Of a DNA stretch of 64,000 nt, positions 1 through 64,000 are shown one piece after another. Origin of the DNA: an uncultured Actinomycetes bacterium. GTDB lineage: Bacteria > Actinomycetota > Thermoleophilia > Gaiellales > Gaiellaceae. Within the stretch, counting starts at the first letter, position 1; each line of letters starts with the position of its first letter. Both the position numbers and the translations under genes were made by a program. Location: contig CAVTCN010000023.1 in the NCBI GenBank assembly GCA_963733215.1, forward strand, positions 2,935 through 66,934, written 5' to 3'. The notes under the pieces were generated by a model. The model saw only the letters and a program-made list of their open reading frames with translations. It did no database searches and was not told the DNA's origin.

Positions 1-498
1 CGTGTCACCTTCGCGCGCCGGCCGCCCGTCGGCGGCGGCAAGGTCCGCGACTGTGGAGCGGAGCACCTCGAGCTCGGCGTCGATCAGCTCCTCGGGCACC
101 TCGGGCTCGGGCGAGGCCACCTCGAGCGTGGCCCAGTCGGGCAGCTCGGGTAGCGCCTGGACGCCGACGGTCGCCGTGAACTGGAAGCCTTCCTTCTCGG
201 ACGAAGGCAGCTCGTAGTCGTACTCGGGCGCCGTCGCCGGCCGTACCGTCGTCCCGCGCAGAGCAGCGCGGAACCAGCCGCCGATGTGGCTCTCGACCGC
301 CTCGGCGTAGAGACGGTCCTTGCCGACTCGGGCAAGGAGCACGGGCATCGGCACCTTGCCCTTGCGAAATCCCGGGATCCTCAGGCTCCCGGCGAGGTCC
401 GAGGCGGCGTGGTCGATCGCATGCTTGACGTCGCCGCTCGGGACGTCGACCGTCATCCGGACTTTGCTCTCGGGGAGCTCTTCGACCGTCGCCTTCAC
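1..498 (-). CDS. tig: trigger factor, N-terminal part (gene runs off the left edge of the window)
   Basis: Absent from the ORF track (no stop inside the window). Minus-strand translation from GTG at 498 gives MKATVEELPESKVRMTVDVPSGDVKHAIDHAASDLAGSLRIPGFRKGKVPMPVLLARVGKDRLYAEAVESHIGGWF... It carries the trigger-factor GFRxGxxP ribosome-binding signature. The frame stays open to position 1. Confidence 0.8.
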   Translation of the reverse strand, partial: MKATVEELPESKVRMTVDVPSGDVKHAIDHAASDLAGSLRIPGFRKGKVPMPVLLARVGKDRLYAEAVESHIGGWFRAALRGTTVRPATAPEYDYELPSSEKEGFQFTATVGVQALPELPDWATLEVASPEPEVPEELIDAELEVLRSTVADLAAADGRPAREGDT

Positions 499-680
499 GA
501 GGCGGCCATTGTGCCAGCCGCTCTCGGGGCTGGAGATCGTGCTCCCCGGAGCGCTAGAAGATCAGGACGAGCAGGACGATGATCAGAATCAACAGGAGTA
601 CGCCGCCCCGATGTACATCCCGCCTCCTTTCAGTCGGTGCGGATGCTTCGTGGCGGGACCCCCTCTGACACCCCGGACGA

Positions 681-766
681 TGCGGGCGGGAGGACTCGAA
701 CCTCCAAGAGGGTTTCCCCCCAACGGGACCTAAACCCGCCGCGTCTGCCAGTTCCGCCACGCCCGC
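681..766 (-). tRNA. tRNA-Leu (anticodon TAG), long variable arm
   Basis: Reverse complement reads GCGGGCG TG GCGG...GCGGG TTTAGGT CCCGT...GGAGG TTCGAGT CCTCC CGCCCGC A. Acceptor, anticodon and T arms all pair, with a TTCGAGT T-loop. No encoded CCA. Confidence 0.9.
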
Positions 767-804
767 CGCGATTAGAGGATAGATCGGCCGGGTAGGTAGA
801 GCGC

Positions 805-951
805 ATGACAGACCAGGCAGACCGCGAACGCGAGAGCCGCGAAAGCGACATCACGAAGTTCGAGGAGATCCGCCTCGAAGAGGAGGCCGAACGCGAGCGC
901 CTCACGGAGCGGGTTCAGGACGAGCAGCAGCCCGAGCAGAACGAGCCGTAG
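805..951 (+). CDS. hypothetical small acidic/charged protein (48 aa)
   Basis: ATG at 805 to TAG at 949-951 gives MTDQADRERESRESDITKFEEIRLEEEAERERLTERVQDEQQPEQNEP. GC3 is high, as in real genes here. It is below the ORF-track size cut-off. No recognisable family and a weak RBS. Confidence 0.3.
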   Translation: MTDQADRERESRESDITKFEEIRLEEEAERERLTERVQDEQQPEQNEP

Positions 952-1000
952 GCCAGGATGGCGCAGCGGGCGGCGGACCCTCGGCGACCGATAAGCGGAA

Positions 1001-1072
1001 TGGCCCCGGATGGAGTCGAACCATCGCACGCAGATTCGAAGTCTGCCGCTCTATCCACTGAGCTACGGGGCC
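1001..1072 (-). tRNA. tRNA-Arg (anticodon TCG)
   Basis: Reverse complement reads GGCCCCG TA GCTC AGTGGATA GAGC G GCAGA CTTCGAA TCTGC GTGC GATGG TTCGACT CCATC CGGGGCC A. This is a canonical cloverleaf. Confidence 0.9.
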
Positions 1073-1094
1073 GGTTCGGTCAGAGTAGCGCCCG

Positions 1095-1478
1095 ATGGAC
1101 ACGGAATCCGCAGCCCGGCGCTGGCGCGAGACGTGGCTCCGGTCGTGGCCTTCGAAGGACGTAGGCGCGATCGCGGCGCTGTACGCGCCCGGGGCGCGCT
1201 TCCGGTCGCAGCCGTTCCGCGACCTGCAGGAACCGCGAGCGTACGCCGAGTGGGCGTTCTCCGAACAGGACGAGGCCGAGGTCTGGTTCGGCGAGCCGAT
1301 CGTCTCCGGTGACCGTGCGACGTGCGAGTACTGGGGCGTCGTCTCGTTCCAGGGCAGGGACGAGACGATCGCCGGCGTTGCAGTGATCCGCTTCGACGCC
1401 AACGGGCTCGTCAGCGACCAGCGCGACTACTGGAACGCCGAAGAAGGGCGGCGCGAGCCGCCGGAGGGTTGGGGCTAG
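1095..1478 (+). CDS. SnoaL/NTF2-like fold small protein
   Basis: 127-aa ORF with the pattern typical of SnoaL-like/DUF4440 proteins (W..AW...D...I..LYAPGA.F...P). High GC3. TGA/ATG-type 4-nt overlap with the convergent neighbour. Confidence 0.7.
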   Translation: MDTESAARRWRETWLRSWPSKDVGAIAALYAPGARFRSQPFRDLQEPRAYAEWAFSEQDEAEVWFGEPIVSGDRATCEYWGVVSFQGRDETIAGVAVIRFDANGLVSDQRDYWNAEEGRREPPEGWG

Positions 1479-2287
1479 ATCGCGTTGGGCGGGCGCTCAC
1501 CGCGCTCGACCGCCAGCAGGTTGTCGACCAGCACGCGCGTCATCGCCTCGCGCGTGTCCTCCGTAGCGGTGCCGAGATGCGGCGTCATGACGACGTTCTC
1601 GAGCTCATGGAGCTCCGGCGGGACGTCCGGCTCGTTGGCGAAGACGTCGAGCCCGGCCCGGAGCCGGCCGGAGACGAGCTCGGCGACGAGCGCGGGCTCG
1701 TCCACGACTTGACCGCGTGACGTGTTGACGAGACAGGCGCCGTCTCGCATCAGCGCCAGTCGGGGAGCGTCCATGAAGCCGCGCGTCTCATCCGTGAGCG
1801 GGACGTGGAGCGTGACGACGTCGGCCTGGCCGAGCAGCTCGTCCAGCGGCCGATACGCAGGGTCGTCGTCTGGCCTGCTGCGCGTGTAGAGGACCCGCAT
1901 CTCGAAGCCCCGCGCGCGCTGCGCGACCGCCCGCCCCGTTCGTCCGAGGCCGACGATCCCGAGCGTGGCGCCCGTGACCTCGTCGCCCTTGAGCGGCTCG
2001 TCGGCCCAGCCGCTCCCCCACCGGCCGGAGCGAACGACTCGGTCGCCGGCCGCGATCCGCCTCCGGACCGCGAGGATCAGGCCCATCGTCAGGTCGGCGG
2101 TCGCCGAGGCCGTGACGCCGGGGGTGTTCGTGACCGCGACGCCCCGCTCGCGGCAGGCATCCACGTCGACGAGGTCGTAGCCCGCGCCGTAGTTCGCAAC
2201 CAGCCTCAGGTTCGGGAAGCGATCGAGCGTCGCCCGGTTGACGTCCTCGGCGACGACGGCGAGCGCCTCGACGTCGTCGCGTGGCAT
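1475..2287 (-). CDS. D-isomer specific 2-hydroxyacid dehydrogenase (glyoxylate/hydroxypyruvate reductase-like)
   Basis: NAD-binding GxGxxG (GIVGLGRTGRAVAQRA) and catalytic-region motifs (LVNTSRG...DVF..EP...H...NVV.TPH). The in-frame upstream sequence LKVLASRRFPGPAWEEL looks like the true N-terminus. The start may therefore be a CTG at 2365, only 7 nt from tRNA-His. Confidence 0.85.
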   Translation of the reverse strand: MPRDDVEALAVVAEDVNRATLDRFPNLRLVANYGAGYDLVDVDACRERGVAVTNTPGVTASATADLTMGLILAVRRRIAAGDRVVRSGRWGSGWADEPLKGDEVTGATLGIVGLGRTGRAVAQRARGFEMRVLYTRSRPDDDPAYRPLDELLGQADVVTLHVPLTDETRGFMDAPRLALMRDGACLVNTSRGQVVDEPALVAELVSGRLRAGLDVFANEPDVPPELHELENVVMTPHLGTATEDTREAMTRVLVDNLLAVERGERPPNAI

Positions 2288-2372
2288 ACCAAGATCGCCG
2301 TACTCGACGTCCGCGAGCTCCTCCCATGCCGGGCCGGGGAAGCGGCGTGACGCGAGAACCTTCAGCGTGAGA

Positions 2373-2446
2373 GGTGGCGGAGGGGACTCGAACCCCCGAC
2401 CACCGGGACCACAACCCGGGGCTCTACCAACTGAGCTACCGCCACC
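2373..2446 (-). tRNA. tRNA-His (anticodon GTG) with genomically encoded G-1
   Basis: Reverse complement reads G GTGGCGG TA GCTC AGTTGGTA GAGC C CCGGG TTGTGGT CCCGG TGGTC GGGGG TTCGAGT CCCCT CCGCCAC C. The extra 5' G lies opposite discriminator C, as is typical of bacterial tRNA-His. Confidence 0.9.
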
Positions 2447-2449
2447 GCG

Positions 2450-3035
2450 CTAGGCCAAGGATAGCTGCGCCTTCCCGAACGTCAGCGCGCGGACCGGCGC
2501 CTGCGAGAACTCTTCGACCAGTGTCTTGCAGAACGCCGGGAGATCGTCCGGGTCTCGGCTGGAGATCAGTCCGTCGTCCACGACGACCTCCCGGTCCACC
2601 CAGCTGCCGCCCGCGTTCTCGACGTCGGTCCGGATCGACGGGAACGAAGTCAGCGTCCGGTCACGGACGACGTCCGCCTCGACGAGCGTCCACGGGCCGT
2701 GGCAGATCACGGCGACCGGCTTGCCCGACTCGACGAAGGTCCGCGCGAAGCGCACGGCGTCCTCGTTGGACCGGAGCGTGTCCGGGTTGCCGACCCCACC
2801 GGGGAGCACGAGCCCGTCGTAGTCGTCTGCGGTGACTTCGCTCACGACCCGGTCGACCTGGAACGTGTTCGGCCTTGTCGTAGTGGTCGAAGCCCTGGAT
2901 CTCGCCCTCCTCGAGCGAGACGAGCTCCGGCGTGCCGCCCGCCTCCTCGACCGCCTTCCACGGCTCCGTCAGCTCCACCTGCTCGACCATGTCGGTCGCG
3001 AGAAACGCAATCTTCTTACCGGTCAGCTCGGCCAT
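2450..3035 (-). pseudogene. DJ-1/PfpI family protein, reading frame broken once
   Basis: N-terminal part (ORF 2661..3035, [34 protein letters not shown]...[10 protein letters not shown]). C-terminal part (ORF 2450..2845, preceded in frame by FQVDRV, then [21 protein letters not shown]...VAVICHGPW). Together they form one PfpI-like protein in two frames. The junction is at about 2862-2870. Confidence 0.8.
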
Positions 3036-3103
3036 GTCCCCTCCTCGGTTGGTCTGCTGCGAGGCCTACCCGGAATGCCCCGGCGCTACGCTTTGGGCAA
3101 CGG

Positions 3104-3175
3104 GCGCCCGTAGCTCAGTGGAAGAGCAGCGGACTTCTAATCCGCGGGTCGGAGGTTCGAATCCTCCCGGGCGCG
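3104..3175 (+). tRNA. tRNA-Arg (anticodon TCT)
   Basis: GCGCCCG TA GCTC AGTGGAA GAGC A GCGGA CTTCTAA TCCGC GGGTC GGAGG TTCGAAT CCTCC CGGGCGC G. Confidence 0.9.
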
Positions 3176-3190
3176 TGCGGTACGAGGGGC

Positions 3191-3463
3191 TTACGTGTCG
3201 ACGTCGGGGTCGATCTCGTCCGCGCGCTGCGCTCTCGCTTCGGCCGCCTCGCGCTCACGGCGGGCGAGATCGGCCTGCTCCTGCGCTTCCGCCTGCCGCT
3301 GCTTGGCCTCCTCCGCTTGCTCGTCTGCGCCACGCCGAAGCTCGTGGGCCTCTTCGCGACGCCCCTCGAGCTTCCGCTCGCGGGCGCGGCGGCCGCCGAA
3401 CAGGAGGACGGCGAGCACGACGATCGCGGCGATCACGATCAGCACGATGATCCAGGTATCCAT
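3191..3463 (-). CDS. small membrane-anchored protein with charged coiled-coil tail (90 aa)
   Basis: Internal ATG (3463) of track ORF 3191..4126. Sequence is MDTWIIVLIVIAAIVVLAVLLFGG followed by an R/E/A-rich helix. The upstream part of that track ORF is antisense shadow of the CAP gene. Confidence 0.55.
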   Translation of the reverse strand: MDTWIIVLIVIAAIVVLAVLLFGGRRARERKLEGRREEAHELRRGADEQAEEAKQRQAEAQEQADLARREREAAEARAQRADEIDPDVDT

Positions 3464-3504
3464 GCTGCTTCCCCTTCCCCGCTCGGCGAGCGGCAAACGC
3501 GAAG

Positions 3505-4122
3505 CTAGCCGCGGGAGCCGAAGTCGGCGGTCAGGATCGTGACCGCTCGGCCGCCGTACTCGCCCGGCGCGCCCGCGAAGAAGACCGCGCCGATCCCTAC
3601 CTCGCGCCAATTGCGCGACAGCATGTTCTGGCGGTGCGACGGGCTGTTCATCCACTCGCGGACGGCGAAACCGGCGTCGTAGGTGTCGCTGCCCCAGAGC
3701 AAGTTCTCGCCGACCGTCCACGAGCGGAAGCCCCTCGAGGGATAGAAGCGCTCGATTCGCCGCCAGAACTGGGCGCCGCTGAGCGAGTCGTGCTCGAAGT
3801 ACCCGCGGCGGCCCATGTCCTTCGAGTGGAAGACGGCCGCGGCGCGAAGACGGCGGCTCGGACGGAGCGGCCGAAGCCCGTGAGACCGTCGCACGATGTT
3901 CATCCGCACGACGACCGAGCTCTCCAGCACCGCCATCGCCGCACGTGCTCCACCTCGCTGCGGCGCGGACGTGCGCGCCGGCGCTGCGGCCACGGCTGTG
4001 CTCTTCAGCTGGGCGTGGACGAGGGTGCGGACTCCTTGGGAAACGGCTGCCTCGCTTTGTCCGACCGCGAGGGCGGCTGCAAGCGCAACGACGGCGGCCA
4101 CCAGTGCCATACCCCTCCGCAT
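3505..4122 (-). CDS. secreted CAP/SCP (YkwD-like) domain protein
   Basis: Signal-peptide-like start MRRGMALVAAVVALAAALAVG. CAP motifs HS.DM....YF.H.S..G..F..R.......GENL.WG and W..SP.H..N.L...W.E.G.G. The start was chosen at the ATG at 4122 inside the longer track ORF. Confidence 0.8.
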   Translation of the reverse strand: MRRGMALVAAVVALAAALAVGQSEAAVSQGVRTLVHAQLKSTAVAAAPARTSAPQRGGARAAMAVLESSVVVRMNIVRRSHGLRPLRPSRRLRAAAVFHSKDMGRRGYFEHDSLSGAQFWRRIERFYPSRGFRSWTVGENLLWGSDTYDAGFAVREWMNSPSHRQNMLSRNWREVGIGAVFFAGAPGEYGGRAVTILTADFGSRG

Positions 4123-4184
4123 GCACTCGATATCGGCCTGCACCGCCCGATGGGCGTCACTCGTGCCAGGGATTCTTCGGTTCG

Positions 4185-5255
4185 CTAGACGGGGGCAGTT
4201 TCGCGCGAACCGCGTTCGCGGCGGCCGCGGAGCCAGGCCAGGAGCAAGACCTGGATCGTCCCCGCGACCGGAATGGCCGCCAGCGCGCCGAGGATGCCCG
4301 CGATCTTCGCGCCGATCAGCACGGAAACGAGGATCGCGAGCGGCGAGAGCTGCACCGTTCGGCTGTAGACGAGCGGCTGGAGGAGGTGGTTCTCGACCTG
4401 CTGGTAGACGATCATGAACGCGAGCACGATGATCCCCGCCGGGATCGAGGTCAGGAACGCGACGGCGGTCAGGATGATCGCGGCGAGGGTGGCGCCGGCG
4501 AGCGGAATCAGGTCGAGGATCGCCACCAACAAGCCAAGTGCGACCGCGTACGGCACGTCCAGGATCAGCAGCACGATCGTCGAGCTGACGCCCGCGATGA
4601 CGCTGATCAGCAGGTTGCCGGTCACGTAGCCGCCGACCGTCCGGTAGATCTCGGAGCCGATTCCGCGCCACTTCTCCTGCGACCCCTCCGGCAGCAGTCC
4701 GTAGAACCGCTCCATCCACCGCGGGCCTTCCAGGAGCATGAAGAACGTCATGAACGCGATCGTGACGACCGCGACGATGAACGTGATCACGCTCTGGGTG
4801 ACCGCGAGCGCTGTGTCGGAGAGACCGAGGACGCTCGAAGCGTCGCCGCCCTGGACGGCGTCGCGCACCCGCTCATCGATCTCGTAGCGCTCGACGAGCT
4901 CGCCGAGCGGCCCCCGCCCCTCCGAGACGTCGTTCACGTAGTCCGGCAGCTCGTCCGCAAACCCCGTGGCCTCGTCGACGAGGGTCGGGATGAAGAGCGA
5001 GCCGGCAGCGACCATCACCCCGAGCGCGAGCAGCGAGGTGATTGCGGTCGCGAGGCCGCGCCGCAAGCCGCGCCGCTCGAACGCCTCCACGGCCGGGTTC
5101 AGCGCCAGCGCCAGGAAGATCGCGACGACGATCCACGTGAGCACCTGGCGCGAGATCCAGGTGACGTAGAGCAGGAGGAGAAAGGCGAAGGTGAGCCCGA
5201 GAACGGCCAGGACCGTGGTCGGGCGAATGCGGACGATCCGCTCTTCGGCGGGCAC
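4185..5255 (-). CDS. AI-2E family transporter (PerM/UPF0118)
   Basis: Polytopic protein with the family-typical C-terminal half ([48 protein letters not shown]...[20 protein letters not shown]). The start was placed at GTG 5255 ([14 protein letters not shown]...). Further upstream the track ORF overlaps the divergent gene. Confidence 0.85.
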
Positions 5256-5300
5256 CGCGCAAGGATCGCGGCACGGTCGGACGTTTCGGTCGGTCCCGGC

Positions 5301-5612
5301 ATGGTGAAATGGAGCGGCATGAGCCTTCGCGGGACCCCGATCGAACAGGAGGCCGAGCTGCCCGACGGCCGGGTCTTCCTCGTCCGGGTCGGTGTGCTCG
5401 ACGACTCGTACGTCGCGCGACGCGAGATCCAGACGGTGGCACTCGAGCTCGTCGAGGACGGCCAGGTGGCCGCGTCGGTGAACACCGTGCTCGGCCCCGA
5501 GCACGAGAGCGAGGCGCGCGCGCTCGCCCGGGAGGTCGCGGACAGGCTCGCGTCCGGCGATCTGGAGCCGACGGCGGGAGCGCTCGAGCCACTGGCGGAC
5601 ACGATCCGATGA
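5301..5612 (+). CDS. hypothetical protein (103 aa), translationally coupled to the PPIase
   Basis: Tail of track ORF 3945..5612 from ATG 5301 ([44 protein letters not shown]...). High GC3. ATGA stop/start overlap with the next gene. No family recognised. Confidence 0.5.
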
Positions 5613-6121
5613 GGCAGGCCACTCTTCACACGAGCGAAGGGGCGATCGAGCTCGAGCTCTATCCGAATGAAGCTCCCAAGACGGTCGAGAACTTCGTGAA
5701 GCTCGCCCGCGACGGCTTCTACGAGGGCGTCATCTTCCATCGGGTGATTCCCGACTTCATGATCCAGGGCGGCGATCCGACCGGCACCGGGACGGGCGGC
5801 CCGGGCTACGAGTTCGAGGACGAGTTCAACGAGCACCGCGTCGTCCGTGGTGCGCTCGCCATGGCCAACGCCGGGCCGAACACGAACGGGAGCCAGTTCT
5901 TCATCGTCACTGCCGAGGCGACGCCGTGGCTGGACGGGAAGCACACGGTCTTCGGCAAGGTGACGTCGGGGATGGACGTGGTCGACCGGATCGCGGAGGC
6001 CGAGCGAGACGACAACGACCGGCCTGCCAGCCCCGTCGCGATCGAGCGCGTCGAGCTGCCACAGACGACAGAACTAGCCTCGTACGCGTCAGAGCGGGCG
6101 GCGGGAATCGAACCCGCATAA
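5609..6121 (+). CDS. cyclophilin-type peptidyl-prolyl cis-trans isomerase
   Basis: [73 protein letters not shown]...[19 protein letters not shown] is a textbook cyclophilin. The last ~29 nt overlap tRNA-Gly on the opposite strand. Confidence 0.9.
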
Positions 6122-6163
6122 CTAGCTTGGAAGGCTAGGGCTCTACCATTGAGCTACGCCCGC
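6093..6163 (-). tRNA. tRNA-Gly (anticodon TCC)
   Basis: Reverse complement reads GCGGGCG TA GCTC AATGGTA GAGC C CTAGC CTTCCAA GCTAG TTAT GCGGG TTCGATT CCCGC CGCCCGC T. Confidence 0.9.
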
Positions 6164-6252
6164 GCGCCGGACTAGCGTAGCGCTCGATCTCCCGCCCAGA
6201 TCCCTACTCCTGGACCGTCCACCCGGAGGCGACGCTCGCCGTCGCCGCGCTC

Positions 6253-6951
6253 GTGCTCGCCTACGTCCTCCTGACGCGCGGTGAGCAGGTCGAGCGGTGG
6301 CGCATGGCCGCTTTCGGCACCGGCTGCCTGCTGCTCCTCGCTACCGCGGTCACGCCGCTCGAGGCGCTGAGCTACCACCTGCTCTCGATGCACCTGCTCC
6401 AGAACGTGATCCTCGCGGAGTGGGCGCCGGCGCTCCTCGTCCTGGGCATCCCGCCGTCCGTCGCCGAGCGGCTCGCGCGCGTGCCGGCCGTCCGGCTGCT
6501 CACCCGGCCGCCGGTCGCGCTCGTCCTCTGGCTCCTCGTCTACTTCGCCTGGCACCTGCCGCGCGCCTACGACGCGGCGCTGGAGCATCCGGCGACTCTG
6601 CTCCACCTGGAGCACGCCATGTACCTCGGCGCCGGGGCGCTGCTCTGGTGGCCGGTGCTCCAGGACGCGCCGCATCACCTCTCGAACGCGGCCCGAGCGC
6701 TCTACCTGTTCCTCGCGTTCATCCTCGCGAGCCCGATCGGGCTGCTCCTGGCGCTGGCGCCCGAAGCGGTCTACGACTACTACGTCGAGGGCGGCGGGCT
6801 CTGGGGGCTCGGCGCGCATGCCGACCAGCAGCTCGCGGGCGTGACGATGGCGACGGAGCAGGCGATCGTCTTCTTCGCCGTCTTCGCGATCTTCTTCTTC
6901 CGGTTCCTCGCCGACGAGGAGAACGTCCAGTCCCCGGCCGGCACCAAATAG
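6253..6951 (+). CDS. ctaG: cytochrome c oxidase assembly factor CtaG-like membrane protein (caa3_CtaG family)
   Basis: Multi-TM protein with HLLQNV...EW.P.LL..G and HLEHAMYLGAGALLWWPV motifs. In-frame conserved-looking residues (PYSWTVHPEATLAVAAL) lie upstream of the GTG at 6253. They run back to a TAG at 6178-6180 with no canonical start between. Confidence 0.7.
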   Translation: MLAYVLLTRGEQVERWRMAAFGTGCLLLLATAVTPLEALSYHLLSMHLLQNVILAEWAPALLVLGIPPSVAERLARVPAVRLLTRPPVALVLWLLVYFAWHLPRAYDAALEHPATLLHLEHAMYLGAGALLWWPVLQDAPHHLSNAARALYLFLAFILASPIGLLLALAPEAVYDYYVEGGGLWGLGAHADQQLAGVTMATEQAIVFFAVFAIFFFRFLADEENVQSPAGTK

Positions 6952-6966
6952 GCCGTTCGGCCTATT
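6947..6966 (+). terminator. hairpin overlapping the ctaG stop codon
   Basis: AATAGGCCG TT CGGCCTATT forms 9-nt perfect arms. As RNA this is an 8-bp stem with a GUUC loop, followed by GCAAUU. Confidence 0.4.
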
Positions 6967-7004
6967 GCAATTCGCAAGCAAGGCTGACAGCGTTGGACGT
7001 AGCG

Positions 7005-7388
7005 ATGCCGGTGCCGCAGCTCGCCTCAGCCCAGCAGGACCTGGTCCAGGAGACCCTCCTCGGAGAGGCGCTCGAGCATGGACCGTTCGGCGCCATCGTT
7101 CTCGACGAAGAGGGCAGATATCTCGCCGCGAACAGGCTGGCCTGCAAGCTCTCGGGCTACACGCGTAAGGAGCTGCTCGAGGGCGGCGCAAAGGCGCTCT
7201 CCTTCGAGCCCTCGGGCGCCGAAGTGACGATGCACCAGATGGCGGTGGGTGACCTTCAGGCAGGGACTGCGGACCTGAAGCGCAAGGACGGCACCGGCAT
7301 CACGTGCGAGTACCGCCTCGGCCCAACGCGAAGCGGCGGAATGCCGTTCTTCATCGTCATCTTCTGGGAGCGGAGCGAAACGGACTAG
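7005..7388 (+). CDS. stand-alone PAS domain protein (127 aa)
   Basis: ATG 7005 inside track ORF 6297..7388. Sequence LVQETLLGEALEHGPFGAIVLDEEGRYLAANRLACKLSGYTRKELL...DLKRKDGTGITCEYRL fits the PAS fold pattern. The stop abuts the 3' end of tRNA-Pro. Confidence 0.7.
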   Translation: MPVPQLASAQQDLVQETLLGEALEHGPFGAIVLDEEGRYLAANRLACKLSGYTRKELLEGGAKALSFEPSGAEVTMHQMAVGDLQAGTADLKRKDGTGITCEYRLGPTRSGGMPFFIVIFWERSETD

Positions 7389-7462
7389 TCGGGACGGCCG
7401 GATTCGAACCGGCGGCCTCCCGCTCCCAAAGCGGGCGCGCTACCAGGCTGCGCCACGTCCCG
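7389..7462 (-). tRNA. tRNA-Pro (anticodon TGG)
   Basis: Reverse complement reads CGGGACG TG GCGC AGCCTGGTA GCGC G CCCGC TTTGGGA GCGGG AGGCC GCCGG TTCGAAT CCGGC CGTCCCG A. Confidence 0.9.
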
Positions 7463-7503
7463 GCCGTAGCAGTGTAGAGCCGCCACCCGGATAGGCTCGC
7501 CGC

Positions 7504-8418
7504 GTGAACCGCCGGCCCGCGCTGGGGTACGCGATGGTGCTCACGGCGGCGACGCTCTGGGCGCTGAACGGCGCCGTCTCGAAGGTCATCCTCCAGTCTG
7601 GCGGAGTGACCTCGGAGCGGCTGACCGAGGTGCGCGCCACCGGAGCGTTTCTGCTCCTGTTCGCCGCCCTGCTCGTCTGGCGGCGCTCGACCCTTCGCGT
7701 GAGCCTCGGCGAGCTGCCGTTTCTCGCCGTCTTCGGCGTGGCCGGCCTGGCGTTCGTCGCCTGGTTCTACTTCGTGGCGATCGAGCGACTGGAGATCGGC
7801 GTCGCGCTGCTGATCCAGTACGTCGCGCCCGTGCTCGTCGCGCTCTACGCGCGGTACGTCCTCCACGAGCCGGTGCGGCGGCGAATCTGGGCCGCGCTGG
7901 CCCTCGCGATCGTCGGCCTCACGCTGCTCCTCCAGCTCTGGCACGGCCTCGAGCTGGACGGGATCGGCGTCCTCGCGTCGATCGGAGCAGCGATCACGTT
8001 CGCGCTCTACATCCTCATGGCCGATCGAGGGATCCGTCGCCGCACGTCGTCCTCGCTGCTCGCCTACGGCTTCCTCTTCGCCGCGCTCTTCTGGGCAGTG
8101 GTGCAGCCGTGGACGAGCTTTCCGTGGCACCTCCTCGACGACAGCGTGTCGCTGCTCGGCCGGCTCGAGTCGGTCGAGCTGCCGGTCTGGCTCCTGATGG
8201 CATGGATGGTCGTCCTCGGGACGATCGTGCCGTTCGGGCTGCTGGTCGCAGCGCTCCGGCACGTCAGCCCGACCCGCGCTGGGATCCTGGCGATGTTCGA
8301 GCCCGTCGCGGGCACGGTGATCGCCTACGCATGGCTGCGCGAGGAGCTGGAGCCGATCCAGCTCATGGGCGCCGCAATCGTGCTTTGCGGGATCGGGTTG
8401 GCGCAAACGGCGCGCTAA
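7504..8418 (+). CDS. EamA/DMT superfamily transporter
   Basis: 304 aa, about 10 TM segments arranged as two EamA-like halves (LWALNGAVSKV... and ...FEPVAGTVIAYAWLRE.L...Q..GA.IVL.GI). Confidence 0.85.
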   Translation: MNRRPALGYAMVLTAATLWALNGAVSKVILQSGGVTSERLTEVRATGAFLLLFAALLVWRRSTLRVSLGELPFLAVFGVAGLAFVAWFYFVAIERLEIGVALLIQYVAPVLVALYARYVLHEPVRRRIWAALALAIVGLTLLLQLWHGLELDGIGVLASIGAAITFALYILMADRGIRRRTSSSLLAYGFLFAALFWAVVQPWTSFPWHLLDDSVSLLGRLESVELPVWLLMAWMVVLGTIVPFGLLVAALRHVSPTRAGILAMFEPVAGTVIAYAWLREELEPIQLMGAAIVLCGIGLAQTAR

Positions 8419-8491
8419 TTCTGCTGATAACTCGCGATATCTCCAAAACTGGCAACACGATTTGCATTCGTCTGGCACACTCATCCGCCGA

Positions 8492-8986
8492 GTGGTGAGA
8501 GGCCGCACACTTCTCGCACTGGCCGTCGGGGGGACTGCGTTTCTGGCTTCGTCGCCGGGAGCGCAATCGTCCGCCCTGGTGAACCATGCGCGGCTCTCGG
8601 GTCAGGAAGCGAGCCTCTTGAGCGCGATCAACCGGGCGCGCACAAGGCATGGGGCGCCGCCGCTTCGAATCGGCCCGGCACTCCAGCGCGCGGCCCGCTC
8701 GCACTCGAGCACGATGCTCCGCACGGGCACCTTCGACCACGGGGACTGGTACAGCCGGCTGCGCCGGCACGGAGCCCGGGGACGGACGCTTGGCGAGACG
8801 ATCGCATGGGGCGTCGGAACCGACGGCACCGCACGCGCGATCGTGCGGATGTGGCTCGACAGCCCGCCGCATCGCGCGACGCTGCTGCGCCGCGGCTTCC
8901 GCTACGTCGGCGTCGGGGTCGCGACGGGGTCGTTCAGCGGCTTCGGCGGCGCCAGCGTCGCGACTGCCGACTTCGCCGGTCCCTAG
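8492..8986 (+). CDS. secreted CAP/SCP (YkwD-like) domain protein, second copy
   Basis: Start set at GTG 8492 (MVRGRTLLALAVGGTAFLASS signal-like). Motifs LL..IN..R..HG..PL......L..AAR.HS..M and W..SP.H...LL...F...GVG. Paralogue of 3505..4122. Confidence 0.75.
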   Translation: MVRGRTLLALAVGGTAFLASSPGAQSSALVNHARLSGQEASLLSAINRARTRHGAPPLRIGPALQRAARSHSSTMLRTGTFDHGDWYSRLRRHGARGRTLGETIAWGVGTDGTARAIVRMWLDSPPHRATLLRRGFRYVGVGVATGSFSGFGGASVATADFAGP

Positions 8987-8988
8987 AC

Positions 8989-9438
8989 CTACTCGACGAG
9001 CAACGTCCGGAGCTCGGCGATCTTCTCCCGCCGGAGCTCGTCTCCCTCGCCGCGCCGGACGCGGGCGAGGAGCCGCTGGACCCCAGACGCGAGCTCGACG
9101 GGGTTGAACGGCTTGGTGATGTAGTCGATGCCGCCCAGCTCCAGGCCTTTGGCGCGGTCGCGGAGCTCGGCGCGCGCAGTCAGGAAGATCAGCGGGATGT
9201 GGCTCGTCTTCTCGTCGTCCATCAGGCTCTCGGCAACCTGCCAGCCGTCCATGCCGGGCATCATCACGTCCAGGAGGATCACGTCGGGCCGCTCCGCCCG
9301 CGCCGTCTCGACTCCGGCGATGCCGTCGGCCGCCTCGAGCACGACGATGTCCTCTGCCTCGAGGTTCACGCGGCAGAGCAGCCGAATCGGCGCCTCGTCG
9401 TCGACGACGAGAACCCGAATCGGTGCTGCCGTGGCCAT
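8989..9438 (-). CDS. single-domain response regulator (CheY-like receiver)
   Basis: RVLVVDDE...DVILLDVMMPGMDGW...PLIFLTA...KPF shows a canonical receiver with the phospho-acceptor Asp in LLDVMMP. It lies 8 nt downstream of the kinase gene. Confidence 0.9.
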   Translation of the reverse strand: MATAAPIRVLVVDDEAPIRLLCRVNLEAEDIVVLEAADGIAGVETARAERPDVILLDVMMPGMDGWQVAESLMDDEKTSHIPLIFLTARAELRDRAKGLELGGIDYITKPFNPVELASGVQRLLARVRRGEGDELRREKIAELRTLLVE

Positions 9439-9446
9439 CTCGGTCG

Positions 9447-12400
9447 CTATACCCGTTCCTCCGTCACGTCAGTCAGGATCACCGGAAGCTCGAGGACGAA
9501 GCAGCCGCCCACCCCGGTGTCGGAGTCGACCCAGACGCGGCCGCCCATCGCGCTGGCGAGACCGCGCGCGATGAACAGCCCGAGGCCGGTGCCGCCGGTC
9601 GGCTGGCCCGTCGCCTCGGCACGGTAGAACTTTCTGAAGATCCGCTCCTGCTCGCCCTGCGGGACACCCGTGCCTTCGTCCACGACGCGCACCTGGACGG
9701 CATCGTGCGTCCTCCGGGCGGCAACGGTCACCGTCCCGCCGCTCGGGGAGAACTTGAGCGCGTTGTCGACGAGGTTCGCGAGGATCTGCCGGACCTTGTC
9801 CCGGTCGGCTGACGCGTCGAGCGGCTCCTCCGGGATCTCGAGGACGAACCGGCGGCCGTTCGCGAGCTCGCGCTCCGCGTACTCGACCACGTCCGAGACG
9901 ACCTCGCGGAGATCGGTCGGCGCGAACTGAACCTGGAGGTCGCCGGACTCCAGCCGCGCCACGCTCAGAAGCGCGTCGACGATGCCCGTCAGGCGCTGGG
10001 CCTCGGAGGCGATGTAGCCGAGGAAGACGCGGCGCTCGTCGTCGCCGAACGCGACATCCTCGCGGAGGAGCGTCTCGGCGAAGCCGTAGATCGACGTCAG
10101 CGGCGCCCGCAGCTCGTGCGAGACGGTGGAGACGAACCCGGACTTGAGCTGTTCGACGAGCCGGTCCGACGAAACGTCCCTGAACGCGTAGATTCGCCCC
10201 GAGACTGCCCCGGCGGGATCACGCATGACGGCTTCGCTGACCGAGAGCCAGACCTCCTCCTCGCCGCGGTGGATCTGGATCAGGCCCCGGCCCTCGGCCG
10301 AGGTCTCGTCAGCCTCCAGGCTCCTCTGAAGGACGTCGGCAGGGCTTCGGCCCATCGCCTCGGACGCGGGCACGTCGGTGATCTCCTCCGCGGCGGCGTT
10401 CCAGAGGACGACGTCGCCCTCCCGGTCGACCGCGACGATGCCGTCGGCGACGTTGCCGAGGATCGCCAGACTGCGCTCTCGCTCGAGCACGACCCGCTGG
10501 TAGAGCTCGGCGTTCGAGAGGAACGCGGAGACGTTTCCGGCGAGTGCCGCAAGGGCCTCGACCTCCTCCTCGCGCCACGAGCGCGCCTCCCGCGCGTACA
10601 CGGCCAGCACGCCGTGGACTCCTCCTTCCGGGCCGACCAGCGGCGCGCCGAGATAGGCCGCGTAGCCGGCCTCGAGCAGCGCGTCCGAGCCGCTGACGAG
10701 CCCGTCGGTGCGGGCGTCGCCGACGGCGACCGGGCCGCGCGACTGGACGACCTCTCCTGCGAGCTCGCCGGCCGGTGAGACGCGGCTGCCGATCGCCGCC
10801 TCGGCGCCCTCTCCGTGGGCGGCGCTGACGACGAGCTCGTCCCCCTCGAGGACGCTCACTGCCGCCGCGTCGGCGCCTACGAGCCCGGGAGCCTGCGCCA
10901 CGATCTCCTCGAGGATCGCGTCGGGGTCGAGCTCGCTCGCAAGCAGCGTGCCGGTGCGCGCGAGCTGCTGGGCGATTGCACGGTTGCGACGCTCGGCCTC
11001 GAAGAGCTCTGCCCGCTCGAGCGCGCCTCGGGCGGCTCCCGCTAGATGGTGCGCCAGCTCGATCTCGTCGTCGGAGAACGCCTGCTCCTCGGCAAAGAAG
11101 ACGAGCCCGATACCGGTCTGCTCGCGCCTCGGGGCCTCGACCGGGACCGCCACGAGCGATCGGAAGCCCTCTGCCTCGGCGAGGGCGCGCCACTCGTCAC
11201 CGAATCGGTCGTCCTCCGCCAGCTGCGGCGAGGCGAGCACCTGCTTCCTCGCCGCAGCATCCTCGAGCGGCTCGGCACCGCCGATGCCTTTGCGGAACAG
11301 CTCGGCGACCGCCGGCGGAAGCTCGTGCGAGCCTGCGAGCCGCAGCCCGCCGCCGCCCGGCATCAGCACCGCGGCGAAGCTCCCTCCGAGCGCCTCGCTC
11401 GCGGCCTGCGCGACGGCGTCCAGCGTCTCGTCCAGGGAAAGCGGTTGGGCGAGGACGGACGCGATCCGGAAGAACCCACGCTGGATCCGGACCTGTCTCG
11501 AGCTCTGTTCGATGCTGGCCACGTTCCTGAGCGCGACCGAGCCCAGGCTCGCGAATGCCTCCAGCACCTCGACGTCCTCGCGGCTGAACCGGCGCTCCGG
11601 GTCGGTCGTCCCGACGCCGATGACGCCGCGAACCTCGCCCCACCACGTCATGGGCGCGACCATCGCCGCGGTGAATCCCTCGTATGCGGGGTGCGGCGGC
11701 TGCATGTCCTCGTAGTCGGCGGAGACCACCGCTTGGCGGCGACGCATCGCCTCGCCGGCGAGCGCACCCTCCGCCGGAAACTCGACTTCGACGAGCTCGG
11801 CCGGGAGGCCGTACACGGCAGCGCAGCGGAGAACGCCCCGTCGCGAGTCGAAGAGGTAGCAGTCGGCCGCTTCGGCCTCGAGCAGCTTCGTCACCTCGAC
11901 CACGAGCCGCTGGAGCACGGTCTCGACCTGGAGCTCGCTCGTCATCACCTGGGCTGCCTGCACCAGCGCGGCCTGTCGGCCCAGCCGCAGCCGGTTCTCC
12001 TCGAGCAGCTCCGCCGTGTGGAGCGCTAGGCCGACTTCGCGTGCCACGGCCTCGGCGAGCAGGGCCTGGGACTGCGTCCACTCGGTCGGCTCGCTGCGGT
12101 GGAGGGCGAAGACGCCGATCACCTGGTCGAAGACCTCGATCGGCGTGGCAAGCGCGGCCCGAGTGTCGAGCCGAAGCAGCGTGTCGACGCCGCCGAGCTC
12201 CGGATCCTCGAGCCGCGGCTCGTCCTCGACATCCTCGACGGCGACCGTCCGACGCTCGCGCATGGCGAGGTTGGAGACGGCGAGGTACGGCGCCGCGGCG
12301 CCGATCGGCGGTGTGCTGTGGGCGTCCCACTCGGCGCGGATGGGCGTGGGTGCGCCGGGCTCGCCGAGACGGATGAAGCAGCGCGCGACGTCGGCGGCTT

Positions 12401-13106
12401 TCCCGACCTCCTCGACCGCGATGCGGAGCACCGTCTCGACGTCGTGCTCGGAGCGGACGCGCCTCGCGATCTCGGCGACGAGCCGCTCACGTCCGAGCGC
12501 CTCCTCGAGCTGCGCGGCCGAGCGGGTCTTCTCCAGCGCCAGGGCGGTCTCACCGGCAAGCGCCTCCAGGCGGGCGATCTCGTGCGGCGGGAAGTGCCGC
12601 CGGCGACTCGTGCTCGCGACGACGAGAACGGCGAGTACGCGGGCGCCCAAGACGATCGGGACGAACGCGGCGCTCTTCGCTCCGACTCGATCGGCGAGAC
12701 GGCGGCTCACGCGCGGCGAGGACTCAACCTCGAAGATCGTCAGCGGCGCGGCCTCGAAGGCGGCGCTCGCGACGGCCGAGGGCTCGTGCTCGAGGTCGAT
12801 CCGGACCGACCGGAACCAGCCGGCGTCTTCCCCGTCCATGCGCGCGACGAGCCCTGTCGCCTCCTTGCGGTCGTCGCTGATCAGCATGACCGCGGCGAAC
12901 TCGATCTCGAGGAGGGCGACGACCTCGTCGAGGAGCGCCCGTGCGACCGACGCTGCGTCCTTAGCGCGCGCGAAGCCGGCCGAGAGCGACGCAGCGGCCT
13001 CGGGCTCGGGCGGCACCTCGGCGACCTCGGGCTCCTCCTCTTTCCTGCGGGAGGGGAGGACCCAAATCACCGCAGCCACGAGCAAGGCCCCCGCAAGAGC
13101 GAGCAT
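9447..13106 (-). CDS. membrane-anchored multi-GAF/PAS sensor histidine kinase
   Basis: N-terminal TM (MLALAGALLVAAVIWV). By repeat pattern, about five GAF-like segments and one PAS-like segment (ILGNVADGIVAVDREGDVVLWNAAAEEITD). H-box FVSTVSHELRAPLTSIYGF. N/G boxes (NLVDNALKF, DEGTGVP, GTGLGL). Start chosen at ATG 13106; a GTG 18 nt upstream is also possible. Confidence 0.9.
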   Translation of the reverse strand: MLALAGALLVAAVIWVLPSRRKEEEPEVAEVPPEPEAAASLSAGFARAKDAASVARALLDEVVALLEIEFAAVMLISDDRKEATGLVARMDGEDAGWFRSVRIDLEHEPSAVASAAFEAAPLTIFEVESSPRVSRRLADRVGAKSAAFVPIVLGARVLAVLVVASTSRRRHFPPHEIARLEALAGETALALEKTRSAAQLEEALGRERLVAEIARRVRSEHDVETVLRIAVEEVGKAADVARCFIRLGEPGAPTPIRAEWDAHSTPPIGAAAPYLAVSNLAMRERRTVAVEDVEDEPRLEDPELGGVDTLLRLDTRAALATPIEVFDQVIGVFALHRSEPTEWTQSQALLAEAVAREVGLALHTAELLEENRLRLGRQAALVQAAQVMTSELQVETVLQRLVVEVTKLLEAEAADCYLFDSRRGVLRCAAVYGLPAELVEVEFPAEGALAGEAMRRRQAVVSADYEDMQPPHPAYEGFTAAMVAPMTWWGEVRGVIGVGTTDPERRFSREDVEVLEAFASLGSVALRNVASIEQSSRQVRIQRGFFRIASVLAQPLSLDETLDAVAQAASEALGGSFAAVLMPGGGGLRLAGSHELPPAVAELFRKGIGGAEPLEDAAARKQVLASPQLAEDDRFGDEWRALAEAEGFRSLVAVPVEAPRREQTGIGLVFFAEEQAFSDDEIELAHHLAGAARGALERAELFEAERRNRAIAQQLARTGTLLASELDPDAILEEIVAQAPGLVGADAAAVSVLEGDELVVSAAHGEGAEAAIGSRVSPAGELAGEVVQSRGPVAVGDARTDGLVSGSDALLEAGYAAYLGAPLVGPEGGVHGVLAVYAREARSWREEEVEALAALAGNVSAFLSNAELYQRVVLERERSLAILGNVADGIVAVDREGDVVLWNAAAEEITDVPASEAMGRSPADVLQRSLEADETSAEGRGLIQIHRGEEEVWLSVSEAVMRDPAGAVSGRIYAFRDVSSDRLVEQLKSGFVSTVSHELRAPLTSIYGFAETLLREDVAFGDDERRVFLGYIASEAQRLTGIVDALLSVARLESGDLQVQFAPTDLREVVSDVVEYAERELANGRRFVLEIPEEPLDASADRDKVRQILANLVDNALKFSPSGGTVTVAARRTHDAVQVRVVDEGTGVPQGEQERIFRKFYRAEATGQPTGGTGLGLFIARGLASAMGGRVWVDSDTGVGGCFVLELPVILTDVTEERV

Positions 13107-13349
13107 GAGATAGCCGACAGCCGCCACTGGACTTCTCAAAGGATAGAAGGCGGTCCAGCAAACGAGGGAGGCCCGCCGCTCGGGGGGGTCGGTGCGGCGG
13201 ACACTCCCTAGTGCTAACCGCGGATCGTGGCCAGGTACGCGCACCGCGGTTCGCGTCGCCCAGTGACCGCCAAGCTACCCCTGCGACGGCGGAATTCCAA
13301 TAGGCCGAACGGCCCATCTTTGAAAGGCAGAAAGACCCCTGGCGATACG

Positions 13350-14315
13350 ATGATCGGGATGGTCGAGCGTGTGTTGTTGGCGTCCCCGCGCGGATACTGC
13401 GCCGGGGTCGAACGGGCGGTGGAGACCGTCGAGCGGTTGCTCGACCTCCACGGCCCGCCGATCTACGTGCGCAAGCAGATCGTCCACAACATCCACGTGG
13501 TCCGGGAGCTCGAGGAGCGGGGCGCGATCTTCGTCGAGAGCGAGACCGAGGTGCCTCGCGGCGCCCGGATCGTGTTGTCCGCTCACGGCGTCGCGCCGTC
13601 CGTGTATGCGAACGCCGCTGAGCTAGAGCTCGTGACGACGGACGCGACGTGTCCCCTGGTCACGAAGGTGCACGTGGAGGCCAGGCGCTATGCGGCGGAG
13701 GGCTACACCGTCGTCCTGATCGGACATGCCGGACACGAGGAGGTGGTCGGGACGATGGGTGAGGCGCCCGAGGCGACCGTGCTCGTCCAGTCGGTCGCGG
13801 ACGCCGAGACGCTCGAGGTGCCCGACCCGGACCGCGTCGCCTACATCACGCAGACGACGCTCTCCGTCGACGAGACCGGAGAGATCATCGCGGCGATCCG
13901 GCGGCGATTCCCCAACGCGCGGGCGCCGAAGCGGGACGACATCTGTTACGCGACGTCCAACCGGCAGTGGGCGGTGAAGGACATGCTCGCCGAGGTCGAC
14001 CTCCTGCTCGTGATCGGCTCGCGGAACTCGTCCAACTCCAACCGGCTGGTCGAAGTGGCGCGGGCCGGGGGCGTGGAGTCGTTCCTCATCGACGACGAGA
14101 CGGACATCGACGAGGGCTGGCTCGAGGGCGTGCGCGTCGTCGGGATCACGTCAGGCGCGTCGGCACCGGAGAAACTGGTCGAGCGAGTCTGCGACTGGTT
14201 CCGCGAACGCGGCGTCGAGAGGATCGAGCCGTTCCAGTCGGTGCACGAGGACGTGGTCTTCCGCCTTCCGGTCGAGCTCCGACGTGAGCTCGCGCTCGCC
14301 GACGCGCAGCCGTAG
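13350..14315 (+). CDS. ispH: 4-hydroxy-3-methylbut-2-enyl diphosphate reductase
   Basis: ASPRGYCAGVERAV...IVHN.HVV...SAHGV...DATCPLVTKVH...GHAGHEEV.GT...TQTTLS...ICYAT.NRQ...NSSNS.RL are IspH/LytB hallmark motifs, including the three Cys ligands. Start at ATG 13350 inside the longer track ORF. Confidence 0.92.
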   Translation: MIGMVERVLLASPRGYCAGVERAVETVERLLDLHGPPIYVRKQIVHNIHVVRELEERGAIFVESETEVPRGARIVLSAHGVAPSVYANAAELELVTTDATCPLVTKVHVEARRYAAEGYTVVLIGHAGHEEVVGTMGEAPEATVLVQSVADAETLEVPDPDRVAYITQTTLSVDETGEIIAAIRRRFPNARAPKRDDICYATSNRQWAVKDMLAEVDLLLVIGSRNSSNSNRLVEVARAGGVESFLIDDETDIDEGWLEGVRVVGITSGASAPEKLVERVCDWFRERGVERIEPFQSVHEDVVFRLPVELRRELALADAQP

Positions 14316-14321
14316 CGCCGC

Positions 14322-14340
14322 CACAAACCCAGGGTTTGTG
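14322..14340. terminator. bidirectional hairpin between ispH and the convergent small ORF
   Basis: CACAAACCC A GGGTTTGTG has perfect 9-nt arms. It begins 7 nt after the ispH stop and 6 nt after the stop of the minus-strand ORF. Confidence 0.45.
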
Positions 14341-14348
14341 TTGCATCA
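14335..14348. repeat. left copy of a 14-bp AT-rich inverted repeat (TTTGTGTTGCATCA)
   Basis: Exact reverse complement of 14656..14669. It overlaps the stop codon (14346-14348) of the enclosed ORF and the right arm of the hairpin. Confidence 0.8.
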
Positions 14349-14615
14349 GAAGAACCGCCTGATCGGGCACAGCCCGACGACGAGATCCGTGAGGATGTCA
14401 CGGGCGAGCTCGCGTCGCTCCCTCCGCTCGAGCTCGAGGCGTCGGCGCTCCGCCATCAGGAAGCGTCTGACCCGCCAGTAGGTCGGTCGCCCCTCACCGA
14501 GCCGTTCTTCGAGCGGGATCAGTCGGCGTAGCGCCTCCGCATAGCCGACCTCGAAACGCGCCAGCCCGGCCAGCGCGGCCACGTAGTCGGGGTGCATCGG
14601 CGGCCAGCGCGGCAT
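14346..14615 (-). CDS. hypothetical protein (89 aa), Arg/Glu/Leu-rich, helical
   Basis: Track ORF MPRWPPMHPDYVAALAGLARFEVGYAEALRRLIPLEERLGEGRPTYWRVRRFLMAERRRLELERRERRELARDILTDLVVGLCPIRRFF. GC3 is high. No family recognised; GRPTYWRVRRFL is reminiscent of an HTH recognition helix (weak inference). Confidence 0.45.
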   Translation of the reverse strand: MPRWPPMHPDYVAALAGLARFEVGYAEALRRLIPLEERLGEGRPTYWRVRRFLMAERRRLELERRERRELARDILTDLVVGLCPIRRFF

Positions 14616-14655
14616 GCTCCGACGCTGCCGAAGAAAGCCTCACGGAGACGACAAG

Positions 14656-14669
14656 TGATGCAACACAAA
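14656..14669. repeat. right copy of the 14-bp inverted repeat (TGATGCAACACAAA)
   Basis: Exact reverse complement of 14335..14348. It lies 41 nt upstream of the ATG of the enclosed minus-strand ORF. Confidence 0.8.
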
Positions 14670-14695
14670 GTGGAACTCGTGCGACCGCGCGCGAC

Positions 14696-14863
14696 CTAGG
14701 AATCAGGCCGCGGCTTGCGCCGGTCCTTGCCCGAGCGGCGGTCGTCGCCCGTGCGGCGCTCGCCTTCCTCCCGCCGCTGCGACTCCTTCCGGCGGTCGGA
14801 ACCACTCCGGCGGTCCTTGCCGGAGCGGCGGTCTCCTCCGTTCGGGCGATCCATCTCGCCCAT
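14696..14863 (-). CDS. candidate Arg-rich repeat micro-protein (55 aa; 52 aa from the second ATG)
   Basis: MGEMDRPNGGDRRSGKDRRSGSDRRKESQRREEGERRTGDDRRSGKDRRKPRPDS. The ileS stop TAG is embedded in TAGGAGAATG, so a GGAG lies just upstream. High GC3. The DNA carries an imperfect ~27-bp direct repeat encoding DRRSGKDRR. Confidence 0.35.
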   Translation of the reverse strand: MGEMDRPNGGDRRSGKDRRSGSDRRKESQRREEGERRTGDDRRSGKDRRKPRPDS

Positions 14864-14867
14864 TCTC

Positions 14868-17800
14868 CTACGCTTTCGCGATCTGTGGGTCTGCGGAGCC
14901 GCCGTCGGCCTCGATCGAGACGGCGAGCACCTCGTCCTTGATCCACTCGGCGTGATCTTCCAGCAGGTCGGACTGGTCGGCCGGGAGGGTGACTGCGATC
15001 CGGTCGGTGAGCTCGAGGCCTGCCTCCTTGCGCATGCCGTTGAGCCGGTGGACGAGATCGAGGACTCGCGCCTCGAGCTCGAGCTCGGCGTCCAGCCGCG
15101 TGTCCAGCGCCACGGTGACGCCGTCTTCCGAGGCGACCGCCCACCCTTCCTTGCCGCGCCGCTCGACGAGCACCTCGTCCGGCTCGAGCTCTCGATCGCC
15201 GACTCTGAATCGGCCGCCCTCGAGCTCCTCGAACTCACCGGCCGCGAGAGCCGACCGGAGCGAGCCGAGCTCCTTTCCGAGCTTCGGCCCGAGCACCGGC
15301 AGGTTCGGCTTCACGACGAGCTCCTGCGCCTCCACCTCACCCTGCTCGACCTCCTTCACGCGCAGCTCCTCGCGAATCTCGTCGACGTGCTCGCCGTTCA
15401 GGCGCGCTCCCTGGACGACGAGTCGGCGCAGCGGCTGGCGAAGCTTCAGGCCCGACGCGGAGCGCGCCTGGTGCCCGAGCGCGACCACTCGGCGCGCCTC
15501 GGCCACGTCGCCGAGCAGCGATCCGTCGGCCTCTCGGACATCGGGCCACGCCGGCGAGAAAGGCCGACGCCGGTGCTCCCTCGACAGGCTCGGCCACCAG
15601 CACCCGCCAGAGCCGGTCGGCGAGGAACGGCATCACCGGCGCGATCACTTGCACTGCCTGGACGAGCGCCCACCAGAGCGTCCCGAACGCTTCCTGGTCG
15701 TCGCCGTAGAAACGACGCCGCGACCGCCGGATGTACCAGTTCGAGAGGTCGTCGACGAACGACTCCCACGCACGGACGACACCCGGCGTCCAGAAGCGCT
15801 CGTACTCGGCCGTCGCATCCGCGACGAGCTGGTCTGTCCGGGCGACGAGCCAGCGGTCGAGGGGCCGGCCCGGCTCCGGCCGCGCGCCCCACTCCGGCCG
15901 GAAGCCCTCGATGTTCGCGTACGTGACGAGGAACGAGACCGAGTTCCAGAACGTCAGGAGCCGCCGCTTGACCTCGTTCGCGGGCCCGTAGCCGAAGTTC
16001 ACGTTCTGGCTCGGCACCTGCTCGGAGTAGATCCAGCGCATGACGTCGGCGCCCATCCGCTCGATCGCCTCGTTCGCCTCGATCGCGTTGCCCGTGGACT
16101 TGTGCATCTCGCGGCCCGTTTCGTCCCGGACCCGTTCGTACGCGAGCACGCGCTCGTACGGCGAGCGGCCCTCAAGCGTCACCGACATGAACGACATCGA
16201 GTAGAACCAGAGGCGGATCTGCTCGCGGCTCTCGGAGACCCAGGCGGCGGGGAACCACTCCTCCCAGTAGGCGTGATCGCCGAGGTCGGCCCCGGTCAGT
16301 CCCCTCGCCGCGCCACTCGCACTTCCCTCCGGCTTCCGCTCGGGATTGCGCCAGCCCAGTGTCGAGTACGGGACGATGCCGGCATCGAGCCAGGCATCGC
16401 CGACCTCCGGGATCCTGCGGACCTCTCCGTCGCACTGCTCGCACCGGATCAGAACCTCGTCGATCCAGGGCCGGTGCAGCTCTCGGAGCTGGTCGAGACC
16501 GCCGGTCGCGCGCTCTTCGAGCTCCTCGCGCGATCCGATCACGTTCAGGTGCCCGCATTGGCACGGGTAGAAGGGCAGCGGCAACCCGAAGTAGCGCTTG
16601 CGCGAGATGTTCCAGTCGCCCATGTTTCGAAGCCAGTCGTCCATGCGCTTCGAGTAGAAGCTCGGCGTCCACTCGACCGTGGCGTTGGCGTCCAGCAGCG
16701 GCTGGCGGATCTCCTCGGCCGAGATGAACCAGTCGTCGACGACGCGGAACAGGAGCGGCGTCTTGCAGCGCCAGCAGATCGGGTAGCGGTGGACGATTCG
16801 TCCGGCCTCGACGAGCAGGCCGCGCTCGCGCAGCGCCTCGATCACCGGCTGCTCAACCTCGTCGGTGGAGAGGCCGGTAAACGGCTCGTAGCCGACGACC
16901 ATCCGCCCCTCCTCGTCGATCGGGGCCAGCACGGGGAGGTCATGGACACGCGAGAGCTCGAAGTCCTCGGTTCCCGCGCCCGGCGCGATGTGGACGATCC
17001 CCGTTCCTTCCGTGAGCGAGACGTCCTCCCACGGGATCACGCGATGAGTGACTCCCTCCTGCGCCGCCAGGTCGTCGAAGGGGCCGTCGTACTCGAGCCC
17101 GACGAGCTCCTCGCCCCGGACGACACGCTCGTACTCACCATCCGCCTTCAGCTTCCAACCGCCCTCCCGGAGGCCGTACTCGGCGTCGGGCTTCACGGCC
17201 GCGGCCACGTTCGCAGGCAGGGTCCACGGGGTCGTCGTCCAGACGATCAGCGCCTCGTCGGCGCGCCCTTTCAGCGGAAAACGGACGTAGAGCGAGGGGT
17301 GGTCGAGCTCGCGGTAGTTCTCCTCACCGGCCTGCTCGTGGTGCGAGAGCGAGGTTCCGCAGCGCGGGCACCACTGCGTCGAGCGATGGCCCTTGTACAG
17401 CCAGCCGCGCTCATGCGTCGTCTTGAGGAACCGCCAGATGTACTCGATGTTCGCGTCCGAGAACGTGTAGTAGCTGTTCGGCCAGTCCATCCACATCCCC
17501 AGACGCCGCGACTGGTCGGTGATCAGCGCGGCGAACTGCGCTACCCGCTCGATGCACCGGTCGGCGAACTCGGCGAGGCCGTACCGCTCGATGTCGCGCT
17601 TCGAGTTCAAGCCCAGCGACCGCTCGACCTCGACCTCGACGTGCAGCCCCTGGCAGTCGAAGCCGTTCTGGTAGCGCTGGTCGAAGCCGCGGAGCGCCTT
17701 GTAGCGCTGGAACACGTCCTTCAGCGTCCTGCCCCAGGCGTGGTGGACGCCCATCGGGTTGTTGGCGGTGATGGGGCCGTCGATGAAGCTCCACTTCTCG

Positions 17801-17931
17801 CCGCCGGCGTTCTGCTCGCGCAGGCGGTCGAAGATCCGTTCCTCGTCCCACCAGGCGAGGATCTCCTGCTCGAGCGCGGGATGGTCGGGCTTGTCGGGCA
17901 GCGGTGAGAAGACGGCTTCGGCTTCTGCCAT
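14868..17931 (-). pseudogene. ileS: isoleucine--tRNA ligase (type 2), frame broken once as sequenced; probably intact in vivo
   Basis: N-terminal ORF 15337..17931 ([26 protein letters not shown]..., KMSKS-region HKSTGNAI). C-terminal ORF 14868..15506 (ARRVVALGHQARSASGLKLRQPL...). Conserved sequence continues as SAFLAG|WPDVREADGSLLGDVAEARRVV across a 1-nt frame change at about 15549-15552. Confidence 0.9.
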
Positions 17932-18018
17932 GCGTTCGATTTTACGAATGGGCGGGAACAGCCCAGCCGGGACGCTCGTTACCCTTCCCGAATCCGTGAA
18001 CCTGAAAGGAACCTTTCA

Positions 18019-18354
18019 ATGACAGACGCACAGGCGGTAACCGAGGAGACGTTCGACCAGGAAGTGCTCTCCTCCGACACCCCGGTCCTCGTGGACTTCT
18101 GGGCCGAGTGGTGCCAGCCGTGCCACATGGTCTCGCCCATCCTCGACAAGATCGCCGAGGAGCGGCAGGGCCAGCTCAAGCTCGTGAAGATCAACATCGA
18201 CGAGCAGCCCGCGATCGCTCAGCGGTACGGAATCGCCTCGATTCCGACGATGGTCCTCTTCAAGGACGGCGAGCCCGCGGCCGCCGCGCTCGGCGCGCAG
18301 CCGAAGGGCGCCCTCGAGCGCCAGCTCGGTCTCTCCGAGAACGGCGCCGGGTAG
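18019..18354 (+). CDS. trxA: thioredoxin (active site WCQPC)
   Basis: FDQEVL.S..PVLVDFWAEWCQPCHMVSPILD...LKLVKINIDE.P.IA..YGI.SIPT..LFKDG is a canonical thioredoxin, with Gln replacing the usual Gly in CGPC. Confidence 0.92.
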   Translation: MTDAQAVTEETFDQEVLSSDTPVLVDFWAEWCQPCHMVSPILDKIAEERQGQLKLVKINIDEQPAIAQRYGIASIPTMVLFKDGEPAAAALGAQPKGALERQLGLSENGAG

Positions 18355-18365
18355 CCGGCTTCCTC

Positions 18366-19151
18366 CTGATCAATCCGCGCTCGGGGGACGGCTCCCCGAG
18401 CGCGGATGAGCTCGTCGCTGCCGCGGAAGCGCGCGGCATCACGACGCACGTCCTGGGTGAGGACGACGACGCCGTGGAGCTCGCGCGCCGTGCTGACGCC
18501 GAGGCGCTCGGGATGGCCGGCGGCGACGGATCGCTCGCTCAGGTCGCGCAGGTCGCGATCGAGCGGGGGCTCCCGTTCGCCTGCCTCCCGTTCGGGACGC
18601 GTAACCACTTCGCGCGCGACATCGGGCTCGACCGCGACGACCCGATCGCGGCACTCGACGCCTTCGGCGGGCGCGAGCGGCGCATCGACGTGGGCAGGAT
18701 CGCGGGCGACGTGTTCCTGAACAACGTCAGCCTCGGCCACTACGCGACGCTCGTCCACCGGCGCGAGCACCACCGCCGGCGGAGAGACGCATTCGCGCGG
18801 CTCCGCGCGCTGGTCCTGACACTCACCAACCGCGAGCCCCTCGGTCTGACGATCGACGGCGAGCCGGTCGAGGCGAGCGTCGCGCTCGTCTCGAACAACG
18901 CCTACACGCTCGAGCTCCTCTCGATCGGCGAACGCGAGCGCCTCGACGAGGGGCGCCTTCACCTCTACCTCGCGACCGGCTGGCGGTTCTCCGAGTGGGA
19001 CGAACGCGCCTGCACGTCACTGACGATCGACGCGGCGCAACACCGGATCGAGGCAGCGGTCGACGGCGAGCCCGCCGAGTTCCAGACGCCGCTCGAGTTC
19101 ACGATCGAGCCGCTCGCCCTACGCGTCCTGCTGCCGGCCGCGCCAGGCTGA
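18366..19151 (+). CDS. diacylglycerol/lipid kinase family protein (YegS/BmrU-like)
   Basis: LLINPRSGDG..., GGDGSLAQVAQ, FACLPFGTRNHFARDIG. No ATG/GTG/TTG lies between the trxA stop and the conserved INPRSG, so the start is provisionally a CTG at 18366. Confidence 0.78.
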   Translation: MINPRSGDGSPSADELVAAAEARGITTHVLGEDDDAVELARRADAEALGMAGGDGSLAQVAQVAIERGLPFACLPFGTRNHFARDIGLDRDDPIAALDAFGGRERRIDVGRIAGDVFLNNVSLGHYATLVHRREHHRRRRDAFARLRALVLTLTNREPLGLTIDGEPVEASVALVSNNAYTLELLSIGERERLDEGRLHLYLATGWRFSEWDERACTSLTIDAAQHRIEAAVDGEPAEFQTPLEFTIEPLALRVLLPAAPG

Positions 19152-19679
19152 GATCACATCGGGAATGTGCGGGAACGCGACGTCGTCCCAGGGGATCTCG
19201 TCCGGGCCGAAGAAGGCGAACTCCAGGACGTCGTCGTCGGGCGTGGGCACCCCGTCGGCGATCCGGGCGCTCCAGTAGAGGTTCATGGTCGAGATCTCCC
19301 GCGCCTCGGCCCGGTACCAGTCCATGAAGATGCCGACGAACTCCGTGTCGCGGAGGCCGATCGCCGCCTCCTCGCGCAGCTCCCGGTGCAGGGCGTCGAG
19401 CGGGTGCTCGCCCTCCTCGACGAAGCCCCCCGGCAGGTCCAGCTTGCCGGCGGACGGCTCGTGCGCCCGCCTCGCGAACATCACGCGGCCTTCGTCGTCG
19501 ACCACGAGGGCGGATGCGGTGGGCTTCGGGTTCGCGTAGTTGACGAAGCCACAGTCGGGGCACTCCACGCGTCCCTGCTCATGCCGGACCGTCGCCGCGC
19601 AGACGGGACAGCGCCTCCAGGCGTCGAGCTCTCCCACGGATCGCAACAATAGGGCCGTGCACGAGGATCCACCGCCCAC
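19119..19679 (-). CDS. NUDIX hydrolase with N-terminal zinc ribbon (NudC-like)
   Basis: CPVC...CPDCG zinc ribbon and Nudix box GGFVEEGEHPLDALHRELREEAAI. The start is uncertain: GTG 19679 from the track, or GTG 19637. The 3' end overlaps the convergent lipid-kinase gene by 33 nt. Confidence 0.8.
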   Translation of the reverse strand: MGGGSSCTALLLRSVGELDAWRRCPVCAATVRHEQGRVECPDCGFVNYANPKPTASALVVDDEGRVMFARRAHEPSAGKLDLPGGFVEEGEHPLDALHRELREEAAIGLRDTEFVGIFMDWYRAEAREISTMNLYWSARIADGVPTPDDDVLEFAFFGPDEIPWDDVAFPHIPDVISAWRGRQQDA

Positions 19680-19785
19680 ACCCGAGGAGCACGAGCAGGC
19701 CCCCGAGCAGCTGCCCGAATCCCAGGCGGCCGAGGGCCCGGGTCACGAGGACGACGATCTCCCCGAGGACGACGCGGACTCGTGA
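19657..19785 (+). CDS. possible acidic leader peptide/ORF (42 aa)
   Basis: GTG 19657 gives MHEDPPPTPEEHEQAPEQLPESQAAEGPGHEDDDLPEDDADS. GTGA overlap with the next gene. It could instead be an N-terminal extension displaced by an indel, or non-coding. Confidence 0.2.
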   Translation: MHEDPPPTPEEHEQAPEQLPESQAAEGPGHEDDDLPEDDADS

Positions 19786-20147
19786 GGCACGTTCCGGCCT
19801 CCGTGACGGAGCTGTCGCGGATCGGCCTCCTGGCTGAGCTCCCCGGAGAGCAGCTGACGAAGCTCGCGCACCGGATGCGGCGGGAGGAGGTCGGGCCCGG
19901 GCAGCCGCTCCTGCGTGAAGGCGACGAGGGCGACCGCTTCTACGTCGTCCTGAACGGGCTCCTCTCGGTGACCCAGAACGAACGCGGCCTGCGCCGCATC
20001 CTCAAGCCGGGCGACTACTTCGGCGAGGTGGCACTCGCGATGGACCTGCCGCGAACCGCATCGGTCTCGCCCATGACGCTCTCGACGGTCGCCAGCTGTG
20101 ACCGCGAGACGTTCGACGAGTTCATCCGGCCGCTGTTCGCCGAGTAG
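19782..20147 (+). CDS. stand-alone cyclic-nucleotide-binding domain protein
   Basis: L..LP.EQL..LA..M....V..GQ.L.REGD.GDRFYVVL.G...V........R.L.PGDYFGEVAL....PRTASV is a CAP/Crp-type cNMP-binding fold without an effector domain. Confidence 0.8.
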   Translation: MRHVPASVTELSRIGLLAELPGEQLTKLAHRMRREEVGPGQPLLREGDEGDRFYVVLNGLLSVTQNERGLRRILKPGDYFGEVALAMDLPRTASVSPMTLSTVASCDRETFDEFIRPLFAE

Positions 20148-20150
20148 GCG

Positions 20151-21906
20151 CTACGTCTTCACGCCGAGCGGCAGCGACCAGAGCTTCACCTTCGCCTGCC
20201 GACCGCGAACCTCCATCTCGTCGACGAAGACCAGGTCGTCCAGCTCCTGCTGGAGCAGCTCCACGGTCGTGTCGGAGATGAAGACCGAGTGCGGCGTTCC
20301 CTTCGTCATGCCCTGGAGGCGCGCCGCCGTATTGGTCGTGTCGCCGAGAGCCGTGTACTCCATCCGGGTCGCCGAGCCGACGTTCCCGGAGACCACGTCG
20401 CCGCTGTTCAGCCCGATCCCCATGTAGAAGCCGCTGGCGATCTCCCGCTCCTCGAGCCACCGGTTGAAGCTCGGCAGCCGCGTCTCGAGCATCTCACGGG
20501 CCGTTGCGATCGCACGGTCCGCGTGGTCGGCCTGTTCGATCGGCGCCCCGAAGACGGCCATGATCCCGTCGCCCTCGTACGAGACGAGCGTTCCGCCGTT
20601 GGCATGGATCGCCTTCGTCATCTCGTCGAGGTAGTGGTTGACGATCTGCACGACCTGGGCGGCCGGCAGGGCCTCCGACACCGACGTGAAGCCGCGGAGG
20701 TCGGTGAACATCACGGTCGCCTCCATCGTCACGCCGCCAAGGCGGAGATCGCCGTCGGTGCGCTTGAGCACGTCGTCCACGACCGCAGCCGGCACGAAGC
20801 GAGTGAACATCTCGCGGACCCGCTCGCGCTCGAAGGCCGTGAGGAGGTAGTGCGCCCCGATCGACCCGACTGACGAGACGAGCAGCGCACCGAACGGGTA
20901 GACGAACGAGACGACGAGACCCGGCGTTGAACGCGAGCTGGGTCGCGACGAGGAACCCAAGCGCGGCAAGGACCGCCAGCACCAGCGTCCCTCGGAGGGA
21001 GAGCCGGATCCCCGTCAGCGCCGGCAGCAGCCCGAGCAGGAGAATGAGCACCACGTTGAGCCAGGCCGGGGCTTTCTGCAGGGGAAGGCCGTCCAGGATC
21101 GTCGCGACCGCGTTCGCCTGGATCTCCGGCCCGGGCATCAGGTCGTCGCCGAACGAGACCGGGTGGACGTCCTGCAGCGAAGGGGCCCACGGCCCCACGA
21201 CCACGATCTTGCCCCGGAAGAGGCCCGGCTCGAACTGCCCGCGCAATACGCGAGAGAACGAGACGGAAGGAATCGTCCCGACCGGGCCGTGGTAGTCGAC
21301 GAGCCGGTCCTCCACCGAGAACCGCTCGACAGTCTCGCCGGTCGCACGTTCGGCGGCGACGACACCGAAGCTCTTCAGGCTGTCGAGCTCGAACGGGACG
21401 CGCCGGATGATCCCGCCAGGGTCGTCGTCGAAGTTCCCGTTGCCGACCGTCGTGCGGGCGTACTCGATGCCTTCGGCGCCGCCGAGGAAGTTCGGCTCGC
21501 CGTTCTCGCCGACCTCGGTGGTCGCGAAAACGACGTTGCCTGCCGCGCGGGCGGCGTCCATGAAGGCGTTGTCCTCCTCGGGGTCGGCGGAGGGCTCGCT
21601 GAACTGGACGTCGTAGGCGATCACTTTCGCGCCGTCCTCCTTCAGCCGCGTGATCAGCCTTCCGTGATTCGAGCGCGGGAACGGCCACTGCAGGTTCAGC
21701 TCGTCGAAGGTGACGTCGTCGATCTTCACGACGGCGAGATCCGCGGGCGGCGACTGCTCGCCGCGCACCGAGAAACGCGCGTCGATCGTGTCGAGGTCGA
21801 GGTCCTCGAAGACGTTCACGCCGTACGCGACCAGCCAGAGGCCGGTCGCGCCGAGCCCGACGGCGAGGAAGAGGGCGATGCGCAGACGCCGGCGACCGGA
21901 GGTCAT
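20151..21906 (-). pseudogene. CHASE2 sensor / class III adenylate-guanylate cyclase, frame broken once
   Basis: ORF 20494..21906 encodes TM + CHASE2 (VVKIDD.TF..L..WPFPR..H..LI..L...GAKVIAYDV.F.EPS). ORF 20151..20969 encodes TM + cyclase (ATVMFTDLRGFTS.SE...VV..VN.YL......I..NGGT...Y.GDGIMAVFGAP...GDVVSGNVGS...EYTALGDTTNTAARL). Junction QLAFNAG|LVVSFVYPFG at about 20919-20924. Confidence 0.85.
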
Positions 21907-21947
21907 CCGCCGAACTCTGGCTGAGCGTCTCGCCGAGGTCTAGCCCG

Positions 21948-22034
21948 CTAGCGGCGCGGCAGGCTCGGGAACGCCCAGACCAGGAGCAGGACGCTGATCG
22001 CGATCATTGCGATTCCCAAGCCGGCGATCTCCAT
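21948..22034 (-). CDS. possible 28-aa transmembrane micro-ORF upstream of the cyclase
   Basis: MEIAGLGIAMIAISVLLLVWAFPSLPRR with high GC3. It ends 41 nt before the cyclase start. No clear RBS. Confidence 0.2.
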   Translation of the reverse strand: MEIAGLGIAMIAISVLLLVWAFPSLPRR

Positions 22035-22147
22035 CTGCGGCACAATCGGGCCCCAAGGCCGTATCGCTTGAAGCGAGGCATCCCTCGTTCGAGGGATCGC
22101 CAGGTTCAAGGGACGGTCGATCTGACCCCGAAGGGGTCAGGAGCGTT

Positions 22148-23497
22148 TTGCCGTCAGCCGCCGCCAAGATTCCCGTCTACCGTGGCGAATTCGGTCCCGA
22201 GCAGGCCGAGCGCCTGCTCTGGCGTGCCGGCTTCGGGCCGCGCCGAGGACAGACCAGGAAGCTCGCGAGGCAGGGCCTGAACGAGTCCGTTCGCGCACTG
22301 ACCGCGCCGGGGCGCCAGCGATTCGTCGGCCCGCGTCCGAAGGACGAGAAGGGTCGTCCGCTCGCGCCGCGCGACGCGTGGGGCCACGACCATCTCTGGT
22401 GGCTCGATCGCATGGTCCGCGGAAACCGCCCGCTGATGGAGCGCATGACGCTCGTCTGGCACGACTGGTTCGCGACGTCGAACGAGGGCGTCGGCTCGCA
22501 GGGGCTCATGCTCCGGCAGAACGCGCTCTTCCGCCGGTACTGGCTCGGCTCCTTCCGGCAGCTGACGCTGGCGGTCACGCGCGACCCCGCCATGCTCCTG
22601 TGGCTCTCCGGGACCGACAACACGAAGTGGTCGCCGAACGAGAACTACGCGCGTGAGCTGATGGAGCTCTTCACGCTCGGCGCCGGACGCGGGTACACGG
22701 AGCGCGACGTCCGCGAGCAGGCGCGCGCGCTGACTGGCTTCCGGAACGACTGGCGGGAGGGCGTGGGCCCGACTCGCTTCCGCTTCGACCGCGAGCGGCA
22801 CGACCTCGGCTCGAAGCGCATCTTCGGACGGCGCGGAAAGTTCGACTGGCGCGACGCCGTCGAGCTCTGCGTCAAGCATCCGCGGCACCCGTCCTTCTTC
22901 GTCTCGAAGCTCTGGGGCTACTTCATCCCGACCACGCCGCCGCCCGCGACCCGCCGCGGCCTCGAGCAGCTGTACGTGCGCAGCGGGTACAGGGCGCGAC
23001 CCGTGGTGCGCGCGATCCTCAAGCACCCGCACTTCTACGACGGGCCGCGGATGGTGAAACCGCCGATCGTCTACACCGCGGGGCTCCTTCGCGCCTCCGG
23101 CCGGGGAATCGACACCGAGTCGTGGACGTGGCTCTGCGCGAACGCAGGCCAGCAGCTCTTCTACCCGCCGAACGTCTCGGGCTGGAACGACGACCGCTGG
23201 CTCGACACTGCGACGTACCTGGCCCGGTGGGACATCGCCGGGCGGGTCGCGCGAACCGGGCAGCTCGACCCGAACAAGGTGCAGGCGCCGTTCGACGCCG
23301 ACAAGCTGCTCGACCGTGCGCTCGCGTACTGGGGCAACCCGCAGCTCTCCTACGGCACGCGCCGCGTCCTGCGCAACTACACCAAGCGAGCACTCGGGAC
23401 CGCCAACCAGAACTGGAAGCGGAAGAGCTATCCGGCGCTTGTCGAGAACTCCCTCCGCCAGCTGATCGCCGTCTCCCCCGACCTCCAGACCTCATGA
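22148..23497 (+). CDS. DUF1800 family protein
   Basis: LLWRAGFGP..., MTLVWHDWFATS, NENYARELMELFTLG.G.GYTE.DV.E.ARALTG, FYPPNVSGW are the DUF1800 signature blocks. Start set at TTG 22148, 4 nt after an AGGAG. Confidence 0.85.
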   Translation: MPSAAAKIPVYRGEFGPEQAERLLWRAGFGPRRGQTRKLARQGLNESVRALTAPGRQRFVGPRPKDEKGRPLAPRDAWGHDHLWWLDRMVRGNRPLMERMTLVWHDWFATSNEGVGSQGLMLRQNALFRRYWLGSFRQLTLAVTRDPAMLLWLSGTDNTKWSPNENYARELMELFTLGAGRGYTERDVREQARALTGFRNDWREGVGPTRFRFDRERHDLGSKRIFGRRGKFDWRDAVELCVKHPRHPSFFVSKLWGYFIPTTPPPATRRGLEQLYVRSGYRARPVVRAILKHPHFYDGPRMVKPPIVYTAGLLRASGRGIDTESWTWLCANAGQQLFYPPNVSGWNDDRWLDTATYLARWDIAGRVARTGQLDPNKVQAPFDADKLLDRALAYWGNPQLSYGTRRVLRNYTKRALGTANQNWKRKSYPALVENSLRQLIAVSPDLQTS

Positions 23498-24866
23498 GCC
23501 GCTGCTGCAACGAGTTCTCCCGCTCCTCCCTCCTCCGCCGTGCGGTCGCCGAGGCGGGCTCCGGGTTGCCAGGGATCGAGCCGGGGATGCCGATGCCTGC
23601 GGGCACCGGTCTCGACCGCCGCGACTTCATGCTCCGCTCGGCCGGGCTCGCACTGGCCGTGTACGGCGCCGGGTCGTTCGCCCTGCCGGGCTTCGAGGAC
23701 GGGATCCTCGAGGCGGCCGAGGCGGCGCCGGCGCAGCCCGTGCTCGTCAGCGTCTTCCTCGACGGCGGCGCCGACTCGCTCTCGCTGCTCGCGCCGTCGG
23801 CGACCCCGACTACCGGCGGCTGCGGCCGCGGCTGGCGCTGCCGGACTCAGGGCTCGTCTTCACGGAGGATCCCGGGCTGCGCTGGCACCCCGAGGCAGCC
23901 GCGTTCAGGACGCTGCACCTCGAGGGCAAGCTCACCGTCCTCCCCACCGTCGGCTACACGGACGCCGACCAGTCCCATTTCACCTCGCGCCACTACTGGG
24001 AGGTCGGCGCGACGAATCCCGGGCTCCGCACCGGCTGGATGGGCCGCTATCTCGACCGGGCCGGGCGATCGGACAACCCGCTCCAAGGGCTCAGCCTCGA
24101 CGGCGAGCTGGCTCCGCCGCTCGCAACGCGGAAGGCGCCGGTTGCGGCGCTGCGCGGCGCGGACAGCTACCGGTTCTGGGCTCCGGGCGTCTGGGGTGAG
24201 GTCGAGCGCGAGATGCTGGAGACGCTCGCGCCGCTCGGACGGGCCCGCGGCGCCCGCGGAAAGGCCCTCGCGTCCATCGCCGGCACCGCGTCGCAGGCGA
24301 ACCGGCTCCGCCAGCAGCTCGCGCCGTTCAACGGCACCGGGATCACGAGCCCGGTCGCCTATCCGCAGCATCGCAGCAGCTTCCCGAAGCGCCTCGCAGG
24401 GCTGGCGGCGATGCTCGGCGCCGGCCTTCCCCTGCGCTGCGTCGCGCTTCGCGCGTACGGGATGTACGACACGCATGACGACCAGGCCGAGGCGCTGGGA
24501 CAGGGACTGAAGCTGACCGGCGACAGCCTGCTCGCGTTCCAGCGCGACCTCGAGGCGCGAGGCTTGGCCGACCGCGTGCTCACGCTCGTCTGGTCGGAGT
24601 TCGGCCGCCGCGCCGAGGAGAACGGCTCGCGCGGCACGGACCACGGAGCTGCCGGCGTCGGCATGGTCATGGGCACCCGGGCCCGCGGCCAGATGATCGG
24701 TGAGCTACCGCGGCTCCGCCAGGCGCTCGACCGGGAAGGGAACCTGAAGGCCACCGTGGACTTCCGGAGCGTCTACAGCTCGCTGCTCGAGCAGTGGTTC
24801 GACTTCGACGCCGCCGGCGCGATCCCCAACGCGCGCGCCTACCGGCGGCTCCAGCTCGTCAAGTGA
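23494..24866 (+). pseudogene. DUF1501 family protein with twin-arginine signal, frame broken once
   Basis: ATGA overlap with DUF1800. Tat-like DRRDFMLRSAGLALAV. Then VLVSVFLDGGADSLSLLAPS|GDPDYRRLRPRLAL...VGYTDADQSHFTSRHYWE...YDTHDDQ...WSEFGRR..ENGS.GTDHG. The frame changes at about 23798-23802, consistent with one G missing from a G run. Confidence 0.85.
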
Positions 24867-25225
24867 GGCGGCTCGCTCTTCTCGCCCTGACGCTGGCCGC
24901 GCTCGTCGCTGCGGCGCACCCGGTGCTCGCGGCGCGGCCGCCCGCGCGCGTGCAGGTGACGGCGCTCGAGTTCGAGTACCGGCTGTCCCGGCTGACCGTC
25001 CGTCAGGGGCCCGCGCTGATCCAGCTCGTCAACTACGGCGAGGACGAGCACGATCTCTACGTGCACCGCATCGGCGGAACGCGGACCTTTCGAGTGAGGA
25101 GAATTCTCCCGGGCGAGCGGGCAACGCTGTCGATCCGCCTGCTGCCCGGCCGCTACCGCCTCTGGTGCGCGGTCTCGGACCACCGCGCGCGCGGCATGCG
25201 CGCGACCCTGCGCGTCAGGCGCTAG
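24863..25225 (+). CDS. small secreted cupredoxin-like protein with type-1 copper ligand pattern
   Basis: GTGA overlap with DUF1501. Signal-like VRRLALLALTLAALVAAAHPVLA. Ligand-like H in GEDEHDL plus C-x4-H-x4-M in WCAVSDHRARGM. Confidence 0.6.
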   Translation: MRRLALLALTLAALVAAAHPVLAARPPARVQVTALEFEYRLSRLTVRQGPALIQLVNYGEDEHDLYVHRIGGTRTFRVRRILPGERATLSIRLLPGRYRLWCAVSDHRARGMRATLRVRR

Positions 25226-25230
25226 GTCGC

Positions 25231-25250
25231 TTGTAACAGACTGTTACTTG
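25231..25250. repeat. AT-rich 20-bp element TTGTAACAGACTGTTACTTG (core GTAACAG-A-CTGTTAC perfect palindrome), copy 1
   Basis: Read directly from the sequence. It lies 5 nt after the cupredoxin stop. Confidence 0.85.
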
Positions 25251-25285
25251 CTCGCGGTGAGGCTAGGCGAGCGGCCCCGAGGGCT

Positions 25286-25305
25286 TTGTAACAGTCTGTT
25301 ACTTG
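25286..25305. repeat. AT-rich 20-bp element TTGTAACAGTCTGTTACTTG, copy 2
   Basis: Identical to copy 1 except for the central base (A/T). It overlaps the TAA stop (25299-25301) and the last two codons of the convergent serine-hydrolase gene. Confidence 0.85.
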
Positions 25306-26183
25306 GCTCTTGAGGCGAGCTCGTCGATCACTGCGTCGCTGAGACGCGGCCAGGCGTCGAGGGCCCACTCGCCGAACTCGAGATCGGTGAGCGCGGCAAG
25401 GGCGAGGCGGCGGTCAGGATCGACCCAGAGGAAGGTGCCGCTGCCGCCGAAGTGGCCGAACGTCCGGTCCGAGGCGCGGTTCCCCGTCCAGTGACTCGGC
25501 TTGCGGTCGCGGAGCTCGAGCCCGAGCCCCCAGTCGTTCGGGTCGTAGCGCCCGATCCCCGGGATCACACCGCCGAGGCCGGGGAACTGGACGGTGGTCG
25601 CCTCGTCCAGAGTCTCCGGCGCGACGAGCGTCGGGTCGAGAAGCTCGCGGCCGAGGCGGAGCACGTCGTCGAGCGTGCCGTGCACCCCGGCCCCCGCCGA
25701 GCCCTCGAGCGTGGCGCTCATCCCGAGCGGCTCGAAGACGGCCTGGCGGAGATACTCGGGGAACGGCATCTCGGCCTGCTCCTCGACAAACCTCGCGAGG
25801 ACTTCGAAGCCTGCATTCGAGTAGATCCGCCGCGTCCCCGGCTTCGCAATCGGCTCGGTGCCCTCGAAGGGCAGTCCCGAAGTGTGCGCGAGCAGGTGGC
25901 GGACGGTCGAGCCCTGCGGGCCGGCCGGCTCGTCGAGGTCGACCGTGCCCTCCTCGGCCGCGACCAGCACGGCCAGCGCCGTCGCGGGCTTCGTGACCGA
26001 GGCCCAGCGGAACCTGCGGGCGGCATCTCCGTTCGTCGCAACCACCTCTCCGTCCGCGACGACGCCGGCCGCGGCGTTCTCCGCAGGCCACTCGTCCAGC
26101 TGGCGCAGTGCGTCCACGGCGGCGGATACTAGGCCCGTGCCACATCGGCGCATCCCGGGCCACTCGCCGTACGAGTCGATCAT
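25299..26183 (-). CDS. beta-lactamase-family serine hydrolase (class C/PBP4*-like)
   Basis: SxxK motif in FRWASVTKPATALAV, then HLLAHTSGLP and YSNAGFEVL. The start is uncertain: the ATG at 26183 would overlap the divergent RidA-family gene, and a GTG at 26117 is possible. Confidence 0.82.
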   Translation of the reverse strand: MIDSYGEWPGMRRCGTGLVSAAVDALRQLDEWPAENAAAGVVADGEVVATNGDAARRFRWASVTKPATALAVLVAAEEGTVDLDEPAGPQGSTVRHLLAHTSGLPFEGTEPIAKPGTRRIYSNAGFEVLARFVEEQAEMPFPEYLRQAVFEPLGMSATLEGSAGAGVHGTLDDVLRLGRELLDPTLVAPETLDEATTVQFPGLGGVIPGIGRYDPNDWGLGLELRDRKPSHWTGNRASDRTFGHFGGSGTFLWVDPDRRLALAALTDLEFGEWALDAWPRLSDAVIDELASRAK

Positions 26184-26522
26184 GGGCTACTCGCGCGCCG
26201 TCGTCGCCGGCGACCACGTGTACGTCGCCGGGACGGCGCCGATCCCCGCGGACGGGAGCGACCCGCCCAGGGCGCCTACGACCAGACCCGCCTCTGCCTC
26301 GAGATCGTGAAGGGCGCGCTCGAGCGGGCCGGTAGCCGGCTCGAGGACGTCGTGCGCACGTGTGTCTACCTGACCGACGCATCGGCCTTCGACGAGATGG
26401 CCCGGGCGCACGGCGAGGTGTTCAGGGACATCCGCCCGGTCAACACGACCGTCGTCATCGCGGGGCTCGTGGATCCCCGCTGGCTCCTCGAGTTGGACGT
26501 CGTCGCAGTCCTGTCAGACTGA
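26137..26522 (+). pseudogene. RidA/YjgF-family (Rid) protein, frame broken once
   Basis: SPYESIMGYSRAVVAGDHVYVAGTAPIPADGSDPP | GAYDQTRLCLEIVKGALERAGSRLEDVVRTCVYLTD...FRDIRPVNTTVVIAGLVDPRWLLELDVVA. The two frames join at about 26266-26272. The start is probably GTG 26137. Confidence 0.78.
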
Positions 26523-26528
26523 CGCGCC

Positions 26529-27734
26529 ATGAAGCAGGCCTGGCCCGCGTCGATCACGGGAGTGGAGGGGTTCGCCGCCGGTGGCAGCGTCCTCGAGCAC
26601 AAGTTCGGTCAGGGCGAGCCGTACACGCTCGGCGTCGAGGAGGAGTACATGCTGCTGGACGGCGAGAGCTTCGACCTCGTCCAGCGGATCGACACGGTTC
26701 TGGCCGCGTTCGTCGGCCACGAGGACGAGGCGCGGATGAAGCCGGAGCTCATGCAGTCCACCCTCGAGGTCGCCACGCCCGTCTGCCGGACCGCCGCCGA
26801 AGCCGACCGCGAGCTTCGCCGCCTCAGGTCGGCCGTCAAGCAGATCGCGGGTGAGAACGGCCTGCGGATGGGCTCGGCCGGGACGCACCCGTTCAGCCTC
26901 TTCGAGCGCCAGCGGATCACCGCGCGCGACCGGTACCGCGCCCTCGTCGACCAGATGCAGTACGTCGCCCGCCGCGAGCTGATCTTCGGGCTCCACGTCC
27001 ACGTGGCCGTGGACGATCCGGACAAGGCGATCCACGTCGTCAACGGCCTGCTCGTCGACCTGCCGCTGCTGATGGCGCTCTCGGCGAGCTCGCCGTTCTG
27101 GCGCGGCGAGCCGACCGGCCTCGCCTCCACGCGCCAGCCGATCTTCGCGGCCTTCCCACGGTCGGGACCGCCCCCGCGCTTCCGCGACTACGAGGACTAC
27201 GCGGCCGTCGTCGGGCAGCTCGAGAAGACCGGCTGCATCGCCGACTACACGCACATCTGGTGGGACATCCGGCCCCATCCACGGCTCGGCACCGTGGAGA
27301 TCCGGATCTGCGACTGCGTCACCCGCGTCGAGGACGCCGTCGCGATCGCCGCGTTCTGCCAGGCGCTCGTGAAGCACTACTGCGAGCTGGCGGAGCAGGA
27401 GGGCGGGATCCCCGGCTACCACCGGATCCTGACCACCGAGAACAAGTGGCTCTCGGTGCGGTACGGGCTCGAGGCGCCGATCATGGACCTCAACACGGGC
27501 GCGAGAAACCGCATCGCCGTCGCCCAGCTGGTGCGCCGCCGCCTCGAGGAGATCGAGCCGCACGCGAAGGAGCTCGGCTCCGACAGCGAGCTGGAAGGCA
27601 TCCAGGAGATCCTGAGCAGAGGGAACGGCTCCGATCGCCAGCTGCGCGTCTACAACGCCAATCGCGACATCGTCGAGGTCGTCCGCGAGATCGCGGACGC
27701 CACCGAGGCCGGCGGCACCGCCGCGTCTGGCTGA
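26529..27734 (+). CDS. carboxylate-amine ligase, YbdK type (glutamate-cysteine ligase family 2)
   Basis: TLGVEEEYMLLD...ELMQSTLEVAT.VC......REL..LR...GTHPF...LIFGLHVHV.V.D....I.V.N.L....P.L.ALSA.SPFW.G..TG..S.R are GCS2 hallmark blocks. Confidence 0.9.
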   Translation: MKQAWPASITGVEGFAAGGSVLEHKFGQGEPYTLGVEEEYMLLDGESFDLVQRIDTVLAAFVGHEDEARMKPELMQSTLEVATPVCRTAAEADRELRRLRSAVKQIAGENGLRMGSAGTHPFSLFERQRITARDRYRALVDQMQYVARRELIFGLHVHVAVDDPDKAIHVVNGLLVDLPLLMALSASSPFWRGEPTGLASTRQPIFAAFPRSGPPPRFRDYEDYAAVVGQLEKTGCIADYTHIWWDIRPHPRLGTVEIRICDCVTRVEDAVAIAAFCQALVKHYCELAEQEGGIPGYHRILTTENKWLSVRYGLEAPIMDLNTGARNRIAVAQLVRRRLEEIEPHAKELGSDSELEGIQEILSRGNGSDRQLRVYNANRDIVEVVREIADATEAGGTAASG

Positions 27735-27860
27735 ACGGGCATAGCCCGTTCCGCGTCGAACGTTCAGAGTACGACCATGGCTCGGGACCTCCTGTCATCC
27801 GAGGCTCGTACATCTGACGATGAGCCTCCACGACGCCAGCGTTCGCACCGGAATCGCGCC

Positions 27861-28403
27861 ATGGCCGCGTTGCAGGCCGACGAGCGCGCCTGGATCGCGG
27901 GGGCACAGGCGGGGTCGCTACCGGATCTCGAGGCCCTGTTCCGGGAGCACTGGCCCCGCGCCTACCGGGCCGCGTACCTGGTCGTGCACGACGGCGCCGC
28001 GGCCGAGGACATTGCACAGGAGGCGATGCTGTCCGCGATCCGGACGCTCGACCGGTTCGACCGGCGGCGTCCGTTCGGGCCGTGGCTGCACCGGATCGTC
28101 GTCAACCGGGCCATCGACTGGGCGCGGGCCAGGGAGCTGCAGGCCGCGGTCGGCGAGCCCGCGCTGGAACTTGCAGCGCCCGGGCGCTCCGACGAGGCAT
28201 CCCTCACTCAGCCCCTCGTTGCCGCCCTCGGCGAGCTGTCGCCCGAGCACCGCGCCGTGATCGTCCTCCGGCACCTGCTGGAGTACTCGCCGCGCGAGAT
28301 CGCTCGCATGCTCGACCTCCCACGGGGCACCGTGAACTCCCGGCTCCGCCGCGGCCTGAACGCGCTGGCCGACCGGCTCGAGATCGACGAGGACACGCTG
28401 TGA
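27861..28403 (+). CDS. ECF-type RNA polymerase sigma factor
   Basis: Region 2 (LFREHWPRAYRAAYLVVHDGAAAEDIAQEAML...FGPWLHRIVVNRAID). Region 4 (LSPEHRAVIVLRHLLEYSPREIARMLDLPRGTVNSRLRRG). Start at ATG 27861. Confidence 0.88.
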   Translation: MAALQADERAWIAGAQAGSLPDLEALFREHWPRAYRAAYLVVHDGAAAEDIAQEAMLSAIRTLDRFDRRRPFGPWLHRIVVNRAIDWARARELQAAVGEPALELAAPGRSDEASLTQPLVAALGELSPEHRAVIVLRHLLEYSPREIARMLDLPRGTVNSRLRRGLNALADRLEIDEDTL

Positions 28404-29597
28404 CCGAGGTCCAGCTCCGACGCGCGCTGCTCCGCATCCAGCCGCCGGATGAGCTCGGGGCCACCCGCCGCTCGTGGCAGCTGGCGCGCGCCGCGTTCGA
28501 CGAACGGGAGCCGACTCCGTGGCCGAGGCGTCACGCGCGGCTGCTGCTCGCGACCGCCGTGGCGATCGCGCTCCTCGCCGCCGTCCTGAGCCCGCCGGGC
28601 CGGGCCGTGATCTCGGACGTCCGTGAGGCAATGGGAAAGGAAGAGGTCGCCGCCGTGCCGCAGGCGAGGCCCGCGGCTTTCTCGCTGCCCGCGGAGGGAC
28701 GCGTGCTCGTCACGGCGCCGAGCGGCGTCTGGGTCGTGCAGGCGAACGGCACCAAGCGGCGGCTCGGCGACTTCGACGAGGCGTCGTGGTCGCCCGGCGG
28801 ACTGGCCGTCGCCTCGGCCCGGAGCCGGCTCGCCGCCTTCAACCCGACGGGAGAGGCCCGGTGGACACTCGCCCGGCCCCGCGTCCACGACGCGCGCTGG
28901 TCGCCGAGCGGGTCGCTGATCGCCTACCTGAGCGGATCGAACCTCCGTGTGGTCGCGGCCGACAAGACCGGCGACCGGCGAGTCGACGGCGCCGCCGACG
29001 TCGCTCCCGCCTGGCGGCCGGGCGAGCAGCAGCGTCGTGGCGTACGTCGACGCCGGCGGCGCGCTGACGGTGCGGGACACCGACACGGATGACACGCTCT
29101 GGACCTCCGCCGTTCGGGCCACGCCGTCGCACCTCGAGTGGTCGGCGGACGGACGGCGACTCGTCGCAGCCGTGCCGCTCTCGGAGAACCGGTTCGCCAT
29201 CACCGTCTACGACGAGACCGGCCGCCGCCTCCAGTCGCTCCCCCTCGCGGGCACCTTCGTGGACGCAGCCTTCACGCCCGACGACCACCGCATCGCGCTC
29301 ATCCGCCGGCAACGAGCCGAGGACGGCGAGACGAGTGAGCTCCTCGTCGTCGACGCGGACAGCATCCGCCGCCAGACGCCCGTCTTCAGCGGCCGCGGCC
29401 GTTTTGGCGACGTCGCGTGGTCGCCCGGCGCGCGCTGGCTGCTCCTGGGCTGGCAGAGCGCCGACCAGTGGCTCTTCATCCGGTCGACGGCTGTGGAGAA
29501 GATCAAGGCCGTGTCGAGCCTGGCGCAGCAGTTCGACCCGGGCGGGACCGGCGTCGGGCCGTTTCCACGGATCGAAGGCTGGTGCTGCGGGGGTTAG
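28400..29597 (+). pseudogene. putative anti-sigma factor: single TM plus extracytoplasmic TolB/PD40-like beta-propeller, frame broken once
   Basis: GTGA overlap with the sigma gene. TM LLLATAVAIALLAAVL. Repeated WSP.G....A motifs (ASWSPGGLAVA, ARWSPSGSLIAY, LEWSADGRRLV, VAWSPGARWLL). The frame changes between WRPG and SSSVVAYVDAGG at about 29019-29036. Confidence 0.7.
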
Positions 29598-29606
29598 TCT
29601 CCGGCG

Positions 29607-30077
29607 GTGCTCGCGACCGGTGATCGGATCCCCGACGTCGACGTCTGGCTCGCGCCGCGCGAGGGGGTCTCGCTCCACGACCTGGTCTCCGAGGGCGCGA
29701 TCCTCGTTCTCTTCTACCTCTTCGACTGGTCGGGCACCTGAACGAACGAGATGGAGCTCCTGCGTGACAGGAGCAAGGAGTTCGAGGATGCGGGCGTGCG
29801 GATCATGGCGGCCTCGCGCGACTCGGCGTGGTCGCACGTCGCCTGGATCCAGGCGCTCGACCTGAACTTCCCGCTGCTCTCGGACTGGAACGGCGACGCC
29901 GTCCGCGGCTTCGGGATCGCGCGGGACTACCGGGGGATGAAGGACGTCGCGCAGCGGTCCGCCTTCCTCGTCGATACCGACGGTACGGTCCGCGGCGCAT
30001 GGGCCTACGAGGACGGCGACGTTCCGGACGTGGACGAGCTGCTCGCGGCCGCGCGGGCCTTGTCGGGCTCGTCCTAG
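29607..30077 (+). CDS. AhpE/Bcp-like 1-Cys peroxiredoxin with in-frame TGA (29739-29741) at the peroxidatic position; candidate selenoprotein
   Basis: From GTG 29607: MLATGDRIPDVDVWLAPREGVSLHDLVSEGAILVLFYLFDWSGT-TGA-TNEMELLRDRSKEFEDAGVRIMAASRDSAWSHVAWIQALDLNFPLLSDW...AFLVDTDGTVRGAW. The track only lists the part after the TGA (29751..30077). The TGA aligns with the Cys of the Prx motif (F)TxxC(T/Q)xE. Confidence 0.7.
29743..29784 (+). promoter_or_regulatory. candidate bacterial SECIS element
   Basis: Lower stem CGAAC (29743-47) pairs with GUUCG (29780-84). Upper stem GCUCCUG (29756-62) pairs with CAGGAGC (29768-74). Apical loop CGUGA contains GU. The structure starts 2 nt after the UGA, and the loop G is about 25 nt from the UGA. 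Confidence 0.45.
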
Positions 30078-31561
30078 CGCTCTACCTCGGCGCAGGCCTC
30101 GTCTCGACGTGGCCGGCGCTGGAAGACGCCCGGTCGGACTTCCTCGCCGAGGGGTTGCCGGGCCTGCCCGGCGCCGCGGCTCCCGGCGACCATCTCCAGG
30201 TCGCGTGGCAGCTCTGGCTCCCGGGGCACCAGCTCGGGCGCGGAGCCGCTCCGTGGCTCGATCCCTACAGCTTCCAGCCCGAGGTCGAAGCGCGCGTCAA
30301 CTTCGCCGCCTGGCCGTTCGGCGTCGTCTTCGGGCCGCTGAAGGGCGCTGTTCGGGACGGTCGTCGCGTGGAACCTCTTCGTGCTGCTCGGCTACCTCGG
30401 GGCCGGGGGCCTGACGTTCCTCTGGCTCCGGTCGCTCGGGCTCGGCGTCGGCCCCTCGCTCGCCGGCGGCCTGATCTTCGCGCTCGCGCCGTACCGCGCC
30501 GTCCAGGCAGGCGCCGGGCACCTGCTCGCGTGGATCGCGATGCTGCTTCCTCTGTCCCTCTGGGCGTGGGAGAAGCGCCTGTACTGGCTGACCGCGGCCG
30601 CGCTTGCGTCGATTCCCCTGTCGGGCCAAGTGCACCTGGCGCTTGGTGCGCTGCCGTTCGTCTTCGCCTATGCACTGCTGCGTGGCGGCGACCGGCGCTG
30701 GGCCGGCGGGCGCCCTCGCGGCAGGTCTGGCCGCCGGCGTCCTCGTCTGGGCGGTCTCGATCCGCGGCTCGATCGGCTCATCGCGCTCGTTCGCCCAGGT
30801 CGAGCGCTACTCGGCCGAGCTGGCGGACTTCGTGTCGCGGGATCCGCGCCACGGGCTGGAGGCGTTCGTCTTCGTCGGCTGGCTCGTGCCGCTTCTGGCG
30901 CTCCTCGGGGTCGTGGTGCATCGCCGCACAAGGCTCGGTCTCCTCCTCGGAGTCGCGGCGCTGCTGCCGATGATCCTCGCCCTCGGCGCCAACCTTCCCG
31001 GCTACGAGACGCTCTGGGAGACGGTTCCCGGCCTCGACGTGACCCGGGTGCCGGGCCGGCTGATGGTCATCGCCTGCCTCGCGCTGGCGGGGCTCGCGGC
31101 GCTCGGACTGGAGTGGGTGCTGCAAGAGAAGCGCAGGCTCTTGGTCGTCGGCGCGGCGCTGGCGCTCGCTCGCGATCGACCTCCGCGCCGGGGTGACGGC
31201 CTACCGGCCCACCGCCGCGGACGAGGGGAATCGCGCGTACGCGGCGCTGCGGCAGGAGGACGGCGGGCGCCTGCTCGAGATGCCCGTCTACGCGCCCGAC
31301 CGCCAGGAAGCGAGCGTCTATCTCTACTACGCCATGCAGGCGCCGCGCGAGCGGCCGGCCGGCTACTCGACGGTCGCGCCGAAAGAGGCGGCCCGCGTCC
31401 TGCGGGAGCTCCAGCCGTGCGCCGACGTGCGCAGCCTCGCCGAGCTCGGCGTCCGGTACCTCGCCGTCTACGGCCGGCCGCGGTGCGGCGTGGCCGGGCG
31501 GCTGCTCGCCCGCGACGGGCCAATCGCGCTCTACGAAGCCTTCATACCCGTAGCCTGGTAG
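29999..31561 (+). pseudogene. large polytopic membrane protein (possible GT-C-type glycosyltransferase), three frame breaks
   Basis: Four consecutive ORF pieces read as one protein. Piece 1: MGLRGRRRSGRG..LVGLVLALYLGAGLVSTWPALEDARSDFL..GDHLQVAWQLWLPGH..AAWPFGVVFGPLKGA. Piece 2: GTVVAWNLFVLLGYLGAGGLTFLWL..LPFVFAYALLRGG. Piece 3: AGALAAGLAAGVLVWAV..LMVIACLALAGLAALGLEW..AALALA. Piece 4: IDLRAGVTAYRP..ALYEAFIPVAW. Junctions are at about 30344-30356, 30685-30710 and 31163-31175. The function call is weak. Confidence 0.55.
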
Positions 31562-31586
31562 GCGTGGAGATGACGGGGGCCCTCGG

Positions 31587-32219
31587 TTGAGCGACGAGCG
31601 CGTCGTCCGCGGCGAGGACGGAGTCGCCCGCTGCTTCTGGGGCTCGTCGCCGCCCGAGTACCAGGCCTACCACGACACCGAGTGGGGCTTCCCGGTCGAC
31701 GACGACCGCCGCCTGTTCGAGAAGCTCGTGCTCGAGGGGTTCCAGTCGGGCCTTTCCTGGCTGACGATCCTGCGGAAGCGCGACAACTTTCGGCAGGCGT
31801 TCGCCGGGTTCGACTTCGAGCAGGTCGCACGGTTCGGCAAGAAGGACGTCGGGCGGCTGCTGCAGGACGCCGGCATCGTCCGCCACCGAGGCAAGATCGA
31901 GGCAGCCATCAACAACGCCCAGCGGGCCGTCGAGCTCGTGGACGAGGAGGGCTCGCTCGCCACGTACGTCTGGCGCTTCGAGCCGGATCCGGCGTCCCGC
32001 CCGAAGCGGTTCACGTGGGACGTCCTCCTCGAGATGGCGCAAACCGAGGAGTCGAAGGCGCTCGCCAAGGACCTGAAGCGCCGCGGCTGGCGTTTCGTCG
32101 GCCCGACGACGGTCTACGCGTTCATGCAGGCGATGGGGCTCGTGAACGATCACCTGGACGGCTGCGACGCTCGCCAGGCCGTCGAGCTCGCCCGGGCCGA
32201 GTTCGACCGGCCAACCTAG
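31587..32219 (+). CDS. tag: DNA-3-methyladenine glycosylase I
   Basis: RCFWG......Y.AYHD.EWG.PV.DDR.LFE.L.LEGFQ.GLSW.TIL.KR..FR.AF..FD...VA...........D.GI.R...KI is a Tag signature including the zinc-snap Cys/His residues. Confidence 0.9.
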   Translation: MSDERVVRGEDGVARCFWGSSPPEYQAYHDTEWGFPVDDDRRLFEKLVLEGFQSGLSWLTILRKRDNFRQAFAGFDFEQVARFGKKDVGRLLQDAGIVRHRGKIEAAINNAQRAVELVDEEGSLATYVWRFEPDPASRPKRFTWDVLLEMAQTEESKALAKDLKRRGWRFVGPTTVYAFMQAMGLVNDHLDGCDARQAVELARAEFDRPT

Positions 32220-32259
32220 GCCCCTTCTCAAAGACGCCTGCCGTCTCTATCGTCGGTGG

Positions 32260-33573
32260 ATGCCCTGGGGAGCGACCGGATTTTCGCTGCCGGCGCTCGA
32301 GCTCTTCCCTGACTCGGCCGCCAGGGACGACGGAGAGCTCTCGCTCGGCGGAGTCACGGCGTCGCGGCTCGCCGAGGAGTTCGGGACGCCTCTCGTCGTC
32401 TACTGCGAGCAGACGCTCCTCGCCAACGCCGAGGCGTATCGCAGCTCTGCCCCGGACGCGCTGCTGCTCTACAGCGTCAAGGCGTTTCCGAGCGTGGCGA
32501 TCCTCGAGCTCGTCGCGGGCGCGGGCTACGGCGCCGACGTCTCCACGGCCGGCGAGCTCGCGTTCGCGCTCCGCGCGGGCATTCCAGGAGATCGCATCGT
32601 GCTCCACGGGAACAACAAGAGCGACGAGGAGCTTGCCGCCGCTGCAGCGGCCGACGTCCGCTACGTCGTTCTCGACGCCGTAGACGAGGTGGCGCGAGCT
32701 GCCACGGCCGGAGTCGAGCGGGTGCTGGTCCGCGTGACCCCCGGGATCGAGGCAGAAACGCATGCGGCGATCACGACCGGCCATCGCGGCTCGAAGTTCG
32801 GGCTGCCGCCCGAAGACGCTCTCGAGGCGATCGACGTGGCGCGCGACGCGGGCATCGAGGTCGCCGGCCTGCACGTGCACATCGGCTCGCAGCTGCTCGA
32901 GACGGCGGCTGTACGGACGACAGTTGCCTGGCTGGCGGCCTTCGCTACCGAGTGTCGGACGCGTCTCGGCTGGGTGCCAGGCACCATCGACCTCGGTGGC
33001 GGCCTCGGCGTCCAGCACGTCCTCATGGAGGAGGCCCCCTCGATCGAGACCTTCGTGGGCGCGCTGATCGAGCGGGTCGCGGAAGAGTGGGGACGCCACG
33101 ACCTCCCCCCGCCCGACCTCATTCTCGAGCCCGGCCGTTCGCTCGTCGGACGAGCGGGCGTGACGCTCTACAGAGTCGGCGTCGTCAAGCGCGCCAGTGA
33201 ACGTGTCACCTACGTCGCGATTGACGGCGGCATGTCGGACAACCCACGACCGCAGCTCTACGGCGCTTCGTACAACGCGATCGTCGCCGGGCGCGTGGAC
33301 GATCCACCGACCGGCGTCTTTTCGGTCTGCGGCAAGCACTGCGAATCCGGCGACGTCCTCATCGACGGAGTGCCGCTCGCGTCGCCGCGCCGCGGAGATG
33401 TCCTCGCAGTGCCCGCCACAGGTGCCTACACGCTGGCGATGTCTTCGAACTACAACGCGGTGCCCCGTCCGGCGGCCGTCCTCGTCTCGGAGGGTGCGGC
33501 GCGATTGATTCGCCGGCGCGAGTCGATCGAGGACTTGCTCGGCCTAGAAGCTCAGTTCACGCAGCCGGGCTAG
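32260..33573 (+). CDS. lysA: diaminopimelate decarboxylase
   Basis: TPL.VY.E..L.....AY......LLYSVKA (PLP Lys), SKFG, HVHIGSQ, DLGGGLGV, EPGRSLVG.AGVTLY.V, CGKHCESGD, GAY...MSSNYN. Confidence 0.92.
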   Translation: MPWGATGFSLPALELFPDSAARDDGELSLGGVTASRLAEEFGTPLVVYCEQTLLANAEAYRSSAPDALLLYSVKAFPSVAILELVAGAGYGADVSTAGELAFALRAGIPGDRIVLHGNNKSDEELAAAAAADVRYVVLDAVDEVARAATAGVERVLVRVTPGIEAETHAAITTGHRGSKFGLPPEDALEAIDVARDAGIEVAGLHVHIGSQLLETAAVRTTVAWLAAFATECRTRLGWVPGTIDLGGGLGVQHVLMEEAPSIETFVGALIERVAEEWGRHDLPPPDLILEPGRSLVGRAGVTLYRVGVVKRASERVTYVAIDGGMSDNPRPQLYGASYNAIVAGRVDDPPTGVFSVCGKHCESGDVLIDGVPLASPRRGDVLAVPATGAYTLAMSSNYNAVPRPAAVLVSEGAARLIRRRESIEDLLGLEAQFTQPG

Positions 33574-33606
33574 CTCCGTCCGGCCGGCGAGGTACCGTCG
33601 TCTGTC

Positions 33607-33990
33607 GTGCTGCTCGCCCTGCTCGTCGTCTGGGTGATCCTCGCGGTCGCGTTCGCGATCACCAGCTGGATCCTGCCCGGCATGGACGTCTCCGGCGGGT
33701 TCTGGTCCTACCTCTGGGTCTCGGCGCTGTTCGGCATCGTCAACGCGATCGCAGCGGCGCTGCTGCTGCGGTTCGCTCCCAGGGTGCGGTCGGTGCTGGT
33801 CATGGGGCTGCTCGCACTGTTCCTCAGCGCGCTCATGCTCAGCATCACCGATGCGATCTCGGACTCGCTCACGATCGACGACTTCTGGTGGACGACGATC
33901 TGGGCCGCGATCATCCTCGCGATCGTCACGGCCTTCATCGAGGCTCTGGTCTTCATGTTCCTGCTCCGAAGAGCGGAGCGGACGGCTTAG
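33607..33990 (+). CDS. 4-TM small membrane protein, phage-holin-4_2 (GtrA-unrelated) family-like
   Basis: 127 aa with four hydrophobic segments. The pattern ...ILPGMDVSGGFWSYLWVSALFGIVNA... resembles the mycobacterial 4-TMS holin superfamily IV. Confidence 0.65.
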   Translation: MLLALLVVWVILAVAFAITSWILPGMDVSGGFWSYLWVSALFGIVNAIAAALLLRFAPRVRSVLVMGLLALFLSALMLSITDAISDSLTIDDFWWTTIWAAIILAIVTAFIEALVFMFLLRRAERTA

Positions 33991-34555
33991 CTGGACTACC
34001 TTCTTCTACTGCCGCGACAAGCCGGGCACCCTCGAGCTGCGGATGCAGCTTCTCGAGGCCCACTGGTCCTTCATGGACGGCTACGCCGAGGGGATGATCG
34101 CCCGCGGCCCGACGCTCGCCGACGACGGTGTCACGCCGACCGGCAGCCTGCACATCGTCGACCTGCCCGATGCGGAGGCGGCAAGGGTGTTCGCGTTCGA
34201 GGAGCCGAACCACAAGGCCGGGGTGTACGCCGAGGTGTTCGTGAGGCGCTGGCGGAACGCGCTCGGGCGGACGATGTGGCAGTTCGCGGGAGAGCCCGAG
34301 AGCGTGCGCTTCCTGGTCATCGCCCACGGAAAGCCGAGTCAAGACGACCCTGGCTGGGACCTGGCCGCACTCAGCGATCGCCTGATCGTGTGCGGACCGC
34401 TCCTCGCCGAGGACGGCTCAACCTGGGTCGGCGACGCGCTCGCAGTCGAGTCCCCCTCCGCGGCTGCCGTCGAGGAGCTTCTCGACCTCCCAGCGCGAGC
34501 ATCGCTCTACGAGCACGTCGAGATCCACCGCTGGCAGTTCGGCGGGCGCGACTAG
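33989..34555 (+). CDS. YciI-like (two YCII-related halves) protein; start unresolved
   Basis: ...WTTFFYCRDKPGTLELRMQLLEAHWSFMDGYAEGMIARGPTL...GSLHIVDLPDAEAARVFAFEEPNHKAGVY. No canonical start codon lies between the holin stop (33988-33990) and the conserved FFYCRD strand. The nearest in-frame ATG/GTG/TTG start is far inside the holin gene. Confidence 0.65.
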   Translation, partial: SWTTFFYCRDKPGTLELRMQLLEAHWSFMDGYAEGMIARGPTLADDGVTPTGSLHIVDLPDAEAARVFAFEEPNHKAGVYAEVFVRRWRNALGRTMWQFAGEPESVRFLVIAHGKPSQDDPGWDLAALSDRLIVCGPLLAEDGSTWVGDALAVESPSAAAVEELLDLPARASLYEHVEIHRWQFGGRD

Positions 34556-34561
34556 ACCGAA

Positions 34562-35018
34562 TCAGATCCTCGCGTCGTGCTCGCAGCCCGAACCGGGCCC
34601 GACCGTCCGTCCGCCGACAACGCCGAAACCGGTGGCGCAATAGAGCTGATCACCCGGGAAGGCGACGGGGTGGTTGTCGTACGAGAACAGGTCGATGCCG
34701 ACGAAGCACGCATTCGCGTTCAGGCACGTGCGGCGCTCCGCGCCGACCGGAAGCAGCGGCAGGCTGCACGCCATCCCGCGTGAAACCGGTAGCGGTCGCG
34801 TCGATCCGCTGCTTCGTCGTGTCGCAGCGGACGCCGACGAGCAGAGTCGCGAGCACGATGTAGTCGTCGATCGACGGCTCGACCACGAAGGTGCAATCGG
34901 CGGCCGAGTCGGGCGGAGGTGGCGGTGGCGGCGGCGGCTTCCTCTTCCCGGCGGCGATGCCGGGAACCGCCAGTGCAAGGGTCAGCGCGAACAGGACGGA
35001 CAAGCGCAGGATGCTCAT
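34562..35018 (-). pseudogene. secreted Cys-rich protein with a 9-proline linker, frame broken once
   Basis: Good RBS (GAGGAAGGA-4 nt-ATG 35018). MSILRLSVLFALTLALAVPGIAAGKRKPPPPPPPPPDSAADCTFVVEPSIDDYIVLATLLVGVRCDTTKQRIDATATGFTRDG continues in another frame as ..ACSLPLLPVGAERRTCLNANACFVGIDLFSYDNHPVAFPGDQLYCATGFGVVGG..GCEHDARI. Junction at about 34766-34782. Confidence 0.5.
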
Positions 35019-35152
35019 CGGTTCCTTCCTCTCGAAGCTCTCTCCGCGAGGCAGTACGCACAAAGGCACACGCGCGGTTCGCGGCGATAAGGAGAACTGA
35101 TCGGTCCGGCCGATTGAGCTGAATCCCCGGCTCAAGTCGCCGAGCGGTTCGA

Positions 35153-35183
35153 CCGAGGATCATCGTGTGACGAGGATCCTCGG
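35153..35183 (-). terminator. hairpin downstream of fabI
   Basis: CCGAGGATC (35153-61) pairs with GATCCTCGG (35175-83): a 9-bp stem with a 13-nt loop, about 75 nt after the fabI stop. Confidence 0.3.
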
Positions 35184-35257
35184 CCACCTCCGCGCTCGCC
35201 GCCGCCGTGCCGGCGTCGAGTTGCTGATGCTCGCGCTCGGACGCCGCTAGCCGGGCG

Positions 35258-36037
35258 CTACATCCCCATCGAGTGGTATCCGCTGTCCACGTACAGCGTC
35301 GTCGCGGTGACGTTGTCGGCCTCGTCCGACAACAGGTAGGCGGCCGCGGCGCCGACATCGTCGGAGTCGATCGGACGGTGGAGCGGTGAGCGCTCCTCGA
35401 CGATCGACTCCATGGTCGGGAAGCCCGCGATCGAGCGGGCGGCCAGCGTCCGGACCGGCCCCGCGGAGATCGCGTTGACGCGAATGTTCTTCTGGCCGAG
35501 ATCCCACGCCAGGTACTGGACGGACGAGTCCAGCGCGGACTTGGCGACGCCCATGACGTTGTAGTGGGGCACCGCTCGCTGCCCGCCGAGGTAGGTCATG
35601 GTCAGGATCGAGCCGCCGCCCGTCGCCTCCATCAGCGGCTCCGCCGCCCGGGCGAGGGCGACGAGCGAGTAGGCGCTGACGTCGAGCGCCATCCAGAACC
35701 GGTCGCGCGGCGTGTCCGTGAAGCGCCCCTCGAGATCCTCTGCAGCCGCGAAGGCCACCGAGTGCACCAGCAGGTCGAGCCCGCCGTCGAAGGCCTCCCC
35801 CACCTCGCGCACAACGCGCTCGACGTCCTCGTCGGCCCGGACGTCGCACGAGGTGATGAGCGGGCTCGAGACCGATTCGGCGAGCTCTCTGACGCTTTTC
35901 TCGATCCGCTCGCCCTGGTAGGTGAAGGCGAGCTGGGCGCCCTCGTCGGCCAGCCGCCGCCCGATCGCCCACGCGATCGAGCGCTTGTTCGCAACGCCCG
36001 TCACGAGCCCGCGCTTGCCCTCGAACCTCCCGGCCAC
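35258..36037 (-). CDS. fabI: enoyl-[acyl-carrier-protein] reductase (NADH)
   Basis: GKRGLVTGVANKRSIAWAI...LVHSVAFA...Y.GG.RAVP.YNVMGVAKSALDSSVQYLAWDLG..NIRVNAISAGP.RTLAA is the FabI Y-x6-K type signature. Confidence 0.92.
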   Translation of the reverse strand: MAGRFEGKRGLVTGVANKRSIAWAIGRRLADEGAQLAFTYQGERIEKSVRELAESVSSPLITSCDVRADEDVERVVREVGEAFDGGLDLLVHSVAFAAAEDLEGRFTDTPRDRFWMALDVSAYSLVALARAAEPLMEATGGGSILTMTYLGGQRAVPHYNVMGVAKSALDSSVQYLAWDLGQKNIRVNAISAGPVRTLAARSIAGFPTMESIVEERSPLHRPIDSDDVGAAAAYLLSDEADNVTATTLYVDSGYHSMGM

Positions 36038-36053
36038 AAAACGATCCTAAGCT

Positions 36054-39000
36054 GTGGCTACCCTGTTGGTCTTGCGCCGCAAGCTCGTGCTCATCGTTCC
36101 CGTAGCGGCGCTTGCCCTTTCAGCGTCTGCATCGGCCGCACTCCGGCCCGTCGACCGCACCTTCGGCGACGTCACCGTGCCGAGGGTCACGCAGGGGACT
36201 CTGCGGGTGCCGGAGGCGCAGCGCTCCGGACGCGTCACCGTGATCGCGACGCTGAGGCTGCCGCCGCTCGCAGCCGCGCGCGGGCCAGGGCTCTTCGCAA
36301 CGCTGGGCCCGAGCCGCCTCGACACCGCGAGCTCATCGTCCCGGGCCTACCTTGCGCGCATCCAGACGGAACAGGCGGCGGCCGCCCGCGCGATCCGCAC
36401 CGCCGTTCCCGGCGCGCGACTGGGCTACCGCTTCCAGGTCGTCCTCAACGGGCTCACGGTGCAGCTGCCCGTGCAGAGCCTTCCCCGCCTCCACGCCCTG
36501 GTCGGCGTTGCGCGCGTCTACCCGAGCGTCCGCCACTACCTGAAGACGAACCGCAGCCCCGGTGTCATCGGCGCGACTCCCTTCACCGCGGCGACCGGTG
36601 CGACAGGCGCCGGCGTCAAGGTCGGCGTGGTCGACGACGGCATCGACCAGACCAACCCGTCGTTCAACGCCAGCGGCTTCAGCTACCCGGCCGGCTTCCC
36701 CAAGGGCCAGACCGCGTTCACGACGCCGAAGGTGATCGTGGCGCGCAGCTTCCTCGCGGCCGGCGCCACCGCTCGAAGCCGGCTCCCGGTCGATCCCCGA
36801 GCCTCCTTCCACGGGACGCACGTCGCGGGAATCGCGGCGGGACGCGCGGGCGTCGGATCGCCGGGCGGCCGCGACCACCCGCCGACGACGGGGCTGAGCG
36901 GCGTGGCGCCGAACGCGTGGATCGGCAACTACCGCGTCTTCAACGTCCCGACCCCGGCCGGAAACATCTCGACGACGGGTCAGACGGTCGCCGCCTTCGA
37001 GCAGGCCGTCAAGGACGGAATGGACGTCATCAACTACTCGGGCGGCTCGCCGGCCATCGATCCTCGCACCGACGCGATGATCGAGACGGTCGCGAACGTC
37101 ACGCGCGCCGGCGTGGTCGTGGTGGCCTCGGCCGGGAACGACCGCGACGACTTCGGCTTCGGCTCGACCGGCTCGCCGTCGACGGCCCCCGAGGCGATCG
37201 GGGTCGCGGCGACCTCCAACACGCACGTCTTCGCGCCGGCCCTGGCCGTGAACGTCCCGTCTGCGCCCGCGTCGGTGCGGCGGATCCCCTTCAAGCCGGA
37301 TGCGCTCGGCGCCCCCTCGGCCTGGGGGCAGTCCGACCGCTCGCTCGTGGACGTCACCTCGATCACGGGGACGAACGGGCAGCCGGTCCCGACCCAGCTG
37401 TGTGGGATCGGCCGCGACCCGAACGCGGGCACGAACCCACTTCCGCGCGGCACGCTGGCCGGCTCTTTCGCGCTGATCACCCGCGGGCACTGCACGTTCT
37501 TCTCCAAAGCGGTTCGCGCGGCGGCTGCGGGCGCGGCCGGGCTGGTCATCATCGACAACCGCTTCGGCGAGGCGAACCCGATCCCGCTGGTGTTGCCGGT
37601 GCGCTCCGGGATGATCTCGGATCTCGACGGCTCCAGCCTCCGCGCCTATCTCGGAACGCGCGGAGGCCGCGCACCGATCCGGGTCGGTCCCGGCGTGACC
37701 GAGATCGAGACCGGCCGCAGCGCCATGATCACGAGCTTCTCCGCGGGAGGCCCCACCGCCTTCGGCCACCAGCTGAAGCCCGACGTCGCCGCTCCGGGCG
37801 GGGAGATCCTCGCCGCGACGCTTCGCCAGTTCACCGGCGGCTCGCCCTTCGCGAACTTCGACGGGACGAGCATGTCGGCCCCCCACGTCACTGGCGCAGT
37901 CGCGCTCCTGACCCAGCGCCACCCGGACTGGTCGGTGCGCCAGATGAAGTCCGCGCTGATGTCTACCGCGGGCGCGGCCTGGGGGAACAGTGCACGCACG
38001 CAGGAGGCGTCGGTGCTGCTCGAGGGCGCCGGGCTCGTGAACGTCCAGGCCGCCGACAGCCCGCTGATCTTCACCGAGCCGGGCTCACTGTCCTTCGGCG
38101 ACATGAACCTGCTCGCCGGCGTCACCTCCAAGCAGCTGCTCCTGTCCGTCCGGGACGCGGGCGGCGGAGCCGGGACGTGGACGGTGCAGCTCCAGCCGCA
38201 GTCCGCCAGCGCGGGCGCGACGCTCCAGCTTCCGTCCACCGTGACGGTCGCGCCGGGAGGCTCGGTCGACGTCCAGGTCACCGCGCGCGCCGACGCCGCA
38301 GCACCCAAGGGCGACAACTACGGCTTCGTCGTGCTCCGCCGTGGCGCGACGACGCGCCGCGTTCCCTATGCCTTCTTCGTCACGCGCCCGGGCCTGCACG
38401 GCGTCACCGCCCGCCAGCTCAAGCGGGTGCAGGAGGGCAGCACGAGGACCGGCCGGTCCTTCGCCGACCTCTACCGCTTCCCCGCGGCGCCGTTCGGCCA
38501 CTCGCCCGACTACGGGATCGGGCCGGACATGCGCGAGGACGGCGCGGAGCGGCTGTACTCGATCCGCGTTCGCAACCGGGTCGTGAACATCGGCGCCGCC
38601 GTGATCTCCTCGTCGCCGGGAGCCGCGATCGACCCCTTCTTCCTCGGCGCGAAGGATGAGAACGCGGTCCAGGGCTACGTCGGCACGCCGACGAACATCA
38701 ACGGCCTGACGATCGGCTACCGGCTCCCCGTGGGCGCCGCCGGCGCCGTGTTCGCGCCGCCCGGCACGTACTACGTCTCGGTGGATTCCGGCCGGAACGA
38801 GTTCACGGATGCGCGCCTGGCCGGCACCTACCGGCTCCGGTCCTGGGTGAACGACATGAATCCGCCGCTCATCCGCCTCCTGACGACGCGGGTGAGCGCG
38901 GGCCGGCCGACGATCGCGATCCAGACGCTCGACCGCGGGGCCGGCGTCGATCCGTTCTCCCTGGTGCTGAGCTACGGCCGCGTGCTCGTCGGCGCCGCGG

Positions 39001-39461
39001 CGTACGACCCGTTCTCCGGCATCGCGCTCTTCCCCCTCCCGACCGAGGCGCCGAGCATGCGCGCCGGCCGGCTGCGCGCGACGTTCCAGTCCGCCGACTA
39101 CCAGGAGGCGAAGAACGCGGACGTCTTCGGCCGCGACCTGATGCCGAACACCCGGGTCCGGGAGACGCGAATGCGCGTCGTCTCCGGACCCACGCTCACT
39201 TGGCTGACGCCGCTCGCCCGGACCTGCGTGAGCCGCACGGTGCCGCTGCTCGTCGTCGCCGGCCCGGCCGGCACCGCCCGCACGGCGCGCTTCTTCGACG
39301 GGAACCGGCAGATCCGCCTGCTGCGGCGGAACGTCGCCGGTCTCTACGCGACGACGTGGCGGAGCCGCGGAGCGAAGCGCGGCCTGCACACGCTTCGCGC
39401 GGTCGTGCAGATCGGCGGCAAGCGCGTCGAGGCGACGCGCGTCGTCCGCGTTTGTCGGTAG
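36054..39461 (+). CDS. large secreted S8 (subtilisin-family) serine protease with PA-domain insert and C-terminal beta-rich domains
   Basis: Signal-like N-terminus. Catalytic D (VGVVDDGID), H (HGTHVAGIAAG) and S (DGTSMSAPHVTGAVALL). A PA-like insert lies between H and S (LAGSFALITRGHCTFFSKAVRAAAAGAAGLVIIDN). The exact start (GTG 36054 or nearby TTG) is uncertain because it is only 16 nt from the divergent fabI start. Confidence 0.9.
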   Translation: MATLLVLRRKLVLIVPVAALALSASASAALRPVDRTFGDVTVPRVTQGTLRVPEAQRSGRVTVIATLRLPPLAAARGPGLFATLGPSRLDTASSSSRAYLARIQTEQAAAARAIRTAVPGARLGYRFQVVLNGLTVQLPVQSLPRLHALVGVARVYPSVRHYLKTNRSPGVIGATPFTAATGATGAGVKVGVVDDGIDQTNPSFNASGFSYPAGFPKGQTAFTTPKVIVARSFLAAGATARSRLPVDPRASFHGTHVAGIAAGRAGVGSPGGRDHPPTTGLSGVAPNAWIGNYRVFNVPTPAGNISTTGQTVAAFEQAVKDGMDVINYSGGSPAIDPRTDAMIETVANVTRAGVVVVASAGNDRDDFGFGSTGSPSTAPEAIGVAATSNTHVFAPALAVNVPSAPASVRRIPFKPDALGAPSAWGQSDRSLVDVTSITGTNGQPVPTQLCGIGRDPNAGTNPLPRGTLAGSFALITRGHCTFFSKAVRAAAAGAAGLVIIDNRFGEANPIPLVLPVRSGMISDLDGSSLRAYLGTRGGRAPIRVGPGVTEIETGRSAMITSFSAGGPTAFGHQLKPDVAAPGGEILAATLRQFTGGSPFANFDGTSMSAPHVTGAVALLTQRHPDWSVRQMKSALMSTAGAAWGNSARTQEASVLLEGAGLVNVQAADSPLIFTEPGSLSFGDMNLLAGVTSKQLLLSVRDAGGGAGTWTVQLQPQSASAGATLQLPSTVTVAPGGSVDVQVTARADAAAPKGDNYGFVVLRRGATTRRVPYAFFVTRPGLHGVTARQLKRVQEGSTRTGRSFADLYRFPAAPFGHSPDYGIGPDMREDGAERLYSIRVRNRVVNIGAAVISSSPGAAIDPFFLGAKDENAVQGYVGTPTNINGLTIGYRLPVGAAGAVFAPPGTYYVSVDSGRNEFTDARLAGTYRLRSWVNDMNPPLIRLLTTRVSAGRPTIAIQTLDRGAGVDPFSLVLSYGRVLVGAAAYDPFSGIALFPLPTEAPSMRAGRLRATFQSADYQEAKNADVFGRDLMPNTRVRETRMRVVSGPTLTWLTPLARTCVSRTVPLLVVAGPAGTARTARFFDGNRQIRLLRRNVAGLYATTWRSRGAKRGLHTLRAVVQIGGKRVEATRVVRVCR

Positions 39462-40195
39462 CGGTCGTCACCGGCGGCAGCTCGGGGATCGGCGCCGCGG
39501 TCGCGAGGCTGCTTGCGAAGAAGGGCTGGCACTGCGTCCTCGTCGCGCGCAACGAGGAGCGGCTGGCCGCGGTGGCAGACGAGATCGGGGGCGAATACGA
39601 GGTCTGCGACGTGGGCGACCGAGAGGCTGTCGACCGTATGGCGGCTGAGGTCCGCGTGCGGCATCCCGCGATCAAGCTGCTCGTCAACAACGCCGGGATC
39701 TCCAGCCGGCGGAAGGGCTTCGTCGACACGGACCCGGAGTGGGTCGAGCAGCTCCTCCGGATCAACCTGCTCGGCGCAGTCTGGTGCCTCCGCGCGTTTC
39801 TGCCGGCGCTGGAGGCAGCCAAGCCCGCGCATGTCGTCAACGTGGCGTCGGTCGCAGGCACGGTCGCCCTCCCGCCCGGGCTCTACTCGGCGTCGAAGCA
39901 CGCGCTCGTGGCCTTCTCCCGCTCACTGGCCGCGTCGTTGCCCGCGCAGGGCATCCACGTCCACACGGTCAATCCCGGCTTCGTCGAGACGCCGGGCTTC
40001 CCGCAACGAGGCAGGCTTGGCAGCCGTCTCCTCGAGCGGACGATCGTGAGCCCGGAGTACGCGGCCCGCCGGATCGTCTCTGCGGTCGAGCGCAATCGGC
40101 CCGAGATCTTCGTCCCCGGCTGGTACCGGGTGCCGGCCGTCGCCCAGGCGCTCGCGCCGGGCCTGATCAGCCGCCTGCTGGCGCGCCGCCGGTAA
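39452..40195 (+). CDS. short-chain dehydrogenase/reductase (SDR)
   Basis: VVTGGSSGIGAAVARLLA, NNAG, and the S...YSASKHA catalytic triad region. Start at TTG 39452, overlapping the protease stop by 10 nt. Confidence 0.85.
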   Translation: MSVAVVTGGSSGIGAAVARLLAKKGWHCVLVARNEERLAAVADEIGGEYEVCDVGDREAVDRMAAEVRVRHPAIKLLVNNAGISSRRKGFVDTDPEWVEQLLRINLLGAVWCLRAFLPALEAAKPAHVVNVASVAGTVALPPGLYSASKHALVAFSRSLAASLPAQGIHVHTVNPGFVETPGFPQRGRLGSRLLERTIVSPEYAARRIVSAVERNRPEIFVPGWYRVPAVAQALAPGLISRLLARRR

Positions 40196-40205
40196 GTTCC
40201 ATTTC

Positions 40206-40508
40206 GTGACCGTCGAGTTCCTCTACTGGGAGGGTTGCCCGTCCCACGACGAGGCCCGCGAGCTGCTCGAGGCGGTCCTGCGCGAGCGCGGCCTCGAAGC
40301 CCAGGTGGAGATCCGACATGTCGCGACCCGCGAGGAAGCGGTCGAGTTGCGCTTCCCCGGCTCGCCGACCATCCGGATCGACGGCCGCGACGTGGATCCC
40401 GCAGGCGCCGTCCAGACGCCCGCGCTCAACTGCAGGATCTACCACCTGCCCGACGGCCGCGTCTCGCCGATCCCGTCCCGCGAACAGCTCGAGGAGGCCC
40501 TCGCATGA
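40206..40508 (+). CDS. small thioredoxin-fold protein (glutaredoxin/Thioredoxin_3-like) with single-Cys CPSH motif
   Basis: MTVEFLYWEGCPSHDEA...RFPGSPTIRIDGRDV is the layout of redox-active-disulfide-protein-2-like small proteins, but the second Cys is replaced by His. Confidence 0.55.
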   Translation: MTVEFLYWEGCPSHDEARELLEAVLRERGLEAQVEIRHVATREEAVELRFPGSPTIRIDGRDVDPAGAVQTPALNCRIYHLPDGRVSPIPSREQLEEALA

Positions 40509-41035
40509 GCCTGACCATCGCCACCGAGGCACCGTCGTTCGACCTTCCCGGCGTCGACGGCCGCAACCACTCGCTCGACGACTACGCAGACGCGCCGATC
40601 CTGGCGGTCGTCTGGTCGTGCAACCACTGCCCCTACGTGATCGCCTGGGAGGGTCGCATGAAGGCGCTCCAGGAGGAGTACGGCGACCGCGGCTTCCGTC
40701 TGGTCGCGATCAACTCCAACGACGCGGAGAACTACCCGGCGGACTCGTTCGACGCGATGAAGCAGCGCGCGCAGGAGCAGGGGTTCAACTTCGACTACCT
40801 GTGGGACGAGGATCAGTCCGTCGCGCAGCAGTACGGCCCCGAGCGGACGCCCGAGGTCTTCCTCTTCGACCGCAACCGACGCCTCGTCTACCACGGTGCG
40901 ATCGACGACAGCCGCGAGGAGGACGGCGTGAGCGAGCGCTACGTGCGCGACGCGATCGAGGCGCTGCTCGCCGACCAGGATCCGCCGCTCAGCGAGACGC
41001 CCCCGGTCGGCTGCTCGGTCAAGTGGAAGGACTAG
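40505..41035 (+). CDS. thioredoxin-family thiol-disulfide oxidoreductase (redoxin; CNHC active site)
   Basis: ATGA overlap with the previous gene. APSFDLPGVDGRNHSLDDY...ILAVVWSCNHCPYV...LVAINSND...PADSF..M...A.E.GF.F.YL.DE.Q.VA..YG...TPE.FLFD. Confidence 0.85.
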   Translation: MSLTIATEAPSFDLPGVDGRNHSLDDYADAPILAVVWSCNHCPYVIAWEGRMKALQEEYGDRGFRLVAINSNDAENYPADSFDAMKQRAQEQGFNFDYLWDEDQSVAQQYGPERTPEVFLFDRNRRLVYHGAIDDSREEDGVSERYVRDAIEALLADQDPPLSETPPVGCSVKWKD

Positions 41036-41119
41036 GCTCGGCCGGGAGACGATCCACGACGTCGTACTTTCGGTCCGTGCCCTTGTAGGTTCCAACACGC
41101 CGTCCTACCATGCGGTGCG

Positions 41120-42772
41120 ATGGTCAATGCTCGTCCACTTTTGGCGGCAACTGGCCTCGTCGCCGCTCTCCTCGCACCCGCACCGGCGTCCGCAGTCGAG
41201 CTCTCCTCTCGGCCTTCCTATCTCCCGCCGCCGGACGGAATGGGGGCCGCCGCCGACGCACAGCTGCTCGCCGCCGAGGGGCGGGAAGACCTGATCGTCG
41301 CGGTCGAGCGCGGGGCGCGCGCGAGCGCAGTCCTACGCGGTCACGGAGCCCGCGACCTCGGTCGAGGCTTCTGGCTCGTCCGGCGGGGAGAGACGGCCGC
41401 GGCGCTCCGGAAGCTGCGGGCGATCGGCGCACTTCGCTACGCACATCCGAACGGGCGCGCCGAACCGGCTCGAGGCCAGGCCGTCCAGGGCGACCCGTCC
41501 GACCCTGCGCCGTGGTGGATGCCGAGGATCGGGGCCGACCGCGTCGTGCAGCCGGGCGGGGGCTTCCCCATGACGATCATCGACGACGGGGTCGACACGA
41601 CGCATCCGGAGTTCGCTGCCAGGCCGATCACGTACCTGAACGGCAATGCGGCCGTCCCGCCCGCGGACTTCCACGGGACGATGGTCACGTCGTTGGCTGC
41701 GGCGCCGGTCAACAGCGTCGGCATGTCCGGCCTGTACCCGAACGCGAGCCTCCGCTCATTCGACTGGGGCGGCCGCACCTGTGTCGAGGCGCTGACGGGG
41801 ATCGACGCTGCGATCACCGCAGGGCCGAGCGTGATCAACATGAGCTGGGGCTTCAGGCCGCCGGGCGGCTGTCCGGCCCTCTACGAGCTCCTCATCCAGG
41901 CGTTCGGAACCGGGAGCCTGCCGGTGGCGGCCGCGGGGAACTCACGGGCGGAGGGGAGCCCCCCCAGCGGACCGGCGGTTTTCCCGCACGTGCTGACCGT
42001 CGGTGCAACCAACAGCTCGGACACAGTGGCCTCGTTCTCGAACCGCGACATCGGACTGGACCTCGTCGCGCCCGGCGAGGGCATCGTGCTCGCAACACCG
42101 GCCTTCTACAACGCCAGCGGCTACTCGGTCGAGTCAGGGACGAGCTTCTCCGCGCCGATCGTGAGCGCGGCGGCCGCCTGGGTCCGAACGACCCGCCCAC
42201 AGATGGACATCACGCAGTTCTTCGACCTGATGCGCTACAGCACCCGAGACGTCGCGCCGGCCGGTTGGGACCCCGACCACGGCTTCGGGATTCTCGACCT
42301 GCCGACGGCGCTGACGCGGCCGCTTCCCGCGATCGATCCCCTGGAACCCAACGACGACATCAACCAGGTCAAGGCACGCGGCCTTTTCCAGCAGGCGGCA
42401 CCGGCCCTGACTCGACCCGGCCGCGGCCGAGCCGCGCTAGGCGCGGGCCTTGACGTCACCGAGGATCCGATCGACGTCTACCGCGTCTTCGTTCCCGCGA
42501 AGCGCGTCGTCTACTTCACGGTCAGGCCGAACGCCAACGTCGACCTGGAGCTGTTCCGCCCGAACGCGCAGACGGTCTTCTACCGAAACCGCCGGAGCGC
42601 GCTTCGCGGCGCTCTGGTCGGCGGCAGCTACAAGCGAGGTCGGGCCGTGGAGCGCTTCTCGGTGGTGAACAGCGGGCGCCGCGGGGCGTACGTCTACGCC
42701 TGCGTCTACATGCCGCGGAGTCGAGACCTCGCGGCCGGCTACCGGCTCGGAATCGTCACGCGTCGGAAGTAG
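41120..42772 (+). CDS. secreted S8 serine protease with C-terminal pre-peptidase (PPC)-like domain
   Basis: Signal peptide LLAATGLVAALLAPAPASA. Catalytic D (MTIIDDGVD), H (FHGTMVTS) and S (SGTSFSAPIVSAAAAW). C-terminal EPNDD...DVYRV motif typical of PPC domains. Confidence 0.85.
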   Translation: MVNARPLLAATGLVAALLAPAPASAVELSSRPSYLPPPDGMGAAADAQLLAAEGREDLIVAVERGARASAVLRGHGARDLGRGFWLVRRGETAAALRKLRAIGALRYAHPNGRAEPARGQAVQGDPSDPAPWWMPRIGADRVVQPGGGFPMTIIDDGVDTTHPEFAARPITYLNGNAAVPPADFHGTMVTSLAAAPVNSVGMSGLYPNASLRSFDWGGRTCVEALTGIDAAITAGPSVINMSWGFRPPGGCPALYELLIQAFGTGSLPVAAAGNSRAEGSPPSGPAVFPHVLTVGATNSSDTVASFSNRDIGLDLVAPGEGIVLATPAFYNASGYSVESGTSFSAPIVSAAAAWVRTTRPQMDITQFFDLMRYSTRDVAPAGWDPDHGFGILDLPTALTRPLPAIDPLEPNDDINQVKARGLFQQAAPALTRPGRGRAALGAGLDVTEDPIDVYRVFVPAKRVVYFTVRPNANVDLELFRPNAQTVFYRNRRSALRGALVGGSYKRGRAVERFSVVNSGRRGAYVYACVYMPRSRDLAAGYRLGIVTRRK

Positions 42773-43790
42773 CGCCGCGGCCGCGGACGAGCTCGAGCGC
42801 CTCCTGGCGCGTCGAGATCGTGCCGGCGGCGCGCTCCTCGGCGATCCGCTCGAGCCACTCGCCGATCTGCGGCCCGGCGGGTAGTCCGAGCTCGTCTCCG
42901 CGGAGGAGTGGCTCGGCCGGGTCGCCCGCGCGCGACTCGGCGATCGCACGCTCGAGCGCCGCGTCGCCGCCGGCGAACCGTGCCGCCTCGTCCGCCCACG
43001 GCTCGGTGGCGCGGCGAAAGCGGTGAATCGCTCGCGGCGACAGGTCCGGAGGGAGCTCGGCGCGAAGCAGCTTGCCGGCGTAGCGTCGCAGCTCGTTCGA
43101 GACCGGCAGCTGGCCGAGGCGGTCGCCGAACACGGCGACGAGCCGCATGTCGGACGTGGTGTCCCCGAGAGTCCGGAGGCGCTCGAGCGAGCCGCCAAGC
43201 GGCGCGAGCAGCCCCAGCTCGTCCAGGCGCTCGAAGCCGCCGGTGCCAAGCCGGACGAGCTCCGCGAGGATCCGCTCGCCGGCCGGCTTCGTGACGAGCC
43301 CCGCGCTCGCCTGGACGAGCCGCTCGGTCTCGCTGTCGAGCTTGAAGCCGAGCTCGTCCTCGAGGCGGACCGCGCGCAGCAGGCGGAGCGGGTCGTCGCG
43401 GAAGATCCCCGACGCGACCGCGCGCAGCGTCTTGCGGTCGAGGTCGCCGAGGCCGCCGAACGGATCCAGCGGCTCGCCGCCCTCGAGCGGCCGCGCGATC
43501 GCGTTGATCGTGAAGTCGCGGGTGGCGAGGTCTTCGTGGATGCCGTTCGGCAGGGGCGTGAAGTCGACGGTGCGCTCGTCGGACAGCGCCACGCGCCAGG
43601 CTCCGTGGCGCTCCGAGAGGGGGAACGGTGCGCCTTCAGAGCGCCGCGCGTAGCGGCGGGCCGCGGCTTCCGGCTCACGGCAGGCGATGTCGAGGTCGAC
43701 CAGCGGCCGGCCGAGGAGTTCGTCCCGCACTGCGCCGCCGACGATCCAGGCCTCCTCCCCCTTCAGGATCTCCTGGGCGGCTTCAAGCAT
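42756..43790 (-). CDS. cca: CCA-adding enzyme / tRNA nucleotidyltransferase-poly(A) polymerase family
   Basis: AWIVGGAVRDELLGRP..DLDIA, RDFTINA, and DP.RLLRA.R. Start at ATG 43790 (MLEAAQEIL). None of the six tRNA genes in the window encodes CCA, which is consistent with a required CCA-adding enzyme. Confidence 0.85.
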   Translation of the reverse strand: MLEAAQEILKGEEAWIVGGAVRDELLGRPLVDLDIACREPEAAARRYARRSEGAPFPLSERHGAWRVALSDERTVDFTPLPNGIHEDLATRDFTINAIARPLEGGEPLDPFGGLGDLDRKTLRAVASGIFRDDPLRLLRAVRLEDELGFKLDSETERLVQASAGLVTKPAGERILAELVRLGTGGFERLDELGLLAPLGGSLERLRTLGDTTSDMRLVAVFGDRLGQLPVSNELRRYAGKLLRAELPPDLSPRAIHRFRRATEPWADEAARFAGGDAALERAIAESRAGDPAEPLLRGDELGLPAGPQIGEWLERIAEERAAGTISTRQEALELVRGRGATSDA

Positions 43791-44794
43791 CCAGCACTGT
43801 CCGTCTCGCGCGGCTGGGGCCGGACTCGATCCGCGAGACGACCTCGTAGTTGATCGTCTCCGCGACCCGCGCATGGTCCTCGGCGAGCACGCCGTCGCCG
43901 ATCAGCGTGACCGGTGTGTCGGCCGGGAGCTGTCGGTCGAGCCGGACGGCGATCGCGTCCATGGAGACCGTCCCGACCACGGAGCAACGGTTGCCGTCCA
44001 CGACGACCTCAGTTCCGGTCATGTCGCGACGGAACCCGTCCGCGTAGCCGACCGGCACGACGCCGATCCAGGTGTCCTCGTCCGCGACGAACCGGCGGCC
44101 GTAGCCCGCGCTCTCTCCCGCGCGCAGCCGCTTGACCTGTGCGAGGCGGCTCTCCCAGCGGAGGACCGGCTCGAGCCCGTCCTCGGACGGCTCACCGCCG
44201 AAGGGCGACAGGCCGTACAGCGCGATCCCGCACCGAGCGGCGTCGAGGCGCGATTCCGGGACCCGAAGAGCCGCGGCGCTGTTGGCCGCATGGCGGATCA
44301 GGTGCGAGTGATCCCTCGTCGCCTCTTCGAAGCGCTCGACCTGGGCGCGCGCGAAGTCCGGATCGCTGTCCGCGGTGGCGAGGTGCGTCATCAGGCCGAC
44401 GACGTCCGTCGTTGTATCCGGCAGTTCCGAGAGCCCCCACCGGCCCATGCCGGTGTCGAGCTTGAGGTGGGCCCGAACGCCCTCCGGCGCCGGCAGCTCC
44501 CACACGGCCAGTTCGAGGTCGGCTTCGCGCGCTAACGCGATCTCCCGGCCCGCCGAAGGGCCCATGACGAGGATTCGCACGCCGGCGAACTCGGCGCGAA
44601 GCTCCAGCCCCTCCGTGACCGTCGCGACGCACAGCGCAGTCGCGCCCTCGGCGAGCACCGCACCGGCGACGTCGACGGCGCCATGGCCGTAGCCGTCCGC
44701 CTTCACGACCGCCCAGAGCGCTGCGCCGTCGAGTATCTCCAGCAGCCGGCGTGCATTCCGCCGCACGGCTCCGAGGTCGATGGTGATCTCCGAC

Positions 44795-44802
<8 letters not shown>
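43783..44802 (-). CDS. alr: alanine racemase
   Basis: AVVKADGYGHG (PLP Lys), HLKLDTGMGR.G, H.ANSAA, ARCGIALYG, and GYG..F.......IGVVPVGYADG. 8-nt overlap with the cca start. Confidence 0.92.
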
Positions 44803-46094
<1,292 letters not shown>

Positions 46095-46102
<8 letters not shown>

Positions 46103-46469
46103 GTCGGTCGGCGACCACGCAGACCGCGCTCGCCAGTTCGCGCGAGTGCGACATCGAGAGGTCGATCGCCCCGGCCTCGACACGCTCGGCCCACTGCTCG
46201 ACGCGGCCGGAGAGCTTCACCGACGGCTTCGGCCTGCCCGCGATCTCGATGTCGCGCCAGGCGAAGAGCCGCGCGACGCCGAGGCCGAGCGCCTTCCCGA
46301 CGGCCTCCTTGCCTGCAAACCGGGCGGCGTAGTGCTGGGCCGGGTTCTTGCGCGCGTCGCAGTAGGCCTGCTCGGCCGCCGTGAAGCAGCGGTCGCGAAA
46401 GCCGGTGTATCGCTCCAGCGCCTCGCGGATCCGGCCGATCTCGATCATGTCGACGCCGACGCGGGTCAC
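46095..46469 (-). CDS. acpS: holo-[acyl-carrier-protein] synthase
   Basis: VGVDMIEIGRI......F..R.FT..E..YC........YAARFA.KEA..KALG...........IEI......P.V.L.G. GTGA overlap with the upstream HAD gene. Confidence 0.88.
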
Positions 46470-47239
46470 GCGCTCTCCAGCCAGTCGGGAAAGTCCGCGA
46501 TCGACGAGAGGATCGCGTCTGGCCGAACCGTGCCGCGCTCGACCGCGTCGGGGCGGAACTTCCCCGTGCGGACGAGCGCCGTCTTCAGCCCGTGCTGTTG
46601 CGCCCCGGTGACGTCGGCCTCGATGTCGTCGCCGACCATCCAGGTCATCTCCGCGTCCGCGTCGAGCGCCTCGAGCGCAGCGGTGAAGTACTGGGCGCTC
46701 GGCTTCCCGAGCACGGTCGCCTCGACGTCGGCTGCGTACTCGAGGCCCGCGACGAAGCAACCGGAGTCGAGCAGCGGCCCGCGGGAGGTTTGCCACCAGC
46801 GGTTCTTGTGCAGGGAGTAGAGCTCGGCCCCGAGCTCGAGCTCGGCGAAGGCGCGCGCGAGGTTCATGTAGGAGAAGACGCGGTTCGTCTCCTCGGTCTC
46901 GTCCGCGCCGCCCACGAGCACCGCGTCGGCGTCCTCGCCGACCAGCTGGACGTCGCCCAGGTCATCCAGCACCGCCGCCATCGTCAGCGCCAGGACTCGC
47001 TTGCCCGCAAGCGCGCGCCCAGCGGCGATCCCCGTGGTCTGGAGCTCGTCGTTATCGAGCTCGAAGCCCATCGACCGCAGCCCTTCGACGAGCGAGCGGC
47101 TCGACTGCGTGGTGTTGTTGGTGACGAAACGGAGCCTGTGGCCGTTCTCGCGGAGCTGCCGGACAGCCCGCGGCGCGCCGCGGATCGGCTCGCCGGACAC
47201 GTGAAGCACGCCGTCGATGTCCAGGAGAATGGCGGCCAT
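46466..47239 (-). CDS. HAD-IIA family hydrolase (NagD-like)
   Basis: LLDIDGVL, FVTNNT, GKP, and MVGDD...D..GA...G..T.LV.TG. Confidence 0.85.
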   Translation of the reverse strand: MAAILLDIDGVLHVSGEPIRGAPRAVRQLRENGHRLRFVTNNTTQSSRSLVEGLRSMGFELDNDELQTTGIAAGRALAGKRVLALTMAAVLDDLGDVQLVGEDADAVLVGGADETEETNRVFSYMNLARAFAELELGAELYSLHKNRWWQTSRGPLLDSGCFVAGLEYAADVEATVLGKPSAQYFTAALEALDADAEMTWMVGDDIEADVTGAQQHGLKTALVRTGKFRPDAVERGTVRPDAILSSIADFPDWLESA

Positions 47240-47648
47240 GGACGGCGAGTCTATTCAGGTGACCAGGACGGTCGCGATCCCCGTGTCGGAGATCGTTCTG
47301 CGCTTCTCCCGGTCGAGCGGGCCGGGCGGCCAGCACGCGCAGAAGTCCGAGACGAGAGTCGAAGCGATCTTCGACGTCGAGGCCTCGTCGGCGCTCGGCC
47401 CGGCGCAGAAAGCGCGCGTGATCCGCAAGGCGGGGCCGGTAATCCGCGCGATCGCCCAGGACGAGCGCAGCCAGCTGCGGAACCGCGAGCTCGCGATCGA
47501 GCGGCTCGTGGAATCCCTGCGCGAAGCTCTTCGTGTCCCCCGTCGTCGCCGCCCCACCAAGCCCACCGCCGCCTCGCGCCGGCGCCGCCTCGAGCAGAAG
47601 CGCCGCCGCGGCGAGACGAAGCAGCTACGCCGGAAGCCCGAGGACTAG
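47238..47648 (+). CDS. arfB: alternative ribosome-rescue factor ArfB (peptidyl-tRNA hydrolase, GGQ motif)
   Basis: I...E....F.RSSGPGGQHAQKSETRVE, followed by a basic C-terminal tail RRRRPTKPTAASRRRRLEQKRRRGETKQLRRK. Start ATG 47238 overlaps the divergent HAD start by 2 nt (CCATGG). Confidence 0.85.
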   Translation: MDGESIQVTRTVAIPVSEIVLRFSRSSGPGGQHAQKSETRVEAIFDVEASSALGPAQKARVIRKAGPVIRAIAQDERSQLRNRELAIERLVESLREALRVPRRRRPTKPTAASRRRRLEQKRRRGETKQLRRKPED

Positions 47649-48472
47649 GAAACCGCGCGCGGGCGCTGCGGCTGCTGGCCGCGCACGTATCCGCGCATGA
47701 CCTTCCGCGCGTAGAGGCGCTCGGAGGCCGCGCGGTAGACGGCGAGTGCGTTCTCGCCCTCCTGCGGGTGCACTGCCCAGCCGAAGGTCGCCTTTGTCCC
47801 CTGCGAGGACAGGATCCACTCGAGGCGCGCGCTGAGCTCTGAGGCTTCGTCGAGCGACTGGCACGACGCCAGCACTGCGAACTCGTCGCTGCCGACCCGC
47901 GCCACTTGATCCTCCGGCGAGAGCGAGTTCGAGAGCCGGTCGGCGACACGGCGCAGCGCGTCGTCGCCGGCCGATGGGCCCGCTTCGTGGTTCAGCTCCT
48001 TGAGTGCGTCCATGTCGGCGAGGAGCAGCGCGAACGGCCGTCCTGTCTCCAGCCGCTTCGTGATCGCGGCTTCGAACGCGCGCGTGTTCGGAAGCCCGGT
48101 CAGGATGTCCCGCTCGGCGAGGATCTGAAGTTCCTGGAGCATGAGACGGTTCCTCCCGGCGAACCAGCCGAGCATGAAGCCGACCGACACGAAGGTGACG
48201 GCGCGGATCGCGGTGCTCGCGGTGAGGACGTCGGTCGACGGAATCGTCGGGTTGAGCACCACCGCCGCGGCGTACAGCCCGGTCGCGGCGAATCCCGCCA
48301 GCCCGCCGATCAACGGGCCCGTCGCGATCGCGGTCGTCGCGATCGAGAGGTAGAAGAAGTGCGCGATCCCGAGTCCGGGCGTTTCGTAGAGCAGGAACGC
48401 CACGAAGACGAGCGCGTAGGAAGCAACGGAGGCCGCCAGCAGCAGCTGGCGCCCCGAGAAGGCCGCAGACAT
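47645..48472 (-). CDS. membrane-anchored GGDEF-domain protein (motif reads GSDEF)
   Basis: Four N-terminal hydrophobic segments, then DILTGLPNTRAFE...LLLADMD.LK.LN...G...GD..L...A..L........VARVGSDEFAVL. Confidence 0.85.
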   Translation of the reverse strand: MSAAFSGRQLLLAASVASYALVFVAFLLYETPGLGIAHFFYLSIATTAIATGPLIGGLAGFAATGLYAAAVVLNPTIPSTDVLTASTAIRAVTFVSVGFMLGWFAGRNRLMLQELQILAERDILTGLPNTRAFEAAITKRLETGRPFALLLADMDALKELNHEAGPSAGDDALRRVADRLSNSLSPEDQVARVGSDEFAVLASCQSLDEASELSARLEWILSSQGTKATFGWAVHPQEGENALAVYRAASERLYARKVMRGYVRGQQPQRPRAVS

Positions 48473-48520
48473 CCCTCGTAGCTTCCGCGACTGAGCCGCC
48501 GCGGGCGTCCCTCGAACGGG

Positions 48521-50347
48521 TTATTCGACGGTGACGGTCTTCGCCAGGTTCCGCGGCTGGTCGACGTTCAGGCCGCGAAGACGCGCGATTCGGTACGCGA
48601 GCAGCTGCAGGGGCACGACGGCGAGCACCGCCTGCAGGAACGACGGCGTGCGCGGGACGTAGATGACGTCGTCGGCGTGGTGCTGGATGTCCTCGTTCCC
48701 GTCGGTCGCGATCGCGATCACGTGCGCGCCGCGCGCCCGGGTCTCCTGGATGTTCGAGACGATCTTGTCGTAGACGTGGATGTTGGTCGCGACGACGACC
48801 ACCGGCGTCCCCTCCTCGAGCAACGCGATCGGGCCGTGCTTCATCTCGCCTGCGGAGTACCCCTCGGTGGGGATGTACGAGATCTCCTTCAGCTTGAGCG
48901 CGCCCTCGAGCGCGACGGGAAGCCCGATGTGCCGGCCGAGGTAGAGGAAGAAGTCCTGCTGGTAGAAGCGCTGTGCGATCTCCTCGATCGGGTGGTCGCC
49001 GTCGAGGAACCGCGCAACCTTCTTAGGGAGCGTGTAGACCTGGTCGACGATGTAGGAGATCTCGTTCGGCGGCAGGGTGCCGCGCATCTCGGCCAGCTTC
49101 AGGCCGACGAGGTACAGCAGCGCGACCTGCGCCGTGAACGTCTTTGACGCCGCGACGCCGACCTCGAGCCCGCAGCGCGTGTAGAGCGTCGAGTCGACCT
49201 CGCGCGTGATGTGCGAGCCCATCATGTTCGTGATCGCGACGGTGTGGGCGCCCTTCTCGCGGGCCAGCCGCATCGCCCCGACCGTGTCGCGCGTCTCGCC
49301 CGACTGCGAGATCCCGATCGCCAGCGTGTTCTCGTCGATCACGGGGTTCCGGTAGATCCACTCGGAGGCGATGTCCGGCTCGACGGGAATCCGGGCCCAC
49401 TCCTCGAGCACGTAGCGGCCGACGACGCCGGCGTGGTACGCGGTGCCGCAGGCGAGGATGACGATTCGGCGGAGGTCTGCCAGTTGCCGGTCGTCCATCC
49501 CGAGGCCCTCGAGGACGAGCTTTCCGTGGCGGGTGCGGTCGCCGATCGTCTCGGCGATCGACTCGGGCTGCTCGTAGATCTCCTTGAGCATGAAGGTCTC
49601 GTAGCCGCCCTTCTCGGCGCTCTCGTCGTCCCAGTCGAGCTCGAGCGGCTCGTGCTCGACGGGCTTTCCGTCGGCGCGGACGAACTCGACGCTCTCGGGC
49701 GTGATCGAGACGATGTCGCCGTCGTCGGGGAAGACCACGTTGCGCGTCTCGCCGAGGAAGGCGGCGGCGTTGGAGGCGAGGAAGTTCTCATCTCGCCCGA
49801 GCCCGACGACGAGGGGCGTCTGGCAGCGCGCACCGACGAGGAGGCCGGGGTGGTCGCGGTGGATGACGACGAATGTGAAGTGGCCCTCCAACTCGTCATA
49901 GGTCTTGACGACAGCGTCGGTCAGGTCGCCGTCGTAGTGGCCCTCGATCAGGTGCGCGACGGTCTCGGCGTCCGTCTCAGAGCTGAAGCTATGGCCCGCG
50001 GCTCTGAGCGTTTCCTTGAGCTCGCGGTAGTTCTCGACGATCCCGTTGAGGACGATCGCCAGCTGCCCGTCCTCGCACGCAGTCAGCGGATGGGCGTTGC
50101 CCTCGGTGACCGCGCCGTGCGTGGCCCAGCGCGTATGGCCGAGACCGGTCGTCGAGCCCGAGCCGTTCGTCGACGTAGCCTGCTTCAGGAACTGGAGGTT
50201 CCCGACGGCGCGGACGTACTCGAGCCCGTCGTTCTCGAGGAGCGCGATCCCCGCGGAGTCATAGCCGCGGTACTCGAGGCGCTCGAGGCCCTGGATGAGA
50301 AGCGACTTCGCTGCTCTCGGCCCGACGTATCCGATGATGCCGCACAC
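48521..50347 (-). CDS. glmS: glutamine--fructose-6-phosphate aminotransferase (isomerizing)
   Basis: MCGIIGYVG (N-terminal nucleophile Cys) and two SIS domains, ending ...NLAKTVTVE. GTG start preceded by GAAGGAGG. Confidence 0.95.
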   Translation of the reverse strand: MCGIIGYVGPRAAKSLLIQGLERLEYRGYDSAGIALLENDGLEYVRAVGNLQFLKQATSTNGSGSTTGLGHTRWATHGAVTEGNAHPLTACEDGQLAIVLNGIVENYRELKETLRAAGHSFSSETDAETVAHLIEGHYDGDLTDAVVKTYDELEGHFTFVVIHRDHPGLLVGARCQTPLVVGLGRDENFLASNAAAFLGETRNVVFPDDGDIVSITPESVEFVRADGKPVEHEPLELDWDDESAEKGGYETFMLKEIYEQPESIAETIGDRTRHGKLVLEGLGMDDRQLADLRRIVILACGTAYHAGVVGRYVLEEWARIPVEPDIASEWIYRNPVIDENTLAIGISQSGETRDTVGAMRLAREKGAHTVAITNMMGSHITREVDSTLYTRCGLEVGVAASKTFTAQVALLYLVGLKLAEMRGTLPPNEISYIVDQVYTLPKKVARFLDGDHPIEEIAQRFYQQDFFLYLGRHIGLPVALEGALKLKEISYIPTEGYSAGEMKHGPIALLEEGTPVVVVATNIHVYDKIVSNIQETRARGAHVIAIATDGNEDIQHHADDVIYVPRTPSFLQAVLAVVPLQLLAYRIARLRGLNVDQPRNLAKTVTVE

Positions 50348-50439
50348 CCGGGACCTCCTTCGCTCGTTGGCCGCGTTCGCAATCCCCCTCGAAAACGCAC
50401 AAGAGCCCGGCTTCCGAGCGACCCCTTCTTTGCGGTCGA

Positions 50440-51702
50440 CTAGCCGAGCTCTCGACGAACGAGAGCCGAAATCCTAGCACAGAGGGACGCCGCTTCCTGC
50501 TCGTTTTCGGCCTCCGCGAGGATCCTGACCAAAGGTTCGGTCCCCGATGGGCGAACCAGGACCCTGGCGCCGCCGTCGAGCTCGCGATTGAGCGATTGCA
50601 CCTCCGCGAGCAGGTCGTTCGGGAGCTCTCGAACCTGCACCGGGAGGTTCTCCTTGACCTGGGCGAACCGGGGCATGACGGCAGCGGCCTCGGCGAGGGT
50701 CCGGCCCTCGAGGGCTCGGCAGAGGAGGAGCGCGGCGGCCAGCCCGTCGCCGGTCACGTGGCCGTCGAGGCAGATCAGGTGACCGGACTGTTCCCCGCCC
50801 AGGATGGCGTTCTCCCGCCGCAGCGCCTCGAGCACGTAGCGGTCGCCGACGTCGGTGGTCACGACACGGATCCCCCTCTCGGCCATCAGCCGGTGAAAGC
50901 CGAGGTTCGTCATCACGGTGACCACGACCGTGTCGACCTGAAGGTCGAGCGCAAGGATCGCAAGGATCTGGTCGCCGTCCACCGTCTGGCCGTCGCCGTC
51001 CACGGCGAGCATGCGGTCGCCGTCTCCGTCGAAGGCCACGCCGAGATCCGCGCCGCCCTGCAGGACCTGCTCTTGCAACAGCCGGAGGTCGGTGGCACCG
51101 CAGCCGACATTGATGTTCGTCCCGTCCGGCTTGTCTGCGAGCGAGACGACCTGGGCGCCGAGCCGCTCGAATGCAGACGGGGCGATGCCCGAGTACGCGC
51201 CGTTCGCGCAATCGACGGCGATCTTCAGGCCCCCCAGGGGTGAGCCGAAGCGATCGAGAACGTGCTCGGTGTAGCTGTCGGCCGCGACGCCGATGCGGTC
51301 GATCGCCCCACGTTCGGCCCGCGCCGGCTCGTCCAGGAGGGCTTCGATCTCCTCTTCTGCGGCGTCGGTGAGCTTCCGTCCGCCGCCGTCGAAGAACTTG
51401 ATCCCGTTGTACTCGGGCGGATTGTGCGAAGCCGAGACGACCGTGCCAAGGTCGAGCGCGAGCAGAGCAACGGCGGGAGTCGGCAGAACGCCGCCGAGGA
51501 CCGCATTTCCGCCGACCGACGCGACGCCCTCGGCGAAAGCGTCCTCGAGCATCGGCCCGGAGCCCCGCGTGTCGCGCCCGATGAAGACCCGCCCGCGGCC
51601 GGACCAGAGCGCAGCGGCGCGCCCGAGCCGCTCGACGAGCTCGGGAGTGAGGTCCGCACCAACCACGCCGCGGACGCCATCCGTGCCGAAATACCTCCGC
51701 AC
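50440..51702 (-). CDS. glmM: phosphoglucosamine mutase
   Basis: YFGTDGVRG, active-site SASHNPPEYNGIKFF, DGDGDR, and GGEQSGH. Confidence 0.95.
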   Translation of the reverse strand: MRRYFGTDGVRGVVGADLTPELVERLGRAAALWSGRGRVFIGRDTRGSGPMLEDAFAEGVASVGGNAVLGGVLPTPAVALLALDLGTVVSASHNPPEYNGIKFFDGGGRKLTDAAEEEIEALLDEPARAERGAIDRIGVAADSYTEHVLDRFGSPLGGLKIAVDCANGAYSGIAPSAFERLGAQVVSLADKPDGTNINVGCGATDLRLLQEQVLQGGADLGVAFDGDGDRMLAVDGDGQTVDGDQILAILALDLQVDTVVVTVMTNLGFHRLMAERGIRVVTTDVGDRYVLEALRRENAILGGEQSGHLICLDGHVTGDGLAAALLLCRALEGRTLAEAAAVMPRFAQVKENLPVQVRELPNDLLAEVQSLNRELDGGARVLVRPSGTEPLVRILAEAENEQEAASLCARISALVRRELG

Positions 51703-51879
51703 CGCGGGGTTTCTAGCAGGGCCGAGCGAGCGCAGGGGCTAACGACCGGGTGGGTCGTCCCCGATGGACAGCCTCCGCCGGCGGACCGAACCTCGAGGAT
51801 GCTCCAACCCGCCCGCAAGCGCGCGCCGGCGAACGTATCGACACACATTCGGCACGAAGGCCGTGACTCAACGGGCCAC

Positions 51880-51902
51880 GCGCGAGGGACTGTCCCTCGC
51901 GC
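51880..51902. repeat. 23-bp perfect palindrome GCGCGAGGGAC T GTCCCTCGCGC in the rpsI-glmM spacer
   Basis: Read directly: 11-nt arms around a single T. It would form a very stable hairpin on either strand. Confidence 0.8.
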
Positions 51903-51978
51903 CAGGCAGCGCGCGGCGAGCTGTATGCGCCGCGGTCGACGCCGCGCGCCGCGCAGCGGCGCCCGGCTTCAGAGGGTC

Positions 51979-52002
51979 GCGCAAAGTCGTGAGACTTTGC
52001 GC
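51979..52002 (-). terminator. hairpin just downstream of rpsI
   Basis: GCGCAAAGUC UCAC GACUUUGCGC on the minus strand: a perfect 10-bp stem, 14 nt after the rpsI stop, with no U tract. Confidence 0.5.
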
Positions 52003-52015
52003 GAAAGCAAGCGCG

Positions 52016-52411
52016 TCAGCGCTTGCTGAACTGCGGTGCCTTGCGGGCCTTGTGGAGGCCGGCCTTCTTACGCTCCACGATCCTCGCGTCGCGCGTGAGG
52101 AAGCCCTCGCGCTTGAGGACAGTCCGGAGCTCCGGATCGGCCTCGACGAGCGCCCGTGCCAGCCCGTGGCGGATCGCCTCGGCCTGGCCCGTCGGGCCAC
52201 CGCCCTCGACGCGGACCCGGAGGTCGTAGGTCCCCTCGGCGCCGGCGACCTTGAGCGGCGCCATCAGCGCCGTCCGGTGCGTCGCGCGCGGGAAGTACTC
52301 CTCGATCGTCCGGCCGTTGATCCAGGTCGCGCCGTCGCCCGGGCGCAGGATCACGCGCGCGATCGACGTCTTCCGCTTGCCGGTGCCCTGGTACTGCGCG
52401 GCAGTGCTCAC
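52016..52411 (-). CDS. rpsI: 30S ribosomal protein S9
   Basis: Y.GTGKRK.SIARV.L.PG.G...ING......YF...........PL, ending ...D.R..ERKK.G..KARK.PQFSKR. Confidence 0.95.
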
Positions 52412-52851
52412 GCCTTGACCTCCCCGGGCAGCGGCTTCGGATCCTGGGCCTCGTGCGGATGCTCCGGCCCGGCGTAGATCTTGAGCTTGGTCAGCTGGGC
52501 TCGGCTGAGGCGGTTGCGCGGAAGCATGCCCTTGACCGCCTTGCGCAGCACCTCCGTCGGGCGTCGGTCGAGCTGCTCGCGCAGCGTGCGCGTCCGCAGC
52601 CCCCCGGGGTAGCCCGAGTGCCGGTGGTAGAGCTTCTCGTCGAGCTTCTTGCCGGTGACGGCGATCTTCTCCGCGTTCACGACGACGACGAAGTCACCGG
52701 TGTCAACGTGCGGCGTGTACTGGGCCTTGTGCTTGCCGCGGAGCGTGTCCGCGATGCGCGTAGCCAGACGCCCAAGGGTCTGCCCCTCGGCGTCGACGAC
52801 GTACCAGCGGCGATCGACCTCGCCCGGCTTTGCGTTCCACGTTTTGCCCAT
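52408..52851 (-). CDS. rplM: 50S ribosomal protein L13
   Basis: From ATG 52851: [65 protein letters not shown]...K.YY.HSGYPGG. 4-nt overlap with rpsI. Confidence 0.95.
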
Positions 52852-52898
52852 ACGGAAAAGCGGCGGACACACGGCCCGCCGGCTGAGGATGGTAGCAA

Positions 52899-53012
52899 TC
52901 AGCCCTCTTCCCCGTCCTTGCGGCCACCCACCCAGACGGCGAGCGCGATCGCGACGATCAGGAGGCCCGCCGACAGCTCGACAACCGCACCGGCGACGCC
53001 GCCATGGGCCAC
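52899..53012 (-). CDS. possible 37-aa single-TM micro-protein
   Basis: GTG sharing one nucleotide with the TAG stop of the upstream membrane-protein gene (TAGTG). Sequence [37 protein letters not shown] with high GC3. Confidence 0.35.
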
Positions 53013-54397
53013 TAGCCCGACGACAGCAGCCACAGTCCCGTGCACGTGTAGAGCACCATCAGCGCCAGCATCGCGTATTGCGTGCGAATCGCGGTCTGCG
53101 CCGACGAGAACAGTGCGATCGCCTTGTCGTGGGCGATCACCAGCCCGAGGACGTGCCCGACGACGAGCACGCCCACCTGGACGTACCAGATCGTGTTGGG
53201 CGTAAAGACATTCTCCGTCGGCTGGAAATCCGCCGTGCCGAAGATGTCCCACCCCTTCCCGAACGGATCGGAAGCGAGGTAGACCGCGTCCTGCCCCGCG
53301 TCCACGAGCAGGGTGAAGTAGTGGGCGACGGCGTAGGCGAGCGCGATCGGGATCAGGCTGCCGATGAAGGCGCCTGCGAGGTTCACGTCGGTGTGCCCGA
53401 TCCGCTCAGCGACGTAGACGGCGAGCGAGTACATCGCCCCGATCGCGACGACCGCCACGAGCAGGCCGACGAAGTTGAACCCGAGAGAGGCGAAGTCCGC
53501 CTTCGTCGGCGACTCGACGATGTACCTGACCTCGAGCTCGTACTGCTGGTCCTGCCACCACGTCGCCCGGCTCAGCCCGTCGAAGGCGACCGAGCCGAGC
53601 ATCACCGAGACGAAGGCGACGGTCCCGGGGTGTGAGTCGCCCGCGGCCAGGCCCGACAGCGGCGGGCGGACGAAGGCCCTGCGGCGGCCGTCCTGCTCCC
53701 GGACCGTGAAGGCCGAGATCCGCGCCAGGAGGCCGAAGTAGACGGCGAACGCCTCGCCGTTCACGAGCCACGCACGGCGGCCGTAGATCAGCATCCCGGC
53801 CCACGTGATCCAGCTGTAGACGACGATCGCGAGTGCGAGCGTCCGCGGCTCCGCCGACCGCGGCCAGGCGAGCTCGAGCGTCGCGAACGCGAGGAAGAGG
53901 ACGGCGGCGGGCCAGCGGCCGAGCCGTTCCGGGTAGTGCGCGGCGGGCTCCCAGTCCCGGCCGAGCTTCGCCCAGGCCCAGGCGAGGCCGTCGGCGGCCG
54001 CGCTCCAAGGGTTCAGGAGGGTCCAGACGTTCCCGAACACCACCACGATCGGAACGAGACCGAGCCAGAAGACGACCCAGATGAAGACCGGCGCGATGTT
54101 GTCGCCCGCGTCCGGCCTCCCGAAGAGCGCCGCCAGCCAGACGACGACGAGGAGCCCGAACGAGATCCCGCCGAAGATGATCCGCCAGCCCGGCCAGAGG
54201 AGGAAGCGCTGCCAGTGGTCGGCGAGCGGCCTTCCGGCCTCGTGGCCGCTCAGCCGCGGTTCCTTCCAGAGGACGGCGAGCGCGACGAAGGACAGGACCA
54301 GGGTCAGCGAGGCCGCGTAGTAGAAGAGCCAGCGCGGGATCGGCAGGTCCTGGATCTGCCCGATGCCGTGGGCGAGCGGAAGCGCGATCGTGGTCAC
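53012..54397 (-). CDS. hypothetical polytopic membrane protein (461 aa, about 12 TM)
   Basis: Uninterrupted ORF with high GC3 and many hydrophobic segments rich in W/Y at the boundaries. ATGA-type overlap with the upstream gene. No family recognised from memory. Confidence 0.75.
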
Positions 54398-54840
54398 TGT
54401 GCCGTGATCCGGGCGATCTGGACGCCGCGATCCTCGAGCTCGGCCTCGACCGTTCCCGGCCTCGTCGCTCGAAACGCGATCCTCGCCGGCTGTCCGGGGC
54501 CGACGTCCTGCATCAGGTCGTAGCCGTGGAGGTGGACGTGGTCCGAGACGTCGGACGTGACGTTCAGGATCACCCGCCGGCCGCGGGCGACCGTCACACG
54601 GCGCGGGCCGCCCACGGGAAGCCCGCCGCGGATGACGATCCGCACTTGCGCCGGAGGCGGCGGTCCGGGCGGAGGTGGCGGGGCCGTCGTCGTAACGGTG
54701 GTCGTCGCATCGGTGGTTGTCGCGACGGTGCTTGCCGGCGGCGGGTTCGCGCTCGGCTCGTCGGTGTCATCCGGGCGGAACACGAGGTACAGCCCGACGG
54801 CGATCACGACTGCGAGCCCGGCGATCAGAAGGCGATTCAT
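54394..54840 (-). CDS. membrane-anchored cupredoxin/Ig-like domain protein with HVHLHGYD motif
   Basis: N-terminal TM (LLIAGLAVVIAVGLYLVF), a Pro/Thr-rich linker, then a beta-rich domain: V.V.RG.RV.L.VTSDVSDHVHLHGYD......PG.P..I.F.A..PG..E.ELE. Confidence 0.6.
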   Translation of the reverse strand: MNRLLIAGLAVVIAVGLYLVFRPDDTDEPSANPPPASTVATTTDATTTVTTTAPPPPPGPPPPAQVRIVIRGGLPVGGPRRVTVARGRRVILNVTSDVSDHVHLHGYDLMQDVGPGQPARIAFRATRPGTVEAELEDRGVQIARITAQ

Positions 54841-55406
54841 GGTCGGATGGATAGCAGGAGACCGGCCCGGAACTCGGCGGCACCGCCGTGCGACGGGTGA
54901 CGGACGTAGTCGCCGCCGAGCACGGCCTGGGCTACCCGGCCGACTCCGACCGGGACGCGGCCGACGAGCAACTCCTCGAGGAACGGCATGCCGCCACGTA
55001 TTTCGGCGGATGTCGGCCGCCGGTTCGCGCGAACCGCTCCGGGGTGGGTCGGGACGACGTTCCAGAGCAGCACGTCGTCCGCGATTCCGAGCTCCGCGAG
55101 CGTGCGCTGGACGATGGTGGCGGTCGCCTCCGCGCGCCCGGTTCCGGTGAGCTGGCGCTCCGACGTGAACGGGATGCCGCTCACGCGTGCGCCGCGGTAG
55201 CCGGCGGCCTCGCCGACGAGGAGGTAGCGCGCCTCCCTGCGCCGCCCGAGATACCCGGCGAGCCGGGCCCGGCAGACGGCGGAGTCCGCGTACTGGTTGA
55301 ACGTCCGACCGATCTCTGCCTCGGACAGGCGGCGGACGAACGCACGCACGTTTAGCTCTCGACGAAGCCCGGAATCAGAAACAGACACTTCCGAGGAGGT
55401 AAGCAT
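54837..55406 (-). CDS. uracil-DNA glycosylase superfamily protein
   Basis: LLVGEAAGYRGARVSGIPFTSE...LWNVVPTHP and HPSHGG. Start at ATG 55406 inside the longer track ORF. Confidence 0.8.
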   Translation of the reverse strand: MLTSSEVSVSDSGLRRELNVRAFVRRLSEAEIGRTFNQYADSAVCRARLAGYLGRRREARYLLVGEAAGYRGARVSGIPFTSERQLTGTGRAEATATIVQRTLAELGIADDVLLWNVVPTHPGAVRANRRPTSAEIRGGMPFLEELLVGRVPVGVGRVAQAVLGGDYVRHPSHGGAAEFRAGLLLSIRP

Positions 55407-55533
55407 GCGTATCCGAGTACCGACGAAGTCGCGGCGCAGCAGAACACCGTGGGTGGTCGCTGGGCTCGCGGCTGCCGGAGTCGCCATCGCCGGCGCGGCC
55501 GCGGCGCGCAAGTTCCGGTCTGACGACGACTAG
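55405..55533 (+). CDS. possible 42-aa single-TM micro-protein
   Basis: Strong RBS (GGAGG-5 nt-ATG). Sequence MRIRVPTKSRRSRTPWVVAGLAAAGVAIAGAAAARKFRSDDD. The ATG overlaps the divergent UDG ATG within GCATGC. Confidence 0.45.
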   Translation: MRIRVPTKSRRSRTPWVVAGLAAAGVAIAGAAAARKFRSDDD

Positions 55534-55569
55534 CCCTCGCCGGCCGCGCAGGCACCGGCATCCGGGAAG

Positions 55570-56667
55570 ATGCGCGGCGTGCTCGAGGTGAGAACGCTGA
55601 CCGACGGGGGCCAGACCCCCGTCGCCGTGGCGGAGCAGATCGCCGCCTTTGTGGGCGGTGCCCGGTCGACGCTGGACTTCGCCCACTACGACTTCAACCT
55701 CGACGGCGACACGGCCGGTGTCGTCGTCGGGGCGATCAAGGCGGCCGCGGCGCGGGGCGTCGCAGTGCGGTTCCTCTACAACCTCGACCACCGGAACCCG
55801 ATCCCCGTGCCGCCTCCGCCCGAGCCCGACGGGCAGCTGATCGCGTCGCTCGAGGTGCCGGTCCGGGCGATCGCCGGCGTGCCGGACCTGATGCACCACA
55901 AGTACGTCGTGCGCGACAACGAGTCGGTCTGGACCGGCTCGACCAACTGGACGGAAGACTCGTGGTTACGACAGGAGAACGTGATCGTGATCGCGGAGTC
56001 CCGCGAGCTGGCCGTGCGGTTCACCGAGAACTTCGACGAGCTCTGGGACACGGGCGCCGTCGAACGCAGCGGTTTCGTCGCCCCCCGGCCGGTGCCGGTC
56101 GGGAACCTCCAGGTGCGGCCGTGGTTCACACCCGGCAACGGCGAAGGCCTTTCGCACCGCATCGGCAAGGCGATCGGCCGGGCGCGCAGGCGCGTGCGGA
56201 TCGCGTCACCCGTCATCACCGCGGCTCCCGTCCTCTCGACGCTCGCGGAGAGGATCTCCGAGGGCGAGCTCGACATCGCCGGCTGCGTCGACCAGCCCCA
56301 GGTTCAGGGGGTCATCTACCAGTGGCGGCAGAACGGCAACATCTCCTGGAAGCTGCCGCTCCTCGAGCGGGTCATGCAGGCGCCGTTCTCGGGCAAGCCG
56401 TCGACGCCCTGGGGTCCGGGAACGCTCCACGACTTCATGCACGCGAAGGTCACGGTCGCGGATGACACGGTCTTCACGGGGAGCTTCAACCTGTCCCGGT
56501 CGGGCGAGCTGAACGCGGAGAACGTGCTCGAGTTCGTGGATCCGGAGCTGGCCGACCGGCTCGCCGGCTACATCGACGCCGTGCGCGCCCGCTACCCCGC
56601 CTTCGCCCTCAAGAAGCCCACCGCTCCCAGCGGACCACCTCCGCTCGCGGCTTCCGGCGACGGGTGA
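55570..56667 (+). CDS. phospholipase D-like protein with two HKD motifs
   Basis: HHKYVVRDNESVWTGSTNWT and HAKVTVADDTVFTGSFNLS. The C-terminal 59 nt overlap the convergent nitroreductase gene. Confidence 0.88.
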   Translation: MRGVLEVRTLTDGGQTPVAVAEQIAAFVGGARSTLDFAHYDFNLDGDTAGVVVGAIKAAAARGVAVRFLYNLDHRNPIPVPPPPEPDGQLIASLEVPVRAIAGVPDLMHHKYVVRDNESVWTGSTNWTEDSWLRQENVIVIAESRELAVRFTENFDELWDTGAVERSGFVAPRPVPVGNLQVRPWFTPGNGEGLSHRIGKAIGRARRRVRIASPVITAAPVLSTLAERISEGELDIAGCVDQPQVQGVIYQWRQNGNISWKLPLLERVMQAPFSGKPSTPWGPGTLHDFMHAKVTVADDTVFTGSFNLSRSGELNAENVLEFVDPELADRLAGYIDAVRARYPAFALKKPTAPSGPPPLAASGDG

Positions 56668-57226
56668 AGACGCTCGCGCCGCTGCTCGGCTCGTCCGACG
56701 CCTCGGCCGGGTAGCCCATCGTCACGACGGCGACGAAGCGCACGTCCTCGGGGAGCGCGAGCGTCTCGCGGAGCGCCGGTAGGTCGGTGACGCCGAAGAT
56801 CGCCGTGTCGAGGCCCTCGTCGATCGCCGCCAGCATGAGCGTCATCGCAGCGGCGCCGGCGTCGACGAACCAGTACGGCGCGGGCCAGTCGATCTCCCTG
56901 CCGCCCGTGATCTTGAGCTTGTCCTGCTGCCGGTATCGGTCGTGGTAGTCGTCTTCGCGGGTCAGGACGACCATGTGGACGGGTGCGGCGGCCTTCCAGC
57001 GCGGCCGGCCTTGCGCGGCGAGCTCGTCCTCCTTCGCGGCCGTCGCGATTCGCTTCCGGGTCTCCGGATCGGTGACGACGACGATCCGGAGCCCCTGCGA
57101 GAAGCCGGCGCTCGGCGCCCAGACGACGGCAGCATCCGCGATCCGTTCGAGCACCTCGCGCGGGACCGGCATGTCCGCATAGGTTCGGACGCTCCGCCGC
57201 CGGGTCAGGACGTCGCGGAACTCCAC
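56609..57226 (-). CDS. nitroreductase family protein
   Basis: F.DVL..RRSVR.Y....VP.EVL..I...A...PSAG..Q......V.D and the C-terminal ...DA..A...L.LAA...GL.... Confidence 0.85.
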   Translation of the reverse strand: MEFRDVLTRRRSVRTYADMPVPREVLERIADAAVVWAPSAGFSQGLRIVVVTDPETRKRIATAAKEDELAAQGRPRWKAAAPVHMVVLTREDDYHDRYRQQDKLKITGGREIDWPAPYWFVDAGAAAMTLMLAAIDEGLDTAIFGVTDLPALRETLALPEDVRFVAVVTMGYPAEASDEPSSGASVFTRRRKPRAEVVRWERWAS

Positions 57227-57236
57227 GGAGGCTCGG

Positions 57237-57641
57237 TCAGATCCCGATCAGGACCGCGCCCGACGGCTCAGCCTCGAGACGACCCTGCTCGATCTGCTCG
57301 GCGATCCGGTCTTCGATCTTGCCGAGGCCGATGCGGTGCGTCGTCCGCCAGGTGTGTGTCTCGGCGGGCGGCCCGTCGGTGTGCGCGCGGATGTTCGGCC
57401 GCGCAAAGCTGAGGCCGCGCTCGAGCAGCCAGATCACGAAGAGCGGGACGACCACGACCCACATGAACCAGCCGGCGCCGTCGAGCGAGATCAGCCGGAC
57501 GATGAACACCAGCATGATCGCGGTGGCGATCAGGCTGGGCCAGAAGAACGGCTCCTGCCGCCGCTCCGCGAACGACTTGCCCTGCGAGATGCGCTCGAGG
57601 GTCCAGGTCCTGCCGTCAGGCGAGCGAACGGTGCGTGCCAC
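57237..57641 (-). CDS. hypothetical membrane protein (134 aa, two TM)
   Basis: Track ORF with high GC3. Two hydrophobic segments: FFWPSLIATAIMLVFIVRLI and WFMWVVVVPLFVIWLL. Confidence 0.6.
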   Translation of the reverse strand: MARTVRSPDGRTWTLERISQGKSFAERRQEPFFWPSLIATAIMLVFIVRLISLDGAGWFMWVVVVPLFVIWLLERGLSFARPNIRAHTDGPPAETHTWRTTHRIGLGKIEDRIAEQIEQGRLEAEPSGAVLIGI

Positions 57642-57658
57642 GGGCGCCGATCATACGC

Positions 57659-57853
57659 TCAGGCAAGGGCGGCTACGAGCACCACAAGCAGGACGATCGC
57701 CCCGAGCACGAGCAGCGCAAGCGTGATCGCGGCGCCGAGCAGGATCCGCCTGGCCTCGTGCGTCAGCCGTTTGGGCAGCGGGCGCGGGTCGTCCGCCGAG
57801 AGGATCCGGTACGCGCGCCGCAGCACCCAGAAGCCGACGAGCCGGTAGACCAT
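57659..57853 (-). CDS. hypothetical small membrane protein (64 aa)
   Basis: Track ORF with C-terminal TM LLGAAITLALLVLGAIVLLVVLVAALA. High GC3. Confidence 0.4.
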   Translation of the reverse strand: MVYRLVGFWVLRRAYRILSADDPRPLPKRLTHEARRILLGAAITLALLVLGAIVLLVVLVAALA

Positions 57854-57883
57854 CGCGCTACTCCTTCCCAGGAGCGCGCCGAC

Positions 57884-59461
57884 TTACTCCCACTCGATCG
57901 TGCTGGGCGGCTTCGACGAGATGTCCAGCGCGACGCGGTTCACGCCGGGGATCTCGTTGATGATCCGGCTCGAGATCGTCTCGAGCAGGTCGTACGGCAG
58001 CCTGGCCCAGTCGGCGGTCATGGCGTCCTCGGACGTGACCGCCCGGATCACGATCGGGTAGGCGTACGTCCGCTCGTCGCCCTGCACGCCGACCGAGCGG
58101 ATCGCCGGCAGCACAGCGAAGGACTGCCAGAGCTCACGGTAGAGCCCGGCGCGCCGCACCTCCTCCTGGAGGATCGCGTCGGCCTCTCGGAGGATCTCGA
58201 GCCGCTCGCGCGTGACCTCGCCGATGATCCTGATCGCCAGGCCCGGGCCGGGGAACGGCTGCCGCCAGACCATGCGCTCCGGCAGGCCGAGCTCCTCGCC
58301 GACGCGACGTACCTCGTCCTTGAACAGCAGGCGCAGCGGCTCGACGAGGTCGAAGTCGACGTCCTCCGGGAGGCCGCCGACGTTGTGGTGCGACTTGATC
58401 ATCGCCGCGACGCCTTCCGTGCCGCCCGACTCGATCACGTCCGAGTAGAGCGTTCCCTGGACGAGATAGCGCATCCGCCCCTGGCGCTTCGCTTCGTCCT
58501 CGAACACGCGGATGAACTCCTCGCCGACGCGCTTGCGCTTCTCTTCCGGATCCTCGACGCCCTCGAGCCGGTCGAGGAACCTGTCCTCCGCCTCCACGTG
58601 CACGAGCGGGACGTTGAAATGGCCCTGGAAGGTCTCGACCACCTGCACCGCCTCGTCCTTCCGCAACAGCCCGTGGTCGACGAAGACGCAGGTGAGCTGG
58701 TCGCCGACCGCCTTGTGCACGAGCAGCGCCGCAACCGCCGAGTCCACCCCGCCGGAGAGCGCGCAGAGCACCCGCTCGGAACCGACCTGGGCGCGGATCC
58801 GCTCGACCTGCTCTTCGATCACCGCGGCCGCCGTCCAGGTCGGCGGCGCCTCCACCACGCCGTACAGGAAGTTCTTAAGCACCTCCTGGCCGTGAGCGGT
58901 GTGCACCACCTCCGGGTGGAACTGAACGCCGTAGAGCCCCCGCTCCGGCGCCTCGAAGGCCGCGATGGGCGTGGACGGCGACGATGCGGTCACCTCGGCG
59001 TCCTCCGGTGGCGCCGTGACGGAGTCGCGATGGCTCATCCACACGACCTGCTCGTCGGGCGTGTCCTCCAGGAGCGCGCCGCCGGCAGCACGAAGGTCCG
59101 CCCGGCCGAACTCGGACCCTCCGGTCCGCTCCACACGACCGCCGAGATCGAGCGCCATGAGCTGCATCCCGTAACAGATGCCGAGCGTCGGGATCCCGAG
59201 CTCCCACACGGCGCGGTCGAGCTTCGGCGCCTCGTCGGCGTACACCGACGCGGGCCCACCGCTCAGGATCAGGGCGCGCGGGTTTCGCGCACGGATCGCC
59301 TGTGCCGGCGTGCGGTGCGAGACGAGCTCCGAGTACACGCGCGCCTCACGCACGCGGCGGGCGATCAGCTGCGAGTACTGGCCGCCGAAGTCCACGACCA
59401 GGACCGGCCGGTCCTCGGGCGAGTCCTCCGTTCGCTCGAACGGAAGGATCTCTGCGCTCAT
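57884..59461 (-). CDS. guaA: GMP synthase (glutamine-hydrolysing)
   Basis: From ATG 59461: GATase ([35 protein letters not shown]), ATP-PPase (SGGVDS), ending ...[13 protein letters not shown] overlap with guaB3. Confidence 0.95.
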
Positions 59462-60615
59462 CCCATGCCGATCTGCTGCGACTGCTGGAGCCCCTTGCCT
59501 TCGGTCTTGATCGCCGGCGCCAGCATGATCTCGGCCTTCTGGAAGTCGTGGATCGACTCGTACCCGCACGTCGCCATCGCCGTCCGGAGCGCGCCCATCA
59601 GGTTCAGCGTCCCGTCGTTCTCGGTCGCCGGGCCGATCACGATCTGTTCGAGCGTCGCCGGCTGGTCGACCTGCACGCGGGCACCGCGGGGGAGCGTCGG
59701 GTGGAACGTCGCCATCCCCCAGTGGTATCCGCGGCCTGGCGCCTCCTTGGCGCGGGCGAGCGGCGAGCCGACCATGACCGCGTCGGCGCCGCAGGCGATC
59801 GCCTTCGCGATGTCGCCCCCGGTACGCATCCCGCCGTCGGCGATCACGTTCACGTAGTTCCCGGTCTCGAGCAGGTGCTGGACACGTGCCGCGCTGGCGT
59901 CCGAGATCGCTGTCGCCTGCGGGACGCCGACGCCGAGCACGCCGCGAGTCGTGCAGGCGGCGCCCGGCCCGACGCCGACGAGCACCGCCTCGGCGCCGGT
60001 GCGCATCAGGTGCAGCGCTGTCTGGTACGACGCGCAGCCCCCGACGATCACCGGGATCGGGATCTCCGCGATGAACTCCTTCAGGTTCAGCGCGGCGCCG
60101 TTGGACGAGACGTGCTCGGCCGAGACCACCGTTCCCTGGATGACGAGGACGTCGAGCCCGGCGGCAAGCGCGATCTCGTAGTGGTCGCGTACCCGCTGCG
60201 GCGTCAGCGACCCGGCGACGAGGACGCCCCTCGACTTGATCTCCTCGATGCGCCGGGCGATCAGCCGCGGCTCGACGGGCTGCTCGTAGATCTTCTGCAT
60301 CATCGCCGTCGCCTTCTCCTTGGGCGCCTTGGCGATCTTGGTCAGCTGGATGTCCGCGTCCTCGTAACGGCTGAAGATCCCTTCGAGGTTGAGGACGCCG
60401 AGGCCCCCGAGCTCCCCGAGCTTGATCGCGGTCTCCGGCGAGATCACGCCGTCCATCGCGGAGCCGATCAGCGGCAGCTCGAGCAGGTGCGGCCCGAGCT
60501 TCCAGCCGATGTCGACGTCCTGCGGGTCGCGCGTCCGGCGGCTCGGCACGATCGCGATGTCGTCGAAGCCGTAGGCCTGACGCGCCTTCTTCCCTCGCCC
60601 GATCTCAATCTCCAT
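59458..60615 (-). CDS. guaB3: GuaB3-type IMP dehydrogenase-family protein (no CBS pair)
   Basis: [24 protein letters not shown]...[27 protein letters not shown]...GGDI.KA.A.GADAVM.GS. Strong RBS AAGGAGGA. Confidence 0.9.
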
Positions 60616-60628
60616 CGTGTCCTCCTTT

Positions 60629-60790
60629 GTGCCTCTTCAGGTAATGCCGTCGAGCTTCTGGGTCGCGAGCACCAAGCCAGAGTGCGCACTCCGACGAGCC
60701 AAGGCTAGGCAGCCTTGGTGAGGAGGAGGGTGCGCTCTGGCGCCGCGTGATCGCGGGCCAGAAGCCGACATGTATTGCCTGGAGAGGCAC
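60629..60790 (-). ncRNA. candidate structured RNA (6S-like rod, guaB3 leader, or palindromic repeat element)
   Basis: Nested, co-linear helices found by eye on the minus strand. 60778-60790 pairs with 60629-60641 (12/13 bp). 60758-60765 pairs with 60654-60661 (8 bp). 60735-60740 pairs with 60677-60682 (6 bp). 60730-60734 pairs with 60685-60689 (5 bp). Apical hairpin at 60699-60718 (8 bp, GCCU loop). Unpaired bubble of 17 nt opposite 15 nt at 60741-60757 and 60662-60676. Confidence 0.3.
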
Positions 60791-60829
60791 TTGCACAAAG
60801 GCCCAGGCTCCTCGCGGTTGGCCTGGGCC
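60791..60829 (-). terminator. rho-independent-like terminator after the lipoprotein gene
   Basis: GGCCCAGGC (60821-29 on the minus strand) pairs with GCCUGGGCC (60800-08): a 9-bp GC stem with a 12-nt loop, followed by UUUGUGCAA. Confidence 0.5.
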
Positions 60830-60897
60830 GGGAGACTTCTCTGTGTCAATCCCTCTCAATCGAGAATCGATCGTAACAGCGCACTCCGACAGCACCT

Positions 60898-61919
60898 TCA
60901 GCGGTTCCAGTGCGGGTAGGCGACGCGGCCGGTGATCAGCGCGCGCGCCCGGCCGGTCGCAAGGGAGTAGATGCCGATCGTGCAAGGCAGCTCCGCCCCG
61001 CAGCCCGCGCCGACGGCGTAGCGCCCGTCGCGCGAGGGATGGTCGACGTACATCGGTTGCTCGCGCCGCGGCCGGGGATCGAGGTCCGCAACGCGGGCTC
61101 GACCCGAGCGCCTGTTCACGAGCGTGAGCACGGCGCCCCATTCCGTGGGGATCGTCGCGAGCAGGAGGGGCGAGCCGGAGACCCAGGCGAACGGTCTGAC
61201 GCCGTAGCGGCCGAGAATGGCGAACCGGTTCGGGAGCGTTCGCATCACCGGCGCCCGTTGCCCTCCCTCGGTTCCCATCTGCCAGATCCGCGGCTTGAAG
61301 CAGCCGGTGCCGACGGGTCGGTAGGCGAAGACGATCGAATCAGGGCCCCAGACCGGATGGCTGCTCCGACCGCCGGTGGTCAGGCGGCGCTTCGAGCTCC
61401 CGTCGACCTGCGCGCTGTAGATGTCGAACCCGCACTCGCCGGAGGGCGGACGCTGGAGGTAGACGTCGTACGCGATCGTGGTGCCGTCGAGCGAGATGCT
61501 CCACGTCGTCACCTCGCGCCCCTCGATCACGTCGACGCTTCGATCGTCCAAGTCGATGTTGACGAATGCCCTTCGCTGGAACGCGAGCAGATGGCGGGAG
61601 TCGGGTAGCCATCCCGCTGGCTTCGCCCAAGCGATGAAGCGCTCGCCGCGGCCGTTGGGGTCGACCGTGTAGATCCCGCCCCGCCGCGAGATCGCGATCC
61701 TCCGGCCGTCGGGCGAGACCAGCCCGTAGCCCCCACGCGTCAGTCGTCTCATCCGGGTGCCGTTCACTTCGCCGATCCAGACGGTCTGCTGAGGCTTACC
61801 GAGCGCCCTCGTGTAGACGAGGTGCTTCCCGGCACCGCGGCGACCGGCGCAGCGTCTCCGCCGGTCCCGCACGCAGAGCAGAGGAGGGCGGCAGCCGCGA
61901 GAAGCGCCGCCCGTGTCAT
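60898..61919 (-). pseudogene. lipoprotein with TolB/PD40-like beta-propeller, frame broken once
   Basis: Lipobox MTRAALLAAAALLCSAC|G, then GDAAPVAA | GAGKHLVYTRALGKPQQTVWIGEVNG..SPDGRRIA..SLDGTTIAY..HPVWGPDSIVFAY... Junction at about 61831-61842. ATG shares one nt with the pfkB stop (TGATGA). Confidence 0.7.
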
Positions 61920-62878
61920 CACAACTCCGAGGGAACGCGCTCGAGCTTCTCGATCTCGACACCCTCCGCGAGGCGCGTGAGCTCGCGCGGCTCGAACCGG
62001 CCGGCGCCGACCTCCTGCACCGCTGCGGCGCCGGCGGCCACGGCGCGCTGCAGCGCCTCCTCGAGCGGGAGCTCGTCCAGCCGCGCGGCCATGTAGCCCG
62101 CAAGCAGCACGTCGCCCGACCCTGCGGGCGAGACGGTCGCAACCTCCGGGACGGCCGCGTGGAAGCGCTCGACCTCGCGTTCCTCCCGGAGCAGCGCGTA
62201 GCAGCCCGAGGTGAGCGTGATCAGGACGTTTCTGGCGCCCAGGTCGGAGATGTGGTCGAGCGCCTGGACGAAGTCCTGCGGGTCGTGGAACTCCTGCCCG
62301 ACGAGCCCCTCGGCTTCCCGCTCGTTCGGCGTGACGAGGAACGGCTCCGCCTCCGTTCCGAGCCGGAGCGGTTGTCCCTCCGCGTCGAGCACCGCCCGGA
62401 TCCCGCGCCGCTCGAGCTCGCGGATCGCCTCGGCATAGAAACCATCGTCCACACCGCGGGGCAGCGTGCCGGCGAAGACGACCATGTCCGCGCCGCGCGA
62501 GAGGTAGCGAAGCTTCTCCAGCAGGAGCTCGAGCTCCTCCGGCGTCACGTGCGGCCCCCACTCGTTGATCTCCGTGTACGTGCCGCCGGTGGGGTCGACC
62601 ACGGCCGTGGAAGTCCGCGACTCCTCGCCGATTCGGACGAAGTCGTTGAGGATCCCCTCGCGCGTGAGCTCGCTGACGACCCGCGCGCCCGTCCGGCCGC
62701 CCGCCAGCCCGGTCGCCACGACCGGCACGTCCATCCGCTTCAGCGCACGGGCGATGTTGATGCCCTTTCCGCCGGCGAGCGTCAGGCCGGCGCTCGCGCG
62801 GTGCCGCTGGCCGGGCTGGAAGTTCGGGACCGTCACCGTCCGGTCGAGGGCCGCGTTCATCGTGACCGTGATGATCAG
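61919..62878 (-). CDS. 1-phosphofructokinase-family (PfkB) sugar kinase
   Basis: IITVTMNAALDRTV, GGKGINIARAL, and GAGDV-type SPAGSGDVLLAGY. A GGAGG lies 9 nt upstream of a CTG at 62878 (giving MIITVTMNAALD) that overlaps the upstream stop. Otherwise the start is ATG 62860. Confidence 0.85.
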   Translation of the reverse strand: MIITVTMNAALDRTVTVPNFQPGQRHRASAGLTLAGGKGINIARALKRMDVPVVATGLAGGRTGARVVSELTREGILNDFVRIGEESRTSTAVVDPTGGTYTEINEWGPHVTPEELELLLEKLRYLSRGADMVVFAGTLPRGVDDGFYAEAIRELERRGIRAVLDAEGQPLRLGTEAEPFLVTPNEREAEGLVGQEFHDPQDFVQALDHISDLGARNVLITLTSGCYALLREEREVERFHAAVPEVATVSPAGSGDVLLAGYMAARLDELPLEEALQRAVAAGAAAVQEVGAGRFEPRELTRLAEGVEIEKLERVPSEL

Positions 62879-63995
62879 GAGAACCAGCCTCCGATGTGAT
62901 CGAGCGTGCGGCCGGCGTACCAGCCGGTCCGGTCGAAGAAGCCCGGGTCGTCTCTGGCCTCGGCGGCGACGAGCGGCGTCCGTCCGAGGAGCCGCTTGCG
63001 GTCGTAGACGCGGACCTCGCCGACTACCTGCCCCTCCCTGACGGGAAGGTCGAGCCGGCTCGGCATGACGACGCGCTCGACAAGCGGGCGTCCGATCCGG
63101 ACCGGTCTCCGCATGGGCCGCGCGGCGACGACGGGCACCGGTTCGAAGCCCCACTCGACGGGGATCCGGCCGTAGACGCGGTCCGGCGACGCGAGCGGCA
63201 CGAACGCGTACCGCGACATGCCCCAGGCGAGCAGCTCCTCGAGATCCGCGTTGCGGCCGCCGCGCGACGGGCTTCCGAGGACCGTCGCGTAGATCGTCAC
63301 GTGATTCCCGCGGGCTGCGGCGACCTGGTTCCACCCGGCGCCGGATGTGTGGCCGGTCTTGACGCCGAACGTGCCAGGGAACTCGCCGAGGAGGTCGTTC
63401 CAGGTGTGAAGCGTCCGCCCGCCGGAGATCGACGCCGACTCCTGGCGCACGAGCCGCCGCACGACCGGGCTCTTCATCGCCTCGAGCGCGAGCCGCGTGA
63501 CGTCGGAGGCGGACGAGTAGTGGCCGGGTGTGTCGAGCCCGTCGGGCCGCACGAACTGTGTCTCGTTGAGGCCGAGCGCCTTCGCGCGCTGGTTCATGTA
63601 CGCGACGAACGGGCCGCTGTCGCCGCCGCCGACGTGCTCGGCGAGCGCGACCGCGCTGTCGTTCGCACTCTGGATCAGCGCGGCGGCGACGAGGTCGCGG
63701 AGCGGCAACTGCTCACCCGGCGCGGAGCCGGATCGTCGATCCGGTCACGTCCGACCGCGTCCCGGTCCACCGAGACCATCGCGCCGGGCTTCGAGCGCTC
63801 GAGCGCGACGAGCACGGTCATCAGCTTCGTGATGCTCGCGATCGGGAGCCGGTCGTGCGCCCGGCGCGCAAGCAGCACCTCGCCCGACTGAGCCTCCTGC
63901 ACGAGGTAGGCGCGAGCGTCGACCTCGGGAGTCGCCGCGGACGCGGCTGAGGTCGAACAGGCAAGGACAGCGACGAGGACCGCCAGTCGCTTCAC
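62875..63995 (-). pseudogene. D-alanyl-D-alanine carboxypeptidase (S11, DacB-like), two frame breaks about 33 nt apart
   Basis: Signal MKRLAVLVAVLACSTSAASA. SxxK (IASITKLMT), SxN (QSANDSA) and KTG (VKTGHT). Conserved sequence runs VSVDRDAVG | VTGSTIRLRAG | EQLPLRDLVAAALIQSANDS through three frames, with breaks at about 63748-63751 and 63715-63719. Confidence 0.85.
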
Positions 63996-64000
63996 GGGCG

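Follow-up and report, generated by a model that had tools for sequence, protein, structure and literature searches.

Within the 64,000-nucleotide stretch of DNA analysed here (the window), which derives from an uncultured member of the Gaiellaceae, positions 29607 to 30077 of the forward strand very probably represent one functional selenoprotein gene, predicted from its sequence to specify a small AhpE/Bcp-like peroxiredoxin (Prx) of 156 residues with selenocysteine (Sec) at codon 45. The candidate-selenoprotein reading advanced in the initial annotation is supported by the four kinds of comparative evidence on which bacterial selenoproteins are usually recognized: a conserved TGA and reading frame, Cys-containing homologues, a conserved hairpin, and the occurrence of selA, selB and tRNA-Sec within Gaiellaceae. 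All carriers of the gene that were found are uncultured metagenome-assembled genomes (MAGs).

Reading frame, recoded codon and orthologues

Translation of the region established that the frame running from a GTG start at 29607 to a TAG stop at 30075-30077 has a single in-frame interruption, TGA at 29739-29741. The listing of open reading frames gives just two pieces of this gene, 29607-29741 (44 aa) and 29751-30077 (108 aa); the initial annotation, for which only the C-terminal 108 aa were listed, had held that the frame is open from the GTG, and its coordinates were confirmed throughout. The Pfam AhpC-TSA domain (PF00578) spans the TGA, covering residues 5-129 with an E value of 2.7e-24 and a score of 85.9 bits as compared to a cut-off of 26, while the starts of the orthologues coincide with that of the window gene at M/V-L-x-x-G-D-R-I-P. 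It had also been proposed that the TGA sits where the catalytic Cys belongs, and a family profile aligned its column with the peroxidatic Cys of Aeropyrum pernix Bcp (2cx3) and with Cys45 of Mycobacterium tuberculosis AhpE (1xxu; ...aftgiCqgeldqlrdh), thereby bearing this out. The active-site residues are kept, namely Ser42 (-3), position 45 (0) and Arg117 (29955-29957, within AQRSAFLVD), the last of these being the conserved peroxiredoxin active-site Arg, an invariant column of the family that aligns with the Arg of both 2cx3 and 1xxu. The canonical Pro (-7) of the PxxxT/SxxC motif is replaced by Leu in 100% of Sec forms and is kept in some Cys forms. The window protein contains no Cys residue at all, and the family alignment has no conserved second Cys column.

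The TGA is retained in 138 distinct orthologous sequences of 52-97% protein identity, obtained from metagenomes and from about 70 MAGs at species level that bear the name Gaiellaceae, Gaiellales or Thermoleophilia. It was found at the aligned codon in 81 of the 82 loci of a first set and in about 72 of 77 loci from GTDB species-level genomes, and neither a further stop nor a frameshift occurs from codon -40 to codon +99 in any of the 138 sequences. The ratio pN/pS is alike on both sides of the TGA (0.69 upstream and 0.64 downstream), although these values, derived from raw p-distances, are saturated at about 0.65 everywhere and are informative only for the likeness of the two sides. The comparison with relatives that the initial annotation had proposed revealed orthologues in which both the TGA and the hairpin downstream of it are kept, as well as homologues with TGC aligned at the TGA. 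Protein alignment placed Cys at this position in P0001, P0003, P0021, P0024 and others, and TGC was confirmed in the DNA of loci L039, L114 and L163-169; full-length Cys forms read FDWS[AS]TCTNELELLRDR. Genes for beta-lactamase, RidA, GCS2 and Prx stand in the same syntenic arrangement at Sec-form and Cys-form loci.

In the window the GCS2 gene (glutamate-cysteine ligase family 2; 26529-27734, forward strand; Pfam GCS2, 2.9e-61) represents the upstream syntenic neighbour that is common to both types of locus. Two genes upstream of the peroxiredoxin gene lies a gene for an ECF-type sigma-70 factor (27777-28403, forward strand; Pfam Sigma70_r2 and r4), which is conserved in L001, L002 and L172-175. 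Between this gene and that of the peroxiredoxin, and ending 10 nt before the start of the latter, is a beta-propeller-like gene (28400-29597, forward strand). In the window it is spread over two frames (28082-29092 and 28947-29597), neither fragment having a Pfam match, and it forms one 398-aa gene in L001/L002 and L096; it was probably split by an assembly indel. The observation that the other defects of the window are indels thus held, as two neighbouring genes are frame-split here and intact in relatives. Three other candidate in-frame TGAs in the window proved to be gene junctions or antisense, leaving the peroxiredoxin site as the only one to survive. Reassignment of the genetic code was rejected, as TGA serves as an ordinary stop in 14 of 41 well-supported open reading frames of the window.

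The hairpin downstream of the UGA

A two-tier SECIS-like hairpin, delineated by minimum-free-energy (MFE) folding and by stem pairing across 69 sequences, lies inside the coding sequence at 29743-29784 on the forward strand, its onset being 2 nt after the UGA. CGAAC (29743-29747) pairs with GUUCG (29780-29784) in the lower stem, while the 7 bp upper stem, which begins 14 nt after the UGA, is formed by GCUCCUG (29756-29762) and CAGGAGC (29768-29774) and carries the apical loop CGUGA (29763-29767). MFE folding of the 50 nt that begin with the UGA gives this very structure, at -16.2 kcal/mol, and it matches exactly the stem pairs and loop originally drawn from the sequence. Judged from the window sequence by itself, the hairpin does not stand out from chance: a 65-nt stretch gave z = -1.46, and 18 of 200 shuffled sequences folded equally well. 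It is comparative evidence, and not single-sequence folding, that takes the hairpin beyond chance.

Most of the upper stem together with the apical loop is contained in a nucleotide-invariant core, CTCCTGCGTGACAGG (29757-29771, forward strand), which corresponds to codons +6 to +10 (L-L-R-D-R). Almost every Sec form spells these codons CTC CTG CGT GAC AGG, with CTG in 138/138, CGT in 137/138 and AGG in 134/138 sequences; both CGT and AGG are rare elsewhere in these genes, where they make up 4.8% and 3.3%, respectively, of Arg codons. Synonymous divergence (pS) amounts to 0.036 in the core as compared to about 0.46 elsewhere. Cys forms with the same ELLRDR residues employ CTT CTC CGC GAC AGG or CTG CTG CGC GAC CGC instead. 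The CGUGA loop was found in 110 of 113 distinct sequences, and the core stem was part of the MFE structure in 98 of the 113. Pairing across the 69 sequences reached 97% in the upper stem and 91% in the lower stem, with compensatory changes present: those in the upper stem comprise double changes of C-G to U-A and of G-C to C-G and 17 changes of U-A to U-G, and at the codon level CTT (+6) accompanies AGA (+10) in 4 sequences. With so little variation in the stem, this covariation is modest. RNAalifold retained the upper core and favoured a shifted lower stem, the register of which is ambiguous.

Searches of Rfam yielded six ordinary tRNAs and no match to the hairpin when the whole window was examined at the gathering threshold, and no relevant family when region 29650-29900 was examined at E values up to 10. 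The reference SelB-binding element, the E. coli fdhF SECIS, likewise folds inside the reading frame shortly downstream of its UGA and carries a G and a U in its apical loop; its minimal form has an upper stem from 11 nt after the UGA. In the window, by comparison, the 7-bp upper stem starts 14 nt downstream of the UGA, with CGUGA as its loop and no evident bulged U. The SECIS-type geometry claimed at the outset, with a G/U-containing loop on a stem just 3' of the UGA, is conserved in orthologues beyond coding needs. Taken as a sequence-derived assignment, the data support the hairpin as a candidate SECIS of the SelB type, its nucleotides being invariant among Sec forms and the structure missing or decayed among Cys forms.

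Selenocysteine machinery and other readings of the UGA

The genes selA and selB and tRNA-Sec occur in Gaiellaceae, as was established in relatives of the window genome. In the 64-kb window itself no selA, selB, selD or tRNA-Sec was detected by tblastn with E. coli SelA/B/D, ARAGORN and Rfam, and the same genes were not detected by tblastn with these queries and ARAGORN in about 1.6 Mb of loci flanking the peroxiredoxin gene. A search of a plasmid collection with E. coli SelA, in which no close homologue of the peroxiredoxin was found, led to a selD-selA-selB-tRNA-Sec cluster in Miltoncostaea oceani (Thermoleophilia), with selD adjoining selA-selB. SelB of M. oceani as query returned only Miltoncostaeales-like proteins, while a profile search of cluster representatives, followed by a rough tree and then by a second profile, recovered SelB proteins named Gaiellaceae or Gaiellales. 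Two of the corresponding contigs (L171 and L176) carry a cluster of selA, a methyltransferase gene, selB and tRNA-Sec, and a third (L177) has the same gene order, with a gene at the selA position that runs off the end of the contig. The tRNA-Sec was identified by ARAGORN and by Rfam RF01852 (66 bits as compared to a cut-off of 47). No selD was found in any Gaiellaceae locus examined, with flanks of up to 10 kb.

In the MAG SMAG_U2432 (DASTYD01), contig 127 (L170) bears selB together with tRNA-Sec, and contig 117 (L137) bears the TGA-containing peroxiredoxin gene; this MAG provides the sole link within one genome, and the link depends on metagenomic binning. Assembly ERZ25039494 contains a contig 98% identical to the window along with a separate selA-selB-tRNA-Sec contig. 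The notion that ERZ25039494 is a single MAG was rejected, as two distinct orthologues of the peroxiredoxin occur in it, on contig_12333 and on contig_16813, the latter a near-twin of the window; it is therefore a sample-level assembly, and the link that it offers is that of the same sample only. The MAGs reached by two further look-ups of Gaiellales-named SelB proteins are absent from the list of peroxiredoxin loci.

A rival reading is that the UGA is decoded otherwise than as Sec, whether by hairpin-stimulated near-cognate read-through (Trp, Cys or Arg) or by insertion of Cys via the Sec machinery; in both cases the full-length protein would be free of selenium. The lack of Sec machinery in the window, the failure to find selD in Gaiellaceae loci and the Arg that occupies the catalytic position in one database homologue (P0072) would be compatible with such decoding; we nevertheless regard it as improbable, since Gaiellaceae possess selA, selB and tRNA-Sec, the last two also in one carrier MAG, the site is a catalytic Cys site that is workable only with Cys or Sec and at which homologues have strictly TGA or TGC, and the hairpin displays SelB-type geometry with an invariant G/U-containing loop.

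That the TGA is a true stop, giving rise to a 44-aa peptide and a separately initiated C-terminal fragment of 108 aa (from ATG 29751), is what gene callers imply by returning exactly those two frames, and dozens of database entries are indeed 105-108 aa in length. Such a fragment would, however, be devoid of the catalytic residue and of the first beta-strands of the fold, and the 44 upstream codons preserve both their frame and the peroxiredoxin motif FYLFDWSxT in 138/138 sequences. The column of ATG 29751 is Met in 57% of orthologues and otherwise Leu or Phe, many of them having no nearby start codon; this ATG is poorly conserved and there is therefore no conserved start for a stand-alone C-terminal frame. 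The true-stop reading is very improbable. A pseudogene, or a sequencing or assembly error that converted TGC or TGT to TGA in a long-read assembly, might be suspected from the assembly-type defects in neighbouring genes of the window, yet those defects are indels and the same TGA recurs across many species, in about 150 independent contigs that derive from short-read as well as long-read projects. Together with purifying selection and a hairpin that is specific to the Sec forms, this refutes the error or pseudogene explanation at the family level and makes it exceedingly improbable for the window gene. A selenoprotein gene is consequently the reading that we favour.

Family placement, proposed mechanism and significance

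Sec-peroxiredoxins are an already known selenoprotein family, to which the window gene adds. The bacterial Sec-'Prx' family is characterized by the motif T/SxxU and has PrxU of Eubacterium acidaminophilum as its founder (Söhling et al. 2001, as cited in PMC13188914), and a census listed 91 members from 78 organisms (PMC5029168). In common with this family the window protein has the AhpC/TSA fold (PF00578), a predicted Sec in place of the peroxidatic Cys in S/T-x-x-U, a candidate bacterial SECIS in the coding sequence directly downstream, and homologues in Cys form. It is, however, not an equivalog of PrxU, as it scores 40.6 bits with NF040737, the NCBIfam model for PrxU as a thioredoxin-dependent Sec-peroxiredoxin, as compared to a cut-off of 270, and it also differs in being shorter (156 aa), AhpE/Bcp-like rather than AhpC/Prx1-like, free of Cys, possessed of Leu at the canonical Pro and hosted by Gaiellales/Thermoleophilia. 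No NCBIfam model attains its cut-off on the window protein, and we found no paper tying Gaiellales or Thermoleophilia to selenoproteins or selenium.

The description 'AhpE-like' in the initial annotation was justified in part. AhpE, the 1-Cys peroxiredoxin of M. tuberculosis (Rv2238c; PDB 1xxu, 1xvw; about 153 aa), aligns from end to end (profile E 6e-20), and the two proteins share a catalytic residue at position 45 followed by EL..LRD, the lack of a resolving Cys and an actinobacterial origin, while AhpE differs as a Cys enzyme that retains the PxxxTxxC motif. Sequence and profile searches of solved structures, however, ranked AhpE below three archaeal Bcp structures, so that the nearest solved relatives are of the archaeal dimeric Bcp type, with AhpE coming next. 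Archaeal Bcp/PrxQ proteins (A. pernix 2cx3/2cx4, Sulfolobus Bcp4 3hjp and S. tokodaii 2ywn) gave the best matches (E 4.6e-19 by sequence and 9.9e-29 by profile); they resemble the window protein in length and, in the case of 2cx3, in the Ser at -3, whereas they use Cys, carry Pro at -7 and have archaeal hosts. The alignments with solved peroxiredoxins extend over the whole length of the protein. We consider the chances about even that these genes constitute a so-far uncatalogued subfamily of Cys-free '1-Sec' AhpE/Bcp-like peroxiredoxins with the motif LxxxSxxU and a near-invariant SECIS, nearly fixed across Gaiellales; the subfamily may already be listed in a resource such as BSepDB or have been counted by earlier surveys within their broad 'Prx' family.

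By the standard bacterial mechanism, UGA codon 45 would not act as a stop, as the mRNA hairpin with its CGUGA loop would mark it for recoding and would be bound by SelB-GTP carrying Sec-tRNA(Sec), which would thereby deliver selenocysteine to the ribosome. Sec45 is expected to take the place of the peroxidatic Cys beside Ser42 and Arg117 and, by analogy with peroxiredoxin chemistry, its selenolate would attack the hydroperoxide and be converted to a selenenic acid. Because the protein is free of Cys, its reduction would then require a thiol system from outside, of the sort that serves AhpE and other 1-Cys peroxiredoxins.

The finding leaves knowledge of the mechanism of Sec decoding unchanged. 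It has consequences for annotation, as hundreds of public entries are split into open reading frames of 44 aa and 105-108 aa and the gene is routinely mis-annotated as truncated; the conserved TGA combined with the signature CTCCTGCGTGACAGG provides a simple rule for correcting such entries. For enzymology, a peroxiredoxin with Sec as its only redox-active residue would offer a clean natural comparison of Sec with Cys, because syntenic Cys forms exist. Gaiellales and Gaiellaceae are abundant aerobic soil actinobacteria; they possess selA, selB and tRNA-Sec, and the employment of this machinery in an antioxidant enzyme is here proposed from sequence. If the subfamily reading is true, the peroxide defence of a dominant soil lineage would depend on the supply of selenium.

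A peroxiredoxin reading frame with an internal TGA

The initial annotation had proposed an AhpE-like candidate selenoprotein at 29607-30077, and the frame does run from GTG 29607 to TAG 30075-30077 with TGA 29739-29741 as its sole interruption; a mechanical ORF listing contains only two pieces of it, 29607-29741 (44 aa) and 29751-30077 (108 aa). The complete product has 156 residues, the 45th being Sec, and shows Ser42 at -3 and a conserved Arg117; with Cys substituted at the TGA it matches Pfam AhpC-TSA over residues 5-129 (E 2.7e-24, 85.9 bits) and also Redoxin. The family profile places the TGA, or Cys, at the peroxidatic Cys of A. pernix Bcp and at Cys45 of M. tuberculosis AhpE, which upholds the earlier assignment of the TGA to the catalytic position. 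At position -7, Leu replaces the canonical Pro in all Sec forms, i.e. those with TGA at codon 45. As there is no cysteine among the 156 residues, the protein is predicted to be a 1-Sec enzyme that would require an external reductant.

Upstream, the same strand carries GCS2, a gene for an ECF sigma factor and one that is beta-propeller-like; that the peroxiredoxin belongs to an oxidative-stress regulon, or uses a gamma-glutamylcysteine-type thiol, is speculation. In the window each of the two flanking genes (28082-29597 and 30109-31561) is spread over two or three frames, and in relatives (locus L001) each is a single gene, with products of 398 and 467 aa. Alignment of the window with contig_16813 of assembly ERZ25039494 (98.0% identity over 4.3 kb) contains six gap openings, and the splits look like long-read assembly indels.

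Conservation of the TGA and of the downstream hairpin

A protein search retrieved dozens of short relatives of 105-108 aa (81-98% identity, several named Gaiellaceae bacterium) that cover the post-TGA part only, together with full-length relatives (152-159 aa) whose identity is about 56-66%. At the DNA level, the aligned codon is TGA in 81 of the 82 loci (59-97% identity) of a first set drawn from a metagenome scan and ENA/NCBI contigs. The same holds for about 72 of the 77 loci returned by a scan of GTDB with one genome per species, down to about 52% identity, nearly all of them in MAGs titled Gaiellaceae, Gaiellales, Thermoleophilia or 'uncultured Actinomycetes'. Among close relatives just L039 and L114 carry TGC.

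Retention of the TGA in orthologues, in 138 distinct gene sequences, bears directly on the competing explanations. A sequencing error or a pseudogene is excluded at the family level, since the TGA is conserved with an intact frame on both sides: no other stop or frameshift occurs in any of the 138 sequences over the 40 codons before and 99 codons after it. Divergence is alike upstream and downstream (pN/pS 0.69 versus 0.64, both saturated p-distance values), and FYLFDWS-x-T immediately precedes the TGA in nearly all sequences. A reading as two ORFs is likewise excluded at this level, as the frame is kept across the TGA and the 108-aa ORF has no conserved start, the ATG at 29751 chosen by gene callers being Met in only 57% of orthologues. 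Neither is the codon reassigned genome-wide, as TGA terminates 14 of the 41 well-supported (GC3-supported) window ORFs. The remainder end in TAG (24) or TAA (3); TGA is normally the dominant stop in actinobacterial genomes of 70% G+C, and such TAG-rich usage is unusual.

The hairpin described downstream of the TGA was reproduced with exact coordinates, its two-tier structure being the MFE fold of the 50 nt from the UGA (-16.2 kcal/mol; upper hairpin alone -12.3 kcal/mol). Single-sequence folding of a 65-nt stretch gave z = -1.46, unremarkable in 70% G+C DNA, and thus the window sequence by itself proves nothing about the hairpin. Comparison of the Sec forms revealed near-frozen nucleotides at codons +6 to +10 (L-L-R-D-R, counted downstream from the TGA), with a synonymous divergence of 0.036 as against about 0.46 over the rest of the gene. 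In the 138 sequences Leu +6 is CTC in 129 and CTT in 6, Leu +7 is CTG in 138, Arg +8 is CGT in 137, Asp +9 is GAC in 136, and Arg +10 is AGG in 134 and AGA in 4, while elsewhere in the same genes CTC and CTG make up 64% and 31% of Leu codons, CGT and AGG 4.8% and 3.3% of Arg codons, and GAC 90% of Asp codons. Across 69 distinct sequences the upper stem (29756-29762/29768-29774) is 97% paired, with changes from C-G to U-A (2), G-C to C-G (2) and U-A to U-G (17), and the lower stem (29743-29747/29780-29784) reaches 91% and shows four double changes from A-U to G-C; pairing in slid-register controls was only 35-43%. RNAalifold retained the upper core and favoured a lower-stem register shifted by four bases, and the firmly defined part is the upper hairpin only. 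Orthologues also keep the structure: of 113 distinct sequences, 110 have the CGUGA loop and 98 have the core stem in their MFE fold. A bacterial SECIS lies shortly 3' of the UGA and forms a hairpin whose apical loop contains a G; here the upper stem starts at +14 nt and the loop at +21 nt from the UGA, and the second and third loop nucleotides are G and U, a geometry that matches this general description. A comparison of the hairpin with Rfam models reported no match.

Full-length homologues carry Cys at the TGA position (FDWS[AS][TS]CTNELELLRDR), providing the Cys/Sec pairs sought, and TGC was confirmed in their DNA; these loci have the same gene neighbours as the Sec forms, the set being beta-lactamase, RidA, GCS2 and Prx. 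The same ELLRDR is encoded by CTT CTC CGC GAC AGG in P0021 and by CTG CTG CGC GAC CGC in P0024, and L039 and L114 read CTC GTC CGC GAC CGC/CGG, indicating that the nucleotide constraint tracks the TGA and not the protein. P0021 (L163-L168, 5001-5459) still has the rare AGG at +10 and could form a weakened CUUCU/AGGAAG hairpin, a pattern as would be expected for a SECIS decaying after Sec-to-Cys conversion; its gene starts 10 nt past the end of GCS2, with a thioredoxin gene about 3.5 kb upstream. In a further full-length database homologue, P0072, the catalytic residue is replaced by Arg (FVWSSTRTDELERLRDR); this may have arisen by a change from TGA to CGA, or the protein may be an inactive variant.

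Two further arrangements were observed. In some related genomes, at L096 (9542-13780) and likewise at L102, L016 and L026, an insert of about 3.7 kb splits a resident window-type Sec-Prx some 5 codons before the TGA, corresponding to window positions of about 29723-29732. Within the insert, and oppositely oriented, lie another complete Sec-Prx (10001-10468) and a ClpB/ClpC-like AAA+ chaperone (10585-13302; AAA_2 1.7e-69); the interrupted remnant retains both TGA and SECIS, along with a C-terminal part near-identical to that of the window. The insert may be a cassette of stress genes, or may have arisen by recombination at the SECIS stretch, which is ultra-conserved. A TGA-form gene with a typical SECIS also occurs on a 3.5-kb contig of a MAG labelled Pseudomonadota (L131, JBLNEO010000126.1), for which mis-binning of a Gaiellales contig is the most likely explanation, in preference to horizontal transfer.

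Genes for selenocysteine decoding in Gaiellales

The window contains no tRNA-Sec, selA, selB or selD; its six tRNAs, in a loose cluster at 681-7462, are the ordinary Leu, Arg-TCG, His, Arg-TCT, Gly and Pro species. Nor were these four genes found in about 1.6 Mb of Prx-flanking loci. Searching plasmids with E. coli SelA identified selD-selA-selB followed by tRNA-Sec in Miltoncostaea oceani, a cultured species of the class Thermoleophilia, in which the whole machinery resides on an 816-kb non-mobilizable megaplasmid (L162; NZ_CP064357.1, 592545-617717) with a rhodanese-domain gene nearby. Miltoncostaea SelB retrieved Miltoncostaeales-type proteins only, and a profile of the SelB hits run against cluster representatives, with cluster look-ups, found SelB in Thermoleophilaceae, Baekduia and unnamed soil lineages. 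A soil-rich clade was picked from a rough SelB tree, and its profile recovered SelB proteins named Gaiellales bacterium (P0440, P0461, P0462) and Gaiellaceae bacterium (P0538).

In L171 (7759-11841) and L176 (7780-11841) selA is followed by an O-methyltransferase gene (PF00891, with dimerisation domain), selB and, directly after it, tRNA-Sec; L177 has the same methyltransferase-selB-tRNA-Sec order, the gene at the selA position being cut by the contig end. L178-L183 contain selA-selB and L184 selB only. The tRNA-Sec has anticodon TCA (ARAGORN) and scores 65.7-66.5 bits with Rfam RF01852 (cut-off 47). SelB of the L171/L176/L177 type is short (578-579 aa, versus about 630 aa in many other lineages), and in a second Gaiellales type selA adjoins a selB encoding 628-636 aa.

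A TGA-form Prx occurs together with selB and tRNA-Sec in MAG SMAG_U2432, with SelB P0538 and tRNA-Sec on DASTYD010000127.1 (L170) and the Prx (L137) on DASTYD010000117.1. In ERZ25039494, contig_16813 encodes the exact C-terminal ORF of the window and contig_11839 carries selA-selB-tRNA-Sec; as two different Prx orthologues mark this as a sample-level assembly, the two contigs are linked by community and not by genome. No selD turned up in the Gaiellaceae and Gaiellales stretches read, and this is one source of the residual doubt in our reading that UGA 29739-29741 very probably encodes Sec.

Place among known selenoproteins

The nearest solved structure is the archaeal Bcp-type 2cx3 (4.6e-19 by sequence, 9.9e-29 by profile), followed by the likewise archaeal Bcp-type 3hjp and 2ywn, with M. 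tuberculosis AhpE ranking after these in an end-to-end match (3e-12 and 6e-20). No NCBIfam model reached its cut-off, and the Sec-peroxiredoxin model PrxU scored 40.6 versus a cut-off of 270. The T/SxxU peroxiredoxins are an established bacterial selenoprotein family, with twelve members listed in 2006 (PMC1794560) and 91 Sec-peroxiredoxins in 78 organisms in 2016 (PMC5029168). A 2026 review counts the family among those verified by experiment and names PrxU of Eubacterium acidaminophilum as its reference (PMC13188914), and BSepDB holds 57,630 selenoproteins of 111 families from 64,000 genomes (PMC13326102). A full-text search for selenocysteine or selenoprotein with Gaiella or Thermoleophilia returned nothing relevant, and one for AhpE with selenocysteine found no report of a Sec-AhpE.

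The interpretation as a selenoprotein was thus called correctly, the gene being almost certainly a genuine, clade-wide selenoprotein gene, of presumably standard mechanism and of an already known selenoprotein family. As annotation pipelines shorten this gene, the finding corrects its annotation; it also adds a dominant soil lineage to those with the Sec trait, and provides a Sec-peroxiredoxin that is free of cysteine and for which Cys counterparts exist in nature.
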